NCBI GenBank assembly: GCA_964597545.1
Contig: CAZQXN010000004.1
Span: forward strand, 6,683 to 70,682
Direction of reading: 5' to 3'
Origin: an uncultured Planctomycetia bacterium
Lineage (GTDB): Bacteria > Omnitrophota > Gorgyraeia > 1-14-0-20-64-10
Length of the DNA: 64,000 bases
Shown: one piece after another, positions 1 to 64,000 of the stretch
Position numbering within the stretch: position 1 is the stretch's first letter
Layout: the number at the start of each line of letters is the position of its first letter
Made by a program: the position numbers and the translations under genes
Notes under the pieces: model-generated
What the model was told of the DNA's origin: nothing
What the model saw: only the letters and a program-made list of their open reading frames with translations
Database searches by the model: none

Positions 1-821
1 TCGATCGCTCCAAACAGCTTCCGATGGTGGTGGCCTCCCAGGAAGGGGGTGTTTCGATCGAGGAAACAGCGGTCTCCCGCCCCGAGGCGATTCTCACCAC
101 CCCCTTTGATCCTTTGCTGGGTCTCTATCCCTATCAGGCGCGTCGGATTATCAAAGGACTCAAGCTTCCAAAGGAGTATGAGTCTGCGGCCATCCAACAG
201 CTGGTTACACTTTCCCGCGGATTCTTCTCCAGCGATGCCTCGCTGGTAGAGATCAACCCCTGGGCGTTAACGAAGGAGCTGGGGCTGGTGGCACTGGATG
301 CCAAGCTGACCTTAGATGACAACGGCCTCTTTCGCCATCCAGAGTGGAACGAGCACAAAACCGCAGATGCCGACAGCCCCATCGAGGCCAAAGCCCGAGA
401 GATTGGCATCAACTACGTGGGATTGGAGGGAGCAGTGGGCTGCATGGTCAACGGTGCTGGGCTTGCGATGGCCACGATGGATTTGATCAAGCTGCACGGT
501 GGAGAGCCGGCCAATTTTTTGGATGTCGGGGGCGGCGCAGATGTCCATCAGGTTCGGGAGGCCTTCAAGCTGATCTTGGCCGATTCCAAGGTGAAGTCCG
601 TCCTCATCAATATCTTTGGCGGGATCATGCAGTGCGATGTAATTGCCCAAGGAATTGTTGAGGCTGCCAGCACGATCAAAGTCCAAGTTCCCTTGGTGGT
701 TCGCCTGGAGGGAACAAATGTTGAGCAAGGCCGCAAGCTTCTGGAGCAGTCCAAGCTTGGGCTCATCACTGCCGCTGACATGGATGAGGCTGCTCGGAAG
801 GTGGTGGAGGCGGCCCGATGA
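1..821 (+). CDS. sucC: Succinyl-CoA synthetase beta subunit, C-terminal part (gene continues upstream of window)
   Basis: Translation (...[23 protein letters not shown]...[22 protein letters not shown]...[14 protein letters not shown]...) matches the SucC CoA-ligase C-terminal domain. Stop overlaps the sucD start (ATGA at 818-821). Confidence 0.85.
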
Positions 822-1738
822 GTGTTTTCCTGGATAAGACCACTCGGGTTATCGTTCAGGGGATTACCGGCAGGGCCGGTTCGTTCCACGCGACCCAGAT
901 GCTGGAGTATGGCACGCAGATTGTTGGGGGTGTTACCCCAGGGCGAGGCGGACAGCAGTGGGGGGAGCTTCCGATCTTTGATACCGTTGAGGAGGCGGTG
1001 GAAAAAACAGGCGCCACCGCCACCGCCATCTTTGTCCCTGCCCCACTGGGAGCCGATGCCATCTTAGAGGCCGTAGAGTCCAAGGTGAATCTGATTGTTG
1101 TCATCACTGAAGGTATCCCGGCACAAGAGATGCTTAAGGTCAAAGCGGTGCTTAAAAACAAAAGGGGTCAGACCCCCAAAGAGAAGGGGTCAGACCCTGT
1201 GATCATCGGTCCCAACGGCCCTGGGATCATTACCCCGGGCGAGGCTAAAATCGGCATCATGCCCGGCTACATCCACCGCCCAGGTTCCATCGGGGTGGTA
1301 TCTCGCTCCGGCACCTTAACCTATGAGGCAGTTTGGCAGTTGACCCAACTGGAGTTAGGACAATCCACCTGTATTGGCGTTGGTGGGGATACCCTCCCTG
1401 GAACCGGCTTTGTTGAGATTTTGGAATGTTTTGAGGCTGATCCTGCCACGCGCGCCATAGTTCTGATCGGTGAGATCGGAGGCTCTGCCGAAGAAGAGGC
1501 CGCTCGTTTCATCCGCGCCCGTGTTCATAAGCCGGTCGTTGCTTTTGTAGCCGGAGCTACCGCACCCGCGGAAAAGCGCATGGGTCATGCCGGCGCGGTG
1601 ATTGCCCAGGGGAAGGGGACCCATGCCTCCAAGATTGAGGCTCTAACTCAAGCCGGTGTCACCGTGGCCCAGAACCCTGCCCTCATTGGAAAGACCCTTG
1701 CCGAATGCCTTGCCGGACACAAGAAGCATGTAGGATGA
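818..1738 (+). CDS. sucD: Succinyl-CoA synthetase alpha subunit, with an unusual in-frame insert at about 1141-1200
   Basis: [45 protein letters not shown]...[41 protein letters not shown] is a canonical SucD. Translationally coupled to sucC. Confidence 0.9.
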
Positions 1739-3678
1739 ACAAGCGCTGCCGGTTCTGGCTCTTGATCTGCGCAGCGGGCGCGGGTCTTGCGCTTGTTCGC
1801 TGGGTCTGGGCTGAGACTGCGGAGTTCATTACCTACTACCCCACCGCAGCCGGCATTGCCGCAACCAACACAGACAGCCTTGCCATCGGCTCTGCCTACT
1901 CCGGCCAGGTCCCTCCGGACGGCTCCCTCTGGGTAGCCGACAGAATCGGGATAGGCACCACAAGCCCCCAGGGCATCCTTCATGCAGTGGGTGTGGATGA
2001 TGCGACAAGCCTCGTCATCTTCAAAGAGGGCACAGATACCGCAGCCACAGGCGCCCCAGCAATCCGTGTTGGAATCGGCACAGACAGCCCGACCAAACAG
2101 TTGAGCTTAACCGGCAACCTGAGACTCCCCCCAACCACTGCAACCTCAGGCGTTCCAGATGGCGGGGCGATCTATCTTGGCACCAACCCCTTCATCCACG
2201 CCTACGGCACCGACAATACCTTTGCCGGTGCCAATGCCGGCAATTTCACCTTGACCACAGCAGAGGCCGCCCAAAACACCGGCATCGGCACCTCAGCCCT
2301 AGCGGGCCTTACCACAGGCAGCGACAACACAGCCGTAGGCTACCAGGCCCTAAACGCCAACACCACAGGGGCGCACAACGTTGCCGTGGGATCCGAGGCG
2401 ATGCTCGAGAACACCACCGGATCCTACAACGTCGCCGCTGGCGGCGAGGCCTTAGAGAGCAACACCACTGGAGAACACAACGTTGCAGTCGGCCGGCAGG
2501 CCCTTCAGGCCAGCCAAACAGCAGACGCCAATGTTGCTGTTGGCAGCGAGGCGCTTACCGTCAATACCACAGGGACCCTCAATGTTGCCGTGGGTTACCA
2601 GGCGCTGCACTCGAATACCACCGGCAACTACAATGTTGCCATAGGCGCAGAAGCGCTCCAATCCAACGTCACCGGGGAGCACAACACCGCTGTCGGTACT
2701 CAGGCGCTCTTAGCGAATACCGCAAGCAACAATACCGCTTTCGGCCACCGGGCCTTAGCCGCCAATACCACCGGCGTCAACAATTCTGCTTTTGGTGCGC
2801 AGGCCCTGATGAGCAACACCACCGGAAGCAACAACACCGCTTTTGGCGCCTATGCTCTTGAGAGTAACACCACCGGAAGCAACAACGTTGCCGTTGGGGT
2901 CCAAGCACTCTACAACAACGATGCTGACGGTAATGTTGCCGTGGGCCGCTCCGCTCTGCAGGCCAATGTCGCAGGGACCCACAATGTTGCAGTGGGCTAC
3001 TATGCAGGGGCCAATGCTACCGGAAACGGCAATGTTTTTGTTGGATATTCCGCAGGCCCTACCAGTGCGTCATCCGACTCTAACAGGCTTTACATCGACA
3101 ACTCTGCTTCCGACACCCCCTTGATCTACGGCGACTTCACCGATGGAAGTGAGCTCGCTGCCGTAAACGGCAACCTGGGTGTCGGTACCTCCACCTTTGG
3201 TACCGGTGCCGTTGGCGTGCTCGCCATCGCAGAGGGCACCATCCCCACCTCAAGCTCGGCCAACCAAATCCAGCTTTACGCGCAGAAGGTTACCGGAAAA
3301 GCAGAGCTCAAAGTCCTAGACGAAGCCGGCAACATTACCACACTCTCCCCCCACAACTTCACGCTCATCCCCCAAGGCCCCAGCGAACCTCTCGCCTGGT
3401 CCTTCTACTCCGAGCGAGGAGAGGCCGCCATCAACGTAGATCTGCTCAAAGCCATCCGCTTAGTCGAGCATCTCACCGGCGAACAGATCGCATATTTTAA
3501 AACACAGCAACCCACCCCCCTCCAACAGCATGACAAACCCAGTTTAAGAGAGATCCGTAACCAGATCACCGCCCTGAAAACCCACAACCGCCTGCTTCAA
3601 CAGCGGTTGGATACCGGGGAAAGACAGCTTTCTCTTCTTGAAGAAACACTTCACCGCCTGCGGGAGGAGATACAGTGA
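1735..3678 (+). CDS. Secreted beta-helix repeat protein, paralog A (tail-fibre-like N-[TV]-A-[VI]-G...N-T-T-G 17-residue repeats)
   Basis: - ATG at 1735 overlaps the sucD stop (ATGA).
- Signal-peptide-like N-terminus ([26 protein letters not shown]).
- About 17 tandem repeats of the type NVAVGxxALxxNTTGxx.
- Conserved C-terminal module ([14 protein letters not shown]...[26 protein letters not shown]) plus a coiled-coil tail. Confidence 0.7.
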
Positions 3679-5606
3679 TCCCCCGCCTTAGAACCGGACG
3701 CAAGGTCTCCTTCTTGCTGGCGGGGCTCTTCCTAGTTCGTTTGGCGTGGGCCGAGACCGTAGAGTTGGTCACCTCTTACCCCACCACCGCAGGAGGAGGA
3801 ATCATCAACACCGACAGCCTTGCCGTCGGTTCTGACTACTCCGGCCAAACCCCCCCTGACGGCACCCTCTTAGTTGCCGACAAGGTCGCTATCGGTACCA
3901 CCACCCCTGCCGGCCCCCTCCATGCAGTGGGTGTGGATGACGCAGCGAGTCTCGTCATCTTCGAGGAGGGCACCGACACCGCAGCCACAGGCACCCCAGA
4001 GATCCGCTTAGGGTTAGGCACAGACACCCCCCAAGAACAGCTTCACTTAACCGGTAACCTCATTCTCCCCAAGACCACCGCCACCTCTGGAGCTATTTAT
4101 CTTGGCGCCGACCCCTTTATCCACGGCTATCATGACGCCTACAACAACCTCTTTGTGGGTGCCCAGGCAGGCAACTTTACGATGGACAGCTCTGCCAGCT
4201 GCAACATCGGCATAGGGGCCCTTGCACTCAATGGTTTAACTGAAGAGGGGCAGAATACCGGTGTCGGCTACAAAACCTTCTTTTCCACCACAGAGGGGAA
4301 TAGGAGCGTTGCCGTGGGCAGCAAGGCTCTCAGCAGCCACATGACCGGAGATATGCAGGTTGCCATCGGCGCAGATGCTATGTTGGCGGATGAAGCGGGG
4401 TTCGGAAGCGTTGCCGTAGGATGCGCAGCGTTGTCAGAGCATACCTTCGTTGCAAATAATGTCGCTATTGGGTACGGGGTCATGAACGAACTTACCGCAA
4501 ACAGCAGCGTTGCTGTGGGGTACTTTGCCATGCACGCTTCCGTCAACCCCATAGCCCCCGTTGCCATCGGAGCGCATGCGCTTGAAAACATGGAAAGCGG
4601 ACATTATCAAAATGCTGTGGGCGCCTTAGCCCTATCTTCGAGCACCGCTGCCGACTACAACACCGCTGTAGGCTTCTCTGCCTTGCAGAACAACACAATC
4701 GGTGAGGCCAACGATGCTTTTGGGGCGTATGCGCTTAACGACAACACCACCATGGACAGCAATATTGCCATAGGCACGTATGCTCTGATGCACAATACTG
4801 TTGGGATACAAAACCTTGCTGTTGGGGTCGAGGCTGTCCGCAATTCCAGTAACCACCGCAACCTTGCATTGGGCAGGTCTGCTTTACGAGACAGCACAAC
4901 AGGGCGGAATAATGTTGTGATCGGTTTTGAAGCAGGGGTCAGTGCAACCGGAAATTACAACGTCTTTATTGGTTCGCAGGCCGGCAGCAATGAGACCGGC
5001 GACAACACCCTCTACATCGAAAACTCCGCTTCCTCCACCCCCTTGATCTACGGTGAGTTTGACAACGATCTGATCGCCATCAACGGCAACCTGGGTGTCG
5101 GTACCTCCACCTTTGGCACCGGTGCCGTTGGCGTGCTCGCCATCGCAGAGGGCACCATCCCCGGCTCAAGCCCGGCCAACCAAATCCAGCTCTACGCAGA
5201 AGAGGTCTCCTCCAGCTCAGAGCTCAAGGTCCGCGATGAAGGTGGCACCATCACCACACTCTCCCCCCACAACTTTACGCTCATCCCCCAAGGCCCCAGC
5301 GAGCCGATGGCTTGGTCCTTTTACTCCAAGCGGGGAACCCAGGCCATCAACGCCGACATACTCAAAACAGTTCGCCTCATCGAAAAGCTTTCCGGCGAGC
5401 AGCTTGTCTGGATCAAGAGCCTAAGCAGCCCACAGCCCCCTCCATCCCAGACAGCAACAGAGCCTTCCGCCTTACTCCTTGTCCAGCAGGAGCTCGAAAC
5501 CCTCAAGGCCCAGAATCAAATCCTCAGGCAGCGCCTCAAGCAACAGAGAGGGCGCATCCAATCCTTTCAAGGAGCCCTTCAGCAGCTTAAGGAGCTCCTC
5601 CGATGA
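3675..5606 (+). CDS. Secreted beta-helix repeat protein, paralog B
   Basis: - GTG start overlaps the stop of paralog A (GTGA).
- Same architecture as A: signal peptide, ETVELVTSYPTTAGG N-module, degenerate NxAxG repeats, conserved [27 protein letters not shown]-module, coiled-coil tail. Confidence 0.7.
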   Translation: MIPRLRTGRKVSFLLAGLFLVRLAWAETVELVTSYPTTAGGGIINTDSLAVGSDYSGQTPPDGTLLVADKVAIGTTTPAGPLHAVGVDDAASLVIFEEGTDTAATGTPEIRLGLGTDTPQEQLHLTGNLILPKTTATSGAIYLGADPFIHGYHDAYNNLFVGAQAGNFTMDSSASCNIGIGALALNGLTEEGQNTGVGYKTFFSTTEGNRSVAVGSKALSSHMTGDMQVAIGADAMLADEAGFGSVAVGCAALSEHTFVANNVAIGYGVMNELTANSSVAVGYFAMHASVNPIAPVAIGAHALENMESGHYQNAVGALALSSSTAADYNTAVGFSALQNNTIGEANDAFGAYALNDNTTMDSNIAIGTYALMHNTVGIQNLAVGVEAVRNSSNHRNLALGRSALRDSTTGRNNVVIGFEAGVSATGNYNVFIGSQAGSNETGDNTLYIENSASSTPLIYGEFDNDLIAINGNLGVGTSTFGTGAVGVLAIAEGTIPGSSPANQIQLYAEEVSSSSELKVRDEGGTITTLSPHNFTLIPQGPSEPMAWSFYSKRGTQAINADILKTVRLIEKLSGEQLVWIKSLSSPQPPPSQTATEPSALLLVQQELETLKAQNQILRQRLKQQRGRIQSFQGALQQLKELLR

Positions 5607-7690
5607 CCTTGCGATCAATCCGACACTGGGCCCTCTTGTTCTTGGCAGTTGCCTCCTTTACCTGGCTGGCCCGGGCAGACACCGTGGAATTCACCATCTA
5701 CCACCCGGTCTCAACCGGTGCCGGAGGAACACACGCCGATGAACTGGCCATCGGATCTACCTACTCCAGCGAGACCCCCGGCGACGGCAGCTTAATCGTC
5801 GCCGACCGCTTAGGGATAGGGACCACCAGCCCCGCAGGCCCCCTCCATGTGGTAGGTGTGGACGACACAACCAGCTACGTCATCTTCAAGGAAGGGGCCA
5901 ACACCGCAGCTGCCGGCACCCCGGAGATCCGCGTAGGACTCGGCACCGACGACCCCCAAGAACAACTTCACTTAACCGGTAACCTCAGACTCCCCCCAAC
6001 CACCGTTGACTACGGCTACAAAGCTGGAGTCATCTATACCGACCCCGAAGGTTCCCTGAACCACTATATTCACGGTGATGGTGTTTCAGGAACCTTTATT
6101 GGAAGAGGAGCGGGCAATCTGGTGGTTGATTCCGCGATTGCCCGAAACGTTGGTATCGGCCGATCTGCCCTTTGTGATCCGGACTATACCGGATCAGACA
6201 ATACGGCTGTGGGGGGCAGCGCCTTAAGCTTCAATGAAGATGGGCAGTGGAATGTGGTTGTTGGAGATAGTGCGATGGCTTACAATCTTTCCGGGACTTC
6301 AAATACCGCTTTGGGCCTTTCTGCACTCAATAGCAACACAACCGGCAACTCCAACGTTGCTCTGGGATACAACGCTTTGGTTCAGAACACGACAGGGAGT
6401 TTTAACACTGCTGTTGGGGTGCGCACTTTAACTCAAAGTGCCGACGGCGAAAGGAATGTGGCCGTTGGAGCCAACGCCCTCAGGGACAATCAGGCTGTCG
6501 GCAGCAATGTGGCAGTCGGCGCTGGAGCGCTTGCATCAAATACTACCGGAGAGGGAAATGTTGCCGTAGGCATTGCCTGCCTCGGGCGAAATAGTACCGC
6601 AGATCACAATACGGGCATAGGTCGCTTTGCGCTGTGGGAAAACACCACAGGCTCAGAAAATTCGGTTTTGAGCGGATGGGAGGGTGGCAAAGACAACACA
6701 ACCGGAAGCAGTAACACCGGCGCAGGGTGTAGGGTTCTCTACAGGAATACAACAGCGAGCGACCAAGTTGCGCTGGGTGGGATGGCGCTTGGTAACAGTG
6801 CTCTTGGGGACGGCAGCGTTGGGATTGGCCAATCCGCACTTGCCGCAGATCAGGCAGGGCCCAACAACGTTGTCATTGGCTATGAGGCGGGAAAGTTAGC
6901 TTGCGGTGCCGGCTGCGTCTTTATCGGAAACTGGGTTGGTAGAAGCGAGATGGATAGCGAACAACTCCACATCGATAACTCCTCCACAGACACCCCCTTG
7001 ATCTGCGGTGAGTTCACCGATGGCAGCGAGCTCGTCACCGTAAACCACAACTTAGGTGTTGGCACCGCCACCTTTGGCACCGGTGCCGTTGGCGTGCTCG
7101 CCATCGCCAACGGCGCTATCCCCACCTCAAGCCCGGCCGACCAGATCCAGCTCTACGCTCAGGATGTGGATCAAGGAGGCGGCACCATGCGCTCAGAGCT
7201 TTATGTCCGGGACGAAGCCGGCAATCCGCCCACAAAGCTCTCGGATCCACCCCTGGTGGCAGCTCGCCTCACACCCGGGATCCCGGAGGATTGCAGCAAT
7301 GTGACTGCACTCTCCCCCCATAACTTCTCCCTGATCCCTGGGGGTCCCAGTGAACCGATGGCCTGGTCCTTCTACTCTGAACGTGGAGATACCGCCATCA
7401 ACGTAGACATGCTCAGAGTCGTCCGCTTGGTGGAGCAGATCTCTGGTGAGCACCTCGTCTACCTCAAAGATCTCAAAGCCGGTCAATATTTCCTGCAGCT
7501 GGCCGACATGAAAGAGCTTCCCAGCATAAAACAGTTGAGCGAGCAGGTCGCCACCGTCGGCGCTGAGCAGCGTGCTTTCGAACAGGAGTTGGCAGCGCAG
7601 GAGGAAGATCTGCGCCTCATCCAAGAAATGCTAACCGGGGACGGTCCATTTGGGGACACACCGTGGTCGGCCATTGCGAAAAGGCAGTAG
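5603..7690 (+). CDS. Secreted beta-helix repeat protein, paralog C
   Basis: - ATG overlaps the stop of paralog B (ATGA).
- Signal peptide, conserved N- and C-modules ([26 protein letters not shown]), divergent repeat core.
- 3' end overlaps the left inverted repeat of the RAYT cassette. Confidence 0.7.
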   Translation: MTLRSIRHWALLFLAVASFTWLARADTVEFTIYHPVSTGAGGTHADELAIGSTYSSETPGDGSLIVADRLGIGTTSPAGPLHVVGVDDTTSYVIFKEGANTAAAGTPEIRVGLGTDDPQEQLHLTGNLRLPPTTVDYGYKAGVIYTDPEGSLNHYIHGDGVSGTFIGRGAGNLVVDSAIARNVGIGRSALCDPDYTGSDNTAVGGSALSFNEDGQWNVVVGDSAMAYNLSGTSNTALGLSALNSNTTGNSNVALGYNALVQNTTGSFNTAVGVRTLTQSADGERNVAVGANALRDNQAVGSNVAVGAGALASNTTGEGNVAVGIACLGRNSTADHNTGIGRFALWENTTGSENSVLSGWEGGKDNTTGSSNTGAGCRVLYRNTTASDQVALGGMALGNSALGDGSVGIGQSALAADQAGPNNVVIGYEAGKLACGAGCVFIGNWVGRSEMDSEQLHIDNSSTDTPLICGEFTDGSELVTVNHNLGVGTATFGTGAVGVLAIANGAIPTSSPADQIQLYAQDVDQGGGTMRSELYVRDEAGNPPTKLSDPPLVAARLTPGIPEDCSNVTALSPHNFSLIPGGPSEPMAWSFYSERGDTAINVDMLRVVRLVEQISGEHLVYLKDLKAGQYFLQLADMKELPSIKQLSEQVATVGAEQRAFEQELAAQEEDLRLIQEMLTGDGPFGDTPWSAIAKRQ

Positions 7691-7742
7691 TTAATAGAGG
7701 GCGCGATAGAGAAGAAGCAAGTTTCCTATTTCTGACATAATA

Positions 7743-7772
7743 TTGATAATATGCAAAATCTTGTGGTATGCT
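7743..7772 (+). promoter_or_regulatory. Putative sigma70-type promoter for the RAYT gene (TTGATA - 18 nt - TATGCT, with TG upstream)
   Basis: TTGATA at 7743-7748 and TATGCT at 7767-7772 in an AT-rich gap upstream of the ATG at 7792. Shares an ATATGCAA motif with two other promoter-like sites. Confidence 0.35.
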
Positions 7773-7791
7773 GTCGATCGGGTAATAAAAC

Positions 7792-8388
7792 ATGCCACGA
7801 GTTGCAAGACAAGCCAGTGCGGCGGGATATTATCATGTTGTAGCCAGAGGGCATAACCGTCAGGCCATCTTCCGGGATTCCCAAGACTACCAACAATACC
7901 TCATCTATTTGTCACGTTTTAAAGAAGCGCCATCCTGTCGCTGTTACCATTTCTGCCTTATGCCGAATCATCTCCATTTGTTGCTTGGGATGGATTCTGT
8001 GCGTTCTCTCACTGGGATGATGCGACGAGTGCAGCAGGCATACCAGTTTCATTGGCGTCGTCGCTATGATCTCGTAGGCAATCTTTGGCAGGGAAGGTTT
8101 AAGAGTATTCCGGTTGATCAAGACGAGTACTTATTGGAGGCCAGTCGCTATATTGAACGGAATCCCGTCCGGGCGAAATTATGCGTTCTTCCTGAAGACT
8201 ATCCGTGGTCGAGCGCTCACCTTTACCTTAAGGAGCGAAGCAAAGGGTGCGGTTTGCTTGATTTGAGCCCGGCGTACTTGATGTTAGGTTCCAGCGAAGA
8301 GAAGAGACGGCAACGGTACCGGGAACACATAATGCAAGTACGGCCATATGACCAATTGGTTGACGCACAGATGGAGCGACTGATTTGA
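7792..8388 (+). CDS. REP-associated tyrosine transposase (RAYT), IS200/IS605 TnpA-like HUH Y1 transposase
   Basis: N-terminal YHVVARGHNRQAIF and HUH motif LMPNHLHLLL are typical of Tnp_REP / Y1 transposases. 198 aa. Confidence 0.8.
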   Translation: MPRVARQASAAGYYHVVARGHNRQAIFRDSQDYQQYLIYLSRFKEAPSCRCYHFCLMPNHLHLLLGMDSVRSLTGMMRRVQQAYQFHWRRRYDLVGNLWQGRFKSIPVDQDEYLLEASRYIERNPVRAKLCVLPEDYPWSSAHLYLKERSKGCGLLDLSPAYLMLGSSEEKRRQRYREHIMQVRPYDQLVDAQMERLI

Positions 8389-8450
8389 TGTGCAACGAGG
8401 ACACCTTCCCGGTCAAGGTGATGTAGGTGTGTCCCCAAATGGACCGTCCC

Positions 8451-9809
8451 CTATTGGGTTTGGCCGGTAAAGGTAAAGTCCTTCAACAGCACAGCCGGGG
8501 TGACCACCGAGGTAGCGCCTGAGATCGGATCGGCCACCAGACGAACCTCCTCGGAAAGGGCCTGGATTTTTGAGAAGGCCTGAAGAATCGACTGCGTAAA
8601 CCGTAAATTCTTCACAGCGCTCACCACCCTACCTCTCTCCACCAGAAAGGTTCCGTCTCGAGTCAACCCCGTCATCAAGGCCTGCTGTGTGTCGAGCAGC
8701 CCGTTGACGTAGTGGAAGCGAGTAATCCATAGCCCTCGATCCATACATTGAAGCATTTGGTGATGCGGTACCTTACCCGGGGCCACACAGAGATGGGCGG
8801 CCCCGGGCCCTTCGGCGGCTTCGTCAAAGGCAGGGGCATGCCCGGTGGAGTGGCGGTGGTACAGCTTGGCGTATTGGCTGTCAAAGACCACCCCGCGGGC
8901 CCGTCCCCCCTCAACCAGCGGTACGCGCCTCTTCGGGATCCCTTCAAAATCAAAGGGAGTTGCCAGCCCGCGGGTATCGGTACCGTCATCCCAGATCGAC
9001 AGCGTTGGATGCATGAGTTGCTCTCCCATGCGGCCTGCAAAACAGCTGGTTCGCTCATGCAGCTGTTTGGCCCCAAAGGCGATGGTGGAAAGCCACTCCA
9101 CCAATTCCGCCACCGCCTCGGGCTCAAGCAGGACATTGTACTTCCCCAACCGGATGGTTTTGGAGTTCCTGTTATGCCTGCAGTGGTCCAGGGCTTGCTG
9201 TAGAAGGGACTGTGGGTTGAGGGTCTTGGGGTCGCGAACAGCCCCTGCTGCAAAGCCAGAAGCCTTGCCTTGGGTGGGAATCAATCTTAAGCCCGTGGTT
9301 GAGAAGGGCTGATACTGCGCAAGCCCCCCAGAGCCTACCACGCAGAACTCCTCCTCTCCTGTTGCAAAGGAGCCGGCCAAGTCCATTCCAGCGCGGTGGG
9401 TTTGTTGGGAGAGCTCTCGGATCATTCGGATGTTCTTGGTCAGGTTCTGGCGGTGATCCACTGGGAAGTGCGTCTTGATGGGGGCGGGTTTTTCGCGGGG
9501 TGGATGCGCGCTGAAGGCCGGTGCAGTCTGCTTGCTGGGGAGCCGTGCAATTTGAAGCGCAGAGGCAATCGCGCAAGTGAGTGCACGGTCGCTCAGTGAA
9601 GATGTGGTGGCAACCCCGGCGCGCCCCTCTGCCGCTACCTTGACCCAGACGGTGACATCCTCCTCATGGAAATTTTGATGAATGGCACCCCCGGCAAAGC
9701 GCAGGGTAGTCTTGGCGCCCCGCTGTACGGTTAAAAGGGTCTCATCGGCCGGTGATCTCTTTGCCGCCTCCTTAAGTACAGTCACCATGCGGGATTTACC
9801 CAGGAGCAT
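8451..9809 (-). CDS. pmbA: TldE/PmbA-family metalloprotease-associated protein
   Basis: 452-aa protein with TldD/PmbA-family layout. Start overlaps the stop of the tldD-like gene upstream on the minus strand. Confidence 0.75.
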   Translation of the reverse strand: MLLGKSRMVTVLKEAAKRSPADETLLTVQRGAKTTLRFAGGAIHQNFHEEDVTVWVKVAAEGRAGVATTSSLSDRALTCAIASALQIARLPSKQTAPAFSAHPPREKPAPIKTHFPVDHRQNLTKNIRMIRELSQQTHRAGMDLAGSFATGEEEFCVVGSGGLAQYQPFSTTGLRLIPTQGKASGFAAGAVRDPKTLNPQSLLQQALDHCRHNRNSKTIRLGKYNVLLEPEAVAELVEWLSTIAFGAKQLHERTSCFAGRMGEQLMHPTLSIWDDGTDTRGLATPFDFEGIPKRRVPLVEGGRARGVVFDSQYAKLYHRHSTGHAPAFDEAAEGPGAAHLCVAPGKVPHHQMLQCMDRGLWITRFHYVNGLLDTQQALMTGLTRDGTFLVERGRVVSAVKNLRFTQSILQAFSKIQALSEEVRLVADPISGATSVVTPAVLLKDFTFTGQTQ

Positions 9810-11266
9810 CAGCCTTTCCTCCCGACCAAGACCTTCTCAAAGCGGGCTGGGGAGGTTCCGTGTCCCACGTGCATGGACTGAACCGGTTCCCCCTTGCCGC
9901 AATTGGGCACCCCAAAGAGCTGCCACTCTCCTTTGCCGGTGACCGCAGAGCAGGAACGCCAAAATTCCGGCGTGATTCCGGTATAGACCGGGTTTTTAAG
10001 TATCCGGCCGATGCGGCCCTGCCGAATCTCCCAGGCGATCTCGGTTCCGAACTGAAAGTTGAGGCGGCGGTCATCGATCGACCAACTTTTATTAGTGGCC
10101 ATGAGGATTCCCCGCTGGGTGTCGCGGATCAACTGAGCCAATGTTCCGGTACCGGGTTCGAGGTTCACGTTGGTCATCCGGATGATCGGAATGGCATTCC
10201 AGCCGTCGGCACGCATCGCCCCAGACGACATCCGGCCGATCTGGGGTGCGCTCTCCCGGGAGCTTAAGTATCCTACGAATTTTCCCTCTCGGATGATCGG
10301 CACCCGCTGGGCCTCAACCCCCTCGTCGTCATAACCGAAGGTGCCGCACCCCTGTGGTGTAGTGGCATCGGCCGTGATGTTGACAAGCTTAGAGCCGTAC
10401 CGGAACCTACCAAGCTTCTCCGGCGTCAAAAAGCTACCTCCTGCAAAGGAGAGTTCCAATCCCAATGCCCGGTCCAGCTCAACCGGGTGTCCGCACGACT
10501 CGTGAAGCTGAAGAATCAGCTGGTCCGGCATGAGGATGAGGGAGGTGGTTTGATGCGGGCAGGCCTTGGCTCGCAGCAGGGCCACGGCCTCTTTGCGGAT
10601 TCGAGGGGCATGCCCGACAAAATCAAGAGCTTTGACATGCTCATAGCCGGCTTGAGCCAGAGCGGCTGCGTTGGCTGAGGGGTAGGAGCGACGCTGCACC
10701 TCATGGTCCAGGACAGCGGTGGCTTCCAACTGTCCGCCGGATTCTGTGATCTCCTGCTCAATCCAGGAGCCCTCGGTGGAGCAGAAGAACTTCTCTGTTC
10801 GGTAGAACTCCAAAGCTGCCTTGGCGGTCTTAATGCTGGGGTGGTCTTTTAAAAGCCGGGATGCCCAAAGGAGATAATCCAGCTTTTTGGAAAGTTCCAC
10901 CTCAAAGGGGTCCACCTCCAAGGGGGTTCGGTAGTGAGCGCGGACCGGTTCTACCGGGTGGAGCTTGACCTTGGTGTGGGATTCCTGGGCAACGGCCCGG
11001 GCCATTGTGAGGGCGGTTTCAACGGTGTGAGTCAATCCCACTCGATCCAATCGGCTGGAGGCAGCATGCCCCCATGCGCCCCGGTACAGCGCCCGAATGG
11101 AGATCCCTTCAGAGGTGGCGTGGCTGGCCTGCTTGACCTGAAGATTCTGGACCACCAGATCTTCTTCGGTTTGCTTGACCCAGCGCAGGTCTGCATAATC
11201 TACCCCGCGCCGCTTGAGGGCCTTGACCGTGTCGGTGGCGATATTTTTGATCTTGGGGGAAACCAT
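9809..11266 (-). CDS. tldD: TldD-family zinc metalloprotease
   Basis: HESCGHPVE (HExxxH) motif within a TldD-like sequence. Proposed start at the internal Met (MVSPKIKNIATDTVKALKRRGVDYADLRW), giving 486 aa. The ORF-track start at 11497 is probably an upstream run-on. Confidence 0.75.
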   Translation of the reverse strand: MVSPKIKNIATDTVKALKRRGVDYADLRWVKQTEEDLVVQNLQVKQASHATSEGISIRALYRGAWGHAASSRLDRVGLTHTVETALTMARAVAQESHTKVKLHPVEPVRAHYRTPLEVDPFEVELSKKLDYLLWASRLLKDHPSIKTAKAALEFYRTEKFFCSTEGSWIEQEITESGGQLEATAVLDHEVQRRSYPSANAAALAQAGYEHVKALDFVGHAPRIRKEAVALLRAKACPHQTTSLILMPDQLILQLHESCGHPVELDRALGLELSFAGGSFLTPEKLGRFRYGSKLVNITADATTPQGCGTFGYDDEGVEAQRVPIIREGKFVGYLSSRESAPQIGRMSSGAMRADGWNAIPIIRMTNVNLEPGTGTLAQLIRDTQRGILMATNKSWSIDDRRLNFQFGTEIAWEIRQGRIGRILKNPVYTGITPEFWRSCSAVTGKGEWQLFGVPNCGKGEPVQSMHVGHGTSPARFEKVLVGRKG

Positions 11267-11538
11267 GATTGCACTTACCCTACGGTGTTTGATCTCCCCT
11301 GTCAACCTACACCCACCAGCCGAAGGGCAAGCTGGAGACGGGGCCCTTGTGACGGGGTGGCCCGAACGCGCACCGTTGGAAGGCCGTGCGGGCATGGTGT
11401 CCCTGGCGCTGCATCTTATCGGGGACGAGCACGGCCGAACACCGGAGCGAGGATTGCCTCGCTGGGGCAATCCGAGCGGTGCGCGGCGGACCAACACGGC
11501 GCAGGGGTGTCTCCAGCTTGCACGGGAGGTCTGCTATA

Positions 11539-12960
11539 ATGCGGCTCATGAGGTATACACCGGTTCGTGCCATGGAGGCGGTCAATGCTGCCTTCCTCAG
11601 GATTCCCAGGGCGAAGATCCTCAAGATTCTCTCCAGGAAAGAGCCCCTCTTTCTTAAGGAAGGCATGGCCATGCTCTCGGATGAAGGCAAGCGCAAGCTC
11701 ATCGATGTTCAGCTGCGCCCCTGGGTGTTCAGCAGGGCCCAATACCGTTTCTTCTACCAGGCCTGCAGGCTGCTGCAGAGCGCACTCCACCGAGTGATGG
11801 CTCTTTATGTCACCGCTCCCCGCGTCCAGCAGATCGTGCCTCTTGATCGCAGGGAGCATGATTGGATGATGGCCGTCAATGCCGGAGGCATCCAAAAACC
11901 CCAGGCGATCATTGACCGGTTGGATGCCACCGCCACCTTTACCCCCTCGGACTGGCGGGAGAATTTCTTCTTCTTAGAGCCCAACTGCGTTGGCATTGGC
12001 GGCGTCCATTACATTCCTGCGACCTGCCTGTTGACCAACAAGTGGGTCCTTCCTACACTCAAGAAGCATCTTCCTGACCTCACCTTTCAGTACCCGGATG
12101 ACATTCGGGAGCTGATGCTCAAACTCTTTACCCGGCATGCCAAGGCGATCGGCAGGAGACTGCGGCGCATCGCCTTACTGGAGGATCGATCGGCCGAAGG
12201 AGGAACCGACGAGTTTGGGGTGCTGGCTCAGTATTACAAAGGCCAGGGACTGCCGGCTGTGGTGGCTGATCCCCGTGAGATTGTAATTCGTAAAGGAGAG
12301 GTGAGCGTCAAGGGCAAGCCGGTGGACATCATTTACCGTGATACGGAGCTCAGAGAAATCATCCCCTTGGTGGCCCAGGGGACGAAACGCACCCCCTGCG
12401 GCATCCGAGAAGCCTTTTTGCGCAACCAAGTGGTCTCTTCCATGGCAGGGGAGTTTGACCACAAATCGGTTTGGGAGCTCTTCACCAATCCGGAGTTTGA
12501 CCGTTACTTCACCCTGCGCCAGCGCAGGCTCTTCCAAAAGCATCTGCTGTGGACCCGTTTGATTTGGGAACGCAAGACAACCTCTCCGGCCGGCAAGGCG
12601 GTAGATCTGGCTCGTTATACCCGGCGCAACCGGGAATCCCTCATGATCAAGCCGAATCGAGCCTTTGGTGGGGAGGGGGTGGTCTTTGGGCACCAGTGCG
12701 CCCAGGCGGTCTGGGAGCGCGTGTTGGCCAAGGCCTTAAAGCGTCCCGGCTCCCATGTGGTTCAGCGCGCCGAGGCGGTCCGGGCAGAACTGTTTCCCTC
12801 GGCAGACAAGCGGGGTAGGGTACGGCTGGAGTCGTATCATGCTGTGACCGGCTTTGCTGCCACCCAAGATGGGATGGCGGTTCTGGGCCGCTCCTCGAGA
12901 GAGCGGGTGGTCAACGTCTCCCGGCGCGGAGGCTTAATCGCCATCTGGCAGCTCGGTTAA
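11539..12960 (+). CDS. ATP-grasp-like amidoligase (glutathionylspermidine-synthase / circularly-permuted ATP-grasp-like), putative
   Basis: LMIKPNRAFGGEGVVFG resembles the GspS / ATP-grasp nucleotide-binding motif. Start chosen at the ATG just after a TATAAT-like box; the ORF-track start at 11386 overlaps tldD. Confidence 0.45.
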   Translation: MRLMRYTPVRAMEAVNAAFLRIPRAKILKILSRKEPLFLKEGMAMLSDEGKRKLIDVQLRPWVFSRAQYRFFYQACRLLQSALHRVMALYVTAPRVQQIVPLDRREHDWMMAVNAGGIQKPQAIIDRLDATATFTPSDWRENFFFLEPNCVGIGGVHYIPATCLLTNKWVLPTLKKHLPDLTFQYPDDIRELMLKLFTRHAKAIGRRLRRIALLEDRSAEGGTDEFGVLAQYYKGQGLPAVVADPREIVIRKGEVSVKGKPVDIIYRDTELREIIPLVAQGTKRTPCGIREAFLRNQVVSSMAGEFDHKSVWELFTNPEFDRYFTLRQRRLFQKHLLWTRLIWERKTTSPAGKAVDLARYTRRNRESLMIKPNRAFGGEGVVFGHQCAQAVWERVLAKALKRPGSHVVQRAEAVRAELFPSADKRGRVRLESYHAVTGFAATQDGMAVLGRSSRERVVNVSRRGGLIAIWQLG

Positions 12961-13008
12961 TCGTTAACCTGAGGACTGCCTCTGGTTTTGCCTGCCTGCA
13001 AGAAAAGA

Positions 13009-16000
13009 TTATGCTCCTGTTGCCAGTTCCTCCAGCCCCACCATGAAGGCGGGCAATTCTGTGGCAAGGAGGTGTTGGTCAACCCCCATGCGTTCAAAAA
13101 TATACTGAATCATTGCCGCTGCGTTTGCTGCTGCCGCCCGGACGACTGTTCCTGTAATGCCGGCATACTCCGCCAAGCTGAACAACAGGTCCGTCTCCTC
13201 CAGGCCGCCCAGCGCCCGAAAAGAGCGGGCATCTAAGGCAACGAGCTGGGTAACGACTCCTGCCGGATCAGTTCCATCATGAATCAGAGCTCTATCCTCA
13301 AGCCCGGCAAAAGCTCTTACAACCGGATCTTCCGCCAGATCTCCTCCAATCACAAAGAAGGAGTTGGGGTGGGTAGCAGAGCGATGGAGTCGCTCCAGTC
13401 GCCCCTCAATAGAGACCGGCCAAGAAACTGCTTCCTCCAGGCCTGTAGCGGGTCCACCAATGAGGTATGGCTCAAGATTCATCTGCAAGCCTGCATCTTT
13501 CTTGGGAAGGTTTTCCCATACCTTAACAATCTGATCTGCGGGAATCTCTAAAACGCGTTCTAGAATCGATAAATGGACCTCTGGAGTATCTTCCCTGGCG
13601 CCAAAGAGCCTGAGGGTGTCCACCTTGTTGCGATTGGAAAGGTATCGGAAGGGGATGACGTTTTCATCTGGCCGAACATTCACAGCGGCAACCCGAGCAT
13701 AGGGAAAATCCACGTATTGGTGTACGGTTTCTGGGGGATGTCCTGTAAAATCAAATTCAGCCAGGACGGCGTCAGATCGGTTACCTCTTGTTGCATAGCT
13801 CATCGCATGCTCTGGGATCTGCGTGATATTAGCATCTGAGCCAAACGGGGTTTCGTAATAGGGCAGCCCTCCATGCTCCAGGAGCTTCCATTTAAAGCTC
13901 TCCCAATTAGCTCCGTGCAACCAAACGTGACCGATCCACTGCGATCTTTCATCTTCGGTTGTCTCTCTAAAATATGCTTGTCCGCTTTCATTGGTGTCCA
14001 TCGTGACTTCGAAGCGCACAATGGCTTCATTTGCGCCCTGATAATTTAGCTCGCCGCCACTTCCATCCGCGGATTGATACGAGAGGTTTTGCTTTCCCCC
14101 TCCCTGCGCTGCAAGACGAGTTGCGCTTTTGATGGATCGAAATAGCTCCAGTCGGGTTGCCATGATCTTTGACCGCTCTCGCCATTCAATGCCCTCATCA
14201 GTTGTTACAAATTTGATGTCGCCAGCATCAACCTTTGCCAAAATAGCCTTTGTGAGCATGATGGCTGCCCAGGGACTAACGATGTCATCTTCGTTAATTG
14301 AGATTTTCGCCTTATCTCTAAATACCAGACGATGCGATTGGTCAGACCATCGGATATCGGGAAATACCGGCACATAATGAGGCTCGTGCATTGAAATGAT
14401 CAGCGGAGACTGCGCCTGAATAGACCCGGCTAACCCCTCGACTTTCTGTATGGTTCGTAGGTCTAATTCCTCCAAGCCTGTAGCGGGCTTCAGATCCAGT
14501 AACTCCACTATCTGCCTGGCTGAGCGCAGATAAGCATCAAACGCACTTTTGGATGAATAAGTAGAAGGGGTCGTTCTCATCTCTGCAGCGGACAGCTCTC
14601 CGGTTACAAACTGAGCAAGCCTATGGGCATCTGCCAGATGCAACCGTCTTGCGCCGCTGTCTGTCCCGAGATGCAGATCGTAATACCTCACAGCATCGGA
14701 GAACCGTGTCGGGTTGGGCATCGCTCCAAACCAAACTGCCAGCAAAAGCTGAACAACATGTTTGGGCTCCTTGAAACTAAAGCTATCTGAGGCTGGAAGC
14801 TCTTTCTCTAATACTTGGCGGGCAGCGGAGAAGGAGAGCTTGCCAGCCAAGAACTCTGGCAAGATATGCTGCGCTTCCTGGCGAAGTTTTAACAAGGTGT
14901 GCCAGGGGACGACAGTTTGATCGATAACATCCGGTGTATGAATGGGGTGTGCTTTGCCCGGGACCCACCCTTTGTAATCCAGATCAACGTCGAAAAGCAG
15001 ATCGGTCACTCCCTGCGGAATCTGTTCGGTATGCGCACGGTTGGCCGCCTCTTCGAACATCGCAGGAGGGATCCCCTGGAGATCCAGAACAATCAAGGTA
15101 TCTGTTCCGACACCAAGCAAAATCTGCTCCCCTCGTTTCGACATCACCTCCAGAATTGCCAGGATGGGGTGGGCTTCTGGGATCTTTGAGTCGAAGAAGT
15201 CGGTTTCCAAATAGACAATGTCGGGCCATCCCCAGCGGTAATGGATGTGCTCCAACAACAACTGGGCAGGTGCGCCAGAAAGCATATACGGAATTGCTTG
15301 AATCCACTTTTCTAACCCTTCGGGGGTTTGAATCGGGTGAAACCGTTCAAGCTCATGGATAGTGATCCGTAGATTTGATTTCTTATCTTCAATGATTTTG
15401 GGGTCAGCCGAGGGGGCATTGGGATCAGGCAAGTCAAGATAAGGTTTTTGCTGCCTTCGGTAATGGCTCGACTTATCAAACAAAAGCTGGCGAACACCTT
15501 GAGGAACTCGGGAAAAATGGGCCCGTTTTTTCATCTCCTCGAAGACCACCCGATCATCCGGGCCGGCCTCGATTCCTTCGCTATCCACAACCACCAACTC
15601 ACCGGAGCCGACTGCTACCACAACCTCTTTGGGCCGCTGGGCTACCTGATCTAGCGCATGGGAGATGCTCAATGCTGAGGCAGCCCTGTCTCTCCAGAAG
15701 CTCTCTGCGACAAGATAGGCAACCACTTCGTTTGGCCACTGATCATCAATGTATTGCAAAAGTTGTTGGGCCGCCCGCTCAGAAAGAATTTCCCACTTGG
15801 CCGATAAAGCCGAAAAAGCTTCTGGTTCTCGCAGAAGATTCATTATTGGCACATTGTTCAAAAACGGCGGCTGCTCCTCTATCCCGGCAGCAGCTGTGGG
15901 ACTCAATGCTTCCTTGAGTTGGAGGGTGACAGGGGACCCCTCTTCCATCCCTGCATTTAAGGGTCGCAACGCCCAGGCAGCGGGGGTGGGCAAAGCTAGG

Positions 16001-16053
16001 CCAGCGCTTAGCAGAAACATTAGGATTCTGTAGATGACCGGCTGCCTTTTCAT
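13009..16053 (-). CDS. Large secreted protein of unknown function (1015 aa from proposed start), with an internal duplication and recurrent A-x-G-L-E-E motifs
   Basis: - Signal peptide MKRQPVIYRILMFLLSAGLALPTPAAWA.
- Two internal roughly 100-aa repeats (...WP..V.YL....F...........LVV.D..GI......RAH....PQGV..LLFD).
- No recognisable enzymatic motif.
- ORF opens at 16113. Confidence 0.6.
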   Translation of the reverse strand: MKRQPVIYRILMFLLSAGLALPTPAAWALRPLNAGMEEGSPVTLQLKEALSPTAAAGIEEQPPFLNNVPIMNLLREPEAFSALSAKWEILSERAAQQLLQYIDDQWPNEVVAYLVAESFWRDRAASALSISHALDQVAQRPKEVVVAVGSGELVVVDSEGIEAGPDDRVVFEEMKKRAHFSRVPQGVRQLLFDKSSHYRRQQKPYLDLPDPNAPSADPKIIEDKKSNLRITIHELERFHPIQTPEGLEKWIQAIPYMLSGAPAQLLLEHIHYRWGWPDIVYLETDFFDSKIPEAHPILAILEVMSKRGEQILLGVGTDTLIVLDLQGIPPAMFEEAANRAHTEQIPQGVTDLLFDVDLDYKGWVPGKAHPIHTPDVIDQTVVPWHTLLKLRQEAQHILPEFLAGKLSFSAARQVLEKELPASDSFSFKEPKHVVQLLLAVWFGAMPNPTRFSDAVRYYDLHLGTDSGARRLHLADAHRLAQFVTGELSAAEMRTTPSTYSSKSAFDAYLRSARQIVELLDLKPATGLEELDLRTIQKVEGLAGSIQAQSPLIISMHEPHYVPVFPDIRWSDQSHRLVFRDKAKISINEDDIVSPWAAIMLTKAILAKVDAGDIKFVTTDEGIEWRERSKIMATRLELFRSIKSATRLAAQGGGKQNLSYQSADGSGGELNYQGANEAIVRFEVTMDTNESGQAYFRETTEDERSQWIGHVWLHGANWESFKWKLLEHGGLPYYETPFGSDANITQIPEHAMSYATRGNRSDAVLAEFDFTGHPPETVHQYVDFPYARVAAVNVRPDENVIPFRYLSNRNKVDTLRLFGAREDTPEVHLSILERVLEIPADQIVKVWENLPKKDAGLQMNLEPYLIGGPATGLEEAVSWPVSIEGRLERLHRSATHPNSFFVIGGDLAEDPVVRAFAGLEDRALIHDGTDPAGVVTQLVALDARSFRALGGLEETDLLFSLAEYAGITGTVVRAAAANAAAMIQYIFERMGVDQHLLATELPAFMVGLEELATGA

Positions 16054-16270
16054 AAGGTCCGTATTCATACTACAAGTATGGCACATTGGAGAAAAAATAG
16101 ACAAGTTCAGCAATCTAAAATTGGTACGATTAACTCATTGGGGGAGGGTGGTGGATTCAAGCGACGGTCGGAAAGCAGCCAAGACAGGTTCAGGGACCAA
16201 AGAGCAGTTTGTTAACCTTGCATAGAAAACTGGTTGACATTTACTCCTCCCGTAAGGGATAACGGTACTC

Positions 16271-16362
16271 TCAAGCTTTTCCGAGAATGTCATCCTCGCC
16301 GAAGCGAGGATCCTCGATCGAGTCGAGGATAGCGTTCGATTCCCGCTTGCGCGGGAATGACA
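16271..16362. repeat. Cluster of three consecutive perfect hairpins nested in an outer TGTCAT/ATGACA inverted repeat, in the bioB 5' region
   Basis: TCCTCGCcgaaGCGAGGA, TCCTCGAtcgagTCGAGGA and TTCCCGCttgcGCGGGAA, flanked by gaaTGTCATcc ... ggaATGACAcc. Confidence 0.5.
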
Positions 16363-16382
16363 CCCAATAAAGGGATTCTTGC

Positions 16383-17363
16383 ATGAGGTACCAGGTCCAA
16401 ACCATTGCCGAGCGGATCCTTGAGGGCAAAGGTTCTATTGCCTTTGACGAGGCAGAGGGGCTCATTGCCCTGGAGGCTTGGCCTGAGATCCTGGAGCTGG
16501 CGGCATGGGCCTTGAGGATCAGGGAGAAGTTCACCGGCCAGCAAGCCGACACTTGCTCCCTGATCAACGCCAAATCCGGCAGATGCCCTGAGGACTGCGC
16601 ATTTTGCAGTCAGTCGGGCCGCGCCGATACCGATATCCCCACCTATCCGCTGGTGGACCCCGAGCAGATTGTCCAGCGCGCAAAAGAGGCCAAGGCCTTT
16701 GGGGCCCAGCGCTTCTGCATCGTCACCGCCACCGGTTCTGTCTCGGACAAAGACCTTCCGGTCTATTGCGAGGCGATCCGGCGCTTAAAAGAAGAGGTGG
16801 GTATTGTACCGGAATGTTCCCTCGGGTTCTTGACAGAAGAGCAGCTCCTGCGCCTCAAAGCGGCCGGCATGGTCCGATACAACCACAATTTAGAGACCGC
16901 CCAGAGCCATTTCCCTAAGATCTGCACCACCCACACCTACCAGCAGAGGCGCGAGATTATCCAGATGCTCAAGCGCCATGGTGTGGAGGCCTGCTGCGGC
17001 GGCATCTTGGGGCTAGGAGAGTCCAGGCGGCAGAGGTTGGAGCTGGCCTTTGCCTTGGCCGAGCTGGAGGTGGAGTGCGCTCCGATCAATATCTTAAACT
17101 CCCGCGCCGGGACACCATTGGAGAGCAGCGCTCCACCTGCCCCTCAGGAGATCATCAAAACCATCGCCATCTTCCGTTTTATTCTGCCTCGGACCCAGAT
17201 CAAACTGGCAGGAGGGCGGGAGGCGGCCTTAAGAGAGTTTCAAACCATGGCCTTGCTGGCAGGGGCCAACGCCTTGATCATCGGAGGGTATCTCACCACC
17301 CAGGGCCGCGAGCCTTACGAGGATCTTCAGATGCTTGAGGAGGCGGGATTTACCGTCTCATGA
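16383..17363 (+). CDS. bioB: Biotin synthase (radical SAM)
   Basis: Cys triad CPEDCAFC, plus FCIVTATG...GGILGLGES, typical of BioB. Confidence 0.9.
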   Translation: MRYQVQTIAERILEGKGSIAFDEAEGLIALEAWPEILELAAWALRIREKFTGQQADTCSLINAKSGRCPEDCAFCSQSGRADTDIPTYPLVDPEQIVQRAKEAKAFGAQRFCIVTATGSVSDKDLPVYCEAIRRLKEEVGIVPECSLGFLTEEQLLRLKAAGMVRYNHNLETAQSHFPKICTTHTYQQRREIIQMLKRHGVEACCGGILGLGESRRQRLELAFALAELEVECAPINILNSRAGTPLESSAPPAPQEIIKTIAIFRFILPRTQIKLAGGREAALREFQTMALLAGANALIIGGYLTTQGREPYEDLQMLEEAGFTVS

Positions 17364-18085
17364 TCTCCCTGGCCGAGAAGCGGATATTGGTGATGGGGGC
17401 GACCGGTACAATCGGCCGGACCATCCTCGAGGAGGCCAAAGGGTACGGGGCATGGGTAGCTGGGTCCTACTGGCGCAGCGCAGATAAAGCTCGAGAGCTC
17501 CAGTCACAGGGTGTTTGGATGGTTCAGGCCGATTTGACTGACCGCTCCCAGGCACGCGCCTGTGTTCAACAGGTTTTGGCAGAGGCCGGGCACTTGGATG
17601 GTTTGGTCTACGCTGCCGGCAACGCAGCCGACCACACCCTGACAAAATTAAGCGAAGCGGATTGGGATCAAGTCTTCAAGCTGCACCTGGGTGGTTTGGT
17701 GGCTTGCGCTCAAGAGGTGCTGCCCAGCATGCGGCGCCGGGGCCGCGGCAAGATCATCGCACTCGGTTCCATGGCAGGCCAGACTGGTCGGATAGGGCAA
17801 GCCAATTACAGCGCTGCCAAGGGGGCGACAGTAGGCTTTATCAAGACCTTGGCCCGGGAGGCCGGCCGCTTCGGGGTGAGCGCCAATGTGATCTGTCCGG
17901 GCTTCGTTGAATCTGAGATGACTCGATCTGCCCCTCCCGCTGCCTGGGATCAGGCCCGAGCCGATTCGGTCCTAGGGACACTTTCCAGCGCTCAAGTGGT
18001 TGCCTCTTTTTCCGGTTGGCTCCTCTCAGATCTGTGTCAGGGTGTGACCGGCCAGGTCTTTCATCTCGACAGCCGAATCTTATAG
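17360..18085 (+). CDS. Short-chain dehydrogenase/reductase, FabG-like 3-oxoacyl-ACP reductase family
   Basis: Rossmann motif VMGATGTIGRTI and catalytic YSAAK (YxxxK); SDR fold. Coupled to bioB (ATGA). Confidence 0.75.
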   Translation: MISLAEKRILVMGATGTIGRTILEEAKGYGAWVAGSYWRSADKARELQSQGVWMVQADLTDRSQARACVQQVLAEAGHLDGLVYAAGNAADHTLTKLSEADWDQVFKLHLGGLVACAQEVLPSMRRRGRGKIIALGSMAGQTGRIGQANYSAAKGATVGFIKTLAREAGRFGVSANVICPGFVESEMTRSAPPAAWDQARADSVLGTLSSAQVVASFSGWLLSDLCQGVTGQVFHLDSRIL

Positions 18086-18087
18086 AG

Positions 18088-19284
18088 ATGATCTCTTTCG
18101 ATTCTCTCCGCACCGAGCTGGATGACCTCACCGCGCAAGGCCTTTATCGCAGTCCCCGAAAGGCAGAAGAGATCTGCGGCGGCCGCATTCGCGTGGGATC
18201 CAAGTGGTTGGTCCATCTGGCTTCCAATAATTACTTGGGGCTTACCGAACACCCCCGCGTTAAAGCTGCTGCTGCTGAGGCGGTAACGCGCTTCGGGACC
18301 GGGGCCGGCTCAGCACGGCTCATCGGCGGCAATCTCCCTTTGCATGAATCCCTGGAGGAGGGACTTGCCCGTTTTAAGCAGTCAGAGGCGGCGCTGGTTT
18401 TCTCAACCGGCTACATGGCTAATCTGGGGGCGGTGACCGCACTCGTGGGTTCAGGGGATCTGGTCATTGGAGATCGTTTCAACCATGCCAGCCTCATAGA
18501 TGCCTGCCGCCTCTCAAAAGCTACATTCCGAGTTTTTCCCCATCGGGATACAGCGTGCCTTGCCGCTGCCCTAAAACGTCATCGCGGTCAGCACCGACGG
18601 GCCCTGATCGTCACCGAAGGGGTCTTTTCGATGGATGGGGATTTGGCCCCTCTGCCGGAGATTGTAGAGGCGGCCCGGCAGTATGATGCATGGGTGCTGG
18701 TGGATGATGCCCATGGCACCGGTGTTTTGGGGGAGGGGGGCAGGGGGACTGTGTCCCATTTTGGGTTAAGCGGCATCTTGCAGATGGGGACCCTTTCGAA
18801 GGCTTTGGGTTCTTTGGGCGGATATGTTGCCGGCCCCAGCGCTGTCATTGAGCTTTTAAGGAACAAGGCACGTTCCTTTATCTACACCACTGCCCTGCCT
18901 CCGGCTTCGGCTGCCGCGGCTCAAGAGGCATTGCGCGTGATTGAGGCCGAGCCGATTTGGATTGAGCGGCTTTGGAAGAACACAGAACAGATGCGCGCCG
19001 GACTCACTGCCCTGGAGATTCCCCTGGTGGCACAGGAAAGCCCAATCCTTCCGGTACGCGTCGGGGATGCGCAGGAGGCGATGCGCCTGGCAGAAGAACT
19101 CCTGGCCGCCGGGGTTTATGCTCCAGGCATTCGCCCTCCCACGGTGCCGGCCGGATCGGCCTGCATCCGCATCTCGATGAGTGCTGTCCATACCCCTCGG
19201 GACATTGCCGCAGCCTTAAAGGCCTTTCAGGGGGTTTTTGTGGGTGAGGCCCATGCTGTCCAACAGAAAGTCTCCCAAAGATAA
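18088..19284 (+). CDS. bioF: 8-amino-7-oxononanoate synthase (KAPA synthase), PLP-dependent
   Basis: LASNNYLGLTEHPRVKAAA...FSTGYMANLGAVTALV...SKALGSLGGYVAG, class-II aminotransferase / BioF pattern. ATG at 18088 follows the SDR stop; the ORF-track start at 18016 overlaps. Confidence 0.85.
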   Translation: MISFDSLRTELDDLTAQGLYRSPRKAEEICGGRIRVGSKWLVHLASNNYLGLTEHPRVKAAAAEAVTRFGTGAGSARLIGGNLPLHESLEEGLARFKQSEAALVFSTGYMANLGAVTALVGSGDLVIGDRFNHASLIDACRLSKATFRVFPHRDTACLAAALKRHRGQHRRALIVTEGVFSMDGDLAPLPEIVEAARQYDAWVLVDDAHGTGVLGEGGRGTVSHFGLSGILQMGTLSKALGSLGGYVAGPSAVIELLRNKARSFIYTTALPPASAAAAQEALRVIEAEPIWIERLWKNTEQMRAGLTALEIPLVAQESPILPVRVGDAQEAMRLAEELLAAGVYAPGIRPPTVPAGSACIRISMSAVHTPRDIAAALKAFQGVFVGEAHAVQQKVSQR

Positions 19285-19295
19285 GGAGCATTGTA

Positions 19296-20723
19296 ATGGT
19301 TTCTTCTGATTTACAGACTCGTTACCTCAAGGCACAATTGGCCTTTCTGGATGGCCAGATGCTTATGGACCCCAGCGTCAATGATCAAGTCGGATTTGAT
19401 TTTCAAGGTCTAAGGCGCAGCTACTTTGATGACCCAAAGCACGGGCAGTCCAAGTTTGTCGCGCACTCAGGGCGTGTCTGGATCTATGACGTGGCCCTAT
19501 CGATCTACGCAGACCTTAAATCCAAACGGTTCCAGCAGGCTGTCCATCAGGCTGATCGGGTGGTCCAGCTGGCGCAGAGGGAAGAGGAGCGAGGTTTCCA
19601 GGGGCTGTGGCACTTTTCCTACAACACGAAAGAGGACAGCTTCATCGATCCGCGTGGGCCCACCGGCGCCAATGCCTGGTGCTTGAATGCCCTCTACGCC
19701 TGCGCGCTGGAACGCGGGGATAGGGCGCTGTTGGCTTGGCTGAACCAGAAGGTAGAGAGCTACCTCTTTGGCGAGCAGGTGATCAACCGCAAAGATCCAC
19801 GCCACGGCCTCATTCGATCTGGGCGCTACAACGCCGATGACCTCGCTCGGGAAGATTCCATGGGATATGACGTGTACAGAGGAGACCTGAATCATTCCTA
19901 CGAACACGTTATTTTGGAACATTGCGCCGATGCTGCCGGAACATTCCGGCTGGCCTTCCGGGCCAACCGGCGGTTGGATCCAAAGAACAAACCGTTTCTC
20001 GAGATCCTCATCGAGCGTCATGACTGGCTCATTCAGGGGATGCGGCGCTGTTTCTGGCAGGGGGATCATTTTGTTTCTGCCCTGGATGGCCAAGGGCAAT
20101 TGTACCGGGGAAGAGACGGTCAGCCCAGCGTTGCCGTGGACAACAACACCTGGTCAGCCCACATCTTTGTGCCCTATGACTTAGAGCTAGCCCGTTCGGC
20201 AGCTCGCTACGTGGAGGATCGGTTCATCACCCAGGTCCCTCCGGCTATGCTGGAAGATCTTCCATCTGACTCCACGCAGGCAGGTTCCGTGCAGGAGGGG
20301 CTGGAGGGGTTGTATTACTTCCCGGACACCTTTGCCGATCCCTTTGTCCAGATTCCTGACCAGAGACGTGAAAAAGTAGAAAAACTTCTCCACCCGGAGG
20401 CTGCCTTGGGGTTTGTTCTGTTCCTCCTCGGTTTGGCCGATCACCTCTCGGGTTCGGAGCAAGAACGCTTGCGCCAACGAGCACTGAAGCTCTACGAGGA
20501 TACCGCCAATCTCCAGGGACTCTACGGTGCGCACGCCGCCCCTTACGCAAGCGTCAACATTCCTCCGATCTTCTCCACCCTCCACTCTGTGACGACGGCT
20601 GCATGCGGAGTGATTACCACTAGGATCCTGCAGGGGGCACCCAGCGATGATTTCATCGGGGTGATGCCGCCCAAGGAGATGACAGTTGCAGGTCAAGCGC
20701 CTGCCCGCTCCATTGATGACTAG
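19296..20723 (+). CDS. Hypothetical protein within the bio operon (475 aa), unknown function
   Basis: Intact ORF between bioF and bioD-bioA. No diagnostic motif recognised; composition is alpha-helical and enzyme-like. Confidence 0.5.
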   Translation: MVSSDLQTRYLKAQLAFLDGQMLMDPSVNDQVGFDFQGLRRSYFDDPKHGQSKFVAHSGRVWIYDVALSIYADLKSKRFQQAVHQADRVVQLAQREEERGFQGLWHFSYNTKEDSFIDPRGPTGANAWCLNALYACALERGDRALLAWLNQKVESYLFGEQVINRKDPRHGLIRSGRYNADDLAREDSMGYDVYRGDLNHSYEHVILEHCADAAGTFRLAFRANRRLDPKNKPFLEILIERHDWLIQGMRRCFWQGDHFVSALDGQGQLYRGRDGQPSVAVDNNTWSAHIFVPYDLELARSAARYVEDRFITQVPPAMLEDLPSDSTQAGSVQEGLEGLYYFPDTFADPFVQIPDQRREKVEKLLHPEAALGFVLFLLGLADHLSGSEQERLRQRALKLYEDTANLQGLYGAHAAPYASVNIPPIFSTLHSVTTAACGVITTRILQGAPSDDFIGVMPPKEMTVAGQAPARSIDD

Positions 20724-22827
20724 AGGTCTTTTTGTTACCGGTACCGGAACAGAGGTAGGAAAAACCGTTGTAACGGCGGCCCTGGCCCATGCCTTCCTTA
20801 GACAGGGAGTGAATGTTGGGGTTGTCAAGCCTATAGCGACCGGCTGCCAGCGGCGCGGCGGCAAACTTATCTCATCGGATGCCGAGAAGCTTCTCCGGGC
20901 AAGCGGCGCTGGGGACCCCACGGAATGGGTCTGTCCCTATCGCTTCAGGCCTCCGGTTGCTCCTTCAGTTGCGGCAGGCAAACAGGGCATCTCCTTCTCT
21001 CGAATCGATCAGGCCATGGAGCGCTTGAGCAGCCGCCATGATCTTCTTTTGGTTGAGGGGATCGGCGGGCTTCTGGTGCCCCTGGATGCCCGCCGCACCG
21101 TTGTGGATCTGGCAGCGCACCTGAAGCTTCCCCTGCTTGTGGTGGCCCATGCGGGGCTAGGGACCCTGAATCATACCCTCCTTACCCTTGAGGCGGCTCG
21201 ATCCAGGAACCTTGAAGTAGCTGGCATTGTCTTGAATCAGCGCAGTCCCACTCCCTCTCTGGCAGAGCAGACCAATCCAGCGGTATTGCGCAAATTGGGT
21301 CAGGTGCCGGTTCTAGGGGTAATCCCTCACCTGAGATTCCCCTCCCCAGAGCAGGTAGCCGGCTACCTTAAGGCCAAAAAGATCTTTCAGAAAATCGGTA
21401 CCAGGTACCAAACCCAAACCCCTTGTACAAAAGGGTCAGACCCTTTCGTACAGCGCCTACGGAGCGGTCACGTACGAAAAGTTCAGACCCTGAGCCATCG
21501 GTACCTGGTACCAAAGGCCGTACCAAAGGCTCAAGCGAAGCGTTTGATCCAGAGCGACCGCAAGCGGCTGTGGCACCCCTTTACCCAGATGCAGGATTGG
21601 GAAAAGGAGGAGTCGCTGATCATCCGCTCTGCCCGCGGGGTGTGGCTTACCGACATCCACGGCCGTCGCTATCTCGATGGTGTCTCCTCCCTCTGGGTCA
21701 ATCTCCACGGCCACCGCCATCCGGCCCTGGACCAGGCCTTAAAACAGCAGGTTGATCGAGTGGCCCACTCCACCCTTTTGGGGGCAGCCAACATTCCCTC
21801 CATCGAGCTGGCAGAGGAGATCTTGCGGGTGGCCCCCAAGAATCTCACACGCGTTTTCTACTCCGACAGCGGCTCTACTGCTGTTGAAATTGCACTCAAG
21901 ATGGCTTTTCAGTACTGGCAGCAAAACGGCCGCCCGCGCCGCCGTCGCTTTGTCCACTTTGTCGATGCCTACCATGGGGATACGGTGGGCTCTGTCTCGG
22001 TCGGCGGGATCGACCTGTTTCATCAGGTGTACAAGCCCCTGCTCTTTAAGGGGTTCAAGGTTCCCTTGAACAAGATTAAGCCCTTTGAGGAGACCCTGCG
22101 CAAGCACCACCCCGAGATTGCCGGTGTCGTGGTAGAGCCCTTGGTGCAAGGGGCGGCTGGGATGGCGACCCAACCCAAAGGGTGGCTCAAGCAGGTAGAA
22201 AGGCTCTGCCGCCGCTACGGACTGCTGCTGATTGCTGATGAGGTGGCAGTAGGTTTCGGGAGAACCGGCACGATGTTTGCCTGCGAGCAGGAGAAGGTGC
22301 GTCCAGATCTGCTCTGTTTGGCCAAGGGGTTAAGCGGCGGCTACCTTCCTCTGGCGGCGACCCTGGCCTCTGAGCGAATTTACAAAGGGTTTTTGGGCTC
22401 CTATGCCTCCAAGCGGACCTTTTTTCATGGGCACAGCTACACCGGAAATCCCTTGGCCTGCGCGGTTGCTTTAGAGAGCCTGCGTCTTTTCCGCCGCGAG
22501 AAGGTGCTGCAGAGACTTAAGCCTAAAATCCGGCTCTTTACACAGGAGCTCAAACGCTTCTGGGAACTTCCCCATGTAGGAGATGTGCGCCAGCAGGGGC
22601 TGATGGCTGGCATCGAGCTAACCCAAGATAAAGCAAAAGGCACCCCTTATCCCTGGGAAACCAAGATGGGGATTCAAGTCTGCAGTGCGCTCAGAGCCGA
22701 GGGCATTCTCTTGAGACCCCTGGGCAACGTGGTGGTGCTCATGCCCCCTCTGGTCATCTCCCGAGAGGAGCTTAACTTTCTTTGCCGCAAGACCTATACT
22801 GCTGTGGATCGAGTGACTGGCATTTGA
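20716..22827 (+). CDS. bioDA: Dethiobiotin synthetase fused in-frame to adenosylmethionine-8-amino-7-oxononanoate aminotransferase (BioD-BioA), linker encoded by a MITE-like repeat
   Basis: - N-terminal GTGTEVGKTVVTAAL P-loop (BioD).
- C-terminal WHPFTQMQ...YSDSGSTAVEIALKMA class-III aminotransferase (BioA).
- Single ORF with no stop between them.
- A possible internal TTG at 21544 could also start bioA independently. Confidence 0.8.
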   Translation: MTRGLFVTGTGTEVGKTVVTAALAHAFLRQGVNVGVVKPIATGCQRRGGKLISSDAEKLLRASGAGDPTEWVCPYRFRPPVAPSVAAGKQGISFSRIDQAMERLSSRHDLLLVEGIGGLLVPLDARRTVVDLAAHLKLPLLVVAHAGLGTLNHTLLTLEAARSRNLEVAGIVLNQRSPTPSLAEQTNPAVLRKLGQVPVLGVIPHLRFPSPEQVAGYLKAKKIFQKIGTRYQTQTPCTKGSDPFVQRLRSGHVRKVQTLSHRYLVPKAVPKAQAKRLIQSDRKRLWHPFTQMQDWEKEESLIIRSARGVWLTDIHGRRYLDGVSSLWVNLHGHRHPALDQALKQQVDRVAHSTLLGAANIPSIELAEEILRVAPKNLTRVFYSDSGSTAVEIALKMAFQYWQQNGRPRRRRFVHFVDAYHGDTVGSVSVGGIDLFHQVYKPLLFKGFKVPLNKIKPFEETLRKHHPEIAGVVVEPLVQGAAGMATQPKGWLKQVERLCRRYGLLLIADEVAVGFGRTGTMFACEQEKVRPDLLCLAKGLSGGYLPLAATLASERIYKGFLGSYASKRTFFHGHSYTGNPLACAVALESLRLFRREKVLQRLKPKIRLFTQELKRFWELPHVGDVRQQGLMAGIELTQDKAKGTPYPWETKMGIQVCSALRAEGILLRPLGNVVVLMPPLVISREELNFLCRKTYTAVDRVTGI
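21393..21517. mobile_element. MITE/REP-like hairpin element with terminal inverted repeats AATCGGTACCAGGTACCAAACCC / CCTTTGGTACCAGGTACCGATG, inserted in-frame in the bioD-bioA linker
   Basis: - Terminal GGTACCnGGTACC units are in inverted orientation.
- Internal GGGTCAGACCCTTTCGTAC / GTACGAAAAGTTCAGACCC inverted pair.
- The same 19-mer recurs at 57034-57052. Confidence 0.6.
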
Positions 22828-22903
22828 GAGCGACTCTCCTTTGAAGGAGGCCAAGTCAAAGGATCAGTTTTGTGGTAAGGTGAGGCGGTAAGATTAATCT
22901 CAA

Positions 22904-23308
22904 GTGTCTACGATTCGTTTTCCGTATAAACGCTACCGGGATCAAGCGGCACCCGTGATTCCCATCAGGGTGCTGGCTAACGGGCGCTGGCGCCGGGTTG
23001 TGGCCTACGTGGATTCAGGGGCAGCCTACAGTGTGCTGACCGTACGAGAGGCCAAGCGCCTGGGGCTGCTCAAGATCAAGGCCAGGCGGGTGGCGGTCAC
23101 CACCAGCGGAGGCCGCGCCAACAAGATCTCGCTTCACCGGCTGTGGGCGCGCCTAGGCAAGAAGCGCCTCTCAATTACCTTCGGAGTTCCTCGGGATTTT
23201 GATGTCGACTTTAACCTCCTTGGACGCAGGGACCTCTTTGGACGATTCGAAGTCTGCTTCAATGACGCCCAAAGCGTCCTTACCCTCATCGAACACCGAA
23301 AACAGTAA
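22904..23308 (+). CDS. Retropepsin-like (clan AA) aspartic protease domain protein
   Basis: YVDSGAAYSVL contains the D-S-G-A aspartyl protease signature. 134 aa single domain. Confidence 0.65.
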   Translation: MSTIRFPYKRYRDQAAPVIPIRVLANGRWRRVVAYVDSGAAYSVLTVREAKRLGLLKIKARRVAVTTSGGRANKISLHRLWARLGKKRLSITFGVPRDFDVDFNLLGRRDLFGRFEVCFNDAQSVLTLIEHRKQ

Positions 23309-24005
23309 AGAGGTTTTTGTCCACCGGCTGTTCGATGCGATTGCATCCAGGTATGATCTCTTCTGCCGGCTTTCCAGCTTTGGCCTAGACGCTTCTTTGC
23401 GCCGCAGGACTGTCCAAAGTTTGCGTTTGGCCCCTGGGATGCGGGTGCTGGATTCGGCCAGCGGCAGCGGCGGCTTGGCGATTGAGGCAGTCCGGGAGAT
23501 TCTGCCCTTAGGTCAGGTCATCGCCAGTGACCTCTCCGCTCCCATGCTGGCTCAGGCCCGCCGCAGGCTTGCTCGCCACCCCGTGGCCGGCTGGCATATC
23601 CAGATGAGCTTAAACCGCGCTGAGGTGCTGTCATTTAAGACAGGCTCCTTTGATGCGGCCGCCATGGGGTTTGCGCTGCGCAATGTCTCTGATCTTAAGA
23701 ACACCTTCCAGGAGTTGGCTCGAGTGATTCGCCCGGGAGGGCGGGTGGGATTGCTGGAGTTTTCCAGGCCCCAGCATCCGGTGCTGCGCTGGGGGTTTAA
23801 GCTGTGGCTGACGGTTGTCAGCCCCCTCCTGGGCATTCTTTCCACCGGAAAGCTCTGGCCCTTCCTGTATCTGCGCCGCTCTGTCCTACAGTTTATTCCC
23901 TCAGAAGAGGTCATCCGGTGCCTGGAGGGGGCCGGTTTTCAAGAGGTGCGCAAGGCCGCTCTCGCCGGAGGGTGTGTCGCGCTGTATCAGGGGGTGAGGA
24001 GCTGA
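23262..24005 (+). CDS. ubiE: Demethylmenaquinone / ubiquinone C-methyltransferase (class I SAM MTase)
   Basis: VLDSASGSGGLA SAM-binding motif, UbiE/MenG-like N-terminus (VFVHRLFDAIASRYD). Start set at the internal ATG; the ORF-track start at 23199 overlaps the previous gene. Confidence 0.75.
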   Translation: MTPKASLPSSNTENSKEVFVHRLFDAIASRYDLFCRLSSFGLDASLRRRTVQSLRLAPGMRVLDSASGSGGLAIEAVREILPLGQVIASDLSAPMLAQARRRLARHPVAGWHIQMSLNRAEVLSFKTGSFDAAAMGFALRNVSDLKNTFQELARVIRPGGRVGLLEFSRPQHPVLRWGFKLWLTVVSPLLGILSTGKLWPFLYLRRSVLQFIPSEEVIRCLEGAGFQEVRKAALAGGCVALYQGVRS

Positions 24006-25489
24006 TGGCTTGGCGCAATCTTCAGGCCTTTATGACTGCCCTGGAAAAATCAGGCCAGCTCAAGCGCATTCACGCTCAAGTCGATCCCCACCTTGAGATC
24101 ACTGAGATTGCCGACCGCGTTATGAAGCAGGGGGGGCCGACCTTGCTCTTTGAGCAGGTCAAGGGCTCTGTGATCCCCTTGGTGATCAATTGCTTTGGTA
24201 CCGAAGATCGTATGGCCTCAGCGCTCGGGGTGAAGCGTTTGGATGAAGTGGCCGAACGCCTCCAGTCTCTCCTGGAGGTCCCTGCAGGAGGGAGTCTTAA
24301 AGAGAAGCTCAAGCTTATTCCAAAGCTGGCCGAGGCTGCGCAGTTTCCTCCCAAGGTTGTTTCCAAGGCACCCTGCCAAGAGGTGGTGGTCACTCAGAGT
24401 CCCTCGCTCTCGAGCTTGCCGATTCTCCAGTGCTGGCCGCATGATGCCGGCCGCTACATTACCTTTGGAAGTGTTATTACCCGTGACCCCATCACACACA
24501 GGCGCAATGTGGGTCTGTACCGGCTTCAGGTGGTGGATGATCAGACTCTGCTCATGCACTGGCAGATTCACAAGGATGCAGCCGAGCATTACCGAAAACA
24601 AAGAGCTGCCTCCGACACACCTTCAAGCAGCCATTCCCACGGCACCCCCCCTGCCGCCATGCCGGTGGCAATCGCTATTGGGGCAGATCCTGCCACCCTG
24701 TATGCTGCCTCTGCCCCCTTGCCTGAGGGAATCGATGAGCTGCTCTTTGCCGGTTTCTTGCGCAAGGAAGCTGTCCCTGTGGTCAAGGGGGTAACCGTTG
24801 ATCTGGAGGTTCCGGCAGAGGCAGAGATTGTGATTGAAGGCTTCGTGGATCTGGACGCGGCCCCGCAGATGGAGGGGCCCTTTGGGGATCACACCGGTTA
24901 CTACTCTTTACCCGAGCCTTATCCGGCCATGAAGGTGACCGCCATCACCCACCGCAAAGCCCCGATCTATTTGACCACGATCGTGGGTCGCCCCCCCATG
25001 GAGGACCTGTGGCTCGGCAAGGCCACCGAGAGGATATTCTTACCCCTCATCCGGAAGATAGTGCCGGAGATTGTGGACATGAATTTTCCGGCCGAAGGGG
25101 TCTTCAACAATGCGGTCATTGTCTCCGTAAAGAAATCCTTCCCCGGCCAGGGGCGCAAGGTGGCCCATGCCCTCTGGGGATTGGGGCAGATGAGCTTCAC
25201 CAAGGTGCTGATTTTGGTGGATGAATGGGTCAATGTCCAGGATGTGAGCGAAGTCGCTTGGGTGGTTTTCATGAATACCGATCCCAAGCGGGACTGCTTT
25301 TTTGTGGAAGGGTCGGTCGATACCCTCAACCACGCTTCTCCGCAGTTTAATTACGGCTCCAAGATGGGGATTGATGCGACCGGCAAGCTTCCCGGAGAGG
25401 GCCACCCACGCCCCTGGCCGGAGGCGATTGCGATGTCCCCTAAGATCCAGGAGCAGGTAAGCCGTCGCTGGGCTGAGTATGGTCTGTAG
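24005..25489 (+). CDS. ubiD: UbiD-family prenyl-FMN-dependent decarboxylase
   Basis: MAWRNLQAFMTALEKSGQLKRIHAQVDPHLEITEI is UbiD-family N-terminus. Start ATG overlaps the ubiE stop (TGATG). The ORF-track start at 23804 is a run-on. Confidence 0.8.
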   Translation: MAWRNLQAFMTALEKSGQLKRIHAQVDPHLEITEIADRVMKQGGPTLLFEQVKGSVIPLVINCFGTEDRMASALGVKRLDEVAERLQSLLEVPAGGSLKEKLKLIPKLAEAAQFPPKVVSKAPCQEVVVTQSPSLSSLPILQCWPHDAGRYITFGSVITRDPITHRRNVGLYRLQVVDDQTLLMHWQIHKDAAEHYRKQRAASDTPSSSHSHGTPPAAMPVAIAIGADPATLYAASAPLPEGIDELLFAGFLRKEAVPVVKGVTVDLEVPAEAEIVIEGFVDLDAAPQMEGPFGDHTGYYSLPEPYPAMKVTAITHRKAPIYLTTIVGRPPMEDLWLGKATERIFLPLIRKIVPEIVDMNFPAEGVFNNAVIVSVKKSFPGQGRKVAHALWGLGQMSFTKVLILVDEWVNVQDVSEVAWVVFMNTDPKRDCFFVEGSVDTLNHASPQFNYGSKMGIDATGKLPGEGHPRPWPEAIAMSPKIQEQVSRRWAEYGL

Positions 25490-25522
25490 CGTTAGGAGTT
25501 ATCAAGATTTAGATATGCAACA

Positions 25523-25552
25523 TTGACATTTTTAGCTTTGAGCAGGTATAAT
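25523..25552 (+). promoter_or_regulatory. Near-consensus sigma70 promoter (TTGACA - 18 nt - TATAAT)
   Basis: TTGACA at 25523-25528 and TATAAT at 25547-25552, in a low-GC islet. Confidence 0.5.
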
Positions 25553-25576
25553 TGCTATGGTAAAGGAAACCAATCG

Positions 25577-25951
25577 ATGGAAAATAAAGGACATTACCCT
25601 CCAAAAAAGAAAGGGTTGGAAGCTTCTTGGATCTGCCCTGAGTGCATGCGTCTGGTAGGGGTGACGCTGTGCGATCCTCCCTCCTATGTGCGGCGTCTGC
25701 GTAGAATGGAAAAGAATTTTTTCTCTAGAATATTGGCACTTTTCATATTACTACCATTAAGTTTCTTTGCCACTGTCTTCTTTGTGCAGCAGTCGGATAC
25801 AAGGATTCTTCCTGCGACCTCCTCCTCGACGATTCGGCAGCAAAACCCTGCAGACTCTGAGGAGCTGTTGGATTCTTTGCATGAGGATTTGCTTAAGGAG
25901 CCCGAGGAGCAGGATCTATCAGAGGAGCCTCCTGCCAAAGTTTCGGTTTAA
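25577..25951 (+). CDS. Small hypothetical membrane-anchored protein with an N-terminal CxxC...C zinc-ribbon-like motif
   Basis: MENKGHYPPKKKGLEASWICPECMRLVGVTLC..., one hydrophobic helix (ILALFILLPLSFFATVFFV), acidic tail. RBS AAAGGAA precedes the ATG at 25577. The ORF-track start at 25523 lies inside the promoter. Confidence 0.45.
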   Translation: MENKGHYPPKKKGLEASWICPECMRLVGVTLCDPPSYVRRLRRMEKNFFSRILALFILLPLSFFATVFFVQQSDTRILPATSSSTIRQQNPADSEELLDSLHEDLLKEPEEQDLSEEPPAKVSV

Positions 25952-25999
25952 GGGTTGAGCGCTAAGGGGGTGACCCCCTTAGCCGCTTAAGCACCGCCT

Positions 26000-26028
26000 G
26001 CGCCTCTCGCCTCCAAGAGGCGCTTTTG
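26000..26028 (+). terminator. Hairpin plus T-run (candidate intrinsic terminator); a second perfect 10-bp hairpin lies at 25961-25983
   Basis: GCGCCTCTcgcctccaAGAGGCGC followed by TTTTG. Upstream GCTAAGGGGGtgaCCCCCTTAGC. Confidence 0.45.
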
Positions 26029-26041
26029 CTATACTCGCGAC

Positions 26042-26923
26042 ATGCCTCGCTTCCCTTTAAGCTGGTTTCGCGACTGCTCCCAGGCGCTCAAGCTCGAGCA
26101 CACAGTCTTTGCGCTCCCCTTTGCTTATCTGGCCCTTTGGGTTGCCGCCGAGGGAAGCCCCAGCTGGGCAGTGGTCGGATGGGTCACCCTCGCTGTAATC
26201 GCAGCTCGCACCGCAGGGATGTGCCTCAACCGCGTTATCGACCTTCCCATGGACCGGATCAACCCCAGGACAAAGGAGTGGCCGGTTTCCTCCGGAAGAA
26301 TTTCCACGCGCTGGCTCTTAGCGCTGGCCGCCGTGGCTTGCGGACTTTTTTTCTTCTCGGCAGCACAGCTCAACCCCCTCTGCTTTAAGCTGGCTCCGGC
26401 GGCCCTCGTCCTTTTGGCCTTCTATCCGGCGACCAAGCGCTTCACCTGGAGCTGTCACTTTTGGCTGGGATTGGCCCTGGCCGCGGCTCCCCTGGGGGGA
26501 TGGTTTGCCGTTACCGGCAGATTGGAGGCGGCGGTGCTTCCCCTTGCCGTTGGGGTGCTCTTTTGGGTGGCTGGTTTTGATATCCTGTATGCCCTGCTCG
26601 ATCTTGACTTTGATCGGACGCACGGCGTATATTCGATTCCACAACGTTTTGGCCTTAAAAGATCCCTAACCCTCTCCGGCATATGCCACAGCTGTGCCCT
26701 GGCAGGCATTGGGTGGTTTGGGCTGGAGGCAGGTTTGGGTCTGTGGTTCTGGCTTGGCCTGGCAGGGGTGGCCGGGCTTCTCTTCTACGAACACCGTTTA
26801 GTTACACCGCAGCACTTGGATCGAATCAACCGAGCTTTTTTCGTTGTCAACGGATGGGTGAGCGTTACCCTGTTTGGATTCACGCTCCTCGATCTTAAAT
26901 TCCCTGGAATACCGACTGGATGA
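26042..26923 (+). CDS. UbiA-family aromatic prenyltransferase (MqnP-like)
   Basis: UbiA-family Asp-rich motifs (NRVIDLPMDRIN, LYALLDLDFD) and multiple TM helices. Confidence 0.8.
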   Translation: MPRFPLSWFRDCSQALKLEHTVFALPFAYLALWVAAEGSPSWAVVGWVTLAVIAARTAGMCLNRVIDLPMDRINPRTKEWPVSSGRISTRWLLALAAVACGLFFFSAAQLNPLCFKLAPAALVLLAFYPATKRFTWSCHFWLGLALAAAPLGGWFAVTGRLEAAVLPLAVGVLFWVAGFDILYALLDLDFDRTHGVYSIPQRFGLKRSLTLSGICHSCALAGIGWFGLEAGLGLWFWLGLAGVAGLLFYEHRLVTPQHLDRINRAFFVVNGWVSVTLFGFTLLDLKFPGIPTG

Positions 26924-27006
26924 CCCCGCCCCTGATCCACCCAGGCGTGGGTTGCGTATCACGCGCATTCGGAAGATCGCATGCTGAGGGTTGAGATGAA
27001 GACACT

Positions 27007-27624
27007 GTGGACTGGAGGGGCGGGGTGAAGCACCCCATTATTGCCATCACCGGCGCCTCCGGCACCTGCTATGCTGTCCGACTGCTGGAGGCATTGATTG
27101 CCCAGCGCCTAGAGCCCTATGTCATCATCTCCCAGGCTGGGCGGCAGGTCATGGGGTTGGAGCTGGGCACCACGGATCTTAAGGCGTTGCTGGGTTCTGA
27201 CGGCTGGCGCGAAGAAGCAGTGGAGGATTTGGGCTCCCCGTTGGCCAGCGGTTCCTTTCCAACCATGGGCATGGTGGTGGCGCCCTGTTCAACCGGAAGC
27301 TTGGGGGCGATGGCCAATGGCGTCAGCTCCAATCTGATTCACCGGGCTGCAGAGGTGACCTTGAAGGAAAGGCGCCGGCTCATTGTTGTCCCTCGAGAGA
27401 CCCCGGTGTCTCAGATTGCCCTCAAGAATCTACTCGCCCTCTCCCAGGCCGGCGCTGATATTGTTCCGGCCTGTCCGGGTTTCTACCACAACCCGAAGAC
27501 CATTCAGGATCTGGTAGATTTTGTGGTGGCCCGGATCCTGGATTTGATGCAAGTTCCGCACGAGCTTTCCCGGCGGTGGAGCGGTACACCCGCACCTGAA
27601 GATGCTCTCGACCGTCCAAGCTGA
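27007..27624 (+). CDS. ubiX: Flavin prenyltransferase UbiX/Pad1
   Basis: IIAITGASGTCYAVRLLEAL...VVAPCSTGSLGAMANG is the UbiX signature. True start may be the GTG at 27025 (MKHPIIAITGASG). Confidence 0.85.
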   Translation: MDWRGGVKHPIIAITGASGTCYAVRLLEALIAQRLEPYVIISQAGRQVMGLELGTTDLKALLGSDGWREEAVEDLGSPLASGSFPTMGMVVAPCSTGSLGAMANGVSSNLIHRAAEVTLKERRRLIVVPRETPVSQIALKNLLALSQAGADIVPACPGFYHNPKTIQDLVDFVVARILDLMQVPHELSRRWSGTPAPEDALDRPS

Positions 27625-28780
27625 CTTCTCTGAGATTGCCGAGAAGGTCGCAGCGGGTGAGCGCCTAGACCGCCAAGAGGGGATCCGCCTTTTCGAGGCC
27701 GACCTCTTTACTTTGGGTGCCCTGGCCACTGAAATCCGGGAGCGCCTGCACGGAGAGCGCGCCTACTACACCCACACCCTAGGGTTGACCTATTCCAATG
27801 CCTGCGTTCTTTCCTGCGGGATGTGCGCCTTCCACCGTTCGCCGGGTCATGCCGAGGCCTACACCCTTTCCCTGGAGCAGATAGAAAAGAAAACCCAGAC
27901 TGCGGCCCGGGCCGAGGTCCGCGAATTTCACATTACCGGCGCCTTGAATTCGCAGCTGCCCCTGGAATATTTTGTGGAGCTGTTTAGAACCTTAAAGCGT
28001 GCGGTGCCCACTGCGACCCTCAAGGCCTTTACCTCGGTTGAGATCGATTTCTTTTCCAAGCGTTTCGGTCTGTCGGTGGAGGAGCTTTTCACGCGCTTCA
28101 AGGCTGTTGGCATGGATTGTATGCCGGGCGGAGGAGCCGAGATCTTGTCCGAGCGGGCGCGCTCCCTCCTCTGTCCCCAGAAGATTTCAGGGGAGCGCTG
28201 GTTGGAGGTTCAGGCCCTTGCTCATGCCAGCGGCATCCCCACCAATGCCACCATGCTTTACGGCCATGTAGAGACGATCCCTGAACGGATTGACCACATG
28301 CTGGCCATCCGTGCCCTGCAGGATAAGACCGGTGGTATTCAAGCCTTTGTTCCCCTGAGCTATCATGCCGAGGGGACAGCCTTTGCGGATTTGGCCCCCA
28401 CCACCGGCATTGAGGATTTAAAGGTCTATGCGGTGTCCCGGCTCATGCTGGACAACGTCCCGCACATCAAGCTTCTCTGGACCTATGTGGGGATTAAGAT
28501 GATTCAGGCGGCGCTGGCCTTTGGTGTGGATGATGTGGGCTCCACACACCTGGAGGAGCGGATTGTCCGCGCCGCCGGAGCCAACCACTTTGATGCCCCC
28601 ACCGCGACAGAGTTGGCCCAGATGATTATCCAAGCTGGGCGCATTCCAAAACTGGTCGATTCACTCTACCGCAATGACTCATCGACTGTTGTCCCCGCAC
28701 GTCATCCCCGCGAAAGCGGGGATCAGATCCGTCCTCACGGAAGTGAGGATCAAATCGGGGATGACAGGAGGCCGCAATGA
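27602..28780 (+). CDS. Radical-SAM menaquinone (futalosine pathway) enzyme, MqnC/MqnE family
   Basis: Cys motif CVLSCGMCAF in an MqnC/MqnE-like sequence, adjacent to mqnA. Confidence 0.75.
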   Translation: MLSTVQADFSEIAEKVAAGERLDRQEGIRLFEADLFTLGALATEIRERLHGERAYYTHTLGLTYSNACVLSCGMCAFHRSPGHAEAYTLSLEQIEKKTQTAARAEVREFHITGALNSQLPLEYFVELFRTLKRAVPTATLKAFTSVEIDFFSKRFGLSVEELFTRFKAVGMDCMPGGGAEILSERARSLLCPQKISGERWLEVQALAHASGIPTNATMLYGHVETIPERIDHMLAIRALQDKTGGIQAFVPLSYHAEGTAFADLAPTTGIEDLKVYAVSRLMLDNVPHIKLLWTYVGIKMIQAALAFGVDDVGSTHLEERIVRAAGANHFDAPTATELAQMIIQAGRIPKLVDSLYRNDSSTVVPARHPRESGDQIRPHGSEDQIGDDRRPQ

Positions 28781-29622
28781 CTCGTCGACTCGGTGACATC
28801 AAGTTCCTAAACTCCTGGCCGGTCACCTATGCCCTGCGCGCCGGCCGGGTCAGAGCTCCCTTCCAGGTGGTTTCTGGCATTCCGGCTATCCTCAACCGCA
28901 GGCTCCTGACCGGTGAACTGGATGCCTCGGCTGTCTCCTCTGTGTTGTACCTGCGCCATCAAGACGAACTGGTGCCGGTGCCGGGGTTCTGTATCCGTTC
29001 CGAGGGCGGAGTGGCCTCAGTCCTTGTGGTCAGCCGATCCCCCTTGGAACAGCTTAGGGTTAAGACCATCGGTGTCAGCAATCAAGGAGCGACCACGCCG
29101 GCACTGCTTAAACTGCTGCTCAAACGGCACAAGCTTCCCATGGAGCTTGAGGTGACCCCCCTGCGTTACCCCGAGATCCTCACCCACTATCCTACAGCCC
29201 TTTTAATCGGAGATGAGGCGCTGAAGGCCAGTCACGCAGAAGAGGGTTTGTTTGCATGGGATCTGGGAGAGGCTTGGACCGATTGGACACAGGCCCCGTC
29301 GGTTTATGCCCTCTGGGTGATTCGCCGGCAGGCAGCAGAACGCTGCCCCGAATTGCTGGATCAAGTGCAGGAGGCACTCCGGCGTTCCTTTGCTTGGGGC
29401 CAGAGTCATCCGGAAGCCTTAATGGCCGCCATGCAGGAGGCCTTTCCCTGCGAGGAGCAATTCCTCAAGCGGTATCTGGCTGGGTTGTCGTATGCATTGG
29501 ATGACAAGGCTTGGGAGGGGCTTACGCGCTTCGCTGAGGAAGCCGAGGCTGAGGGTCTCATCCCTCAGCATTGCGCCAGGACGCTTCCCTCCCGGCGGGA
29601 TGCGCTGGTGGCTGTCGGATGA
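28777..29622 (+). CDS. mqnA: Chorismate dehydratase MqnA (futalosine pathway)
   Basis: MTRRLGDIKFLNSWPVTYAL... is MqnA / DUF178-like, periplasmic-binding-protein fold. Coupled (ATGA) to flanking radical-SAM genes. Confidence 0.75.
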   Translation: MTRRLGDIKFLNSWPVTYALRAGRVRAPFQVVSGIPAILNRRLLTGELDASAVSSVLYLRHQDELVPVPGFCIRSEGGVASVLVVSRSPLEQLRVKTIGVSNQGATTPALLKLLLKRHKLPMELEVTPLRYPEILTHYPTALLIGDEALKASHAEEGLFAWDLGEAWTDWTQAPSVYALWVIRRQAAERCPELLDQVQEALRRSFAWGQSHPEALMAAMQEAFPCEEQFLKRYLAGLSYALDDKAWEGLTRFAEEAEAEGLIPQHCARTLPSRRDALVAVG

Positions 29623-30740
29623 GCCATTCCATCGAAAGGATTTTGGGTCGTGCCGCCTGCGGACAGTGCTTAAGCCGCGAGGAGGGAATCCTTCTGCACG
29701 AGGAGGCTCCGCTGATTGCCTTGGGGCGTGCCGCAGACGAACGCCGCCGCCAGCTTCACCCAGAGAACCTGGGCACCTTTGTGGTGGATCGAAACATCAA
29801 CATTACCAATGTGTGCGTAACCGGATGCACCTTCTGCGCCTTCTACCGAAGACCCGGGCATCCCGAGGCATACCGCCTCCCCACCGAGGAGATCCTGCGT
29901 CGCGTGGGCGAGTTGGTGGATGCCGGCGGAACCCAGGTCCTGCTCCAGGGGGGATTGGACCCGAAGCTGTCTTTGGCCTATTACGAGGAGCTCTGCCGCG
30001 CGATTAAGCAGCATTACCCTGCAGTGACCCTCCACTCTTTTTCTGCGCCGGAAATTGGTATGATGGTTGAGGCCGAAGGTCTTTCTGTTGAGGCTGTCTT
30101 GATCCGTTTGCGGGAAGCGGGTTTGGACTCTCTGCCGGGCGGAGGAGCCGAGATCCTCTCGGATTCGCACAAACAGGTTGTCTCACCCAAAAAGATGAAG
30201 AGTGCCGACTGGTTGGCTGTCCATCGAGCAGCGCATGCCATCGGCATGAAATCCACCGCCACCATGACGTTCGGCATGGAGGAGACAGCGGGTGAGCGGA
30301 TCGATCATCTGATTAAACTTAGACAACTTCAGGACGAAACCAAAGGGTTTACCGCCTTTATCCCCTGGAGTTTTCAGCGGGGCCACACCACGTTAAGCAT
30401 TGCCCCTGCCGGCGGGATGGAGTACCTCAAGATTGTGGCGCTGGCAAGGCTCCTGCTGGATAACGTCATCAACCTCCAGGCCGGTTGGGTCACGGAGGGG
30501 CCGAAGCTGTGTCAGTTGGCTTTGTGCTTTGGGGCCAACGACTTCGGAGGCATCCTGATCGATGAGGTCGTGGTGGGAGCGACCGGAATGGTTTACCGGG
30601 TAGACCGAGGAGAGGCCATCCGGATCATTCGCGCAGCAGGGCGCATTCCAGCACAGCGCAATACCCAATATGAAATCTTAAAGACCGGTGATCACCATGA
30701 CACTCGACGCCATCTATCAACCGATTCAATCACAGCTTAA
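29619..30740 (+). CDS. Radical-SAM menaquinone (futalosine pathway) enzyme, MqnE/MqnC family (paralog of 27602..28780)
   Basis: CVTGCTFCAF Cys motif. ATG at 29619 overlaps the mqnA stop (ATGA). The ORF-track start at 29571 is a run-on. Confidence 0.75.
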   Translation: MSHSIERILGRAACGQCLSREEGILLHEEAPLIALGRAADERRRQLHPENLGTFVVDRNINITNVCVTGCTFCAFYRRPGHPEAYRLPTEEILRRVGELVDAGGTQVLLQGGLDPKLSLAYYEELCRAIKQHYPAVTLHSFSAPEIGMMVEAEGLSVEAVLIRLREAGLDSLPGGGAEILSDSHKQVVSPKKMKSADWLAVHRAAHAIGMKSTATMTFGMEETAGERIDHLIKLRQLQDETKGFTAFIPWSFQRGHTTLSIAPAGGMEYLKIVALARLLLDNVINLQAGWVTEGPKLCQLALCFGANDFGGILIDEVVVGATGMVYRVDRGEAIRIIRAAGRIPAQRNTQYEILKTGDHHDTRRHLSTDSITA

Positions 30741-31725
30741 AGCCGCTGAGGAGCTCTTCATCCAGGCGTTGGCCGTGGATCGCGGCCTGCTGGGTGAGAT
30801 GACTCGCTATGTCACTCAGATGCCGGGCAAGAAGATCCGTCCAGTTCTGGCCCTGCTGGGTTCGGCCCTGATTGAGACCAATGGCTCGACTTCCACGGGA
30901 CGCGAAACACCTCAGGAGCGCTGCGGTCCCGGGCAGGCCTCGACCATTCGATTGGCGGCTGCGGTCGAGATGATTCATACCGCCTCGCTCCTGCATGACG
31001 ATGTGATCGATGAAGCCGTACTGCGCCGGGGACTGCCCACGCTCCATGCCAAATGGGGAGATGCCCTCTCGGTACTCTCCGGGGATTATCTCTACGCCAA
31101 GGCATTTTGCCTTTTGAGTGATACGGGAGATCCTCGGATTTTGAGCTTGATGTCCAATACCGCCCGGATTGTCTGCGAAGGAGAGGTGACTCAGATTCAA
31201 CGCCGGTTTGATCTGAGCTTAAGCCGCGATCAATACCTCCAGATCATTCAGCGCAAGACCGCTTCTCTGATGGCAGCCGCTGCCGAGGCCGGGGCCCTCC
31301 TGGGTGGAGCTTCTTCTGCGCAGGCGAATCGCCTCAATGCTTTTGGGCTCAACTTCGGTATCGCCTTCCAGATCTTGGATGACATACAGGACTTGATCGG
31401 CGAGGAGACAGCGCAGGGCAAATCACTGGGGACTGATCTAACGCTTGGGCAAATGACCCTGCCGCTCATTTGCCTGAAAGAGACGGCCGATTCCAAAACC
31501 CAAGAGGTCCTCTCACGCTGTTTCAGTGGAGATGGCAATGGGTCTGGAGCGCCTGAACAGCATCTGGATTTCTTAAAGGCGCAGGCCATTCATTACCAGG
31601 TGCCGGAACGCTGCCGGCAGGTCGCCCAGGAGCATCTGAATCAGGCCAGGGCTGCCCTGGAGGTTTTTGGGGCCTCCCCCCACAAGCGCTCTCTCGAAGG
31701 ATTGGCCAACTACCTGGTGCAGTAA
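30697..31725 (+). CDS. Long-chain trans-polyprenyl diphosphate synthase (IspB/HepT-like), with a Gly/Ser/Thr-rich insert
   Basis: First and second Asp-rich motifs (LLHDDVIDEA and FQILDDIQD). ORF opens at the GTG at 30688. Confidence 0.85.
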   Translation: MTLDAIYQPIQSQLKAAEELFIQALAVDRGLLGEMTRYVTQMPGKKIRPVLALLGSALIETNGSTSTGRETPQERCGPGQASTIRLAAAVEMIHTASLLHDDVIDEAVLRRGLPTLHAKWGDALSVLSGDYLYAKAFCLLSDTGDPRILSLMSNTARIVCEGEVTQIQRRFDLSLSRDQYLQIIQRKTASLMAAAAEAGALLGGASSAQANRLNAFGLNFGIAFQILDDIQDLIGEETAQGKSLGTDLTLGQMTLPLICLKETADSKTQEVLSRCFSGDGNGSGAPEQHLDFLKAQAIHYQVPERCRQVAQEHLNQARAALEVFGASPHKRSLEGLANYLVQ

Positions 31726-31808
31726 AGGCAGCCGGATCTCCCCGGAAGAGCGCTGGGTTCCCCAGGGCGGCTGCCAGACTCCTTAGGTTCGCTGCCGATC
31801 ATTTCCCC

Positions 31809-31854
31809 TTGACGGTGCACCCCCCACCTGAGAAAATGAGACTCAATCTCAATT
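31809..31854 (+). promoter_or_regulatory. Putative promoter (TTGACG - 17 nt - GAAAAT) overlapping a Fur-box-like imperfect palindrome AATGAGActcaATCTCAaTT
   Basis: Located immediately upstream of fur. Confidence 0.3.
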
Positions 31855-31857
31855 ACA

Positions 31858-32370
31858 ATGCGACACACACCCGACATCACATTACTGCCTCAACGTGCTG
31901 GTAGACAGACGCATCTCAAGGAACGGGGGGATTCCATTCGAAGAACCTTCCGAACCTACTTGAGCCGCCGGGGTTTAAGCTTCACCCGGCAGCGTGAAGC
32001 GGTTCTGACCTGTTTCATCTCGGCAGGGGTGCACTTAGAGACCGAGCAGGTCTATGCCCGCCTTAAAATCAACAAGCCCTCGGTCGGCCGCGCCACTGTC
32101 TTTCGAACAGTACGGCTTCTCCAGGAGTGCGGATTGCTTACCGAGATCAGCCTCACAGATGGCCGCTCCCGGTATGAGCTCAAGGCCGACCGCCCCCATC
32201 ACGATCACTTGATCTGCGTGGGGTGCGGCCGGATCATCGAGTTTCAAAGTCCGGCCATGGAGCGCTCTCAAAACAGTGCCATTCGCCAGCACGGTTTCTC
32301 GGCCCTGTGGCACCGACATGAGATATTTGGGCAGTGCAAGGGATGTCAGAGAAGGGAATTGCACTCATGA
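31858..32370 (+). CDS. fur: Fur-family metalloregulator
   Basis: HHDHLICVGCGRIIEF and a C-terminal CKGC match Fur/Zur/PerR family metal sites. Confidence 0.85.
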   Translation: MRHTPDITLLPQRAGRQTHLKERGDSIRRTFRTYLSRRGLSFTRQREAVLTCFISAGVHLETEQVYARLKINKPSVGRATVFRTVRLLQECGLLTEISLTDGRSRYELKADRPHHDHLICVGCGRIIEFQSPAMERSQNSAIRQHGFSALWHRHEIFGQCKGCQRRELHS

Positions 32371-33458
32371 CGCAGGATCACGAGGGACTTCCGATTTCCC
32401 CTGCTCAGGCGCCCGGCTGGAACATCGCGGTACTGGGTTTGAATCATCGCACTGCCCCTGTGGCGCTTAGAGAGCAGCTCTACTTTGAACCAGAGCAACT
32501 GCCAGTGGCCTTCAAGGCGCTCCGGGGAGAGTTGGGTTTGAGTGAGTGCGCTGTGCTCTCGACCTGCAACCGAGTGGAACTCTACGCCCTCTTGCCCCAG
32601 CCGAACGGTGCGCAGGCAAGGCTCAAGAACTTTCTGGCCCGATTTCACCGCGTGAATGTGCAAGGCTTAAACGAAGCGCTCTATTGGCACCTCCAACCCG
32701 ATTCTGTTCGGCACCTCTTTCGAGTTGCGGCAGGCTTGGATTCTATGGTGCTGGGAGAGTCGGAGATCTTGGGGCAGGTGAAGTCCGCTTATGCGGATGC
32801 GGTGACGCACAGCTCCGTGGGGCCGGTTTTCCACACACTCTTTCAAGCGGCCATTCGGGCGGGCAAGCAGGTGCGCGCTCAAACCCGCATCGGCCAGGGA
32901 GCGACCTCTGTCAGCTCCGTGGCGGTGGAGTTGGCTCGACAGATCTTCCAGGATCTAAGCACCAAGACCATTTTGATTTTGGGTGCCGGAGAGATGGTTG
33001 AGGCGACCCTCCATGCCCTTCGGGGGCAGGGGACAGGGTCGATCCTGGTTGCAAACCGCTCCGAAAAGAGGGCCCTCCCTCTGGCGGAGTCGGTGGGCGG
33101 ACACGTGGTTGCCTTAGACGCGCTGGATGCCACGCTGCCCCGGGCCGACATCGTCATCTGCTCCACCTCGGCCCGCACCTTTCTGCTGGAGAAGGAGCAG
33201 GTGTGTCGCGCCAGCGCAGCCCGAGGCAACCAGCCTCTCTTTCTTATCGACATCTCGGTTCCACGCAACCTCGACCCGGCGATCCGGCAGCTTGAGAATG
33301 TTCATCTGTATGACATCGATGATTTGGACGACATCGCCTCCTCCAACCGAAAGATGCGTTTGGGCGAGATGGATCGGTGTGCAGAGATCATTGAGCGCGA
33401 GACAGACTGCTTCTTGAGCCGTTTTCAACTTCGAGAGAGGGTGCCCCTCCTTGCATGA
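32367..33458 (+). CDS. hemA: Glutamyl-tRNA reductase
   Basis: NIAVLGLNHRTAPVALRE...LSTCNRVELY is the HemA signature. ATG overlaps the fur stop (ATGA). Confidence 0.85.
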   Translation: MTQDHEGLPISPAQAPGWNIAVLGLNHRTAPVALREQLYFEPEQLPVAFKALRGELGLSECAVLSTCNRVELYALLPQPNGAQARLKNFLARFHRVNVQGLNEALYWHLQPDSVRHLFRVAAGLDSMVLGESEILGQVKSAYADAVTHSSVGPVFHTLFQAAIRAGKQVRAQTRIGQGATSVSSVAVELARQIFQDLSTKTILILGAGEMVEATLHALRGQGTGSILVANRSEKRALPLAESVGGHVVALDALDATLPRADIVICSTSARTFLLEKEQVCRASAARGNQPLFLIDISVPRNLDPAIRQLENVHLYDIDDLDDIASSNRKMRLGEMDRCAEIIERETDCFLSRFQLRERVPLLA

Positions 33459-35433
33459 GTCGATGAACCCGGCCCCTGAGCCGCAGGACAAGACAACTTC
33501 ACTGGTTGTGACCGGCAACCCGAATGTAGGCAAGAGCGTCCTCTTTCAGCTCCTCACCGGACGCTACGTGACGGTTTCCAACTATCCGGGCACTACCGTT
33601 ATGACCTCTCGAGGCAGCGCTGTATTCGGGGGTGAGACTTTCTCTGTCTTCGATACCCCCGGCATGAACAGCCTCAGTGCCTCCTCAGAAGATGAGCTGG
33701 TTGCCAGGCAGCTTCTGCTGCACCGGCATACCAGGAGCGAGACGGTGCTTCAGGTGGGGGATGCCAAGAATCTGCTGCGCGTGCTCACCTTAACTTTGGA
33801 ATTGGCCGAGGCCGGCCTGCCGATGACCTTAGCCCTTAACATGATTGATGAGGCCAGAGAGCGCAGGCTCCAAATTAATGTTGAGAAGCTCTCCGAGCTT
33901 CTGGGTATTCCCGTGGTGGCTACGATTGCAATCCAGAGGCGGGGTGTGGATCGGCTCAAACGTGCCATCCCTCACGCGCGGTCAGCCAAAGCTTCTGTTC
34001 ACTACCCGACCGTGGTTGAAGAGGCAGCTGCCAAGATCGAATCCCTGTTTCCTGCTTCATTCTTTGGAAGGCGAGCGCTGGCGCTCCTGTGGCTTTCCGG
34101 TGATCAGGCGTTGATGGAAGAGATGCGCAAAGCGCTTCCTCCCGCGACCACAGAGGCAATCCATCGGTTGGTTGAGGAGGCCCAGCAGCGCTCTTCGACG
34201 CCACTGAAGGTCTTGATTGCGCGGGCACGGATTCGCCAAGCCCGACAGCTGACCGGCAAGGTCATGACCACGGCTTCTGCGCAAGGCGCGCCCAGGCTGC
34301 AGCCGCTCGGAGATCTTGCGATGCATCCGGTGTGGGGCCTCTTTGTTTTAGGCGCTGTATTGGCCGTTATGTACTATCTGGTCGGGGATTTGGCAGCTGG
34401 GCGTGCGGTTGATTTCTTAGAGAGTGTCGTCTTTGGGCGTTTCTTAATTCCGCTCCTTGAAGGGGGGATTCAGAGGGTCATTCCCTGGGTATGGCTTCAG
34501 GATTTCTTGGTCGGTGAGTATGGCGTATTCACCATGGCTTTGCCCTATGCCTTTGCGATCATCCTGCCCATTGTGGGGATGTTTTTCTTGTTTTTTGGTT
34601 TTATTGAAGATGTGGGCTATCTTCCAAGGCTTGCAGTGATGTCGAATCGGTTCTGCAGGCTTTTGGGTCTCAACGGCAAGGCGGTCCTGCCCCTTGTCCT
34701 GGGGTTGGGGTGCGATACCATGGCGACCATGACCGCGCGGATCCTCGATTCAAAGCGGGACCGCTTCCTGGTCACCCTGATCTTGGCGCTTGGCATCCCC
34801 TGCTCTGCGCAGTTGGGCGTGATCCTCGCGATGCTGGCGAGCCTGTCCCCTCTGGCCCTTTGGATCTGGGTCGGTGTTTTGCTGGCGGTGATCGTTGCAG
34901 TCGGCCAGACCGCGGCCCGGCTTGTTCCTGGAGAGGGGAGTCCCTTCTTGTATGAGATTCCACCCCTGCGCAGGCCCAAACTCTCCAACATTGTCATCAA
35001 AACCTTGGGCCGGTTGGAGTGGTATCTGAGGGAGGCAGTTCCGCTCTTTTTCTTGGGAACGTGTATACTGTTTTTTCTGGATGCCTTTGGGTGGTTGGCG
35101 CAGTTGGAGCGATTCGCAGCTCCCTTGGTGGTCTCTTGGCTGGGGCTCCCACCCGAGGCGACCGAAGCGTTCCTGGTTGGTTTCCTGCGGCGGGACTTCG
35201 GCGCGGCGGGCCTGTTTGCCCTTCAGCGTGACGGCATGCTCAGCGGCATTCAGGTCGTTGTCAGCCTCGTCACCATCACGCTCTTTGTGCCCTGCATTGC
35301 ACAGTTTTTCATGATGGCCAAGGAGCAGGGCTGGAAACGGGCAGTTGGCATTGCCCTCTTTGTCTTTGGGGTTGCTTTCTTGGTGGGGGGAGTGCTCTCC
35401 CGCTTGCTGACAACGCTTCAGATATCGCTGTGA
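33451..35433 (+). CDS. feoB: Ferrous iron transporter FeoB (G-protein domain plus permease)
   Basis: GNPNVGKS G1 motif, DTPG G3 motif, long polytopic C-terminus. Confidence 0.9.
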   Translation: MHESMNPAPEPQDKTTSLVVTGNPNVGKSVLFQLLTGRYVTVSNYPGTTVMTSRGSAVFGGETFSVFDTPGMNSLSASSEDELVARQLLLHRHTRSETVLQVGDAKNLLRVLTLTLELAEAGLPMTLALNMIDEARERRLQINVEKLSELLGIPVVATIAIQRRGVDRLKRAIPHARSAKASVHYPTVVEEAAAKIESLFPASFFGRRALALLWLSGDQALMEEMRKALPPATTEAIHRLVEEAQQRSSTPLKVLIARARIRQARQLTGKVMTTASAQGAPRLQPLGDLAMHPVWGLFVLGAVLAVMYYLVGDLAAGRAVDFLESVVFGRFLIPLLEGGIQRVIPWVWLQDFLVGEYGVFTMALPYAFAIILPIVGMFFLFFGFIEDVGYLPRLAVMSNRFCRLLGLNGKAVLPLVLGLGCDTMATMTARILDSKRDRFLVTLILALGIPCSAQLGVILAMLASLSPLALWIWVGVLLAVIVAVGQTAARLVPGEGSPFLYEIPPLRRPKLSNIVIKTLGRLEWYLREAVPLFFLGTCILFFLDAFGWLAQLERFAAPLVVSWLGLPPEATEAFLVGFLRRDFGAAGLFALQRDGMLSGIQVVVSLVTITLFVPCIAQFFMMAKEQGWKRAVGIALFVFGVAFLVGGVLSRLLTTLQISL

Positions 35434-35645
35434 AATGCCCCCTCTGCGGATTTGCTTTGGATGCCGGAAAAGGTACCCCTTGGGCGTGTCAGCACTGTCC
35501 GCTGAATCGAGGCTGCGGGCTGCTGCGCTGCCCGAAATGCGGGTATGAATGGGCGGAGCAATCCGGGCTTGTCTGTTGGTTGCAACGTGTTGCGTATCGG
35601 TTAAGGAGACTCTTGGGTCATGGCCCTTCGCGAAGAAGAGATTGA
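35430..35645 (+). CDS. Small Cys-rich (zinc-ribbon-like) protein downstream of feoB
   Basis: Has CPLCG...CQHCP...CPKCG motifs. ATGA overlap with the feoB stop. Confidence 0.45.
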   Translation: MKCPLCGFALDAGKGTPWACQHCPLNRGCGLLRCPKCGYEWAEQSGLVCWLQRVAYRLRRLLGHGPSRRRD

Positions 35646-36315
35646 AGAAGTATTGGAGTTGTGTTGGGTATCGGCGGAGAACAACCAAGAATGGTTGGAG
35701 CGCCAGCAGCTGCCCGAGCAGCTGTTGTGCTATATGCCACAGCCCATGAGGTCCGATATGGGCATGGCGCAGGAGGCCATTGATCATGCCATTCAACAAG
35801 GCCTGATCGAGCAGAAGGGCGATCGCGTCCGCTTAAGCCCCACCGGCTCCAAGCAGGCTCACCAGATTGTTCGCCGCCATCGCCTCACCGAGGTCTTGCT
35901 CCACAACATCCTGGATGTTTCTGCAGAGTCGATGGAGACCACTGCATGCCAGGTGGAGCATGTCCTCAACGATGAGGTGACCGATGCGGTCTGCACCTTC
36001 CTGGGGCATCCGCCAACTTGTCCCCATGGCTGCCCCATCCCCAAGGGGAAATGCTGCCAGTCAGCGCGCTCGACACTCAAGCCCCTGATTGTTCCTGTGA
36101 TGCAGTTGGCTGTTGGAGAGAAGGGAACCGTTGCCTTTGTTCATACCAAACGGCACAATTACCTCCAGCGCCTTGGGGCCCTGGGGCTGGTTCCCGGGGC
36201 GTCTCTGTGCCTGAGGCAGACCGCCCCCACGCTGGTCATGGAGCTTGGAGAAACCGAATTGGCATTGGACCGTCAGGCAGGAGAGGAGATCTTTGTCAGG
36301 CGCCGCCCCTCCTAA
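35620..36315 (+). CDS. DtxR/IdeR-family metal-dependent repressor with C-terminal SH3-like (FeoA-type) domain
   Basis: RRHRLTEVLLHNILDVS...VEHVLNDEV (DtxR metal-binding and dimerisation region). C-terminal VGEKGTVAFVHT...LGLVPGASL FeoA-like domain. Confidence 0.7.
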   Translation: MALREEEIEEVLELCWVSAENNQEWLERQQLPEQLLCYMPQPMRSDMGMAQEAIDHAIQQGLIEQKGDRVRLSPTGSKQAHQIVRRHRLTEVLLHNILDVSAESMETTACQVEHVLNDEVTDAVCTFLGHPPTCPHGCPIPKGKCCQSARSTLKPLIVPVMQLAVGEKGTVAFVHTKRHNYLQRLGALGLVPGASLCLRQTAPTLVMELGETELALDRQAGEEIFVRRRPS

Positions 36316-36369
36316 AAGAGGGTGCGTGGTATACTGGATGCCTGCAGATAATCAAGCGAGACCCATACC

Positions 36370-36819
36370 ATGACACTCACTGAACAGATCGATCAAGACT
36401 TAAAGGGCGCACTCAAAGCCAAAGAGGCCCTCAAGCTCTCTGTTTTACGGATGCTCAAGGCCGCCGTCTCGAATCAACTGATTCAGAAGGGCGCAGAACG
36501 TCTGGAGGATTCCGAGGTGCTTGAGGTTGTTGCCAAACTCATCAAGCAGCGCGCAGAGTCCATCGAAGCTTTCACTCAGGGCAATCGTCCGGAGTTGGCC
36601 GAGAAAGAAAAACAGGAGGCCGAGATCCTCAAGGCTTATCTGCCTCCGCCCCTCCCCGAGGCGGAGCTGAAGGCCTTGATCCAGAAGGTCATTGAAGAGC
36701 TGGGGGCCAGCGGTCCCAAGGCGATGGGGCAGGTCATGAAGGCGGTCGTCCCCCAGGTGGCCGGCCGGGCCGACGGCAAGACCGTCAGCACCCTGGTCAA
36801 GACGCTGTTGTCCGCATGA
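36370..36819 (+). CDS. yqeY: GatB/YqeY-domain protein
   Basis: MTLTEQIDQDLKGALKAKEALKLSVLRMLKAAV... is typical YqeY. Confidence 0.8.
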   Translation: MTLTEQIDQDLKGALKAKEALKLSVLRMLKAAVSNQLIQKGAERLEDSEVLEVVAKLIKQRAESIEAFTQGNRPELAEKEKQEAEILKAYLPPPLPEAELKALIQKVIEELGASGPKAMGQVMKAVVPQVAGRADGKTVSTLVKTLLSA

Positions 36820-36989
36820 AGTGTGACACCTGCCACCGCGAGGTTCCAGAGGTCAGCCGAGTGGTGATCCATGTCGGCTACAACAAGGCTTTAACCAAAG
36901 CGATCTACAACTGTCCCGAGTGCTTTGCCAAGAAGGAACAAACCAAAGCGTATAACCAAGAGAAGTCGAGTGCCCAGCCCCCCCAGTAA
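36816..36989 (+). CDS. Small zinc-ribbon ORF (57 aa), absent from the ORF track
   Basis: [10 protein letters not shown]...[10 protein letters not shown] has two CxxC pairs. ATG overlaps the yqeY stop (ATGA). Ends 40 nt before the proposed dcd TTG start. Confidence 0.4.
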
Positions 36990-37029
36990 TCAGCCAGCAA
37001 CCCTTTCTGCATCCCCCTCAGCCACGGCG

Positions 37030-37599
37030 TTGGCCAAGAACAAACTGTTGATCGACCGCGAGATTAAGGCCTATGTGGAGAAGTACGACATGATCCGGCC
37101 TTTTTCCGACCGTCTCAACTCCGGAGGGATCATCTCCTGGGGGCTTTCTTCGATGGGCTACGACATCCGGGTGACGGACGAATTTAAAATCTTTACCAAC
37201 GCCTGGAACTCCATGGTGGACCCCAAACGTTTTGACGAACGCTCCTTCGTGACCTTCAAGGGGCCTGAGTGCGTCATCCCGCCCAACTCCTTTGTGCTGG
37301 CCCGCACCGTGGAGTATTTTAAGATCCCCAGAAATGTGCTTACTCTGTGCACCGGAAAATCGACCTATGCGCGCTGCGGGGTTATTGTCAACGTCACTCC
37401 TTTCGAACCGTCGTGGGAGGGCTATGCGGTCCTTGAGATCTCAAACACTGCCCCCTTGCCGGCCAAGATTTACGCCAATGAAGGGATTGCCCAGGTCCTT
37501 TTCTTCAGCGTCGAGGAGCCGTGCGAGATCTCTTACGGGGATCGCAAGGGCAAGTACCAGAAGCAGCAGTCAATCGTCCTGCCCAAAGTCCAGAAGTAA
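37030..37599 (+). CDS. dcd: dCTP deaminase
   Basis: [21 protein letters not shown]...[12 protein letters not shown]...GYAVLEISN is the Dcd family. Start proposed at the in-frame TTG at 37030. The ORF-track start at 36925 adds a non-homologous N-terminal extension. Confidence 0.75.
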
Positions 37600-37607
37600 A
37601 TCCAACA

Positions 37608-37655
37608 CCGGTACCGGGTACAATGTACCCGGTACAATGTACCCGGTACATTTTT
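37608..37655. repeat. GGTACC-family hairpin repeat (two CCGGGTACAaTGTACCCGG copies plus T-run), probable bidirectional terminator between dcd and gpmA
   Basis: ggtaccgggtacaatgtacccggtacaatgtacccggtacattttt. Confidence 0.55.
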
Positions 37656-37659
37656 GGGT

Positions 37660-38274
37660 TTATTGGAGGATGGTTTTGGAGGCGACCTTACCCTCAGGGG
37701 TAAAGTCGTAGCGGATTGGCACCCCGGTCGGAATCTCCAGGGCCACCACCTCTTCGGGGCTTAAGTGGTCTAACTCCATGACGATCGAGCGCAGCGAATT
37801 GCCGTGCGCTGAGACCAAAACATTCTTGCCGGCCGTAAGCTCAGGCAGGATCTTCGACTGAAAGTAGGGCAGGGTGCGTGCTGCGGTGTCTTTAAGGGCC
37901 TCGCCGCCCGGCGGAGCGACGTCATAGCTGCGCCGCCAGAGCTTTACCTGCTCTGCGCCGAACTTCTTGCGCATCTCATCCTTGTTGAGCCCCTGGAGAT
38001 TTCCATAATGCCGCTCATTCAGTGCTTGGTCTTTGAGGGTGGCGAGGTCCTGCTGGCCCAGGATCTTTAAAATGATCTCCAGCGTCTCAATGGCGCGGAT
38101 TAAGACCGAGGTGAAGGCCACATCAAAGACAAGACTCTCCCCTCGGATCGCTTCACCCCCCTGCTTGGCCTCTGCGCGGCCTGCCTCGGTCAAGGGGATG
38201 TCGATCCAACCGGTGAACTTATTCTCCAGGTTCCACTGGGACTGTCCGTGACGGACCAATACGAGGGTTGCCAT
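37660..38274 (-). CDS. gpmA: 2,3-bisphosphoglycerate-dependent phosphoglycerate mutase
   Basis: MATLVLVRHGQSQWNLENKFTGW has the RHG catalytic motif. Start set at this Met (CAT at 38272-38274). The ORF-track extension to 38595 is a run-on through the divergent promoter region. Confidence 0.85.
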   Translation of the reverse strand: MATLVLVRHGQSQWNLENKFTGWIDIPLTEAGRAEAKQGGEAIRGESLVFDVAFTSVLIRAIETLEIILKILGQQDLATLKDQALNERHYGNLQGLNKDEMRKKFGAEQVKLWRRSYDVAPPGGEALKDTAARTLPYFQSKILPELTAGKNVLVSAHGNSLRSIVMELDHLSPEEVVALEIPTGVPIRYDFTPEGKVASKTILQ

Positions 38275-38343
38275 AGGGCTTCTATTGTAAAGAGACAACC
38301 CCCCAGCTCCAATAAAAAATTTTCCTCTTTTTTGCCACAACCC

Positions 38344-38372
38344 TTGACATATGGGGAAGCGAGAGATATATT
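38344..38372 (+). promoter_or_regulatory. Consensus sigma70 promoter (TTGACA - 17 nt - TATATT)
   Basis: TTGACA at 38344-38349 and TATATT at 38367-38372. AAGGAGG RBS at 38452-38458 before the ATG at 38464. Confidence 0.5.
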
Positions 38373-38463
38373 CTTGTAATCTTTTTGGGTACCGTAGGTT
38401 GTGACAATAATAGTGCTTTAGGGTGGCTGGACTCCCCGGTGGCCCCCAAAGAAGGAGGCATGG

Positions 38464-39138
38464 ATGAACTGGATGCTTGGAACAGCAGCAGATTCTGTTA
38501 GAGCAGTGTTTGTCCGGGTGGGTAATTTCCTCCCAACTCTCTTCGGGGCGATTATCATACTCGTCATCGGTTGGGTGGTCGCCAGGATCGGTCAACGTCT
38601 CCTGGTGCAGTTCCTCAAAGCTGTCCGCCTGGATGATTTGTCACAGAAGGCGCGCATTTCTGATTTTCTCCAGAAGGGAGAAGTGAAGTATTCCCTCTCG
38701 GAGCTGCTCGGCGTCTTTCTGTATTGGTTGATTGTCTTGGCAACCCTTCTGGCCGCGCTCAACGCATTAGGTCTAACCGTTGCCGCAGAGCTCTTAGAGC
38801 GCGTTTTGGGCTATGTGCCCAGCGTCATGGCCGGCGTGATTGTACTGATCCTCGGGCTCTTTCTGGCAGCCCTGGTTGGCGGGATCGTGCAAACAGCGGC
38901 AGCCAACGTAGGCATAGCTCAAGCCAAAGGTTTGGGTCAGATTTCTCGAGTGGTTGTGATTATCTTTGCTGCGGCGATCGCACTGGAGAAGTTCTTCAGC
39001 TCCGTGATTATTCAGACAACATTTACGATCGTCGTGGGCGCCGTAGCCTTTGGTGCGGCTCTGGCGTTTGGCCTGGGATGTAAGGAGATCGCCGGAAAAG
39101 CGATCGCTGATTTCATCGAGAAGGTCAAGGGGAGGTAA
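38464..39138 (+). CDS. Membrane protein with conserved TM-helix repeats (mechanosensitive-channel N-terminal-like)
   Basis: Repeated hydrophobic helices of the type IIILVIGWVVARIGQRLL and VIVLILGLFLAALVGGIVQ. Confidence 0.5.
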   Translation: MNWMLGTAADSVRAVFVRVGNFLPTLFGAIIILVIGWVVARIGQRLLVQFLKAVRLDDLSQKARISDFLQKGEVKYSLSELLGVFLYWLIVLATLLAALNALGLTVAAELLERVLGYVPSVMAGVIVLILGLFLAALVGGIVQTAAANVGIAQAKGLGQISRVVVIIFAAAIALEKFFSSVIIQTTFTIVVGAVAFGAALAFGLGCKEIAGKAIADFIEKVKGR

Positions 39139-39176
39139 TCGACTCCAACCATTGAACGTTGAACTGAACAACAAAA

Positions 39177-39213
39177 AGGGGTTCCTCTAGCCGGAGGGAC
39201 CCCTTTTTTTCTT
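39177..39213 (+). terminator. Rho-independent terminator
   Basis: AGGGGTTCCTCtagccgGAGGGACCCCT followed by T9. Confidence 0.7.
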
Positions 39214-39322
39214 TGAGGGCACAACTTACGGAAGCTCGAAGAGCTTTCGTAAGTTGACCGCCCGAAAAGATCCCGGCCCGACCGACAGGGAGTGGTCGGG
39301 GTACATTTGAAGAGGAGCGTCG

Positions 39323-40360
39323 ATGCGTATCGGAATGACCTATGACCTGAGAACAAGCTACCTCTTCAGGTCTGGCGATCCCAAGGATGCCAACGCAGAG
39401 TTTGATCATCCAGACACCGTCCAAGTGATTGCAGATGCCCTGACGGCGCTCGGGCATGAGGTCATTCGCATTGGCAATGTCGAGCAGCTGCTCGCCCGAC
39501 TGGACCGCCTAGAAGCGGATCTGGTCTTCAACATTGCTGAAGGGTATGCCGGGCGCAACCGGGAATCCCAAGTGCCGATCCTGCTGGAGCTTCGTGGGTT
39601 TCCTTACGTCGGTTCCGACGGCCTCACCCAGGCGGCAACACTCGACAAGTTGGTGACCAAGCGGCTCCTCAAGGCGGAGGGCATCCCGACCCCCGACTTT
39701 TTCCAGATTCACGATCCCAACGAGCTCCTTCCCAAGAATCTCACCTTCCCCTTGATGGCCAAGCCCCGCTATGAAGGCTCCAGCAAGGGGCTCTCTGAGC
39801 AGTCGATTGTTCGCTCCGAAGAGGAGCTCAGATCGCAGGCGGCATGGATCATTGAAACCTATCATCAGCCGGCGCTGGTGGAGGCCTTCATCTGCGGCAC
39901 CGAGTACACCATTGCCCTCATCGGAAACAACACCCCCGAGACCCTGCCAACCGTCCAGATTCAGATCGACGGCAAACTCAAGCTCGGAGAGCTCTTTTAT
40001 ACCCATTCCAGAATCGCCGCGGGGGCAGATTACATCTGCCCGGCTCAGATCGATGCCAAGCTTGATGGGCGCCTCAAGGCTTTGGCGCAGGCCACCTACC
40101 GTGCGGTAGACTGCTTGGACTTCGGACGGGTTGATTTTCGAGTGGATGAAGCAGGCCGCCCCTATGTCCTGGAGCTCAATCCCTTACCGTCTCTCTCCAC
40201 CGAGGATGTCTTTATGATTGTGGCGAAGCAGATGGGATTGGGCTACGCCGACATGATTGGACGGATTGTGGATGCAGCGGTTACGCGCCAAGGGTTACAG
40301 GTTCTGTCCCGTCCGGAGAATGCACCGGCTGCAGTGGCTGTCACAGGGAGCGCTCGATGA
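39323..40360 (+). CDS. D-Ala-D-Ala-ligase-like ATP-grasp enzyme (L-amino-acid-ligase-like), paralog 1
   Basis: Ddl-family organisation: N-domain, LMAKPRYEGSSKG central motif, C-terminal RVDFRVDEAGRPYVLELNPLP. Confidence 0.7.
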   Translation: MRIGMTYDLRTSYLFRSGDPKDANAEFDHPDTVQVIADALTALGHEVIRIGNVEQLLARLDRLEADLVFNIAEGYAGRNRESQVPILLELRGFPYVGSDGLTQAATLDKLVTKRLLKAEGIPTPDFFQIHDPNELLPKNLTFPLMAKPRYEGSSKGLSEQSIVRSEEELRSQAAWIIETYHQPALVEAFICGTEYTIALIGNNTPETLPTVQIQIDGKLKLGELFYTHSRIAAGADYICPAQIDAKLDGRLKALAQATYRAVDCLDFGRVDFRVDEAGRPYVLELNPLPSLSTEDVFMIVAKQMGLGYADMIGRIVDAAVTRQGLQVLSRPENAPAAVAVTGSAR

Positions 40361-41586
40361 GAGTTGCCCTCATCCATAACGTCAAGCCCAAGAAGAAGCT
40401 TCCGGATCTGCCCTTTGATTACTATTCGGAGTGTGACAGCCCCGCAACAGTTTCCGCCATTGCCAAAGCACTCCGGCGCCAAAGATTCACTGTTTTACCG
40501 GTTGAGGCGAATCATCGTCTTCCGGCGTGGCTCAAGCGCAACCACGTGGATTTGGCCTTCAACATTGCCGAAGGTTTCTACGGCGATGCGCGGGAGGCCC
40601 GCGTGCCGGCCCTCCTGGAGTTGTTGGAGATTCCCTACACCGGTTCCGGGGTTCTTGCTTTGGTCTTGGCGTTGGACAAGAACAAGGCCAAGCATTTGTT
40701 CCGCTCGGCCGGGGTTCCGACCCCCAACTTCCAGCTCTTCCTCCATCCCGACGAACCGATCAAGCGCCAGCTGCAATTTCCGCTGATCGTCAAACCCAAC
40801 CGGGAAGGTTCCGGCAAAGGGATTTGGGCCTCCAGCGTGGTCCACGACGAGAAGGCTTTTCGGACCCAGCTGCGGTTGGTCCACGATCGCTATGCCCAGG
40901 AAGTCTTGGTTGAGGAGTACATTGAAGGGACGGAGTTGACGGTGGGCCTGCTGGGAGGCGATGAGGTCCTGCCGGTTCTGGAGGTGGATTTCAGCGGGTG
41001 CGAATCTTCAGGGGAATTCTTCTACTCCTGGCGGATGAAAGAGTTCCAGGGCAATCAGGAGATGGGGCTCACCCCCAGCTTCTGGTGCCCGGCACGCTTG
41101 GATCCCGGGATGACCCAAGCGGTCCAATCGGTGGCCTGGAGGGCTGCCCGGGCTCTGGGGGCCAATGAGTTGGCGCGGGTGGATATCCGCTTAAGCTCCG
41201 ACGGCATTCCCTATGTCCTGGAGGTCAATCCCCTCCCGGGGTTGGATCCGGCGGAGTCCAACCTGCCGCTGATGGCAAAGGCGGCGGGGATGTCGTACGA
41301 CACCCTGATTCAGCGAATCGTCACACTCGCCGTTTCGAATCGCACCCTGCGCTCTGGACGCATGGCACACTTAAAAGCCATTCCTCCGAAAGCGGGAGCT
41401 TCTTTATCTTCTCCATCTTCCCAGAAAGCTCACTCGACCCTGAGGCGCTCAAAGAAGCGCCCCCTGACGCCTGCCAAGAAAGGGTCGGGTTCCGCGGGAG
41501 AAGCTGTTGCGGTGCGCAGCACTTCAAGACGGCGCACCCTCTCCCCTCGGAAAACCCAAGCAAAGGAGGGACGCCTTGGACGATAG
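40357..41586 (+). CDS. D-Ala-D-Ala-ligase-like ATP-grasp enzyme, paralog 2, with a roughly 90-aa Ser/Arg/Lys-rich C-terminal tail
   Basis: LIVKPNREGSGKG and RVDIRLSSDGIPYVLEVNPLPG. ATGA overlap with paralog 1. Confidence 0.7.
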   Translation: MRVALIHNVKPKKKLPDLPFDYYSECDSPATVSAIAKALRRQRFTVLPVEANHRLPAWLKRNHVDLAFNIAEGFYGDAREARVPALLELLEIPYTGSGVLALVLALDKNKAKHLFRSAGVPTPNFQLFLHPDEPIKRQLQFPLIVKPNREGSGKGIWASSVVHDEKAFRTQLRLVHDRYAQEVLVEEYIEGTELTVGLLGGDEVLPVLEVDFSGCESSGEFFYSWRMKEFQGNQEMGLTPSFWCPARLDPGMTQAVQSVAWRAARALGANELARVDIRLSSDGIPYVLEVNPLPGLDPAESNLPLMAKAAGMSYDTLIQRIVTLAVSNRTLRSGRMAHLKAIPPKAGASLSSPSSQKAHSTLRRSKKRPLTPAKKGSGSAGEAVAVRSTSRRRTLSPRKTQAKEGRLGR

Positions 41587-42841
41587 CACTCGTCGCATCC
41601 CCCTCTGGAAGCATGTGCGCCCAGAGGATTGGGAAGACTGGCATTGGCAGTTGCGAAACCGCATCACCACGGTGGATCAATTACGCCGGATTGTCTCATT
41701 GACCCCCGAGGAAGAGTATGCGTGTGCCCAGCGAGAGGGCCGACTCGTCATGGCCATCCCCCCTTACTGGGCCTCTCTCATGGATCCGAAGGATCCCAAC
41801 TGTCCCGTCCGTTTGCAGACAGTACCCCTGGATCAGGAGTTTAATATTCGAGCGCACGACATGGAAGATCCCTGCGGTGAAGACGCCGACATGCCGGTGC
41901 CGGGGCTGGTGCATCGCTATCCCGACCGAGTGCTTTTCTTGGTTACCGAGCAGTGTGCGATGTACTGCCGCCACTGTACCCGCAGGCGTTTGGTGGGGGT
42001 GAATCACGGCCTGGCTTCCAGTCATGAGCGGGTCTACCAGTATCTTAAGGCGCACCCAGAGGTCCGGGATGTGCTGATCTCCGGCGGGGATCCCCTCATG
42101 ATGACCGATACCCGCCTCCATCAGATCTTGGGCCGGCTTCGGGAGATTCCCCACCTGGAGTTCATCCGAATTGGCTCTCGAACGCCGGTGACCATGCCGC
42201 AGCGCGTTACCCCGGAACTGTGTGAGATGCTTAAAGCGCATAAGCCGATCTGGATGAGCCTGCATTTCTGTCACCCCAAGGAGATTACACCGCGCGTCCA
42301 ACAGGCCTTGGAGATGCTGGCCGACAGCGGTGTCCCCTTAGGTTCGCAGACGGTGCTCTTAAAGGGGATCAACACGGATCCGGCGGTGATGAAGAAGCTG
42401 ATGCATGAGCTGCTCAAGGCGAGGGTCAAACCCTACTACATCTATCAGTGCGATATGGCGCAGGGGATCAGCCACTTTCGCACCAAGGTGGAGACAGGGG
42501 TTCGGATCATCGAGGCTCTGCGGGGACACACCTCAGGTTATGCCGTTCCGACCTTTGTGATTGACGGCCCCGGCGGAGAAGGAAAGGTTCCGATCCATCC
42601 CGACACCGTCATCTCCTATAAACGGGGGGTGATCAAGCTGCGCAATTATGCCGGCAAGCTCCTCACCTACCATGAGCCGGATGAGGTTGAGGAGGAAGAG
42701 GAGCTTTTGGTGCCGGTTCCGGTTCGATCCAACGGCAACGGCCACAGAAACGGCAACGGCCACAAGAATGGCAACGGCCACAAGAATGGCAACGGCTCTA
42801 AGGGGCGCGCAGCGGTTAAGGCCCGCACCAACGGCAACTAA
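41576..42841 (+). CDS. Lysine-2,3-aminomutase-like (KamA family) radical SAM enzyme, with a C-terminal NGNGH(K/R) repeat tail
   Basis: CAMYCRHCTRR radical-SAM motif, WQLRNRITT KamA N-motif. Start proposed at the TTG at 41576, 5 nt after AAGGAGGG. ORF opens at 41507. Confidence 0.7.
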   Translation: MDDSTRRIPLWKHVRPEDWEDWHWQLRNRITTVDQLRRIVSLTPEEEYACAQREGRLVMAIPPYWASLMDPKDPNCPVRLQTVPLDQEFNIRAHDMEDPCGEDADMPVPGLVHRYPDRVLFLVTEQCAMYCRHCTRRRLVGVNHGLASSHERVYQYLKAHPEVRDVLISGGDPLMMTDTRLHQILGRLREIPHLEFIRIGSRTPVTMPQRVTPELCEMLKAHKPIWMSLHFCHPKEITPRVQQALEMLADSGVPLGSQTVLLKGINTDPAVMKKLMHELLKARVKPYYIYQCDMAQGISHFRTKVETGVRIIEALRGHTSGYAVPTFVIDGPGGEGKVPIHPDTVISYKRGVIKLRNYAGKLLTYHEPDEVEEEEELLVPVPVRSNGNGHRNGNGHKNGNGHKNGNGSKGRAAVKARTNGN

Positions 42842-42868
42842 GATCTAAAATCTGGTACCGTAAAATCT

Positions 42869-42916
42869 GGTACCGGGTACACTTTTCAACAGTGTACCCG
42901 GTACCTTTGTTTTGTT
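42869..42916 (+). terminator. 15-bp perfect hairpin of the GGTACC repeat family followed by a T-rich run
   Basis: GGTACCGGGTACACTtttcaacAGTGTACCCGGTACC then TTTGTTTTGTT. Confidence 0.5.
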
Positions 42917-42954
42917 GACGGATCCCTTCCGTACCTGGTACCGTCTTTGTTGTC

Positions 42955-44061
42955 ATGGGATTTAGCTGCGGAATTGTAGGCCTGCCCAACGTGGGCAAAT
43001 CGACCCTCTTCAATGCGCTCGCTCGGACCGCCGTTGCTGCCGAGAGTTACCCCTTCTGCACCATTGAGCCCAATGTCGGGGTAGTTCCAGTGCCCGATCC
43101 CCGCCTGCAGGCTTTAGCTCAGATCGTCTCTCCCGAGAAGACCATACCCACCTCCATGCGCTTTGTTGACATTGCAGGCCTCGTTAAAGGGGCTTCACAG
43201 GGAGAAGGTTTGGGCAACCAGTTCTTAGGGCACATTGCCGAGGTGGAGGCCATCGCCCAGGTGGTTCGATGTTTCGAGGATCCCAACGTTGTTCATGTCT
43301 CAGGGGCTGTGGATCCCAAGCGGGATTTGGAGGTCATTGCGACTGAGCTTGCCCTGCGGGATCTCGAGACGGTAACTTCGGCCATCGCCCGACTTGAAAA
43401 GGTGGCCAAGTCCGGCGACAAGAAGGCCAAGGCGGCTGTGGAGGTCCTGCGCCTTGCGGAGAAACCTCTTCAAGAAGGCCGCCGGGTTGAGCCCATCCTG
43501 AAGGACCTTTCTGAAGCTGAGCTGGAGGCGTTGAAGGCCGTCAATCTCTTGACCGCCAAGCCGATGCTCTACGTCGCCAACATCGACGAGAAATCAATCT
43601 CGGGCGGGACACCCCATCTGGCGGCGCTTCAGGAAGCGGCCAAGGCAGAGGGGGTCCCAGTGGTGCCGATTTGCGGCGCCATTGAATCCCAGATCGCTGC
43701 TCTGGATACCGAGGCCGAGCGGGAGGAGTTCTTGAAAGCCGAGGGGCTCACCGAATCGGGACTCAACCGCTTGATTCGGGCAGGGCACGAGCTTTTAGGG
43801 CTCATTGTCTTTTTCACCGCTGTCGGCGGCAAGGAATGCCGTGCTTGGACCATTCGCCGGGGTGCAACCGCCCTGGAGGCAGCCGGCAAGGTTCACACCG
43901 ACATGGCACGCGGCTTCATTCGCGCCGAGGTGTCCGGCTTCGATGATTTTATCTCCTGCAAAGGGGAGGCCGCAGCCCGCAGCCAGGGGAAGCTTCGCCA
44001 GGAGGGTAAGGAGTACGTCATTGAGGACGGCGACGTGATCCACTTCCGCTTCTCGGTTTAG
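42955..44061 (+). CDS. ychF: Ribosome-binding ATPase YchF (Obg-family GTPase/ATPase)
   Basis: [18 protein letters not shown] plus a TGS C-terminal domain. Confidence 0.9.
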
Positions 44062-44107
44062 GCTCTCTCCGGTGTTCCACATTCGGGTGGTGTGATAAAA
44101 TACGGAT

Positions 44108-45649
44108 GTGATTCTTCCATCCCGACGAACATTCCGCACCCTTTCCCGCCTCAAACAGTGGGTCCCCGTCGCTGCATCGGTCCCGCTGGAATCAGAGGCT
44201 CAAACCCTTTTTGAGGTGCTGAAGACCTCTTCCCCCAGCATTCTGCTGGAATCTGCCCGCACCCATCCGGTGACCGGCCGCTACAGCTTGATCGCAGGCT
44301 CCCCCTCCGAGGTTCTCATGGCTAAGGGGGATCAGGTTGAGCTTGAGCAGGGAGGCAAAATCCGGCAGCTGCACAGCCACCCTCTCAAGGCACTTCAAGC
44401 CTGCCTTGCTGCTAAGCCGACCCTGCGCATCAAGGGACTGCCTCCCTTTGTGGGGGGTGCGGTTGGATTCTTGGGCTACGATCTCTATCGATCCTTAAAC
44501 GAGACTGTGCGCAGCGCCCTTGTCTCTGCTGTGGATGATCTGAACCTCCCAGATCTGGCTTTCCTCTTTTGTGATGAGGCTGTGGTTGTAGATCATCTGC
44601 TCCAGAAATTGTGGGTCATTGTTTTGGCCCCTCCGGGTGAGCGTCCGGACTCTGTTTATGCGCAGGCCGTGTCCAGAATCGATCAACAACTGGAGCGATT
44701 AAAGCGTTCCCCCGACCCGGTCCCGTCGCGTACTGCCGACTTCTTAGCAGGTGAAAGCGGGGCACAAAGCACACACACCCGCTCTGGTTTTCAGGCGATG
44801 GTACGTCAAGCCAAGGCATTCATTGCCGACGGTGAAATCTACCAAGCCAACCTTTCGCAGCGCTTCTCGATGGATCTGACAGCCGATCCTTGGGTCCTGT
44901 ACCGGCGCCTGGCAGAGGTGAACCCCTCCCCCTTTGCTGCCTTTGCTGATTTTCCAGCTCTTGGCCCTTGGGGAGGCCCCCTCCAGATTGTCTCAGCTTC
45001 TCCCGAGCGGTTTCTTAAGGTGACCGATCAAAAGGTGGAGACCCGTCCGATTGCAGGGACCCGACCTCGAGGGCACACGGCCGCAGAGACCACCCGGTTG
45101 CGGCGGGAATTGATCCTCAATGAGAAGGAGCGGGCCGAACATTTGATGCTGGTGGACTTAGAACGCAATGACTTAGGCCGCATCTGCCGCTATGGAACGG
45201 TTCGAGTGGATGATCCCATGGTTTTGGAAGAGTACTCCCACGTCATCCATATCGTCTCCAATGTTTCTGGGCTCCTTGAGCCCCAGGTTCAGGTGAAGGA
45301 TTTGATCGTCGCCACCTTCCCAGGGGGGACGATCAGCGGATGCCCCAAGATCCGCTCCTTGGAGATCATCGATGCGTTGGAACCTGTTCAGCGCCAGCTC
45401 TATACCGGCGCCTTGGGGTATATCAGCTACACCGGAGATATGGATCTGAATCTTCTGATTCGAACCGCCTTCGTGACAGGGGCCCAAGCTTTTGTGCAGG
45501 TGGGTTCCGGCATTGTGGCTGATTCCGATCCAGGCAGGGAATACGAAGAGACCCTTCACAAAGGCCAAGCCCTTATGGAGACCTTTAATGGCAGCGAGCA
45601 ATCAAGCCTTAAGCAGGTTGGAAGCCTCAGCGGTTCCGCCGCTGGTTGA
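44108..45649 (+). CDS. pabB: Aminodeoxychorismate (or anthranilate) synthase component I
   Basis: Chorismate-binding domain: SPERFLKV...PIAGTRPRG...LVDLERNDLGR...GGTISGCPKIRS...YTGALGY. Followed by pabC, so ADC synthase is more likely. Confidence 0.8.
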   Translation: MILPSRRTFRTLSRLKQWVPVAASVPLESEAQTLFEVLKTSSPSILLESARTHPVTGRYSLIAGSPSEVLMAKGDQVELEQGGKIRQLHSHPLKALQACLAAKPTLRIKGLPPFVGGAVGFLGYDLYRSLNETVRSALVSAVDDLNLPDLAFLFCDEAVVVDHLLQKLWVIVLAPPGERPDSVYAQAVSRIDQQLERLKRSPDPVPSRTADFLAGESGAQSTHTRSGFQAMVRQAKAFIADGEIYQANLSQRFSMDLTADPWVLYRRLAEVNPSPFAAFADFPALGPWGGPLQIVSASPERFLKVTDQKVETRPIAGTRPRGHTAAETTRLRRELILNEKERAEHLMLVDLERNDLGRICRYGTVRVDDPMVLEEYSHVIHIVSNVSGLLEPQVQVKDLIVATFPGGTISGCPKIRSLEIIDALEPVQRQLYTGALGYISYTGDMDLNLLIRTAFVTGAQAFVQVGSGIVADSDPGREYEETLHKGQALMETFNGSEQSSLKQVGSLSGSAAG

Positions 45650-46397
45650 CGCCTCCGGCGTTTTCGAAACCTGCCGAGTGAAGGCGGGCCGGGTGCTGCA
45701 CCTTGAAGCACACCTCCTTCGGCTTGGGGCTTCGCTCAAGACTGTGGGGATTGCAGCCAAGTCCCTTGCGGAGGTTAGACGCCAACTCAAACAATCCGCC
45801 CAGGGAATTCAAGACGGGTACGTACGTGTTGCGCTGCGCCGCACTTGGAATGCCCAAGGTGGACCTAAGATCCTGGTCCACCGACATCCAGGGGTTCCCT
45901 ATTCCAAGAAGAAGATCATGCGCGGGTTGGAGATCCGAACCGTTCCCACGCCCTGGCCCGCAGGTGAGCCGGCGCTGGCGCAGGTGAAGGGATCTGAGCG
46001 ATTAAGTGGTATCCTAGGACGGATAGAGGCCGGCGGCGCTACAGAGGCGCTGCGGCTGGGACCCTTAGGGCTGCTGACCGAAGGAACGGCCAGCAACCTC
46101 TTTCTCGTTAAAGCAGGAGTGCTGCTCACCCCTCCCCGTTGGGTTGGAGTGCTGGAGGGGGTGACCAGAGCCCAAGTCATGCAGACGGCACGGCGGTTAA
46201 AGATGACGGTTCGCGAGATGCCGATCACACGGCACGATCTTTTCAATGCAGAGGAAGCCTTTCTCACCAACGTACTGATGCCGGTTTTTCCTATTCGGTC
46301 GGTGGACGGTCGACGAATCGGCCAAGGGGTACCGGGTCCGGTGACACAGAAACTGATGCGGCTGATCGATCACCCCTCATTGCGGGAGCACAAGTGA
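45588..46397 (+). CDS. pabC: Aminodeoxychorismate lyase / class-IV aminotransferase
   Basis: GVFETCRV...EAFLTNVLMPVFPIRSVDGRRIG is the class-IV PLP fold. Start uncertain (ATG at 45588 overlaps pabB by 62 nt). Confidence 0.65.
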   Translation: MAASNQALSRLEASAVPPLVDASGVFETCRVKAGRVLHLEAHLLRLGASLKTVGIAAKSLAEVRRQLKQSAQGIQDGYVRVALRRTWNAQGGPKILVHRHPGVPYSKKKIMRGLEIRTVPTPWPAGEPALAQVKGSERLSGILGRIEAGGATEALRLGPLGLLTEGTASNLFLVKAGVLLTPPRWVGVLEGVTRAQVMQTARRLKMTVREMPITRHDLFNAEEAFLTNVLMPVFPIRSVDGRRIGQGVPGPVTQKLMRLIDHPSLREHK

Positions 46398-48001
46398 AGA
46401 AAACATCTCATATCCTCAGGGTCAAGCGGGCACTGGTTTCGGTTTCTGACAAGAGGGATTTGATTCCCTTCGTGGCGGAGCTCAAAAAACTCAAGGTGGA
46501 GGTGATCTCCACTGGAGGCACGGCAAAGCTCTTGAGGCAGGAAGGGATTGCGGTTCGTGAGATTTCAAAGGTGACCGGTTTTCCGGAGATCCTGGGGGGT
46601 CGGGTCAAGACCCTGCACCCCAAGGTCCAGGGCGGGATCCTGGCTGACCGCCGATCCGCCAAGCAGATGAGCCAAGCGCGCAAACTCAAACTGCCGCTCA
46701 TCGATCTGGTGGTGGTGAATCTCTACCCCTTCGAAGCGGCCGAGGCCAAGGAAGCGGCCCTCTCCAAGCTGATTGAGGAGATTGATATCGGAGGCGTTAC
46801 CTTGCTGCGGGCCGCAGCCAAGAACTTTCACTCCGTAGCCGTGGTGTCTCGGCCCGAGCAGTACCCTGAGGTGTTAAGCGAGCTGATCCGATCTGGGGCA
46901 AGGCTTTCTGAGGCGACCCGAAAGCGACTCGCTGTGGCTGCCTTTTCTCAGACCGCCTACTACGACACCCTCATTCACCAGACCCTTGCGCATCGGGGAA
47001 TCGGCCGCAAGCGGTCCTTGTCTGAGGCTTCGGCCCTGTGGCCTGATCACCTGGTCTTGGGATTGACCCGGCGGCAGATCTTACGCTATGGCGAGAACCC
47101 GCACCAGGCAGCGGCTTGGTACCAATGGCCGGCGCTGTGCGGTGGAGTAGGTGCGGGCCTGGCCGGAGGCCGCCAACTGCACGGCAAAGAGCTCTCCTTT
47201 AACAATCTTCTGGATTTGGAAGCAGCCATGCAGGTGACAACATATTTTCGTTCGCCCACCGCAGTTGTGATCAAACACAACAATCCTTGCGGGGTTGCTT
47301 CTTCCGGGTGCCTTCGCTCTGCTTTTGAACAGGCCTTTGCTTGTGATCCGGTCTCTGCCTTTGGCGGGATTGTGGGGCTTAACCGCAAGGTGGATGTAAG
47401 CACCGCTCGAGCCATTGCAGCCAGCGGGTTCCTGGAATGCTTGGTGGCGCCGGGCTACCAGGCAGCGGCCCTGAAGCTTCTTCAGAAGAAGAAAAACCTT
47501 CGCATCCTGGAAGTTCCCAGCATGAGCCAGGGCAAACTCTTTCGATGCCTGGATCTTAAACAGGCAGCCGGAGGCTTGTTGGTGCAGAGTCCGGATACGG
47601 CAGAAAAATCCCCCTCTCGTTGGCGACGGACAACCTCCCTTAAGCCCACCGCCGCACAGATGATCGACCTTGCGTTTGCCTGGAGGCTCACCCGTTTTGT
47701 CCGCTCAAACGCGATTGTGATTGTTAAAGGAGAAAGGACCGTTGGCATTGGTATGGGCCAGCCCAGCCGCGTTGACTCAGTGCGTCTGGCCCTTCGCCAG
47801 GCCGGTCCCAAGGCCAAAGGTGCGATCTTGGCCAGCGATGGTTTCTTCCCCAAGCCGGATGGACCCCGGATGGCCATCCGCGCCGGCATTCGGGCCATCG
47901 TCCAACCGGGCGGATCGGTTCGGGATGCGGAAGTCATCCGGGCAGCACAACAAGGAAGGATCCCCATGCTCCTCACCGGAGAGCGCCACTTCACCCATTA
48001 A
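46394..48001 (+). CDS. purH: Bifunctional AICAR transformylase / IMP cyclohydrolase
   Basis: - KRALVSVSDKRDLIPFVAELKKLKVEVISTGGTAKLL is the MGS-like domain.
- The AICARFT domain follows.
- GTG start at 46394 overlaps the pabC stop (GTGA).
- The ORF-track N-terminal extension from 46139 is non-homologous. Confidence 0.85.
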   Translation: MKKTSHILRVKRALVSVSDKRDLIPFVAELKKLKVEVISTGGTAKLLRQEGIAVREISKVTGFPEILGGRVKTLHPKVQGGILADRRSAKQMSQARKLKLPLIDLVVVNLYPFEAAEAKEAALSKLIEEIDIGGVTLLRAAAKNFHSVAVVSRPEQYPEVLSELIRSGARLSEATRKRLAVAAFSQTAYYDTLIHQTLAHRGIGRKRSLSEASALWPDHLVLGLTRRQILRYGENPHQAAAWYQWPALCGGVGAGLAGGRQLHGKELSFNNLLDLEAAMQVTTYFRSPTAVVIKHNNPCGVASSGCLRSAFEQAFACDPVSAFGGIVGLNRKVDVSTARAIAASGFLECLVAPGYQAAALKLLQKKKNLRILEVPSMSQGKLFRCLDLKQAAGGLLVQSPDTAEKSPSRWRRTTSLKPTAAQMIDLAFAWRLTRFVRSNAIVIVKGERTVGIGMGQPSRVDSVRLALRQAGPKAKGAILASDGFFPKPDGPRMAIRAGIRAIVQPGGSVRDAEVIRAAQQGRIPMLLTGERHFTH

Positions 48002-48032
48002 ATCGGTACCTAAATCGGTACCAGGTACCGAT
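48002..48032. repeat. GGTACC-family palindromic repeat (AATCGGTACCaGGTACCGATT)
   Basis: Perfect 10-bp-arm palindrome directly after the purH stop. Confidence 0.5.
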
Positions 48033-48097
48033 TGTTGTTGCAACTGCATGGCACTAGGGCGGTTGCAAGCTACCTGGCACCGATAGGTTTTCATGAG

Positions 48098-49429
48098 ATG
48101 AATTACCCAGAAGCCCTCCAATATCTCGATCGCTTCATTAATTATGAGCAGGCTGTGGCCTTTCGTTATCCAGAGGCCTTTTCTCTGGACCGGATCGCAG
48201 CACTTTTGAGGCGCTTGGGCAATCCTGAGCGCGACTTTCCTGTGCTGCATGTTGCCGGCACTAAGGGCAAAGGGTCTACCTGTGCCTTTGCCGCCTCCCT
48301 GCTCTCGGCTGCAGGGCTTAAAGTTGGCCTGTATACCTCGCCCCACTTAGCGTCCCTGCGGGAGCGGTTTCGGGTGGGGGGCTGCCCCATCTCCGAGGAG
48401 AAATTCGCCGAGGTGGTTTCCCGGATTAAGCCTTTTGCCAAGAAGGATCTGACCTACTTTGAAGTCACCACGGCATGCGCCTTTAGTTACTTCGCAGATC
48501 TTAAAGTGGATGCGGCAGTCATTGAGGTGGGGTTAGGAGGGAGGTTGGATGCCACCAACGTGGTGAGGCCTGATGTAACAGCCATCACCCCCATCAGCCT
48601 TGACCACATGGACAAGTTGGGTTTCTCCTTGGGCCGCATCGCTCATGAGAAGGCCGGCATCATCAAGCCGGATGTGCCGGTTGTCGTTGCTCGGCAAACC
48701 GCAGAGGTTACTGCACTCTTTGAAGCTGCTGCCCTCAACCAGCAGGCACCCCTGCATCGATTGGAGGAGCAGGCGCGCATCCGATGCCTTTCCTTAACAC
48801 CCCAGGGGTGCCGCTTCTTTCTGGAGACCCCAAAGCAGCTTTATTCAGATTTGTCGATTCCTCTGCTGGGACGGCATCAGGTTGACAATGCTGCTGTGGC
48901 CGTCCGCATGGTAGAGCTTTTTGCCGAGGCGCATCCCGAGAAGCTGCAGGTGACACCCGAAGTAGTCCGAAACGGTTTGAGCCGGGTCGTCTGGCCGGGT
49001 CGGTGTCAGTGGATAGCGGGTAAGCCTTCGATCCTGCTGGATGGAGCGCAGAACAGGGCTTCTGCCCAGGCGCTGCGCGAGACCGTCGACACTCTTTTTC
49101 CCGGTCAAAAGGTTTCGCTCATCTTCGGCGCTTCTCAAGGCAAGGACATTCGCGGCATGGCAGAGATCTGGGGGCCTTGGGCCGACCGCATTCTGGTCAC
49201 GCAGACCCAAAGCCCGCGCGCCGAATCCTCAGCGCACTTAAAAGAGATCTTTGCGGGCCGCGGCATTCACGCTGAGAGTGCCCCCTCTATTGCCTCGGCT
49301 TTAGAAACCGCACAGCAGAAGGCAGCGGCAAAGGATCTCATTGTTATAGCGGGATCACTCTTTGTGGCAGGAGAAGTTCTTAAGCTTCTTGGGCCGCGGA
49401 CCGCCGCTTCTTCCTGCGGCGTTGAGTAA
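48098..49429 (+). CDS. folC: Dihydrofolate synthase / folylpolyglutamate synthase
   Basis: HVAGTKGKGST P-loop, Mur-ligase fold. Start set at MNYPEALQYLDRF. Confidence 0.85.
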   Translation: MNYPEALQYLDRFINYEQAVAFRYPEAFSLDRIAALLRRLGNPERDFPVLHVAGTKGKGSTCAFAASLLSAAGLKVGLYTSPHLASLRERFRVGGCPISEEKFAEVVSRIKPFAKKDLTYFEVTTACAFSYFADLKVDAAVIEVGLGGRLDATNVVRPDVTAITPISLDHMDKLGFSLGRIAHEKAGIIKPDVPVVVARQTAEVTALFEAAALNQQAPLHRLEEQARIRCLSLTPQGCRFFLETPKQLYSDLSIPLLGRHQVDNAAVAVRMVELFAEAHPEKLQVTPEVVRNGLSRVVWPGRCQWIAGKPSILLDGAQNRASAQALRETVDTLFPGQKVSLIFGASQGKDIRGMAEIWGPWADRILVTQTQSPRAESSAHLKEIFAGRGIHAESAPSIASALETAQQKAAAKDLIVIAGSLFVAGEVLKLLGPRTAASSCGVE

Positions 49430-50348
49430 GAAACAGCGCCGCCCCCACCAACCCTGACAAGAGGGGAATGACCGCTGCGATCAAGGAGAGGGAAAGGGCT
49501 TCGGCTGATCCTATATTGATGCGGGAGAGTATCAAGATGACTGCCCCCTCTCGAATTCCCCAGCCGTTCAAGGAGATCGGTAGCTGCGCCACCGTGACCA
49601 CGATGGGGACCACCAGGATCATAAAAAGAAGGGGAATCGGCAGGTTCAATGCCTTGGCGACTGCTGCGAACATAAAGATGGTCAAGGTCTGCACCCCAAT
49701 ACTCACCCCAAAGGCGCGGGCCAACTGCTGGGGATGGCGCAGGTAGTTTAAGAGTGACTCTTGGAACTGCTTGGCGTGAGACTCAAGCTGCCCGAGCCCA
49801 ATGCGGCTGAAGGGCTTGAGCATCTTGTTGAGCACCTGGCGCGATCCCAGGATTGCAAAGGTTGCCGCAACAATCCCGCAGAATCCATAAAAGCCCATCC
49901 GCAACACCGGATCCTCGCGGGCCGGAGTGAAAATAATCCAGGCGCTCAGCCCAAAGGTCAGAAATCCCACCACCCCCAAAAGGCGGTCCATGAGGATCGA
50001 GGCCAAAGATTCCCGCCACTGACCGGTTGCCTTGATCATCTCGTAGCCCCGGATCACATCTCCCCCGACGGTAGTCGGCAGGATGGTGTTGAAGAATGAA
50101 GCGATAAAGAAGGTGCGGATCAAAAAGGGAGGGGTCACCGCCGGATGCTTTGGCACCAGCAGGCTCCACCGAAGGATGCAGACAAACTGCGAGACAAAAA
50201 AGACCACAATGCTCAGCGCCAGCCACGTAAGGTCCGCCGAGCGCAGCGCAGCGACTAAGGCTTGGGTGTCGACAGACTTCAAGACCCACCAGAAGGCAAA
50301 AAACGTAATGCCGGCTCGTATCAGAAAGGAGATTACCGTCCTGGGCAT
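49380..50348 (-). CDS. Flippase-like membrane protein (lysylphosphatidylglycerol-synthase TM-domain family, UPF0104)
   Basis: Polytopic protein; TILPTTVGGDVIRGY motif is typical of the family. Confidence 0.6.
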   Translation of the reverse strand: MPRTVISFLIRAGITFFAFWWVLKSVDTQALVAALRSADLTWLALSIVVFFVSQFVCILRWSLLVPKHPAVTPPFLIRTFFIASFFNTILPTTVGGDVIRGYEMIKATGQWRESLASILMDRLLGVVGFLTFGLSAWIIFTPAREDPVLRMGFYGFCGIVAATFAILGSRQVLNKMLKPFSRIGLGQLESHAKQFQESLLNYLRHPQQLARAFGVSIGVQTLTIFMFAAVAKALNLPIPLLFMILVVPIVVTVAQLPISLNGWGIREGAVILILSRINIGSAEALSLSLIAAVIPLLSGLVGAALFLTQRRRKKRRSAAQEA

Positions 50349-50395
50349 GGGGCGATTATACCATCCTTTGGTTTTGGGCGCGGGGTCACCGGAGC

Positions 50396-51184
50396 TTACT
50401 CCTTCTTGTTGATGTAGTCGTCGAAGGTGATCTTGCCTTCCGTGGTCTGACGAAGCATCCGGACCCGGTCGGCGTAGTAGGGATGGGTTCGAAAGTAAGA
50501 GAAGCGCCGGACCGGCTGGTCAAAGGAATATTCCCTCAGGCGCTCAATGAAGGTGATGGCCGCCTTGACATCGAAGCCCGCGGCTTTGAGATATTTGGCG
50601 CTCAAGCGGTCCGCCTCAAGCTCATCCCGCTGAGAGTAGGCGGTGAGGATCGAGGCAAAGGCCAAATCCATCCCCTGCCGGGCTCGGGCATCGGCCTTGC
50701 CTACACCGACGGCCAGGATCTGAAACAACTGCATCCCGACAGCCCCTTGGATCCTTTTGACTGCGTGCTTGGCCACGACGTGACCCACCTCGTGGGCGAT
50801 CACCGCGGCCAGCTCATCGTCGGTTTCGACCAGATCAAAAAGCCCGGAGGTAACATAGATGGGACCGCCGGGCAGGGCAAAGGCATTGGGAAGCTTCTCC
50901 TTGACGATGGTAAAGCGGAAGCCCAAATCCTTGCGGTCGGCCACAGCAGCGATCCGGCTGCTCACCCGGTCCAGCCGTTCCAGAAGCTCCGGGTTGTAGA
51001 CAATGTCAAATTCCTCTTCCACCTTGCGGGCAACCGACTCCCCCAAGCGGACCTCCCGTGCTGTGGAGATAAAGAGGGTCTCCTGCCGTTCTGTTGCGAC
51101 GTTATAGCTTGTGCTGGCCCCGCAGCCGGCTAGGGCCACTGCGATCATGAACCACAGCGTAAGCGTGTAAGCCCGCTTTATCAT
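50396..51184 (-). CDS. M48-family zinc metallopeptidase lipoprotein
   Basis: HEVGHVVAKH (HExxH) motif. Lipoprotein signal MIKRAYTLTLWFMIAVALAGC at the proposed start. The ORF-track extension to 51352 overlaps the divergent gene. Confidence 0.7.
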   Translation of the reverse strand: MIKRAYTLTLWFMIAVALAGCGASTSYNVATERQETLFISTAREVRLGESVARKVEEEFDIVYNPELLERLDRVSSRIAAVADRKDLGFRFTIVKEKLPNAFALPGGPIYVTSGLFDLVETDDELAAVIAHEVGHVVAKHAVKRIQGAVGMQLFQILAVGVGKADARARQGMDLAFASILTAYSQRDELEADRLSAKYLKAAGFDVKAAITFIERLREYSFDQPVRRFSYFRTHPYYADRVRMLRQTTEGKITFDDYINKKE

Positions 51185-51346
51185 GGCTCCAGTCTCCCAC
51201 ACGAGGACGAATCTCGCAAGGCAGGCAGGACCAAGGGGGTCATTACGCGTTGCGGCTCGCCAGAAAATTAATAGTAATACATAGTTAGTAATTATCTTTG
51301 AAAAAGGAGAGGATATCAGGTAGACTTGAAGCATTAGAGGAACTGC

Positions 51347-54300
51347 ATGCAAACACAGAAGTTAGCCTATCAACTCACAGCACTCATCCTATCGGCAGCT
51401 CTGACGCTGCCCCCTTCTGCGTACGCGCTGCGCCCGCAAGAGAAACAGGAAGCTTCCGGCCTAGAGGAGCTTACCAAGGCCCTGCGCTTAGGCAATCCAG
51501 ACGCTGCCCTCGACACCCTTGTTCAAAGTGTCGCTGAGCGCCTCACCCTACCTGTCCCAGCTACCGGCCAGGAGGAAGGACCGGCAGATAGGATAAGGAC
51601 CCTGCTGGAGAGATCCCCCAATACCGAAACCATCTTTCACATCATCGGTCGGGATCTTCTGAGCACCTACCCCGACCTGAGAGGGTTTCATGATCTCCAT
51701 TCCTCTTTTGCTGTCGAGGGAATATCTAATTCATCTTCGGACTTGATCAGGAGGCATGCTGGGCCAGGCCACCTAGAAGTTTGGTATCACTACCCACAGA
51801 AAGCTGTCTGGATCTCGTGGGAAGAGATGCAATATTCTGCAACGAATTCCAGACGCGGATTTCAGAGGAAAGTTTACCTCTCTACACCCGCCAGGGAGAG
51901 GTTAGGCGTAGAGGGATTCCTTCGGCACCTCCTTGGTCCAGGGCAACTCAATGTTCCCAGTGAACTTTGGGATGGCGATGAAGCAATGTTCCAGGTCCTT
52001 GAAGACCTGGCGACCCTCTCCTCCGCCGGCCAGGAGGAAGCGGAACAAATCCATCAATTCCCAAAAGACGTTATCTCTGAGGAAGAATTACACCTACTTC
52101 CAGCCCAGATATTTCTTTGGGGCATGTTTCGTTTCAATCAAGTGGTTGAGGACCGTTTTGTCGTAAGGCTGAAGAATCGAAGAAACAAAATAGAGATAAT
52201 CCCAGGAGATCCAGAAGATCTTCCAGAAGACGCAGCCATGATGCGCTTGGAGGTACAGGCTCAAGATACCGTGACCGTTACGGTAGAGGGAGCGGCATCT
52301 CCAGAGATTAGAGAGATGGCGGCGGATATCGTCTCGGATTGGCTGAGCAAAGTTTTCCAAGTCAACCAGGAGCTTAAAGCCAAGCAGGCCGAGCACGAGG
52401 GTTCTTTTAAAGATAAAGCCAACGCCATCAAGAGACGAGCTTGGGACGAGTTTTCTGAAAGCTTGACGCCGCTTAAAGCAGCCCTTTCCGCTGGCCAAGA
52501 GGAGGCGGCGCTGGATGAGATTGAGGCAGCCATCGAAACAAAAAGGAGCCTCGACTTCACGCCTACAACCATTCTAAAGCATGGCGATGTCCTGGGCCGT
52601 TTCCATGGAGCCAGGGGCGCTTCGGCCGATGTTTATGTGGAGGCAGATCACGTCCTAGGCAAAGTACTCAACTCCCCCTTCTTCCTGAGAATGGTCCTGG
52701 CACAGCATCTTGGCAAGACCATTGCCGGTGCCACTCCCCTTTCAGTGGATCGACATAGACCCCCCCCGGACAATGTCCGCTTTGCCCTGAATCTTCCCTA
52801 TAGGGATTATCTTGAGGCGATGGAGCCAAGCTTAGAAATGCTGGAGCGCTTAATTGACGATCCAGGGGAGATGGTAGAGGTAGTGGTAGTGGAACCGGCC
52901 CCTCATTCTGGAGGGGCTTGGGTCATTTATAAGGGAGGCCCAGGAGAGGCTTGGGTGCCCGGTTTCATCCCTACCCGCTTTGTGTTTGCCAAGAGTGTGC
53001 CGCATAGTGCAGCCCCTGGGAGATGGTGGCTGCACTCGAAGATCGGACAGACCATTCGCGTTAGGCCGGACAGTGTTAATCGGAGGGGCCATTTTCCGCA
53101 GGCAGTCTTTGCCGCGGACCAGTCCTTTAATGCGGTTCGACGAGAGATTCGCCTGGCCGAACGAGAACTTCAGCAGCGAGACAAAGAGCATATCCCAGTC
53201 CGAGTGATTCTCGTTCACGAAGCTCTGCAGGGAGTCGAGGTGATGTATCGGAGTCAAAACGGCGGGTGGATAAGCGGTTTTATCCCCCCCTCCCGCATCT
53301 CCTTTCATTCTAAAGGACGGCCTGTCGGAAGGTTGCCCCATCTGCTTGACCGCTTGGGTTGGTTCCTCTCCCGGGTTGGCCAGGATATTCCAGCGGATCT
53401 TATCGCGATTGACAGCAGCAGAGGGCTTCCCAGAGCCACCTTCTCTGTCCGCTTGTCTTTGGAGGAAGTGCTCCAGGAGATGCAGCCAGCCCTTGAGCGG
53501 TTAGGTCAGGCAGCGGCCAATCCGAACGATCGGGTTGATGTGGAGTTGGCCTTGTTGGGCAGTAGAGAGGATGCAAACAGTATGAGGTATAGCCATTGGA
53601 ACCAGACAAGCTGGGTTCCGGGCTTCATTCCTGCGAGCCTATTCCTGGATGATCCTCACCAGAAAGTGCATACCTCCATTATCCGCGCTTGGTTATGGCG
53701 GCACCGGCATGAAAAGATTCCGGTGGCCGTAAAAGATGTTACACACAATCGACACCTTCCCAGGGCAGCCTTCAGCCTTGGACTTACAATTGACCAACTT
53801 AAAGCGGAGATTGAGCCTGCAGCCGAGCAGTTGGAAGGCTTAGGCCCGGGAGAGCTTCAGGTTCCATGTGAGGTGATACCCGCTACTGTAGAGGCCGGAG
53901 CAGAGGTGTTGTATCGCGGGCCCAGAGGAACGTGGATCCCAGGTTTTATTCATAAGAGCTACATCCGCTTTTTAGATAGAACAGTAGCTCCTCATGCCCT
54001 TTGGAGTCAATGGCTGAAAAGGCAAGTTGGCCGCAAGATCAATGTTACGTTTAATCACATCAAGCGCAATGATCCCATCCCGTCCGCGCTTTTTTCGTTG
54101 ACTCTGCCTGAGGATGTCCGGCCCTCTTTCCGTCCGGGCAAGACAGCTTCCGCTGGCCAGGAGGAGTGGTCAGCGGATGTTTGGAATCGACTTCACGCCG
54201 TCGGGCTGCATGGGACAACTGGCCCCTTGCTCAAGGAAATCATCCAGTATTACTCCAGGCAGGGGGCCGACGCCGATTTCGAGGGTGTCCGGGAAAAATG

Positions 54301-57001
54301 GGAAGCAATTGCCCGGATCATCCCTGATGCTCCGAGTCTTTCCGGTGTGGCAGAGGGTGTTGTGAGCGGTTTTATAGAGCGGGAGCTTCCCCTTTGGAAA
54401 CTTTCCGGGGTCCTCCTTCGCCGAGGCAGGTATGGTGAGGGTCACGGTGTTCTGCTGATTGGAGACGCCCGGCATGCTACAGTGAAAGCGCCCCAGACCA
54501 TTCAAATCAACCGAGGTTTAACCGGCCTCGCTCTTTTCCTTGTGGGAGATCCGAATATGAGCTGGGTTAAGCCACCACCCAAAGCTCCGGATTGGCGGTT
54601 CCTTGCTCAAAACAATCTTGTTGGCTTCGTAAGCGATGGCCAGCTCATTGTTGGCTCCAATCCCACGACAGAGAACCCCTCTGGACTGCGCGCCAAGATA
54701 GGTTGGCGGGATGACGACGTACCCTTTGGGTCAACAAGAATCCAATCCAGAGGAGAGTTTATTCCTGTTGAGCGCATCATCAAACTGGAAATGAAGGATA
54801 CCAAACCCTCAAAGATTGAGGCGGTTTGGGTCGGCTCTTCGCACGTAGCAATTCCGGAAGCGTTGGTACAGATCCTTGAGAGAATCGACGCCATTCATTT
54901 GGAGATCCAAGAGGGGGATCGTTTGGGGCAGTACCGGGAGTATGCTGGGCGCCTGCATCGAGAGTATTTTGCCGGCCTGGAAGAGGTTCAAGACGAGGTG
55001 GTGCGGCAGGCATGGGACGAATTGCGTCGGATTGTTACCCTAGAAGAATTTCAGGTTGACGATGAGGAGGCTCTTGTTCGGTTTGGGAAATCCACAGGGG
55101 CTAAAGTGGTTAAGAAAACAATTACAGGACGCCCCATCGTTACTATTGGACCGGAAATGTTCCGGAAATTGACCGCTTTTCGCCAGACAGGCCAACTTCC
55201 GCCTGGTACCCCCGCCAAGCATTATGAAGAACTACGAAACAATGATGAAGTGAATGAACCTGGCGTTTATGTGAGTCCTACCGGACTGAAAATGGCGCAT
55301 CAGGAGTTGGCTGCCGCAGGCATTGATTTTCGTTATACGAAAGGAATCTTCTTTCATGAGGCGCTGGAGGAAGGGTTTGATGGTTCCGGAATCACTGACC
55401 CCATCTTGGCTCTATGTGAACAGCATACGGACCCAAGGGTGATCGAAGAGGAGCTTCTGGTCAATGCGTTAATCGGGGAAGAAAGCGTAGAGGCCTCACG
55501 GGCAGGTTATCAATTCGCCAAACAGAGAGTTGATCAAAACCTCAGCAATAGCCAGCGCTTCTTCGCGTTTGTTAAAGACCGTTACGAGAGCGGAGGCCGT
55601 TCTACCACATTTGATGAGATTGAAGCCTCGCTTGGCCCAACAAGCCGGTATTATCGAACACTCCAATGGGTTGTTGATACCCCGTACGACCAACTCCTCG
55701 CATTGGCCCAAAGACGCTGGGAAGGATCCGATTACTCCTCTGCCGTTCCTCTCGCAGCCGGCCTGGAGGAGGAGACAACCAGAGTCCTGGCTCCTACGCT
55801 GGAAGTTCCAATTGCTGCCCTGGAAGAGGGTAATCTAGAGCAAGCACTGCAAGGATCTGCCTATCTCCTGGAGCCTAAGCCGACAACAGATCAACTCGAA
55901 ACATCTTTTGTGCAATTCCCCGGTGAACTCTGGGCTGTTGGATTCAGGGATCGAGACAATATTCCGCATCTCGCTGTTGGAGCAGGAAACAGGGATCACG
56001 CTATTGGCATAACTGATTTCTTAACCAAGGCATACAGCGCGGCGCCCGTCAGCGTTGACGTCGTTCACAAGCATCCGGAGCCCCCCTTTCCTTCGAAGGG
56101 AGATTTTGATCTATTGAGAACCTGGAAGCTACGCCAGGGAGGGCGCGTAGGCCGACAGCGCAATTGGGTTGAGATTCGCCGAGATGGAGTGTGGCGACTC
56201 CTTGGGTACGGGAGAGATTATAAAGAGACGGCAGATTTCCAAAGAGAGATTCAGGTTCAGATTTGGAAAAGAGGCGAGAGGGCGCAGAACGAGTTCTATC
56301 TTCCAGGTACTGGAGGTTTACGCGTTGCGCTTGTCGCGGACCAAGAGGTTTTTGGCATCCCGGGCCTTGATTATTTCTATCAGTTGATCGACCAGCCTGA
56401 GACAACAGGGGTCAGGTTCGAAGATGCCGTTGGCCACTGGGTTCTCTGGAGGGCAGACAACACCTGGGAATCTATCTTCGAATCACAAGGCTATACTCGT
56501 TCTGCCACTAGCTTTTCGACAGCGAGCAGGGCAGGGCCGGTGGAAGCGGCAGGCGCGCTGCTTACGCGGTTGGCCCAAGCCGCAGAAGGCCAACCCGGCG
56601 TTTTGGTGCTCACCCCTGAGGCCATCCAGGATCCAGCCGGCCTAGAGGAGCTTATCAAGCGCCTCCCCCCAGAGCTCTTACGACGGACCATCTGGTTCAA
56701 CACAGGAGTTGCCCTGGCCGAATACCTGCACTCCCTTGAACCCACCCTCCAGATCATAAAGGACTACAACACCCAAGCCCTGGTCCTAAAACTCCTCAGC
56801 AGGGAAGAGGCAGAGAAGATCACCACCACCTCTAAAGATCTTGCCCTCTACCTCCAAGAAGTCCTCCCCATGACCGTCACCTACCTTAAGGTCCTCACCG
56901 TCAAGCTGATCCTGGCGGCCCTAGGGGTTCCCATCGAACAGCTCAACCAGATCGACCCCACCAAGCTCGAAGCCCTCTTCGCACCGCTGGTAGCCGCCTA
57001 A
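51347..57001 (+). CDS. Giant secreted protein (1884 aa), unknown function, with four W[VI]PGFIP-type internal repeats and recurrent A-x-G-(L/Q)-E-E motifs
   Basis: - Signal peptide MQTQKLAYQLTALILSAALTLPPSAYA.
- Repeats (GEAWVPGFIPTRF..., GGWISGFIPPSRI..., TSWVPGFIPASLF..., GTWIPGFIHKSYI...), each followed by a basic segment and L..A.FS..L.
- C-terminal 135-aa module is duplicated at 63200-63624. Confidence 0.7.
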   Translation: MQTQKLAYQLTALILSAALTLPPSAYALRPQEKQEASGLEELTKALRLGNPDAALDTLVQSVAERLTLPVPATGQEEGPADRIRTLLERSPNTETIFHIIGRDLLSTYPDLRGFHDLHSSFAVEGISNSSSDLIRRHAGPGHLEVWYHYPQKAVWISWEEMQYSATNSRRGFQRKVYLSTPARERLGVEGFLRHLLGPGQLNVPSELWDGDEAMFQVLEDLATLSSAGQEEAEQIHQFPKDVISEEELHLLPAQIFLWGMFRFNQVVEDRFVVRLKNRRNKIEIIPGDPEDLPEDAAMMRLEVQAQDTVTVTVEGAASPEIREMAADIVSDWLSKVFQVNQELKAKQAEHEGSFKDKANAIKRRAWDEFSESLTPLKAALSAGQEEAALDEIEAAIETKRSLDFTPTTILKHGDVLGRFHGARGASADVYVEADHVLGKVLNSPFFLRMVLAQHLGKTIAGATPLSVDRHRPPPDNVRFALNLPYRDYLEAMEPSLEMLERLIDDPGEMVEVVVVEPAPHSGGAWVIYKGGPGEAWVPGFIPTRFVFAKSVPHSAAPGRWWLHSKIGQTIRVRPDSVNRRGHFPQAVFAADQSFNAVRREIRLAERELQQRDKEHIPVRVILVHEALQGVEVMYRSQNGGWISGFIPPSRISFHSKGRPVGRLPHLLDRLGWFLSRVGQDIPADLIAIDSSRGLPRATFSVRLSLEEVLQEMQPALERLGQAAANPNDRVDVELALLGSREDANSMRYSHWNQTSWVPGFIPASLFLDDPHQKVHTSIIRAWLWRHRHEKIPVAVKDVTHNRHLPRAAFSLGLTIDQLKAEIEPAAEQLEGLGPGELQVPCEVIPATVEAGAEVLYRGPRGTWIPGFIHKSYIRFLDRTVAPHALWSQWLKRQVGRKINVTFNHIKRNDPIPSALFSLTLPEDVRPSFRPGKTASAGQEEWSADVWNRLHAVGLHGTTGPLLKEIIQYYSRQGADADFEGVREKWEAIARIIPDAPSLSGVAEGVVSGFIERELPLWKLSGVLLRRGRYGEGHGVLLIGDARHATVKAPQTIQINRGLTGLALFLVGDPNMSWVKPPPKAPDWRFLAQNNLVGFVSDGQLIVGSNPTTENPSGLRAKIGWRDDDVPFGSTRIQSRGEFIPVERIIKLEMKDTKPSKIEAVWVGSSHVAIPEALVQILERIDAIHLEIQEGDRLGQYREYAGRLHREYFAGLEEVQDEVVRQAWDELRRIVTLEEFQVDDEEALVRFGKSTGAKVVKKTITGRPIVTIGPEMFRKLTAFRQTGQLPPGTPAKHYEELRNNDEVNEPGVYVSPTGLKMAHQELAAAGIDFRYTKGIFFHEALEEGFDGSGITDPILALCEQHTDPRVIEEELLVNALIGEESVEASRAGYQFAKQRVDQNLSNSQRFFAFVKDRYESGGRSTTFDEIEASLGPTSRYYRTLQWVVDTPYDQLLALAQRRWEGSDYSSAVPLAAGLEEETTRVLAPTLEVPIAALEEGNLEQALQGSAYLLEPKPTTDQLETSFVQFPGELWAVGFRDRDNIPHLAVGAGNRDHAIGITDFLTKAYSAAPVSVDVVHKHPEPPFPSKGDFDLLRTWKLRQGGRVGRQRNWVEIRRDGVWRLLGYGRDYKETADFQREIQVQIWKRGERAQNEFYLPGTGGLRVALVADQEVFGIPGLDYFYQLIDQPETTGVRFEDAVGHWVLWRADNTWESIFESQGYTRSATSFSTASRAGPVEAAGALLTRLAQAAEGQPGVLVLTPEAIQDPAGLEELIKRLPPELLRRTIWFNTGVALAEYLHSLEPTLQIIKDYNTQALVLKLLSREEAEKITTTSKDLALYLQEVLPMTVTYLKVLTVKLILAALGVPIEQLNQIDPTKLEALFAPLVAA

Positions 57002-57024
57002 ACCCAAACCTAAAACCTGTACCC

Positions 57025-57053
57025 GGTACCAAGGGGTCAGACCCTTTCGTACC
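57025..57053. repeat. GGTACC / GGGTCAGACCC-family hairpin after the giant gene (contains the 19-mer GGGTCAGACCCTTTCGTAC also found at 21434)
   Basis: GGTACCAAGGGGTCaGACCCTTTCGTACC is an imperfect hairpin. Confidence 0.5.
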
Positions 57054-57081
57054 AGTATTTGATAAATATGCAACATATTTG

Positions 57082-57110
57082 TTGACATCGTTAACAGGGC
57101 GGTGTACCTT
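57082..57110 (+). promoter_or_regulatory. Putative promoter (TTGACA - 17 nt - TACCTT) preceded by an ATATGCAACAT motif
   Basis: TTGACA at 57082-57087. The motif TTGATAAATATGCAACAT resembles the RAYT promoter region. Confidence 0.3.
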
Positions 57111-57119
57111 AGTGCCCCC

Positions 57120-57680
57120 ATGGACACCAAGGTTTCCTGCGAAAGACTCCTCGCCAAGCAAGTTGAGCACCACATTCTCCTCATCCGGGGCCAGAAGGTG
57201 ATGTTGGATTCGGACCTGGCCGCGCTCTATGGCGTCAGCGTTGGAAGATTAAACGAGGCAGTCAAACGCCGGGTCAATCGGTTTCCCTCCGATTTCATGT
57301 TTCAGTTGACGCCTCAAGAGGCGCAATCTCTAAGGTCGCAAATTGCGACCTTAAACTTGAAATCGCAAATTGCGATATCAAGTTTAAATTGGGGTGGGCG
57401 GCGCCACCCCCCGTTTGCATTTACCGAGCAAGGTGTTGCTATGCTCTCCACCGTCCTTAACAGTGAGCGGGCGATTCGCATCAACGTTGCGATCATGCGG
57501 GCCTTCGTCAAGCTCCGGGAGATGCTTTCTGCACACAAGGCGCTGGCTCGGAAGCTGACTGAGCTGGAACGCAAACTCGAAGGGCATGATGCGCAAATTC
57601 ACTCACTCTTTGAAGCCATCCGGCAGCTTATGGCACCGCCCAAACGCGTTCGCCGGAAAATCGGGTTTCAGGCGGGGTAG
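57120..57680 (+). CDS. ORF6N-domain (KilA-N-like, phage-associated DNA-binding) protein, paralog 1
   Basis: HILLIRGQKVMLDSDLAALYGV...FMFQLT...PFAFTEQGVAMLSTVLNSERAIRINVAIMRAFVKLR is the ORF6N domain. Confidence 0.7.
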   Translation: MDTKVSCERLLAKQVEHHILLIRGQKVMLDSDLAALYGVSVGRLNEAVKRRVNRFPSDFMFQLTPQEAQSLRSQIATLNLKSQIAISSLNWGGRRHPPFAFTEQGVAMLSTVLNSERAIRINVAIMRAFVKLREMLSAHKALARKLTELERKLEGHDAQIHSLFEAIRQLMAPPKRVRRKIGFQAG

Positions 57681-57688
57681 CGGGTAGC

Positions 57689-59230
57689 GTGCTGGCCAAG
57701 GTTCATTCTGCAGCGCTCGTTGGCTTGACCGCCGTTCCGGTTGCGGTAGAGGCGGATGTCTCCAACGGTTTGCCCGGGGTGACTGTTGTGGGCCTGCCGG
57801 ATACCGCGGTTCGGGAGTCCAAGGTTCGCATCCGCTCAGCCATCAAAAACAGCCAGTACGACTGGCCCATGAGCCGGATGACGGTCAATCTCGCTCCTGC
57901 TGATGCTCGGAAAGAAGGTTCAGCCTTTGATTTTCCGATGGCGCTGGGGCTCTTGGCTGCCTCCGGCCAGATGGATCCGACTGCCTTGGCCGACACCGTC
58001 ATCTTGGGGGAGCTGGCGCTGGATGGCTCCTTAAGGCCGGTTCCAGGGATTCTGGCGGTTGCCTTAAGCCTTCAGGGCAAGGGCAAGCGCCTTCTTCTTC
58101 CGGCAGCCAATGCGGCTGAGGCAGCCATGGTTGAAGGGGTTGAAGCCTACCCCTTAAGCTGCCTTCCTCAAGCGATTCAGTTTCTGGAAGGGCGAGAGGA
58201 GGTCAGCCCGGCGCAGGTCGATTTGACAAAGCTTCTCCAGAATGATCCTGCGTCAGATGGCCTGGATTTTTCAGAGGTGAAGGGGCAGGTGACCGCCAAG
58301 CGAGCCATTGAGATTGCCGTTGTTGGAAGCCACAATCTGCTTTTGCTCGGTCCACCCGGTGCCGGCAAGACCATGCTGGCTGAGCGGATTCCAACAATCC
58401 TGCCGGAGATCTCAGCACCCGAGGCGTTGGAGACTACCTTAATCTACAGCGTAACCGGGCACCTGCAATTGAGTCGGCCCCTTCTGAATAAGCGGCCCTT
58501 TCGTTTTCCGCATCACACGGTATCCGACGTGGGGCTTGTCGGAGGCGGTTCCCCTCCCAAGCCAGGGGAGATCTCCCTGGCGCATCACGGGGTACTCTTC
58601 TTAGATGAACTGCCGGAGTTCCCCCGCTCAGTCTTAGAAAGCTTGCGCCAACCTTTGGAGGAGGGGAGGATCACGGTCTGTCGAGCCAGAGGAACCACCA
58701 CCTTCCCGGCTAAGTTCATGTTGGTTGCCGCCATGAATCCATGCCCGTGCGGTTTTGCCGGGGATGTCACCAAGAATTGTCTTTGCACCCCCAGCCAGTT
58801 CCTCAAGTACCGCTCCAGAGTCTCCGGCCCCTTGATGGACCGGATTGACCTCCACGTTGAGGTCCCGGCCCTTTCCTACAGCGAGCTGACTGAGGAAACT
58901 CCAGCAGAGTCCTCCACGGCTATCCGGATGCGAGTAACCCAGGCTCGTGCTCGTCAACAAAGGCGCTTTCAGGCTACCCCCAGCTGTTTTGCCAACGCCC
59001 AAATGCGCCACCGGCACCTCAAGCGCTTCTGTTCCCTCTCTGAGGAGAGCCGCCAGCTCCTCAAGGATGCCATCTCGGGCTTGGGTCTCTCTGCCCGCGC
59101 CTACCACAAGATCCTTAAAGTTGCCCGAACCATTGCTGACCTGGAAGCTGCCCCTGATATCGTTCCTCACCACCTGGCAGAGGCGATCCAATACCGCCTT
59201 CTGGACCGCTCCTATGCCGACTCCCTCTAA
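57689..59230 (+). CDS. comM: Mg-chelatase-like AAA+ ATPase YifB/ComM
   Basis: Lon-protease-like N-domain, Walker [21 protein letters not shown] Walker B, C-terminal ChlI-type domain. GTG start. Confidence 0.85.
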   Translation: MLAKVHSAALVGLTAVPVAVEADVSNGLPGVTVVGLPDTAVRESKVRIRSAIKNSQYDWPMSRMTVNLAPADARKEGSAFDFPMALGLLAASGQMDPTALADTVILGELALDGSLRPVPGILAVALSLQGKGKRLLLPAANAAEAAMVEGVEAYPLSCLPQAIQFLEGREEVSPAQVDLTKLLQNDPASDGLDFSEVKGQVTAKRAIEIAVVGSHNLLLLGPPGAGKTMLAERIPTILPEISAPEALETTLIYSVTGHLQLSRPLLNKRPFRFPHHTVSDVGLVGGGSPPKPGEISLAHHGVLFLDELPEFPRSVLESLRQPLEEGRITVCRARGTTTFPAKFMLVAAMNPCPCGFAGDVTKNCLCTPSQFLKYRSRVSGPLMDRIDLHVEVPALSYSELTEETPAESSTAIRMRVTQARARQQRRFQATPSCFANAQMRHRHLKRFCSLSEESRQLLKDAISGLGLSARAYHKILKVARTIADLEAAPDIVPHHLAEAIQYRLLDRSYADSL

Positions 59231-59741
59231 CCAGAAGATCATCGTTGATCAGGTAGAGCGCCGAATCCTTCTTATTCGAAGCCAGAAGGTAATGTTGGAC
59301 TCGGACCTGGCGAAACTCTACGGGATTGCAACGAAGAAATTGAACCAAACAGTCAGACGTCACATCAAACGCTTTCCACGGGATTTTATGTTGCAGCTGA
59401 CCTGGGAAGGGGTAGAGAAGCTTTCAAGGTCACAATTTGTGACCTTGAAACATGGGCAGAATATCAAATATCGGCCCTACGTTTTCACAGAACAGGGAGT
59501 AGCGATGCTCTCGTGTGTTCTGAACAGCGAGCGAGCCATTCAGGTTAACATCGCCATCATGCGGGTTTTTGTGAAGCTCCGGAAGATGTTGACCAACCAC
59601 AAAGGGTTGGCTCAGAAACTGGAAACGCTGGAAAAGCGATACGACGCGCAATTCAAAATAGTTTTTGACGCGATTCGCAAGCTCATGATACCCACCCATC
59701 GGCTTCGGCGTCGCATTGGGTTCCATTCACAGAAGCGTTAG
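59214..59741 (+). CDS. ORF6N-domain protein, paralog 2
   Basis: RILLIRSQKVMLDSDLAKLYGI...FMLQLT...PYVFTEQGVAMLSCVLNSERAIQVNIAIMRVFVKLR. Start at the internal Met overlapping the comM end. The ORF-track start at 58947 lies inside comM. Confidence 0.65.
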   Translation: MPTPSNQKIIVDQVERRILLIRSQKVMLDSDLAKLYGIATKKLNQTVRRHIKRFPRDFMLQLTWEGVEKLSRSQFVTLKHGQNIKYRPYVFTEQGVAMLSCVLNSERAIQVNIAIMRVFVKLRKMLTNHKGLAQKLETLEKRYDAQFKIVFDAIRKLMIPTHRLRRRIGFHSQKR

Positions 59742-59767
59742 ATGGATTCAGCGCAAAGGAGGAGAAG

Positions 59768-60049
59768 ATGATTAAACTTGTTACGTTGACTGTTGAGCGG
59801 ATGAACCGGTTCGAAGGAGAAGGGACCGCCCGCGCCTTCTGCGATGTGGCCATCGGCGGCTCCTTTCTCATCAAGGGGATTAAGGTCCTAGAGGGTAAGA
59901 AGGGCCTCTTTGTTAACATGCCCCGCGAGAAAGGAAAAGATGACCAATGGTACGGCACCGTCATCCCTTTAAGCAAAGAGGCCTACCAGCAGCTCTCGGA
60001 GACTGTCCTTACGGCCTACCACTCTGAAACCACCCCTTCCACCGAGTAA
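59768..60049 (+). CDS. spoVG: SpoVG-family protein
   Basis: RAFCDVAIGGSFLIKGIKVLEGKKGLFVNMPRE matches the SpoVG core. Confidence 0.8.
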   Translation: MIKLVTLTVERMNRFEGEGTARAFCDVAIGGSFLIKGIKVLEGKKGLFVNMPREKGKDDQWYGTVIPLSKEAYQQLSETVLTAYHSETTPSTE

Positions 60050-60385
60050 CCCACTGCAGCTCAATACGCAGGCGGCAGTCACTCGCACAACTCGCACTCG
60101 TGGGACGCTCACCAGGAGCGGCGGAATCGGGGCGGATTTGACGTAACTATTGATCAGGTATTAGGTTAACGAGATTTGTGCTTGCGGGCCCGGAACGCTG
60201 GGGGGCCGAAAAATTTGATGAAATTACCCCCTTGCAGCTTAGGAGATAGTGTATACTTTCTTACTGTAAGGAACAATATAGGTCTGAAAAAGGCAAACTA
60301 TCCGAAAGGGTAGGGCGTAACGCCATAGAGCCGTCAGGGTTATGTAATGTAACCCCCGGCAGTCGGTTGCCAGATCAAACGGTAA

Positions 60386-60424
60386 AAGCCCTAAGCTTTT
60401 GGATAAGTTTGGGGCTTTTTTTAT
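60386..60424 (+). terminator. Imperfect hairpin followed by T7 (intrinsic terminator)
   Basis: AAGCCCTAAGCTTttggatAAGTTTGGGGCTTTTTTT. Confidence 0.5.
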
Positions 60425-60502
60425 TTGTACACTAGCTTGATTCTTGGCGGAAGAAGATATGGTGGAATCTCAAAGGGATTGAAGGAAAAGGGGGTTGCGG
60501 GA

Positions 60503-61645
60503 ATGAAGAGCAAGATGAAATTGATTATAGGTATGATAATGGGATTTTCATTCTCGGTAGTGATGCTATGTATGGGGGGTAGTTCCATATATGCTGCCGA
60601 GCTTGAGGTGGATAAGGAGGAATTTAACGAAAAATGGCAGGAAACCTACAAGGAACTTCAGGAGATTGATCCTACAGCAGCCGAAGAATTTCGCGCTTTA
60701 ACTGTGGAGGAATTTGAAGTAGGAAATGTCGGATATGTTCCTGAAGAGAGAGGGGGGACTGAGGAAATAGGTCCTGGCCCTGCTCCCGGTCCTAGGCCTG
60801 GTCCGCATGTCGGTCCCCGTCCTGATCCCGTGGAAGCTTTGAAAGCAAAAGGAATAAGTGATGAGGATATTGGCAAGATTCGCAAGGCTGAGGAAGCATT
60901 AAGCGTGGAAAGCGAGAAGGTCGAATGGGATAAGCTGACTCCCGAGGAAGCAAGGAAGGTGGAGCAGTCCTTCGGAGAACGTTTCAAGGAAATGAGCGGG
61001 TATGATCCAAAAGATATTTTTGCCCCGCCTCCGGGAGACCACCACCCAGAAGGCCCATATCACGGGCCAGGACATGAGGGGCCTTACGCTGGTCCTCATC
61101 ATGAAGGGCCTTATGTCGGTCCTCGTCCGGAACCTGGCTTCATAGAGGGTCCATATCCTGGGCCAGGACATGAAGGACCTTACGCCGGTCCTCATCCAGA
61201 ACGTGGTTTTGAAGGTCCCGTGATGGGGGGGCCGATGCCTGAAGGTCCCGTGATGGGGGGGCCGATGCCTGAAGGTCCCATGATGGAGGGCCCGGCATTT
61301 GAGGGTCCTATGATGGGGGGGCCGATGCCTGAAGGTCCCATGATGGATAGGCCGATGTTTGAAGGTCCTATGATGGAGGGCCCGGCGTTTGAGGGTCCCA
61401 TGATGGAAGGGCCGGCATTTGAGGGTCCCATGATGGAGGGCCCGGCGTTTGAGGGCCCGGCATTTGAGGGCCCAGCGTTTGAGGGTCCGGCGTTTGAGGG
61501 CCCGGCATTTGAGGGTCCGGCGTTTGAGGGCCCGGCATTTGAGGGCCCAGCGTTTGAGGGTCCGGCATTTGAGGGCCCAGGAGAGGATATAGAGCATATC
61601 CATGATGAGAATATGCCACCACCTCCAGAAGAGAATAATCCGTAA
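60503..61645 (+). CDS. Secreted His/Pro/Gly-rich tandem-repeat protein (EGPYxGPxH, EGPMMEGP and EGPAFEGP repeats)
   Basis: Signal peptide MKSKMKLIIGMIMGFSFSVVMLCMGGSSIYA at the ATG at 60503. 15-nt and 30-nt periodic coding repeats at about 61020-61600. AT-rich context. Confidence 0.7.
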   Translation: MKSKMKLIIGMIMGFSFSVVMLCMGGSSIYAAELEVDKEEFNEKWQETYKELQEIDPTAAEEFRALTVEEFEVGNVGYVPEERGGTEEIGPGPAPGPRPGPHVGPRPDPVEALKAKGISDEDIGKIRKAEEALSVESEKVEWDKLTPEEARKVEQSFGERFKEMSGYDPKDIFAPPPGDHHPEGPYHGPGHEGPYAGPHHEGPYVGPRPEPGFIEGPYPGPGHEGPYAGPHPERGFEGPVMGGPMPEGPVMGGPMPEGPMMEGPAFEGPMMGGPMPEGPMMDRPMFEGPMMEGPAFEGPMMEGPAFEGPMMEGPAFEGPAFEGPAFEGPAFEGPAFEGPAFEGPAFEGPAFEGPAFEGPGEDIEHIHDENMPPPPEENNP

Positions 61646-61708
61646 GAAGGCTAGTGGCCTATACTGGAGAGTTGTGGGGTTTGAGGTAAGGTAGGTAACT
61701 GCAGAAAA

Positions 61709-61746
61709 GTAAAAGGCCTACTTCTTCAAAGAAGTAGGCCTTTTAC
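61709..61746. terminator. Bidirectional rho-independent terminator (16-bp perfect palindrome) between convergent genes
   Basis: GTAAAAGGCCTACTTCTTcaaaGAAGTAGGCCTTTTAC. Confidence 0.7.
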
Positions 61747-61758
61747 TATAGAGAAATA

Positions 61759-62862
61759 CTAGAAACTTACGTAGAGTCCTGCCAGGTGCGAAACCTGGTC
61801 GTAGTCGTAAACAGCATAGTTTGAGTCTGACTTCTTGTGCGTGAAGGTGTATGACAAGGTCCAGTCTTTCTTCAGCGTATAGTAGAAGTATAACTTCTGG
61901 GTATATACATCGTCGTATTCCATTTCAGCATATGATGCAGGTGAGCCCACCCTGCGCTTGCAGTAGTTCTTTCGTTCATAGGCCGAACTGGCTTTGGCAT
62001 ACAGTTTCTTTGTGAGGCTACGGCCAAGCTCTCCTGTCACCTTATAGGAATACAGGTCGTAGTACTCCCTGTAGTTGTCGTTGGAAGTTTCTGTGTAGAA
62101 CTTTTGCTTGATCTTAGCGTTGTTTTTGCCCAGGAGAGGAAAACCCAGGTTGTATTCAAAAGCATGTCTGTTTTTTTCCACCACCATTCCGGAAATAAAG
62201 TCAGTGCTGGTGTTTGTGCGTGGTCGCTTTTTATCGTACTCCTTAAAGGAGTACTCGTATTTACCATCGTGAGACCAGCGTTTCCAGAATCGGTGCTTGA
62301 ACTTCAGGAAGAGCTTATCCTCCGTATAAGAGGAGGTTCCGGCGTCAGGGTAATGGACGTACTGGCGTTCCCACCCTGGCTGTAACTCAAAGTAAGGTTT
62401 TCCGGTAGGGAAATATTTAAGGATGACTTTAAAGGCAGCGTCCAAGATGGTCGTATCCTGGTTGTCGAAGTAGATATCGGCATAATGCCACGGACCGATC
62501 TCTGCCCCAAAGTAATCGTTGAAGGTAGGAACCCAAGCAAAGGAAAAATACTGTTCGAAATATAGGTCTCCCCGTCGGTCAGAATTGGTATTGGCATTTT
62601 TGTCGTATCCAATGTGAAGACCGACTGTTCCTTTGGTGGCGCGCAGTTGTTCGCGTTGTTTCTCTTCCATCTTGCGCAAGGCGCGCTGCTTGAGCATCTC
62701 GATCAATTCCTCGGCAGAGCTTATAGCCGCGCCTCTGTCTTCCGCAAGCCCTTCCGCCAGGCGGTCCTCTCGGGCCTCTTCCGATTGGGCCCATCCCGGC
62801 GGCGGATTGATGAGTAGGGCTCCGACAATCAAGCTGAGCAGAAAGAGATCCTTTCTTGCCAT
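61759..62862 (-). CDS. Outer-membrane beta-barrel protein (porin-like), unknown specificity
   Basis: Signal peptide MARKDLFLLSLIVGALLINPPPGWA. Tyr/Lys/Asp-rich with alternating hydrophobic pattern. C-terminal ...LAGLYVSF aromatic terminus. AT-rich codon usage. Confidence 0.6.
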   Translation of the reverse strand: MARKDLFLLSLIVGALLINPPPGWAQSEEAREDRLAEGLAEDRGAAISSAEELIEMLKQRALRKMEEKQREQLRATKGTVGLHIGYDKNANTNSDRRGDLYFEQYFSFAWVPTFNDYFGAEIGPWHYADIYFDNQDTTILDAAFKVILKYFPTGKPYFELQPGWERQYVHYPDAGTSSYTEDKLFLKFKHRFWKRWSHDGKYEYSFKEYDKKRPRTNTSTDFISGMVVEKNRHAFEYNLGFPLLGKNNAKIKQKFYTETSNDNYREYYDLYSYKVTGELGRSLTKKLYAKASSAYERKNYCKRRVGSPASYAEMEYDDVYTQKLYFYYTLKKDWTLSYTFTHKKSDSNYAVYDYDQVSHLAGLYVSF

Positions 62863-62973
62863 TTTTTCTTCCCTCCCCCCTTAGTTAGAATTAAAAACAA
62901 CATACGCTTTTTGCAAACAGTTGTCTACATTTTTGTCAAGTTATTTTGGTGCAAATAACTGTCCCCCTAACAA

Positions 62974-63624
62974 GTGGCCGCTATCGAGATTGCGGTGGCC
63001 GGCTGCCACAACCTCCTCTTGATTGGCCCGCCCGGTGCCGGCAAGACCATGTTGGCTGAGCGGATTCCAACAATCCTGCCAGAGATCTCAGCACCCGAGG
63101 CATTGGACACCACCTTGATCTACAGCGTGACTGGGCATCTTCAGCTGAGTCGACTCCTGTTGAATAGACGGCCCTTTCGCTTCCCGCACCACCTTGCTCA
63201 AGAGGCAAAGGGCCGCTCCGGCATGCTGGTACTAACCCCGAAAGCCATCCAGGACCCAGCCGGCCTGGAGGAACTCGTTAAGCGCCTGCCTCCAGAGCTC
63301 TTGCAGCGGATCATCTGGTTCAACACAGGTGTTGCCCTGGCCAAACGCCTGCATGCCCTGGAACCCACCCTCCAGATCATAGAGGACTACAACACCCAAG
63401 CCCTGGTCCTAAAACTCCTAAGCCAGGAAGCAGCAGAAAAGATCTCCACCACCTCTGAATCCCTCACCCTCTACCTCCAAGAAGTCCTCCCCATGACCGT
63501 CACCTATCTGAAAGCCCTCACCGTCAAGCTGATCCTTGTCGCCTTAGGGGTCCCCATGGAGCAGCTCAACCAGATCGATCCCACCCAGCTAGAAACCCTC
63601 TTCGCACCGATTACCGCTGCTTAA
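62974..63624 (+). pseudogene. Chimeric duplicated fragment: internal comM segment (Walker A region) fused in-frame to a copy of the giant protein C-terminal module
   Basis: - Residues [42 protein letters not shown]...RPFRFPHH are about 85% identical to comM residues about 205-290.
- The following residues, ...[26 protein letters not shown]...LFAPITAA, are about 80% identical to giant-protein residues about 1750-1884.
- The fragment is followed by the same GGTACC repeat. Confidence 0.55.
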
Positions 63625-63690
63625 CCCTAAAATCGGTACCAGGTACCAAACCCACAAATCGGTACCTGGTACCAAGAGCTGGTACCAAAA
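63625..63690. repeat. GGTACC-family repeat (AATCGGTACCAGGTACCAAACCCAC ... AATCGGTACCTGGTACCAAG ... GGTACC)
   Basis: The same terminal unit as the bioD-bioA element; arms in opposite a/t-centre orientation. Confidence 0.55.
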
Positions 63691-63717
63691 CGGGCAAGGC
63701 TTTGCTAAAATACCTCT

Positions 63718-64000
63718 ATGCCAAGAGCTCCCCGGCTGGATTGGAAGCGCTTGCGGCGCTACAGCCTCACCGAACGGCCCAGCAAGGTTAATCAGAAGGC
63801 CTTTGCCAAGGCCACCCCTGCAGGTTCTTCTTTTCGAACCTTTACCGGAAATCTGCCTAACATACTGGCCTCAGAGAAGTTCCTGCGATTGGTAGAGGCG
63901 CTCGCCTCTGCTCACAAGCAGCGCAAACCGGTCCTGGCTTTCCTGGGGGCCCATGTCTTGAAGGTGGGTCTGTCTCCCCTGATCATTGATTTGATGGAGC
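63718..64000 (+). CDS. Partial ORF of unknown function running off the window end
   Basis: ATG at 63718, no stop within the window (MPRAPRLDWKRLRRYSLTERPSKVNQKAFAK...LAFLGAHVLKVGLSPLIIDLME). Confidence 0.3.
   Translation, partial: MPRAPRLDWKRLRRYSLTERPSKVNQKAFAKATPAGSSFRTFTGNLPNILASEKFLRLVEALASAHKQRKPVLAFLGAHVLKVGLSPLIIDLME

What the first reader, a model, noticed from the sequence alone, without database searches (positions are those of the whole stretch)
1735..7690. Three tandem, translationally coupled paralogs of a secreted tail-fibre-like beta-helix repeat protein, wired directly onto sucCD
The three ORFs overlap start on stop (ATGA, GTGA, ATGA), and the first overlaps the sucD stop, so they are probably co-translated with a TCA-cycle operon.

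They share:
- a signal peptide and a conserved N-module (E-T-[AV]-E-[FL]...YP...G......D.LA.GS.YS...P.DG.L.VAD..GIGTT.P.G.LH.VGVDD);
- a core of 17-residue N-x-A-x-G...N-T-T-G repeats, perfect in A and degenerate in B and C;
- a conserved C-module (...DTPLI.GEF.D...[33 protein letters not shown]......LSPHNF.LIP.GPSEP.AWSFYS.RG..AIN.D.L...RL.E..SGE.L);
- a coiled-coil tail.

This repeat type is characteristic of phage tail fibres and trimeric-adhesin heads, but here there is no phage context and no S74 chaperone domain. Divergence is concentrated in the repeat core, which suggests a diversifying surface or adhesin family.
Basis: partly seen in the sequence, partly recalled or inferred. Interest (0 to 1): 0.75.

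Follow-up and report, generated by a model that had tools for sequence, protein, structure and literature searches.

The report
Phage-fibre-like secreted protein trio, Omnitrophota
Three back-to-back genes next to sucCD in an uncultured Omnitrophota bacterium encode fast-evolving, exported proteins built like phage tail fibres; they most likely form surface fibres, and they end in a widespread domain that no database describes, in the place where related proteins carry the usual self-cleaving S74 chaperone domain.

Summary
sucD (818-1738) is followed by paralogs A (1735-3678), B (3675-5606) and C (5603-7690), joined by ATGA/GTGA/ATGA overlaps.

Each paralog has:
- a Sec-type signal peptide;
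- a 150-aa N-module;
- exactly 15 in-register 17-residue units (TTGxxNVAxGxxALxxN);
- a linker (LYIxNS..PLIYGEF);
- a ~115-aa C-domain;
- a coiled-coil tail.

The repeat core matches phage virion-fibre and tail-spike families. Most of its homologues end in an S74 chaperone domain; these three do not.

The C-domain is not lineage-specific. It matches about 4,800 cluster representatives, has no Pfam or NCBIfam family, and a confident model has no PDB fold match. It occurs in a real phage fibre gene and in proteins of Bacteroidota, Patescibacteria, Acidobacteriota and Omnitrophota.

The host is an Omnitrophota bacterium and the neighbouring genes are housekeeping genes, not phage genes.

A sister population keeps the sucCD…tldD position. 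Its flanking proteins are 89-95% identical, but its fibre orthologues are only 55-68% identical. It also has a different copy number, two disrupted copies, and no gene overlaps. The link to sucCD is therefore positional, not metabolic.

Best reading: Bdellovibrio-MAT-like surface fibres, a new variant of a known kind. The trimer and the beta-helix were not tested.

The parts
818..1738 (+). sucD (succinyl-CoA ligase alpha subunit). Its TGA stop overlaps the ATG of paralog A.
   Evidence: Pfam CoA_binding, Ligase_CoA and Succ_CoA_lig. Junction read.
1735..3678 (+). Paralog A, 647 aa. Signal peptide 1735-1812; N-module 1813-2259; 15 x 17-aa repeat units 2260-3018; linker from 3079; C-domain 3160-3507; P/Q-rich spacer and coiled-coil helix 3508-3675.
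   Evidence: AF2 models. PHROG hits.
3675..5606 (+). Paralog B, 643 aa, GTG start. Signal peptide 3675-3752; N-module 3753-4187; repeat units 4188-4946; C-module from 5007; C-domain 5082-5429; tail 5430-5603.
5603..7690 (+). Paralog C, 695 aa. Signal peptide 5603-5677; N-module 5678-6130; repeat units 6131-6901; C-module 6956-7687, with a 26-aa insertion that its orthologue P0006 also has.
3662..3669 (+). Shine-Dalgarno-like GGGAGGAG, 6 nt before the GTG of B, inside the 3' end of A.
5589..5594 (+). Shine-Dalgarno-like AAGGAG, 8 nt before the ATG of C, inside the 3' end of B.
3850..3856 (+). C7 homopolymer in codons Q-T-P-P of B. The orthologous site in the sister population is C8, which shifts the frame.
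7792..8388 (+). IS200/Y1-type transposase gene directly after C. It sits where the sister contig has a fifth, 486-aa family member.
   Evidence: Pfam Y1_Tnp, 1.4e-13..

Best explanation
A, B and C are chromosomal genes of an Omnitrophota bacterium. They encode Sec-exported proteins built like phage tail fibres, which most likely assemble into elongated surface fibres used for attachment to other cells or to surfaces. The closest functional analogue is the non-S74 branch of the Bdellovibrio 'mosaic adhesive trimer' (MAT) proteins.

Proposed working, step by step:
1. Expression (inferred). The genes are read through from sucCD. A has no good ribosome-binding site, so it would start by re-initiation at the ATGA overlap. 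B and C have their own sites.
2. Export (heuristic). The signal peptide is cut at AxA|(E/D)T, exposing a lineage-specific mature N-terminus, ETxE(L/F)xTYYPT.
3. Anchoring (inferred by analogy). The conserved 150-aa N-module stays close to the cell surface.
4. Shaft. The 15 x 17-residue repeats form the shaft. Homology to phage virion fibre/spike families is shown. The fold and the trimeric state are inferred.
5. Assembly (inferred). The C-terminal cassette (linker, ~115-aa domain, spacer, coiled coil) acts as the assembly or trimerisation module. Among repeat-core homologues it stands where the S74 intramolecular chaperone usually stands, but it is not an S74 domain.
6. Turnover (shown). The family changes quickly through duplication, loss and frameshift, as expected for a variable surface repertoire.

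The position next to sucCD is inherited genome layout, not a metabolic link.
For: **Repeat core**
- It matches phage virion structural and tail-spike PHROGs at 1e-30 to 1e-57.
- 7,755 homologues share only the repeat core, and most of the listed ones carry PF13884 (S74).
- Among the best 120, 67 end in an S74-like motif. Every member with the C-domain has the same linker 7-9 residues before it, and S74-bearing P0033 has that linker too.

**C-domain**
- 4,825 cluster representatives match at E<=1e-3 and 531 at E<=1e-30, almost always at the extreme C-terminus.
- It is 50-66% identical across phyla.
- A real phage contig (L004), with head, structural and internal-virion-protein genes, has a fibre gene with the same repeat + linker + C-domain order.

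**Cellular, not phage**
- Signal peptides are present.
- The neighbouring genes are housekeeping genes.
- The position between sucCD and pmbA/tldD is conserved in a sister population.
- The host is an Omnitrophota bacterium. The best named UbiD-family hits, at 68-70% identity, are all Omnitrophota/Omnitrophica MAGs. The window also shares gene order with MAG L084, which has a family member with the same mature N-terminus.

**Fast evolution**
- Flanking proteins are 89-95% identical to the sister population, while fibre orthologues are 55-68% identical.
- The sister array has four further paralog genes (one of them frameshifted), a deletion pseudogene and a fifth family member.

**Literature**
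- MAT proteins have a signal peptide, a conserved ~130-aa N-domain, a trimeric fibre, and S74 or swappable non-S74 tips, and they sit on the predator's surface (PMC10769870).
- Omnitrophota are proposed to be mostly predators or parasites (PMC10066038).
Against: - No trimer, beta-helix or surface location was tested here.
- Homology of the N-module to the MAT N-domain could not be tested. The solved MAT fragments in the PDB show no sequence similarity to these proteins and no fold similarity to the C-domain.
- The C-domain is the most conserved part. That fits an assembly module, but it would also fit a tip that binds a conserved ligand.
- The same C-domain + coiled-coil cassette also sits on LVIVD-repeat proteins (P0182). 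It is therefore not tied to fibre shafts.
- How the protein would cross the outer membrane is unknown.
- Host dependence of this particular organism is assumed from what the literature says about the phylum.
Confidence: 0.55

Rival explanations
1. The C-domain is not an assembly module. It is a conserved ligand-binding or cell-envelope-binding tip. Phages would use it to bind hosts. Cellular proteins would use it to bind prey or hosts, or to anchor themselves to their own envelope.
For: - It lies at the distal (C-terminal) end of a phage fibre.
- It is attached to unrelated passenger domains such as LVIVD repeats, as portable binding or anchoring domains often are.
- It has a block of near-invariant polar residues, [20 protein letters not shown], together with D94 and E103 (numbered on the 116-aa C-domain fragment). 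That would suit a binding or metal site.
- Weak BFVD matches are to phage minor tail and tail fibre proteins.
Against: - Identity of 50-66% across Omnitrophota, Patescibacteria, Bacteroidota and phages is unusual for receptor-binding tips, which are normally the most variable part.
- It occupies the slot that S74 chaperones occupy in homologues.
- It is often followed by a coiled coil.
Confidence: 0.25
2. A, B and C co-assemble into one heterotrimeric fibre. Translational coupling would supply equal amounts of each chain, and the divergent coiled-coil tails would select the partners.
For: - Three paralogs with three stop/start overlaps.
- All three have exactly 15 repeat units in the same register, with almost no insertions or deletions in the core, despite only 35-51% identity.
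- The tails are very different between paralogs (15-21% identity) but are kept between orthologues (42-62%).
Against: - The sister population has a different number of copies. Two are disrupted and the genes do not overlap.
- MAG L084 has a single copy at the place examined.
- Overlaps are common genome-wide.
- Known fibres of this kind, phage and MAT, are homotrimers (PMC10769870).
Confidence: 0.1
3. The genes are left over from a prophage or tailocin tail-fibre module.
For: Repeat-core PHROG hits, and a phage fibre with the same architecture.
Against: - No other phage gene was found among the genes checked, which lie within about 24 kb of the locus.
- Sec signal peptides are present, and phage fibres lack these.
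- The chromosomal position is conserved in a sister population.
- The mature N-terminus is shared with a different protein of the same lineage.
Confidence: 0.04
4. The overlap with sucD reflects a real functional link between TCA-cycle activity and fibre production.
For: The ATGA overlap and the lack of a ribosome-binding site for A. Adjacency to sucCD is kept in the sister population.
Against: - In the sister population the copy next to sucD is dead: ATG changed to ATA, an in-frame stop, and an internal deletion.
- MAG L084 has its copy in a biotin/menaquinone gene cluster instead.
- No known biochemistry links the two functions.
Confidence: 0.04

Closest known systems
Bdellovibrio bacteriovorus MAT (mosaic adhesive trimer) fibre proteins, non-S74 subgroup (Caulton et al. 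2024, PMC10769870)
   Same: - Cellular genes, not phage genes.
- A signal peptide followed directly by a conserved N-terminal domain of about 130-150 aa.
- A long shaft resembling a phage fibre.
- A C-terminus that is either S74 or a swappable alternative domain.
- A multi-copy family in a bacterium that lives on other cells.
   Different: - No detectable sequence similarity to the solved MAT fragments.
- These proteins are shorter (about 650 aa against about 1,000 aa).
- They are tandem and overlapping.
- Here the C-terminal domain is the most conserved part, not a variable tip, and it is followed by a coiled coil.
Phage tail fibres and spikes, and bacterial 'tail fiber domain-containing proteins', that end in the Peptidase_S74 intramolecular chaperone (PF13884; K1F endosialidase, T5 L-shaped fibre)
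   Same: - Homologous 17-residue repeat core.
- Some S74 proteins share the LYIxNS..PLIYGDF linker.
- A C-terminal module followed by a helical or coiled-coil segment.
   Different: - No S74 Pfam hit.
- No SDxxxK motif.
- Profile-profile match covers only 15 columns at 65% probability.
- A Sec signal peptide and a chromosomal housekeeping context.
Trimeric autotransporter adhesins (YadA/Hia type)
   Same: JGI labels many repeat-core homologues 'trimeric autotransporter adhesin'. The N-x-A-x-G repeat resembles YadA-head repeats (from memory, not tested).
   Different: - No C-terminal YadA anchor barrel and no Hep_Hag hit.
- The protein ends in a soluble coiled coil.
- No sequence match to any TAA structure in the PDB.

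Membership tests
Peptidase_S74 / intramolecular chaperone fibres (PF13884) | C-terminal S74 domain detectable by the Pfam profile | tested here: not met
   No Pfam family at E<=0.1 for A or C. B has only a chance DUF4763 match. NCBIfam finds nothing. The same Pfam search does find S74 in homologue P0033.
Peptidase_S74 / intramolecular chaperone fibres (PF13884) | Catalytic S-D-x-x-x-K motif at the cleavage site | tested here: not met
   The motif is present in 67 of the 120 best repeat-core homologues. The scan used excluded C-domain proteins from the S74 class by design. Reading the A, B and C C-module sequences directly shows no such motif near the C-terminus.
Peptidase_S74 / intramolecular chaperone fibres (PF13884) | Profile or fold similarity of the C-terminal module to S74 | tested here: not met
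Phage virion fibre / tail-spike repeat families (PHROG 6002, 23837, 4636) | Significant profile match of the repeat core | tested here: met
   E 2e-57 to 1e-30 for all three paralogs.
Phage virion fibre / tail-spike repeat families (PHROG 6002, 23837, 4636) | Encoded in a phage structural module | tested here: not met
   The neighbours are sucCD, an IS200-type transposase, pmbA/tldD, bio genes and ubiD. The position is syntenic in the sister population.
Bdellovibrio MAT superfamily | Signal peptide followed by a conserved N-terminal domain shared by all family members | tested here: met
   Heuristic signal peptides. A 150-aa N-module, 58-69% identical among the paralogs. This is met as an architecture only.
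Bdellovibrio MAT superfamily | Homology of the N-domain or shaft to Bdellovibrio MAT proteins | tested here: inconclusive
   Full-length MAT sequences could not be obtained with these tools. The profile of A1 against PDB sequences, which should include the solved MAT fragments, found nothing beyond coiled-coil noise.
Bdellovibrio MAT superfamily | Intertwined trimeric beta-prism or beta-helix fibre | not tested
Bdellovibrio MAT superfamily | Alternative C-terminal domains on a common shaft (S74 or non-S74) | tested here: met
   Homologues with the same repeat core end in S74, in the C-domain, or in other modules.
Bdellovibrio MAT superfamily | Location on the cell surface and binding to prey | not testable with these tools
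   This needs microscopy or biochemistry on an uncultured organism.
Trimeric autotransporter adhesins | C-terminal YadA-type membrane anchor barrel | tested here: not met
   No Pfam hit. The C-terminus is a predicted 43-residue helix that gives only coiled-coil-like PDB hits.

The most novel reading that the evidence does not exclude
The linker + ~115-aa C-domain (with or without the coiled coil) is a previously unrecognised assembly or trimerisation module that works without S74 and may process itself. It would be shared by phage fibres and by surface fibres and giant surface proteins of ultra-small, host-dependent bacteria (Omnitrophota, Patescibacteria) and of Bacteroidota. Its near-invariant block [20 protein letters not shown], together with Asp94 and Glu103 (numbered on the 116-aa C-domain fragment), would form a catalytic or metal site on the threefold axis.
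Probability: 0.3. Interest if true: 0.7.

Novelty: new variant of a known kind. Interest (0 to 1): 0.5.

Why it matters
- **A candidate attachment tool.** It would give an uncultured, probably host-dependent phylum (Omnitrophota) a concrete set of candidate attachment proteins. They resemble the fibres that Bdellovibrio uses to recognise prey.
- **An unannotated domain.** The C-terminal domain matches about 4,800 cluster representatives, has no Pfam or NCBIfam family, and has no solved fold. It stands where the S74 chaperone stands in thousands of fibre proteins.
- **Practical value.** Defining this domain would improve the annotation of phage receptor-binding proteins and of the giant surface proteins of Patescibacteria. 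It could also reveal a second way to assemble trimeric fibres.
- **What is ordinary.**

Tried and rejected
- **Sequence libraries.** Pfam and NCBIfam found no family for the three proteins.
- **PDB by sequence.** The single-protein search found nothing, and the two profile searches found only sub-significant coiled-coil hits.
- **AFDB50.** This fold library was not available.
- **S74 homology.** The profile-profile test was not supported.
- **Cultured phages.** tblastn of the C-domain against INPHARED gave no match.
- **Organism name.** The organism had to be inferred from UbiD hits and from synteny.
- **Literature.** A search for the C-domain motif found no paper, and general searches on tail-fibre-domain proteins were not useful.
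- **Recent gene conversion between paralogs.** Rejected: DNA identity in the conserved modules is only 70-83%, with no near-identical tracts.
- **Promoter and terminator scan.** Nothing convincing between sucD and C.
- **Further copies in the window.** None.
- **dN/dS.** Not attempted, because synonymous sites are probably saturated at this divergence.

Full report
**1. Observation**

The ORF map shows partial sucC (24-821), sucD (818-1738), and then three long ORFs on the + strand:
- A: 1735-3678, 647 aa from the ATG at 1735
- B: 3675-5606, 643 aa, GTG start
- C: 5603-7690, 695 aa

Reading the junctions confirms the ATGA, GTGA and ATGA stop/start overlaps. B and C have Shine-Dalgarno-like sequences inside the upstream gene: GGGAGGAG at 3662-3669 and AAGGAG at 5589-5594. 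A has none that is convincing.

Such overlaps are common in this genome. There are nine NTGA overlaps between long ORFs in the 64-kb window, including sucC/sucD, and six of them lie outside this locus. A consensus scan finds no convincing promoter or terminator between sucD and the end of C.

**2. Anatomy**

An alignment of the three paralogs with four relatives (A1), together with my scripts, gives the following order of parts.

- **Signal peptide.** It is tripartite, with 2-4 K/R, a hydrophobic core with mean hydropathy above 2.1, and AxA cleavage sites: VWA|ET, AWA|ET and ARA|DT. This is a heuristic result, not a SignalP result.
- **N-module.** About 150 aa, beginning with the mature N-terminus ETxE(L/F)xTYYPT.
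- **Repeats.** Exactly 15 in-register 17-residue units per paralog, with consensus TTGxxNVAxGxxALxxN. The consensus is sharp in A and degenerate in B and C. The 51-nt period is also visible in the DNA.
- **Linker.** LYIxNS..PLIYGEF.
- **C-domain.** About 115 aa.
- **Spacer and tail.** A Pro/Gln-rich spacer, then a helix of about 45 residues with heptad character. Hydrophobic residues fill 0.55 of the a/d positions, against 0.25 overall. AF2 gives the helix pLDDT 96-98.

Identity between the paralogs, by region:

| Region | Identity between paralogs |
|---|---|
| N-module | 58-69% |
| Repeat core | 35-51% |
| Linker + C-domain | 65-71% |
| Tail | 15-21% |

So the repeat core diverges more than the two end modules, but the tail diverges most. 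No near-identical DNA tracts exist between the paralogs (70-83% at best). Recent gene conversion is therefore not evident.

**3. What the parts are related to**

- *Curated libraries.* Pfam and NCBIfam find nothing.
- *Repeat core.* It matches PHROG families annotated as virion structural protein or tail spike, at E 1e-30 to 2e-57.
- *Full-length relatives.* A search with A returns 7,755 proteins. Full-length relatives occur only on the window's own contig and on two JGI contigs. All other hits share just the repeat core, and most of those carry PF13884, the S74 'chaperone of endosialidase' domain. Among the best 120, 67 end in an S74-like SDxxxK motif. Ten have the linker followed by the C-domain. 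Eighteen have the linker followed by something else.
- *S74 link.* S74-bearing P0033 has the same LYIANS..PLIYGDF linker. The C-domain therefore stands where S74 usually stands.

**4. The C-domain is widespread and undescribed**

- *How common.* An exhaustive profile search with the C-module finds 4,825 cluster representatives at E<=1e-3 and 531 at E<=1e-30. The domain (profile positions ~25-142) is nearly always at the very C-terminus of proteins of 120-2,000+ aa. The coiled-coil tail is optional.
- *No annotation.* The word-indexed search gives 569 hits, and none of the 120 listed carries a Pfam family that could correspond to the C-domain. A few carry Pfam domains elsewhere in the protein (PF26696, PF08309). 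Identity across phyla is 50-66% over the domain.
- *Conserved residues.* The near-invariant residues form the block [20 protein letters not shown], together with W80, D94, R100 and E103 (numbered on the 116-aa C-domain fragment).
- *Viral structure library.* Foldseek against BFVD gives only weak, partial matches (E 3e-5 to 4e-2, TM 0.4-0.55). They are to proteins of uncultured Caudovirales and to Streptomyces phage minor tail or tail fibre proteins.
- *Cultured phages.* None in INPHARED has the domain.
- *Uncultured phages.* IMG/VR contigs do have it. In L004 the fibre gene (7248-8807) has the same repeat core, linker, C-domain and a charged tail. It sits beside genes matching head, structural and internal virion protein families.
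- *Genomes.* In species-representative genomes the domain was found at 79 loci. All are MAGs or SAGs:

| Lineage | Loci |
|---|---|
| Bacteroidota | 33 |
| Patescibacteria | 16 |
| Acidobacteriota | 9 |
| Alpha- and Gammaproteobacteria | 9 |
| Desulfobacterota-type | 4 |
| Omnitrophota, Bdellovibrionales and others | 1 each |

- *Notable genome cases.* One complete Moraniibacteriota genome has at least five copies, on proteins of about 2,300 aa. Many Bacteroidota members have classic signal peptides. Six genome loci hold two adjacent genes with the domain.
- *Other passenger domains.* The same domain + spacer + coiled-coil cassette also ends LVIVD-repeat proteins (P0182). It is therefore a portable C-terminal cassette.

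**5. Organism and context**

- The rest of the window holds housekeeping genes: pmbA/tldD, bioB, bioF, a bioD-bioA fusion and a UbiD-family decarboxylase. An IS200/Y1 transposase gene sits right after C.
- All of the closest named relatives of the UbiD-family protein (68-70% identity) are Candidatus Omnitrophota/Omnitrophica MAGs. The first named hits from other phyla appear at 55-60%.
- The window shares the gene order bioF-orf475-bioDA-ubiE-like…ubiD with Omnitrophota MAG JAHFFE010000001 (L084), at 56-73% protein identity.
- That MAG has one family member, with the same signal peptide + ADTVELVTYYPT start, repeats, linker, C-domain and coiled coil. It is inserted between bioDA and the ubiE-like gene, with 33-nt and 7-nt spacers.
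- The family is therefore a normal cellular gene family of this lineage, tucked into housekeeping gene clusters at different places.

**6. Comparison with a sister population**

JGI contigs L001 and L002 carry the same region: mdh-sucC-sucD … pmbA-tldD-bioB.

- *Rates.* Flanking proteins are 89-95% identical to the window's. The fibre orthologues are 68% (A/P0002), 55% (B/P0007) and 56% (C/P0006) identical. C and P0006 share a 26-aa insertion, so the duplications are older than the split.
- *Array content.* The sister array differs:
  - Directly after sucD lies a pseudogene. The start is ATA instead of ATG, there is an in-frame TAG, and the N-module is fused to a remnant of the tail, with the repeats and C-domain deleted.
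  - Then come P0003 and P0002.
  - The B-orthologue follows. It is split by a frameshift in a C8 tract in both assemblies, where the window has C7 at 3850-3856.
  - Then comes P0006.
  - Last is a 486-aa protein that shares the signal peptide and the ETLELVTYYPT start but has a dockerin-like segment and a different C-terminus.
- *No overlaps.* Genes there are separated by roughly 70-130 nt and do not overlap.
- *Conclusion.* The position next to sucCD is ancestral, but translational coupling to sucD is not maintained. The locus gains, loses and inactivates copies quickly.

**7. Interpretation**

The best-supported reading is a family of Sec-exported surface fibres resembling phage fibres. The closest described system is the Bdellovibrio MAT family: signal peptide, conserved ~130-aa N-domain thought to sit at the predator's surface, trimeric fibre, and either S74 or swappable non-S74 C-terminal domains (PMC10769870). 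Omnitrophota are proposed to be largely predators or parasites of other microbes (PMC10066038), which makes attachment a plausible role.

I propose that the N-module is the end nearest the cell, the 15 repeats are the shaft, and the conserved C-terminal cassette is an assembly or trimerisation module that stands in for S74.

What is shown:
- the gene architecture;
- homology of the repeat core to phage fibre families;
- the S74-equivalent position of the C-domain;
- the breadth of the C-domain and its lack of annotation;
- the cellular context;
- the fast turnover of the family.

What is inferred:
- export of the protein;
- trimer formation and the fold of the shaft;
- location on the cell surface;
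- the role of the C-domain.

The main rival is that the C-domain binds a conserved ligand or the cell envelope. A heterotrimer of A, B and C is not excluded, given equal repeat numbers and paralog-specific tails, but the sister array argues against it. A prophage remnant and a real metabolic link to sucCD are both unlikely.

**8. Verdict**

This is a new variant of a known kind: cellular proteins resembling phage fibres, MAT-like. The most interesting element is the widespread, unannotated, S74-replacing C-terminal domain, not the sucCD overlap. Interest is about 0.5.

Noticed in passing
window 3850-3856; L002 ~2745-2752; L001 ~9180: A poly-C tract in paralog B is C7 (in frame) in the window. 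It is C8 (a frameshift, giving a 51-aa plus a 578-aa ORF) at the orthologous site in two independent assemblies of the sister population. This could be slipped-strand phase variation or a fixed pseudogene. C7 runs are not enriched in the window overall (11 found, about 32 expected).
   Followed up: partly
L001 4337-5020: A decayed family member lies directly after sucD in the sister contig. The start is ATA instead of ATG, there is an in-frame TAG, and an internal deletion joins the N-module to a remnant of the coiled-coil tail.
   Followed up: yes
L002 6618-8078; window 7792-8388: The sister contig has a 486-aa protein with the same signal peptide and ETLELVTYYPT mature N-terminus, but with a dockerin-like segment and an unrelated C-terminus. 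In the window, an IS200/Y1-type transposase gene occupies that position.
   Followed up: partly
window 60282-60374 (+): A c-di-GMP-I riboswitch (RF01051, 51.4 bits, gathering score 35) lies just upstream of the ORF at 60425-61645.
   Followed up: no
window 20686-22827 (+): A single ORF fuses dethiobiotin synthase-like (AAA_26/CbiA) and class-III aminotransferase (BioA-like) domains. The same fusion and the same neighbouring gene order occur in Omnitrophota MAG L084.
   Followed up: partly
P0182; L116, L121, L126, L132, L135, L148: Proteins with an LVIVD-type N-terminal region in Acidobacteriota, Desulfobacterales and Saprospiraceae MAGs carry the same C-domain, so it is not confined to fibre shafts. 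In P0182, whose full sequence was read, the domain is followed by the spacer and a coiled coil.
   Followed up: partly
L105, L109, L118, L119, L122 (CP175956.1): One complete Candidatus Moraniibacteriota genome (1.29 Mb) holds at least five giant proteins (~2,290-2,390 aa) that carry the C-domain about 250 aa before their C-terminus.
   Followed up: no
window 13009-16113 (-) and 51347-57001 (+): Two very long ORFs (1,034 and 1,884 aa) have no Pfam family at E<=1e-5. They do not contain the N-module, the repeat core or the C-domain.
   Followed up: partly
BFVD entry A0A6J5LUF8: The best viral structure match of the C-domain model is a 1,032-aa protein of an uncultured Caudovirales phage, annotated as containing an intramolecular chaperone auto-processing domain (E 3.4e-5, TM 0.55, 24% identity). 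I could not determine whether the match lies inside that protein's S74 domain or upstream of it.
   Followed up: no

Follow-up and report, generated by a model that had tools for sequence, protein, structure and literature searches.

The sucD gene of succinate–CoA ligase encodes a central enzyme of the TCA cycle. In the 64-kb stretch of uncultured Omnitrophota DNA analysed here (the window), it carries two copies of a short palindrome within its reading frame. How did such a sequence come to be translated in this enzyme, and is it there for a reason? A sequence-only reading of the window had proposed that a fragment of a dispersed repeat element became a coding insertion in a surface loop. This proposal holds up, and is supported by a 14-mer shared with a dispersed copy, by a related palindrome in the sucD loop of another genome (L084), by the low predicted confidence (pLDDT) of the loop and by arrays of the motif that flank RAYT genes in two other loci (L147 and L184). 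The window loop shows one of the states of a site that is old and variable across the phylum, and at which palindromes appear to be re-seeded, duplicated, replaced and left to decay.

The sucD insert and its motif in the window

The product of the host gene matches SucD profiles over its full length and above cutoff (TIGR01019, 429.7 bits, cutoff 353; NF004230, 420.5 bits), and E. coli SCS alpha matches it with E = 2e-102. The phosphohistidine motif region is intact, with MGHAG conserved at M255-G259, and sucC (24..821) overlaps the start of sucD. The positions of the features discussed are collected in Table 1. The insertion with its two palindromic 11-mers is present as first described: window 1141-1200 reads caaagcggtgcttaaaaacaaaaGGGGTCAGACCCccaaagagaaGGGGTCAGACCCtgt, and an HMMER alignment to 2nu7_A gives a net gain of 10 residues over E. 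coli SucD, between VKxxL and IGPN. This corresponds to 30 nt net, with cores of 13 nt.

The segment 1156-1199 is a 22-nt direct doublet, each unit of which contains GGGGTCAGACCC. The units, AAACAAAAGGGGTCAGACCC (1156-1175) and AAAGAGAAGGGGTCAGACCC (1178-1197), are 90% identical over 20 nt. Because 22 nt is not a multiple of three, the two copies are read in different frames, the first as AGG GGT CAG ACC CCC (RGQTP) and the second as AAG GGG TCA GAC CCT (KGSDP). They can also pair with one another through arms at 1165-1176 and 1186-1197, which are 92% complementary. The description of the units as hairpin repeats is apt for the doublet, as the two copies together fold as RNA with -21.5 kcal/mol (z = -3.4), and not for a lone 11-mer, which forms only a very short stem of about 4-5 bp. 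Neither terminal inverted repeats nor a target-site duplication, as expected of a MITE, were found around the sucD units, which are themselves self-palindromic cores.

Several other candidates were rejected. Programmed frameshifting or bypass was discarded since the upstream CTT AAA AAC AAA has no in-frame X XXY YYZ heptamer and is absent in other lineages, and since every insert keeps the reading frame. No supporting feature was seen for restriction sites, DGR targets, a BirA operator or a Tn3-type inverted repeat (GGGGTCTGAC...), and these readings were dropped.

An AlphaFold (AF2) model of the window SucD, built from a 32-sequence alignment (mean pLDDT 74.5), has a helix at residues 102-116, a coil at 117-127 (pLDDT <50 at 117-124) and a strand at 128-130. 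The model thus places the insert in a low-confidence surface loop between helix and strand, the location that had been suggested. In the N-terminal domain, a CoA-binding domain of Rossmann type, this loop forms a turn from helix to strand, and from the topology of the fold such turns would be expected to face opposite the ligand site.

The 11-mer GGGTCAGACCC occurs four times in the window (1165-1175, 1187-1197, 21433-21443 and 57034-57044), where 0.05 copies are expected, and none of 100 dinucleotide-preserving shuffles reached four. Three of the four copies across the 64 kb lie in a coding frame. Copies outside sucD had been listed at 21434, 21478 and 57034. Those at 21433 and 57034 are exact, and the one listed at 21478 proves to be a degenerate copy, AGTTCAGACCC, at 21480-21490 with two mismatches. 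The setting of the copy at 21433 also needs correction, since it is not simply intergenic and forms part of the reading frame of a BioD-BioA fusion, within the linker. The 14-mer AAGGGGTCAGACCC is common to the sucD copies and the dispersed copy at 57031-57044, and the window copies outside sucD (...GGGTCAGACCCTTTCGTAC) match CGAAAGGGGTCWGACCCCTTTCG, an extended palindrome of 23 nt in the sucD loop of L084, from another Omnitrophota genome. The copies in the window have GTAC on both sides (GTAC...GTAC).

The window also contains a second family of dispersed palindromes, mostly intergenic, which is built on (ATC)GGTACCWGGTACC and GTACCCGGTAC. Locus L004 carries a palindrome, GAGTACCGGGTACGC...GCGTACCCGGTACTC, that is related to this family. 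The hexamer GGTACC occurs 34 times in the window, compared with about 16 expected from length alone.

Table 1. Positions of the sucD insert, related repeats and associated genes in the window
Feature	Position	Strand	Details
sucD, succinate--CoA ligase alpha subunit	818..1738	+	306 aa; insert host; matches TIGR01019, NF004230 and E. coli SCS alpha
Variable loop segment K113-V128	1154..1201	+	16 residues; HMMER alignment to 2nu7_A, AF2 model
Putative REP core, copy 1, GGGGTCAGACCCC	1164..1176	+	read R-G-Q-T-P (frame GGT CAG ACC)
Putative REP core, copy 2, GGGGTCAGACCC	1186..1197	+	read K-G-S-D-P (frame GGG TCA GAC)
Left arm of perfect 26-nt inverted repeat flanking the RAYT-like gene, GGGGACGGTCCATTTGGGGACACACC	7637..7662		
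RAYT-like Y1 transposase gene	7792..8388	+	198 aa; PF01797 51.5 bits; NF047646 73.3 bits (cutoff 80); 6 kb downstream of sucD
Right arm of the same inverted repeat, GGTGTGTCCCCAAATGGACCGTCCCC	8426..8451		
BioD-BioA fusion ORF	20686-22827	+	713 aa; homologues 650-757 aa
Composite repeat cluster	21397..21512	+	in frame in BioD-BioA linker; encodes ...GTRYQTQTPCTKGSDPFVQRLRSGHVRKVQTLSHRYLVPK...
Cluster part GGTACCAGGTACC	21397-21409		
Cluster part GTACaaaaGGGTCAGACCCtttcGTAC	21425-21451		
Cluster part GTACgaaaAGTTCAGACCC	21472-21490		degenerate copy
Cluster part GGTACCTGGTACC	21500-21512		
Intergenic copy GGTACCaaGGGGTCAGACCCtttCGTACC	57025..57053	+	about 30 nt past the stop of a 1884-aa ORF (51347..57001)
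Second-family sites	21397-21409, 21500-21512, 37610-37652, 42854-42942, 48005-48033, 63635-63686		

The SucD loop across Omnitrophota

The best homologues of the window SucD are from Omnitrophota. In about 80 SucD sequences of this phylum the loop ranges from the canonical length to about 30 extra residues, and homologues from outside the phylum all have the short form. Recurring loop peptides are of the types GQTP/GLTP/GSDP/GVRP, GQSP/GLSP/GTVP and GARINPGTQ, while about half of the Omnitrophota loops have no palindrome-type peptide. DNA from eight lineages shows that these peptides are translated palindromes, and that the loop encodes at least three unrelated palindrome families, in different frames.

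One to three perfect copies of GGGTC[A/T]GACCC lie in the loop of L083 (which has a further, C-centred copy), L084 (three copies), L085 (two copies) and L206, and are read as GQTP, GLTP, GSDP or GVRP. The copies are spaced by 15, 22 (the window) or 25 nt depending on lineage, and the three copies in L084, whose loop folds with -53 kcal/mol, occupy all three forward frames. As both spacing and reading frame vary between lineages, it is the DNA motif that is shared, and not the peptide. Doublets in the loops of L083, L084 and L085 are inverted (centre A then T), while that of the window is direct (A/A). Between the window sucD and those of L083, L084, L085 and L206, four-fold degenerate sites are saturated (0.35-0.42 identity) and the 11-mers are still perfect.

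Other loops carry other palindromes. That of L208 contains GGGACTGTCCC twice and that of L004 a perfect 30-nt palindrome, TTGGGTGCCAGGATTAATCCTGGCACCCAA, so that two genes 92% identical differ in loop palindrome family. Outside the loop, P0047 and P0050 share about 99% identity, yet their loop sequences are unrelated, and the loop of P0029 contains two palindrome families side by side. On a rough neighbour-joining tree of SucD from which the loop was left out, members of the three families are intermixed. This turnover among near-identical genes, together with the interspersed families, means that simple vertical inheritance cannot explain the pattern.

The closest relative of the window SucD (P0002, 92% protein identity; loci L001/L002) has a segment only one codon shorter, in which the motifs have decayed to at most 7/11 identity and which folds with -5.8 kcal/mol (z = +0.9), i.e. 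without a hairpin. A segment of the same length in a close relative, free of the palindrome, had been named as a finding that would refute a repeat-derived insert. P0002 comes near to this, and the repeat-derived reading is nevertheless still supported. What changes is its timing, since a palindrome-free segment of near-equal length in this relative indicates that the insert was not a recent arrival in a canonical SucD.

In-frame deletions of about 26 and 45 codons were seen in the sucD genes of L206 (485-1330; P0079) and L207 (4001-4783; P0080), respectively. Both abut or span the palindromic loop, and the ITEGIP region is lost. They had been taken for frameshift truncations at the loop, a view rejected on the DNA, which shows in-frame deletions beside it. 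They could be palindrome-driven deletions, pseudogenes or the result of mis-assembly of metagenome-assembled genomes.

The core in metagenomes and its association with RAYT genes

Metagenome contigs were scanned for two motif copies within 30 nt, which gave at least 120 loci. Among the matches listed, GC content ranges from 0.36 to 0.74 and only one locus contains sucD. The 189 copies taken from these loci have a conserved 13-nt core, GGGGTCWGACCCC, with variable and usually self-complementary flanks. Adjacent pairs are inverted in 62 of 103 cases and direct in 41, and tandem arrays occur as well. Many of the listed copies lie at contig ends, as is expected of multi-copy repeats. No copies were found in 853 kb of loci from Planctomycetota, Verrucomicrobiota and other genomes, a background drawn from a SucD-alignment genome scan with over-general peptide patterns and including only three Omnitrophota loci.

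Four of the metagenome loci (L099, L131, L172 and L202) have a common flank, AAACC(C)GGTAAACC[T/A], beside a tight GGGTCWGACCC doublet, which suggests a conserved sub-family or a conserved host site. Tandem arrays of the 13-nt core with periods of 23-29 nt and no unique spacers are found in L133 (1252-1347), L136 (2146-2271) and L102 (2257-2330), and resemble the 15/22/25-nt arrays of the sucD loops.

A Y1 transposase gene is present in two of the at least 120 metagenome loci listed, on contigs unrelated to each other, and in both the motif brackets the gene. In L147 the RAYT gene (2626-3042) has two copies of GTGGGGTCAGACCCC on its left and two of GTGGGGTCTGACCCC on its right, and the RAYT gene of L184 (201-626) is flanked in the same way. 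Arrays of the core that flank a RAYT gene in inverted orientation are the defining REP-RAYT arrangement. The L147 copies start with GTGG, a variant reported for the GTAG-20 family of Opitutus terrae (PMC3733652). For the RAYTs of L147, L184, L208 and the window the best family is NF047646 (REP-associated tyrosine transposase), with the L147 protein above the cutoff and the other three just below it. Proteins homologous to that of L147 bear the JGI name RayT and are from Thermoleophilia-like Actinomycetota.

Several observations count against the assignment to REPs. The GTAG/CGTC tag of REPs is absent from GGGGTCWGACCCC, and positions beside the core are unconserved in the 189 copies. The 64 kb of the window contain only four copies of the 11-mer, no motif copy was found outside sucD in the L083, L084, L085 and L206 loci (6-12 kb), and a RAYT cognate to the GGGTCAGACCC core was seen neither in the window nor in any Omnitrophota locus examined. 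The DNA compared showed neither a transposition event nor a rule for target sites nor a pair of filled and empty loops. The window RAYT, which is 43% identical to that of L208 and 40% to that of L147, has a flank (GGGGACGGTCC...) that differs from GGGTCAGACCC. Its left arm GGGGACGGTCCATTTGGGGACACACC, the first part of which resembles the GGGGACWGTCCCC family of other SucD loops, lies in frame in the C-terminal tail (..GDGPFGDTPW..) of a 695-aa ORF (5603..7690). The RAYT of L209, chosen by protein similarity alone and 66% identical to that of L147, is likewise flanked by a different inverted repeat, CCTGGTGTCAGGCACCTAAC. The other flanking repeats of the L209 and window RAYTs suggest that the specificity of core for RAYT depends on lineage.

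RAYT genes also recur in the neighbourhood of sucD. They lie directly downstream of sucCD in two Thermoleophilia-like contigs (L147 1642-3042; L209 7871-10474). In two Omnitrophota loci (window 818-8388; L208 4150-7330) they are also downstream of sucD, at a distance of 1.6-6 kb. A syntenic RAYT is found between sucD and the pmbA/tldD pair in L208, and is absent from L083, L085 and L206. That both phyla show this neighbourhood could be chance, or could reflect a cis effect tied to a REP hot spot. The bearing of the data on RAYT mobilisation is indirect, as it would be read from sequence comparisons, namely from cores that are perfect despite saturated synonymous sites and from family replacement between genes 92-99% identical.

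Repeat-encoded peptides are found at other coding sites too. BioD-BioA fusion is the norm in Omnitrophota and ancestral there, and the linker is variable in length, with repeat-encoded peptide in several lineages. The window linker is about 35 aa longer than usual, and the relative with 85% identity is without the GGGTCAGACCC part. Elsewhere, the linker of P0255 carries GVRP...GLTP, and those of P0250 and P0282 the GGTACC type. In L208 the C-terminal tails of Mdh (..GSDPSKGKGVRPL, then stop) and SucC (..RGLSPKGTVPKGI, then stop) are REP-encoded. Copies in linkers, in tails and in one surface loop suggest that the REPs of these compact genomes end up where coding sequence tolerates them.

Possible origins of the insert and comparison with known systems

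We consider it probable (roughly 0.7) that the insert is a passenger REP doublet in a permissive SucD loop, and that the loop is an old landing pad, seen here in one of its states, which REP mobility, recombination or slippage keep rewriting and which otherwise decays. The GGGGTCAGACCC units would be copies of a REP-type palindrome, short non-autonomous elements associated with RAYT (Y1/HUH) transposases, which would be translated as junk peptide (RGQTP / KGSDP) in the helix-to-strand loop. An ancestral Omnitrophota SucD would have gained an insertion here, and the site could then act as a landing pad because the loop would tolerate any sequence and REP hairpins already present would attract further REP activity, recombination or slippage. 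At this pad, palindromes would be re-seeded, duplicated (here as the 22-nt direct doublet), inverted or replaced by other families, and would otherwise decay neutrally. Selection would act only to keep the frame open, to avoid the stop-containing frame (GG GTC TGA CCC) and to preserve SucD function. A dedicated role of the element in SucD is most likely absent, although the mRNA hairpin may mildly slow translation.

Permissiveness alone does not explain why palindromes are concentrated on one loop of one gene, which counts against the passenger explanation. It is conceivable, if unlikely, that the loop is a site-specific landing pad for RAYT-driven palindromes, perhaps through RAYT action in cis, or that the hairpin has been co-opted as a pause or processing signal at a SucD domain boundary. 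If so, one orthologous coding site would, for the first time in a natural system, allow the insertion, replacement and decay of REPs to be traced phylum-wide.

We think it quite improbable that the palindrome is a selected cis-acting element, kept at its position for its function whatever peptide it encodes. It would then be an mRNA pause hairpin at the boundary of the N-terminal CoA-binding domain, a determinant of RNase III cleavage or stability, or the operator of a dimeric regulator. Many lineages do have strong hairpins at this one codon position, although synonymous sites are saturated and frames shift. Different palindromes occupy the place, and GGGACWGTCCC has a paired A:T where GGGTCWGACCC has T:A, a swap that keeps the pairing. 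In L083, moreover, about 12 kb of DNA contain no strong palindrome other than that of the loop, and in L085 there is one other. Selection for function is harder to reconcile with the missing hairpin of the closest relative, with the roughly half of Omnitrophota loops that have no palindrome-type peptide, and with the presence of the same motifs in unrelated permissive coding sites, in intergenic regions and beside transposase genes. Template-switch correction of quasipalindromes can maintain palindromy without selection. Rfam gave no family for the motif, whether in the window or in 13 loci that bear it, and returned spurious miRNA-like hairpin matches only.

An ordinary fast-evolving, low-complexity loop, in which the 11-mer was doubled by 22-nt slippage and resembles other copies by coincidence, is very unlikely. 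The units are indeed a tandem direct repeat and loop length varies widely in homologues. Local duplication may have given the second copy, yet it leaves unexplained where the motif came from. Exact 11-mers are also present at two further window loci, in sucD loops of lineages whose synonymous divergence is saturated, and beside RAYT genes. Least credible of all is an assembly or binning artefact in which palindromic reads were mis-joined in sucD, since, although palindromes can cause mis-assembly and suspicious deletions abut the loop in P0079 and P0080, the sucD ORF is intact and in frame, and assemblies made independently from different samples (NCBI, JGI and ENA) contain equivalent inserts.

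The passenger REP explanation has precedents. Intragenic REPs have been described in several species, mostly as dimers encoding 20-30 residues and in greatest number in the verrucomicrobium O. terrae (Di Nocera et al. 2013, PMC3733652). None of the cases listed there is SucD, and the families carry GTAG or CGTC tags (PMC3733652). As in REP/REPIN-RAYT systems, the elements described here are short GC-rich palindromes found as singletons, direct or inverted doublets and small arrays. In L147 and L184 such arrays, inverted with respect to each other, bracket one Y1/HUH transposase gene, and the elements may sit preferentially just 3' of genes. Like the published REPs they give occasional in-frame copies of about 5-30 residues, mostly dimers, and the richest published case, O. 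terrae, also belongs to the PVC group. They differ in that GGGGTCWGACCCC has no GTAG or CGTC tag, in that the core is common to contigs of such different GC content, and in that the window RAYT is flanked by a different repeat. Published intragenic REPs are scattered over sites, whereas here a single loop hosts three families across a phylum, with turnover at the strain level. In-frame intragenic REPs are thus already known; the core sequence, the host phylum and a single-loop hot spot with multi-family turnover are new. A literature search for the 11-mer string returned primers and viral sequences only, and no description of GGGGTCWGACCCC.

Rickettsia palindromic elements (RPE; Ogata et al. 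2000, as cited in PMC3733652) are the classical case of selfish palindromes that have entered housekeeping genes without breaking the frame. They too are translated and placed where the protein fold tolerates insertion. Classical RPE-1 elements are much longer, at about 100-150 bp. RPE are recognised by homology to consensus families of this length, and the SucD units are analogous to them in behaviour only. RPE are not known to have been linked to RAYTs originally, and their insertions are mostly single, old and lineage-fixed, whereas the SucD loop is a recurrently rewritten site. The uptake sequences (USS/DUS) of Pasteurellaceae and Neisseriaceae are very abundant genome-wide and selected through uptake bias. 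Like them, the motif acts at the DNA level, is tolerated in the least constrained frames or protein regions and often forms inverted pairs; unlike them, it has a low density, local arrays and a link to a transposase.

REPs are extragenic by name, and in-frame translated copies are a rarely documented exception. The present case adds a central TCA-cycle enzyme to their hosts, in an uncultivated phylum whose genomes are compact. REP turnover is hard to follow in intergenic DNA because orthology is quickly lost there. One orthologous loop with at least three families and strain-level turnover offers a natural time series for REP birth, duplication, replacement and decay. The loop is also usable as a strain-typing marker. 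Caution is needed in the annotation and alignment of Omnitrophota SucD, BioDA, Mdh and SucC, as odd loops and tails in these proteins are repeat-encoded.

Two further features of the window were noted. Right after sucD (1705-7690, + strand) lie three consecutive paralogous ORFs of about 640-700 aa, with signal-like N-termini, NTTG/NVAVG-type repeats and conserved C-terminal parts. In L084 and L085 the neighbours at the same position have Peptidase_S74 domains, and gene content there varies by lineage. A c-di-GMP-I riboswitch (RF01051; 51.4 bits, gathering score 35) is located at 60282-60374 on the + strand, just upstream of the ORF at 60425..61645.

Follow-up and report, generated by a model that had tools for sequence, protein, structure and literature searches.

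Organisation of the locus

The stretch of DNA analysed here, hereafter the window, spans 64 kb and contains a pair of convergent genes, namely a beta-helix gene (gene C) and a pmbA-like gene, between which lies a cassette of 815 bp (7637-8451) composed of a single transposase gene enclosed by two inverted copies of a 26-nt repeat, i.e., the arms of a terminal inverted repeat (TIR). The features of the locus, by position in the window, are the following:

5603-7690, + strand: gene C, a 695-aa beta-helix ORF, with the left arm within its last codons
7622-7690, + strand: remodelled 3' end of gene C, last 23 codons, QEMLTGDGPFGDTPWSAIAKRQ followed by a stop; blastn homology to the relative L135 stops at 7621
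7637-7662, + strand: left TIR arm, GGGGACGGTCCATTTGGGGACACACC, inside gene C near the 3' end of its coding sequence
7652-7659, + strand, with its mirror at 8429-8436, - strand: GGGGACAC box, which fits GGGGWSAS, the consensus known from the TIRs of TIRYTs, at every position
7743-7772, + strand: candidate promoter TTGATA-18-TATGCT, its -10 hexamer preceded by TG, located in an A+T-rich leader (36% G+C) inside the cassette
7792-8388, + strand: TIRYT/RAYT-like HUH/Y1 transposase gene (198 aa, Pfam Y1_Tnp), between the arms
8426-8451, - strand: right TIR arm, identical to the left arm in reverse complement at all 26 positions
8451-9809, - strand: PmbA/TldD-family ORF bordering the cassette, used as anchor for finding relatives

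The two arms form a perfect inverted repeat (26/26 positions), for which the chance expectation is zero and which had no match in the shuffles (0/100). The left arm is made of two parts, GGGGACGGTCC and, after an ATTT spacer, GGGGACAC, and encodes the residues GDGPFGDTP of gene C; at the opposite end, the TAG stop of the pmbA-like gene has as its last base the outermost base of the right arm (8451). The description given in an earlier note on this DNA, i.e., a RAYT-like HUH/Y1 gene between perfect 26-bp inverted repeats, the left one inside the 3' end of gene C and the right one abutting the pmbA stop, is thus borne out. The G+C content of the cassette is 49.4% vs 56.7% for the window, and the TTGATA-18-TATGCT element could, judging from its sequence, act as promoter of the transposase gene. 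Within the 64 kb, the repeat is restricted to the two arms flanking the transposase gene, with no further copy of the 26-mer at up to 3 mismatches or of its 22-nt core at up to 5 mismatches. Taken singly, the 26-mer folds no better than shuffled sequence (z -0.8 to +0.5), no GTAG hairpin is present at the cassette, and an Rfam scan of positions 7000-9000 returned 0 matches.

The transposase

The 198-aa protein matches Pfam Y1_Tnp over residues 12-124 (E 1.4e-13) and displays the motifs of the HUH/Y1 enzymes, namely the HUH motif PNHLHLL (H60 and H62), WQ at 99-100 (LWQGRF), the catalytic Y120 in RYIERNP, and SS at 140-141. In an alignment of 28 homologues, H60, H62 and Y120 are invariant, as is S140 of the YPWSS stretch, S141 being nearly so, and variation includes one YIELNP and some FQ in place of WQ. 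A profile search of the PDB gave as top match TnpAREP, 4ER8 (E 6e-9), with ISDra2 TnpA at 7e-5, and the AlphaFold2 model (pLDDT 89.9) has chain 4ER8_A as top fold match (E 1.6e-8, TM 0.76), the IS608 and ISDra2 transposases being likewise similar in fold. Residues 141-197 are modelled as four short helices; a C-terminal HTH family (Bac_DnaA_C, HTH_23 or HTH_28) was not found by Pfam at E<=0.01, Y1_Tnp being the sole match. The NCBIfam model REP_Tyr_transpos scored 73.3 bits, under its curated equivalog cutoff of 80. From its motifs and modelled structure, the protein is a RAYT-like HUH/Y1 transposase with a predicted TnpAREP-like fold. A single-sequence phmmer search against the PDB yielded Cas12X and kinase matches only, which were considered spurious, and the profile search was used instead. 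A cluster look-up of the protein returned neither name nor accession, and a contig search with it recovered a 2.1-kb Logan contig only.

Considering the Pfam match and the fold similarity to IS608 and ISDra2, the cassette could be viewed as a classical IS200/IS605-family insertion sequence, with which it shares the HUH/Y1 catalytic core and presumably the single-stranded DNA chemistry. This reading is largely refuted, and highly improbable, because the motif and fold comparisons disagree with it: the tyrosine lies in a class 2 motif, Y---NP, rather than in Y---Q, and the best matches both in sequence and in fold are to TnpAREP rather than to IS transposases. Furthermore, the ends are true terminal inverted repeats instead of dissimilar subterminal hairpins, the locus has no tnpB gene, and the copy number is low, the transposase gene being present once in the window with no second Y1 gene.

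Distribution of the repeat in the protein family and in related genomes

Variants of the same two-part repeat flank homologues of the transposase that are 38-65% identical to it. A flanking inverted repeat scoring over all shuffles was found at 61/70 homologue loci, where the repeat class tracks the protein clade. In species-representative genomes, the exact 26-mer had 0 matches, the source genome being outside that collection, and a degenerate 19-mer, GGACGNTCCATTTGGGGAC, was used in its place; it occurs there at 48 loci vs ~17 expected by our own calculation. These loci are clustered in a few MAGs (11, 8, 6 and 4 contigs each), and a Y1 gene stands beside only 3 of the 48. In related MAGs, the repeat is dispersed away from transposase genes as REPIN-like hairpin doublets: 4-13 exact copies are present, mostly as doublets, and the majority of the dispersed copies are inverted doublets of ~60 nt, with folding energies between -17 and -26 kcal/mol (z from -6 to -11). 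A scan of viral contigs for the motif gave 0 matches.

The earlier note had considered that the repeat might prove to be a fixed local palindrome. Such an element, acting in regulation or as a terminator and unconnected with mobility, would fit the position between the convergent genes C and pmbA and the presence of only two copies in the window, but this reading is refuted, and retains next to no credibility, because of the family-wide and genome-wide distribution of the motif, which flanks divergent homologues in unrelated contexts, is dispersed in related MAGs and is missing from L135; moreover, single arms form no hairpin.

The canonical RAYT/REPIN systems, i.e., E. coli TnpAREP (4ER8) and the Pseudomonas RAYTs of groups 2 and 3, provide the best profile and fold match and share with the present system a single gene between inverted repeat copies, as well as inverted doublets forming long hairpins in related genomes. 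They differ in that the repeat unit here, taken singly, neither folds nor has the form of a palindrome tagged with GTAG, in the REP_Tyr_transpos score below the cutoff, and in copy numbers that amount to tens at most in related MAGs, not hundreds.

Gain of the cassette and remodelling of gene C

In the relative L135, whose PmbA is 89% identical, the gene order is A' B' C' D' pmbA, and neither the RAYT gene nor the repeat motif is present at the locus. Homology to L135 (blastn) stops at 7621 and is found again from 8452 on, just outside the right arm. Three relatives, L135 included, have no cassette at this position, and in the two more distant ones other genes occupy the spot downstream of pmbA. 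In L135, the ortholog of gene C terminates in SETVSALEGKQR and a stop, a tail not homologous to QEMLTGDGPFGDTPWSAIAKRQ. Since L135 lacks the cassette, has another gene in its place and differs in its gene C end, the cassette is, as judged from this comparison, a recent and lineage-specific gain next to pmbA. By the same comparison, which had been called for in the earlier note along with the suggestion that the insertion may have altered the protein, the C-terminus of gene C was remodelled, its tail deriving from the junction and the repeat. An insertion of the arm alone, in which the residues after the arm (WSAIAKRQ) would be homologous to SALEGKQR of the ortholog, was rejected because this similarity was not significant in shuffle tests (p = 0.07 and 0.33).

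Strictly speaking, the comparison between L135 and the window is that of a replacement, D' vs the cassette, with no clean empty site, and the left junction is known to within 15 nt. Target-site signatures, another check raised previously, did not emerge: 130 unique arms, compared at their outer borders, revealed no cleavage site, no target-site duplication and no conserved target tetranucleotide, an A/T-rich flank being the only signal, with TA|GGGG as its most frequent form.

These observations bear on the view that the cassette is an autonomous IS-like transposon, in which TIR, gene and TIR move as a unit caught after a recent insertion, as opposed to a domesticated, single-copy RAYT whose only task is to serve short repeats. 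The absence of the cassette from L135 and from two more distant relatives, the homology that picks up again precisely where the right arm ends, the perfect arms and a G+C content lower than that of the surroundings all favour such a unit, and group 1 RAYTs, of which 6.2% are duplicates and some lie on plasmids, are the ones said to "most closely resemble ISs" (PMC5581495). On the other hand, a single copy is present in 64 kb, repeat copies far exceed gene copies in related MAGs, the 130 unique arms show no target-site signature, and L135 exhibits a replacement rather than a clean empty site. An autonomous unit is thus a possible but rather doubtful interpretation; if true, it would constitute natural evidence for the mobility of class 2 (RAYT-type) genes, which is lacking according to the literature. 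The near-invariance of the two-part repeat across proteins ~40% identical, in MAGs labelled as different phyla, might reflect frequent horizontal transfer of such units.

A probable TIRtron and its proposed mechanism

RAYT-like genes flanked by TIRs with GGGGWSAS were described under the names of TIRYTs, for TIR-associated tyrosine transposases, and TIRtrons (Di Nocera, De Gregorio, Rocco 2013, BMC Genomics 14:522; PMC3733652). This class approximately corresponds to subclass 2.1 (Quentin et al. 2018; PMC6006769) and to RAYT group 1 (Bertels et al. 2017; PMC5581495). The earlier note had regarded a TIR-bounded RAYT as atypical, a view that does not hold considering that the class is known and that the Y1 subclass to which TIRYTs correspond is among the largest (PMC6006769).

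Taken together, we read 7637-8451 as a TIRtron, i.e., a lone TIRYT gene lying between inverted copies of its cognate repeat, moving short doublets and gained in this lineage, with a probability of about 0.8. As in TIRtrons, (i) a RAYT-like HUH/Y1 gene is accompanied by long TIRs and not by GTAG-tagged REP hairpins, (ii) the TIR carries the GGGGWSAS box, here GGGGACAC, and (iii) the TIRs form, in related genomes, moderately abundant families that are often dimers. Unlike the described cases, the host lineage, which going by the source names of homologues is apparently an uncultured one of Omnitrophota type, is not among the species of PMC3733652, the left TIR falls within a coding sequence, and the 64-kb window is without dispersed TIR copies. 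A TIR repeated in the host genome as singles, dimers and clusters is a trait of only part of the TIRtrons. On the basis of motif signatures only, the TIRYT gene appears close to subclass 2.1 / RAYT group 1, with which it shares the class 2 Tyr motif Y---NP, the HuH motif NH[VL]H, WQ, and SS in the proximal tail (PMC6006769 Table 1), the lack of REP-like hairpins beside the gene, and flanking inverted repeats carrying GGGG[AT][CG]A[CG]. Strict membership of subclass 2.1, in which TIRYT examples have a C-terminal HTH and the median length is 238 aa (PMC6006769), is nonetheless not established, because Pfam finds no Bac_DnaA_C, HTH_23 or HTH_28 domain and the protein is shorter, at 198 aa.

Respective to the mechanism, the cognate repeat consists of GGGGACGNTCC, an A/T spacer and then GGGGACAC. 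If it works like E. coli TnpAREP and the IS200/IS605 TnpA, the enzyme would bind this repeat as single-stranded DNA, with the GGGGWSAS box probably serving as recognition tag, and would cleave near the A/T-rich outer border via a covalent 5'-phosphotyrosine intermediate. Short doublets may be copied or moved by that cleavage; the gene's own arms, separated by 763 nt, would pair rarely, so that the gene would stay at low copy. In the present lineage, the cassette entered the region downstream of pmbA at a spot that is variable, a fourth paralog was replaced or displaced on its arrival, and gene C gained a new tail of 23 codons, partly encoded by the repeat.

As such, the TIRYT/TIRtron class, known since 2013, is documented in an uncultured Omnitrophota-like lineage by an element ordinary in kind, to which are added a two-part repeat consensus, a repeat class co-varying with the transposase clade and REPIN-like heterodimer doublets in related MAGs. 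The presence/absence polymorphism among close relatives shows that cassettes of this kind can be gained at a further site and give the adjacent gene another C-terminus. For annotation, it also serves as a warning that the 23 codons with which gene C ends come from the junction and the repeat.

The GGTACC repeats of the window

The window also contains GGTACC repeats, with 12 exact copies of GTACCNGGTAC, and the 198-aa transposase had been put forward in the earlier note as their candidate mobiliser. These repeats have an architecture in common with the repeats that flank members of the protein family, namely an A-rich outer flank, GTACCNGGTACC, an A-rich spacer and, in 2-3 copies, a GGGRWC box, this second box being found in both repeat classes; furthermore, no other Y1 gene lies within the window. 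However, the family members flanked by GGTACC-type repeats constitute a separate clade, ~40-45% identical to the 198-aa protein, and the arms of the transposase gene itself are of the GGGAC type. In canonical TnpAREP/REP pairs, enzyme and repeat are described as having co-evolved (PMC8266576). Because the GGTACC repeats resemble those of a different clade, the enzyme is unlikely to be their cognate mobiliser, and the proposal as originally worded appears improbable; the window being 64 kb of the genome, an enzyme of that other clade, clade B, may sit elsewhere. For annotation, the 26-nt inverted repeat and, in an indirect way, the GGTACC repeats as well are explained as belonging to one repeat superfamily.

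A transposase cassette of the TIRtron/TIRYT class

The cassette at positions 7637-8451 is a TIRtron, i.e., a RAYT-like Y1 gene flanked by long terminal inverted repeats (TIR) and encoding a TIR-associated tyrosine transposase (TIRYT), and as such is a real feature of an already described class. As the earlier note had proposed, perfect 26-nt inverted repeats bracket a 198-aa HUH Y1 transposase, the left one lying within the 3' coding end of gene C (a beta-helix gene, third of the paralogs A, B and C) and the right one abutting the stop of the convergent pmbA, all of which is confirmed by the following features:

5603-7690, gene C ORF, 695 aa, containing the left arm, which encodes GDGPFGDTP
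7637-7662, left arm, GGGGACGGTCCATTTGGGGACACACC
7792-8388, + strand, transposase ORF, 198 aa, between the arms
8426-8451, right arm, exact reverse complement of the left arm
8451-9809, - strand, PmbA/TldD-family ORF, the third base of its TAG stop (8451) being the right arm's last base

The arms stand 763 nt apart. No additional copy of the 26-mer with up to three mismatches was found in the 64-kb window, the shuffled-sequence control gave zero matches, and no hairpin folding was found for the single arms themselves. The A+T-rich leader of the cassette contains a promoter-like site (7743-7772). The same leader is where a Logan contig of SRR8146443 (L001, from an independent assembly of the source run and equivalent to the window from 7758 onward) breaks off, 34 nt before the transposase start codon; strain variation or low coverage there may explain this assembly break.

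The transposase ORF matches Pfam Y1_Tnp (E 1.4e-13) and scores 73.3 bits against NCBIfam REP_Tyr_transpos, under the cutoff of 80. In an alignment of 28 homologues, H60 and H62 (PNHLHLL), Q100 (WQGRF), Y120, N124 and P125 (RYIERNP) as well as S140 (YPWSS) are invariant. Searched against the PDB, the profile of this alignment retrieves E. coli TnpAREP first (4ER8, E 6e-9), ahead of ISDra2 TnpA (7e-5) and IS608 TnpA (0.5), while the AlphaFold2 model (pLDDT 89.9) finds its best fold match in 4ER8_A (E 1.6e-8, TM 0.76 across all 165 residues of the chain), the IS200/IS605 transposases coming behind at 1e-5 to 1e-4. Motifs, profile and fold together thus place the window protein among the class 2, RAYT-type Y1 enzymes and not among the IS200/IS605 transposases.

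The names TIRtron and TIRYT were given to RAYT-like genes flanked by long TIRs and to their products, respectively, by Di Nocera et al. (2013; PMC3733652), where GGGGWSAS is common to many of the TIRs and where TIR families can reach moderate abundance and occur as dimers; GGGGACAC in the window arms matches GGGGWSAS exactly. According to Quentin et al. (2018; PMC6006769), TIRYTs largely correspond to subclass 2.1, which ranks second in size among the Y1 subclasses and is equivalent to group 1 of the RAYTs in Bertels et al. (2017); its hallmarks are NHVH or NH[YF]H, W[EQ] or FQ, YIELNP or Y[IV]HLNP and a tail SS, without REP hairpins. The window protein matches this signature, as does its family, although it is shorter and has no C-terminal HTH domain detectable with Pfam. 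Group 1 is one of the two RAYT groups closest in resemblance to ISs, with flanking 16-mers at ~12 copies per genome (Bertels et al., 2017; PMC5581495). Considering the TIRtron/TIRYT and subclass 2.1 literature (PMC3733652; PMC6006769), the earlier statement that a TIR-bounded RAYT is atypical is therefore incorrect. The value added by the window cassette is modest, namely evidence for recent acquisition and a family-wide repeat grammar.

Flanking repeats across the family

The flanking repeat is a trait of the family rather than an isolated case. In the closest homologues (62-65% identical; database loci L002-L006), both flanks exhibit GGGACG[C/G]TCCATTTGGGGACAC in the same inverted orientation. 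In a wider survey of 80 further metagenome loci (38-65% identity), 70 had enough flanking sequence; the flanking inverted repeat beats all 20 shuffles in 61 of these and exceeds the highest null score found anywhere in 55. The repeats follow a two-part design, with (i) a first box that is short and palindromic (GGGACG(T)TCCC, GTACCNGGTACC, GGTGCCATCC, etc.), and (ii) after an A/T spacer of 3-5 nt, a second box (GGGACAC, GTGCCAC, etc.). The repeat class tracks the protein clade, the window protein grouping with those of L055, L056 and L006 in the GGGAC-type clade.

Some loci carry further elements. In L002-L005, the intact gene is preceded at ~330 nt by a fragment encoding residues 1-77 of another Y1 transposase (41% identical), accompanied by a duplicated left repeat; this fragment appears to be the leftover of an earlier or tandem cassette. 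In L006 (2128-2176), the right repeat of the transposase gene is interrupted between its two boxes by a 20-nt hairpin, CCTGCCTGCCGGTAGGCAGG, and a near-identical hairpin occupies the same position inside a dispersed doublet of a different MAG (L008, ~6915-6945), which may represent a second small palindromic element targeting the repeat.

Dispersed doublets in related genomes

In species-representative genomes, GGACGNTCCATTTGGGGAC matches at 48 loci vs. ~17 expected (our own calculation from database size). These loci are clustered in a few MAGs (11, 8, 6 and 4 contigs each), and only 3 of them encode a Y1 protein. Inverted doublets with a spacing of 37-65 nt (e.g., GGGGACGTTCCATTTGGGGACAGTCCACTTTAAATGAAGTGTCCCAAAGTGTAACGTCCCC) make up most of the copies; their folding energy as single-stranded DNA is -17 to -26 kcal/mol (z -6 to -11). 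Every doublet copy within a single MAG has arms that differ at identical positions, which suggests that the doublet rather than the single arm is the copied unit. The dispersed doublets of related MAGs thus display REPIN-like behaviour; in the 64-kb window, no copy of the repeat was found beyond the two arms.

In MAG CAZXJX01 (L017, L020, L021, L027, L039), 7-10 nt of unique sequence are tandemly and directly duplicated immediately 3' of many hairpin doublets, e.g., TATGCTTCC|TATGCTTCT and TTTTTGCCC|TTTTTGCCA. Unlike in a target-site duplication, both copies lie on one side of the element, and they may be either an insertion footprint or the result of hairpin-induced replication slippage. In MAG JAFGRN01 (Omnitrophota Zod_Metabat.83; L029, L045, L052), the exact 22-nt repeat variant of the window occurs as single copies, whose common inner-side sequence extends another 20 to >75 nt (ACCCCATACGATATTTTT...); there, the arm may belong to a longer repeated element.

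By analogy with TnpAREP (PMC3479197, PMC8266576) and IS200/IS605, the window enzyme would recognise the single-stranded form of the repeat, with the invariant GGGGWSAS box taking the role of the GTAG tag, and would cleave via Y120 near the A/T-rich outer border. Short doublets snapping into hairpins would be efficient substrates, and the enzyme's own arms, given their 763-nt separation, would be acted on rarely. The promoter-like site in the leader may drive the transposase gene.

Acquisition at a variable spot

In a close relative with an 89% identical PmbA (P0122; JGI contig Ga0118719_1000606, L135), the paralogs A' B' C' D' are followed by a convergent pmbA, with no Y1 gene and no GGGAC-type or GGTACC-type repeat in 19 kb. 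Relatives with a 63% identical PmbA have other genes at the cassette's spot.

Content of the spot between the pmbA 3' end and the paralog array
Window, 7622-8451: transposase cassette
L135, 11360-12918: dockerin-like paralog (D')
L137, 7360-8078: PIN toxin-antitoxin pair
L138, 1574-2812: VKOR/DsbA gene

Different genes across relatives mark the spot downstream of pmbA as variable; the cassette is a derived acquisition specific to the window's lineage, with which its low G+C is consistent (49.4% vs. 56.7% for the window). Because D' sits at the site in L135, the difference between the two loci is a replacement and not a clean empty site. Nucleotide homology stops at 7621, 15 nt ahead of the left arm, and restarts at 8452, the first base past the right arm. 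The suggestion that the insertion may have remodelled the gene C terminus is borne out by comparison with this cassette-free relative: C' ends ...DLRLISETVSALEGKQR and gene C ends ...DLRLIQEMLTGDGPFGDTPWSAIAKRQ, the faint likeness of their last residues not being significant. The cassette thus remodelled the C-terminus of gene C.

The tandem array itself (1705-7690; L135 12919-18852) comprises three paralogs of 640-700 aa with signal-peptide-like N-termini, coiled-coil tails and NxxGxxN(T)A(V)G-type repeats (51-54-nt period, 2308-2919), the close relative having the dockerin-like fourth; in more distant relatives, genes annotated as Peptidase_S74 and Peptidase_G2 occupy this position.

Other repeats of the window

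The window contains 12 exact GTACCNGGTAC palindromes, vs. ~2 expected even with one mismatch allowed, in intergenic clusters (21.4, 37.6, 42.9, 48.0, 57.0 and 63.6 kb), some in tandem with a 14-nt period:

21398, 21501, 37611-37639, 42870-42931, 48018, 57019, 63636, 63662: exact GTACCNGGTAC palindromes

These GGTACC repeats resemble those flanking clade B, a separate clade of the same Y1 family, in their A-rich outer flank, GTACCNGGTACC and A-rich spacer, with the GGGRWC second box also present at copies 42931 (-) and 57019 (+). On these shared sequence features, they are members of the same repeat superfamily as the cassette arms. Their cognate enzyme is expected to be a clade-B protein, ~40-45% identical to the window protein; no clade-B Y1 gene was found in the 64-kb window. 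That the RAYT of the window mobilises them, as proposed earlier, is possible but unsupported, the repeats being like clade-B flanks.

A BioD-BioA fusion ORF (20686-22827, 713 aa; AAA_26 up to residue 217, Aminotran_3 from 306) harbours, in frame in its interdomain linker, a GGTACC-type cluster (21391-21519) together with a hairpin GTAC...GGGTCAGACCC...GTAC. This looks like an intragenic repeat insertion tolerated by the protein; in the close relative, the fusion protein has 682 aa. The coding tandem repeats at 61178-61597 (30-nt period with 15-nt sub-steps) and 42731-42796 (18-nt period, AACGGCAACGGCCACAAG) are unrelated to the cassette.
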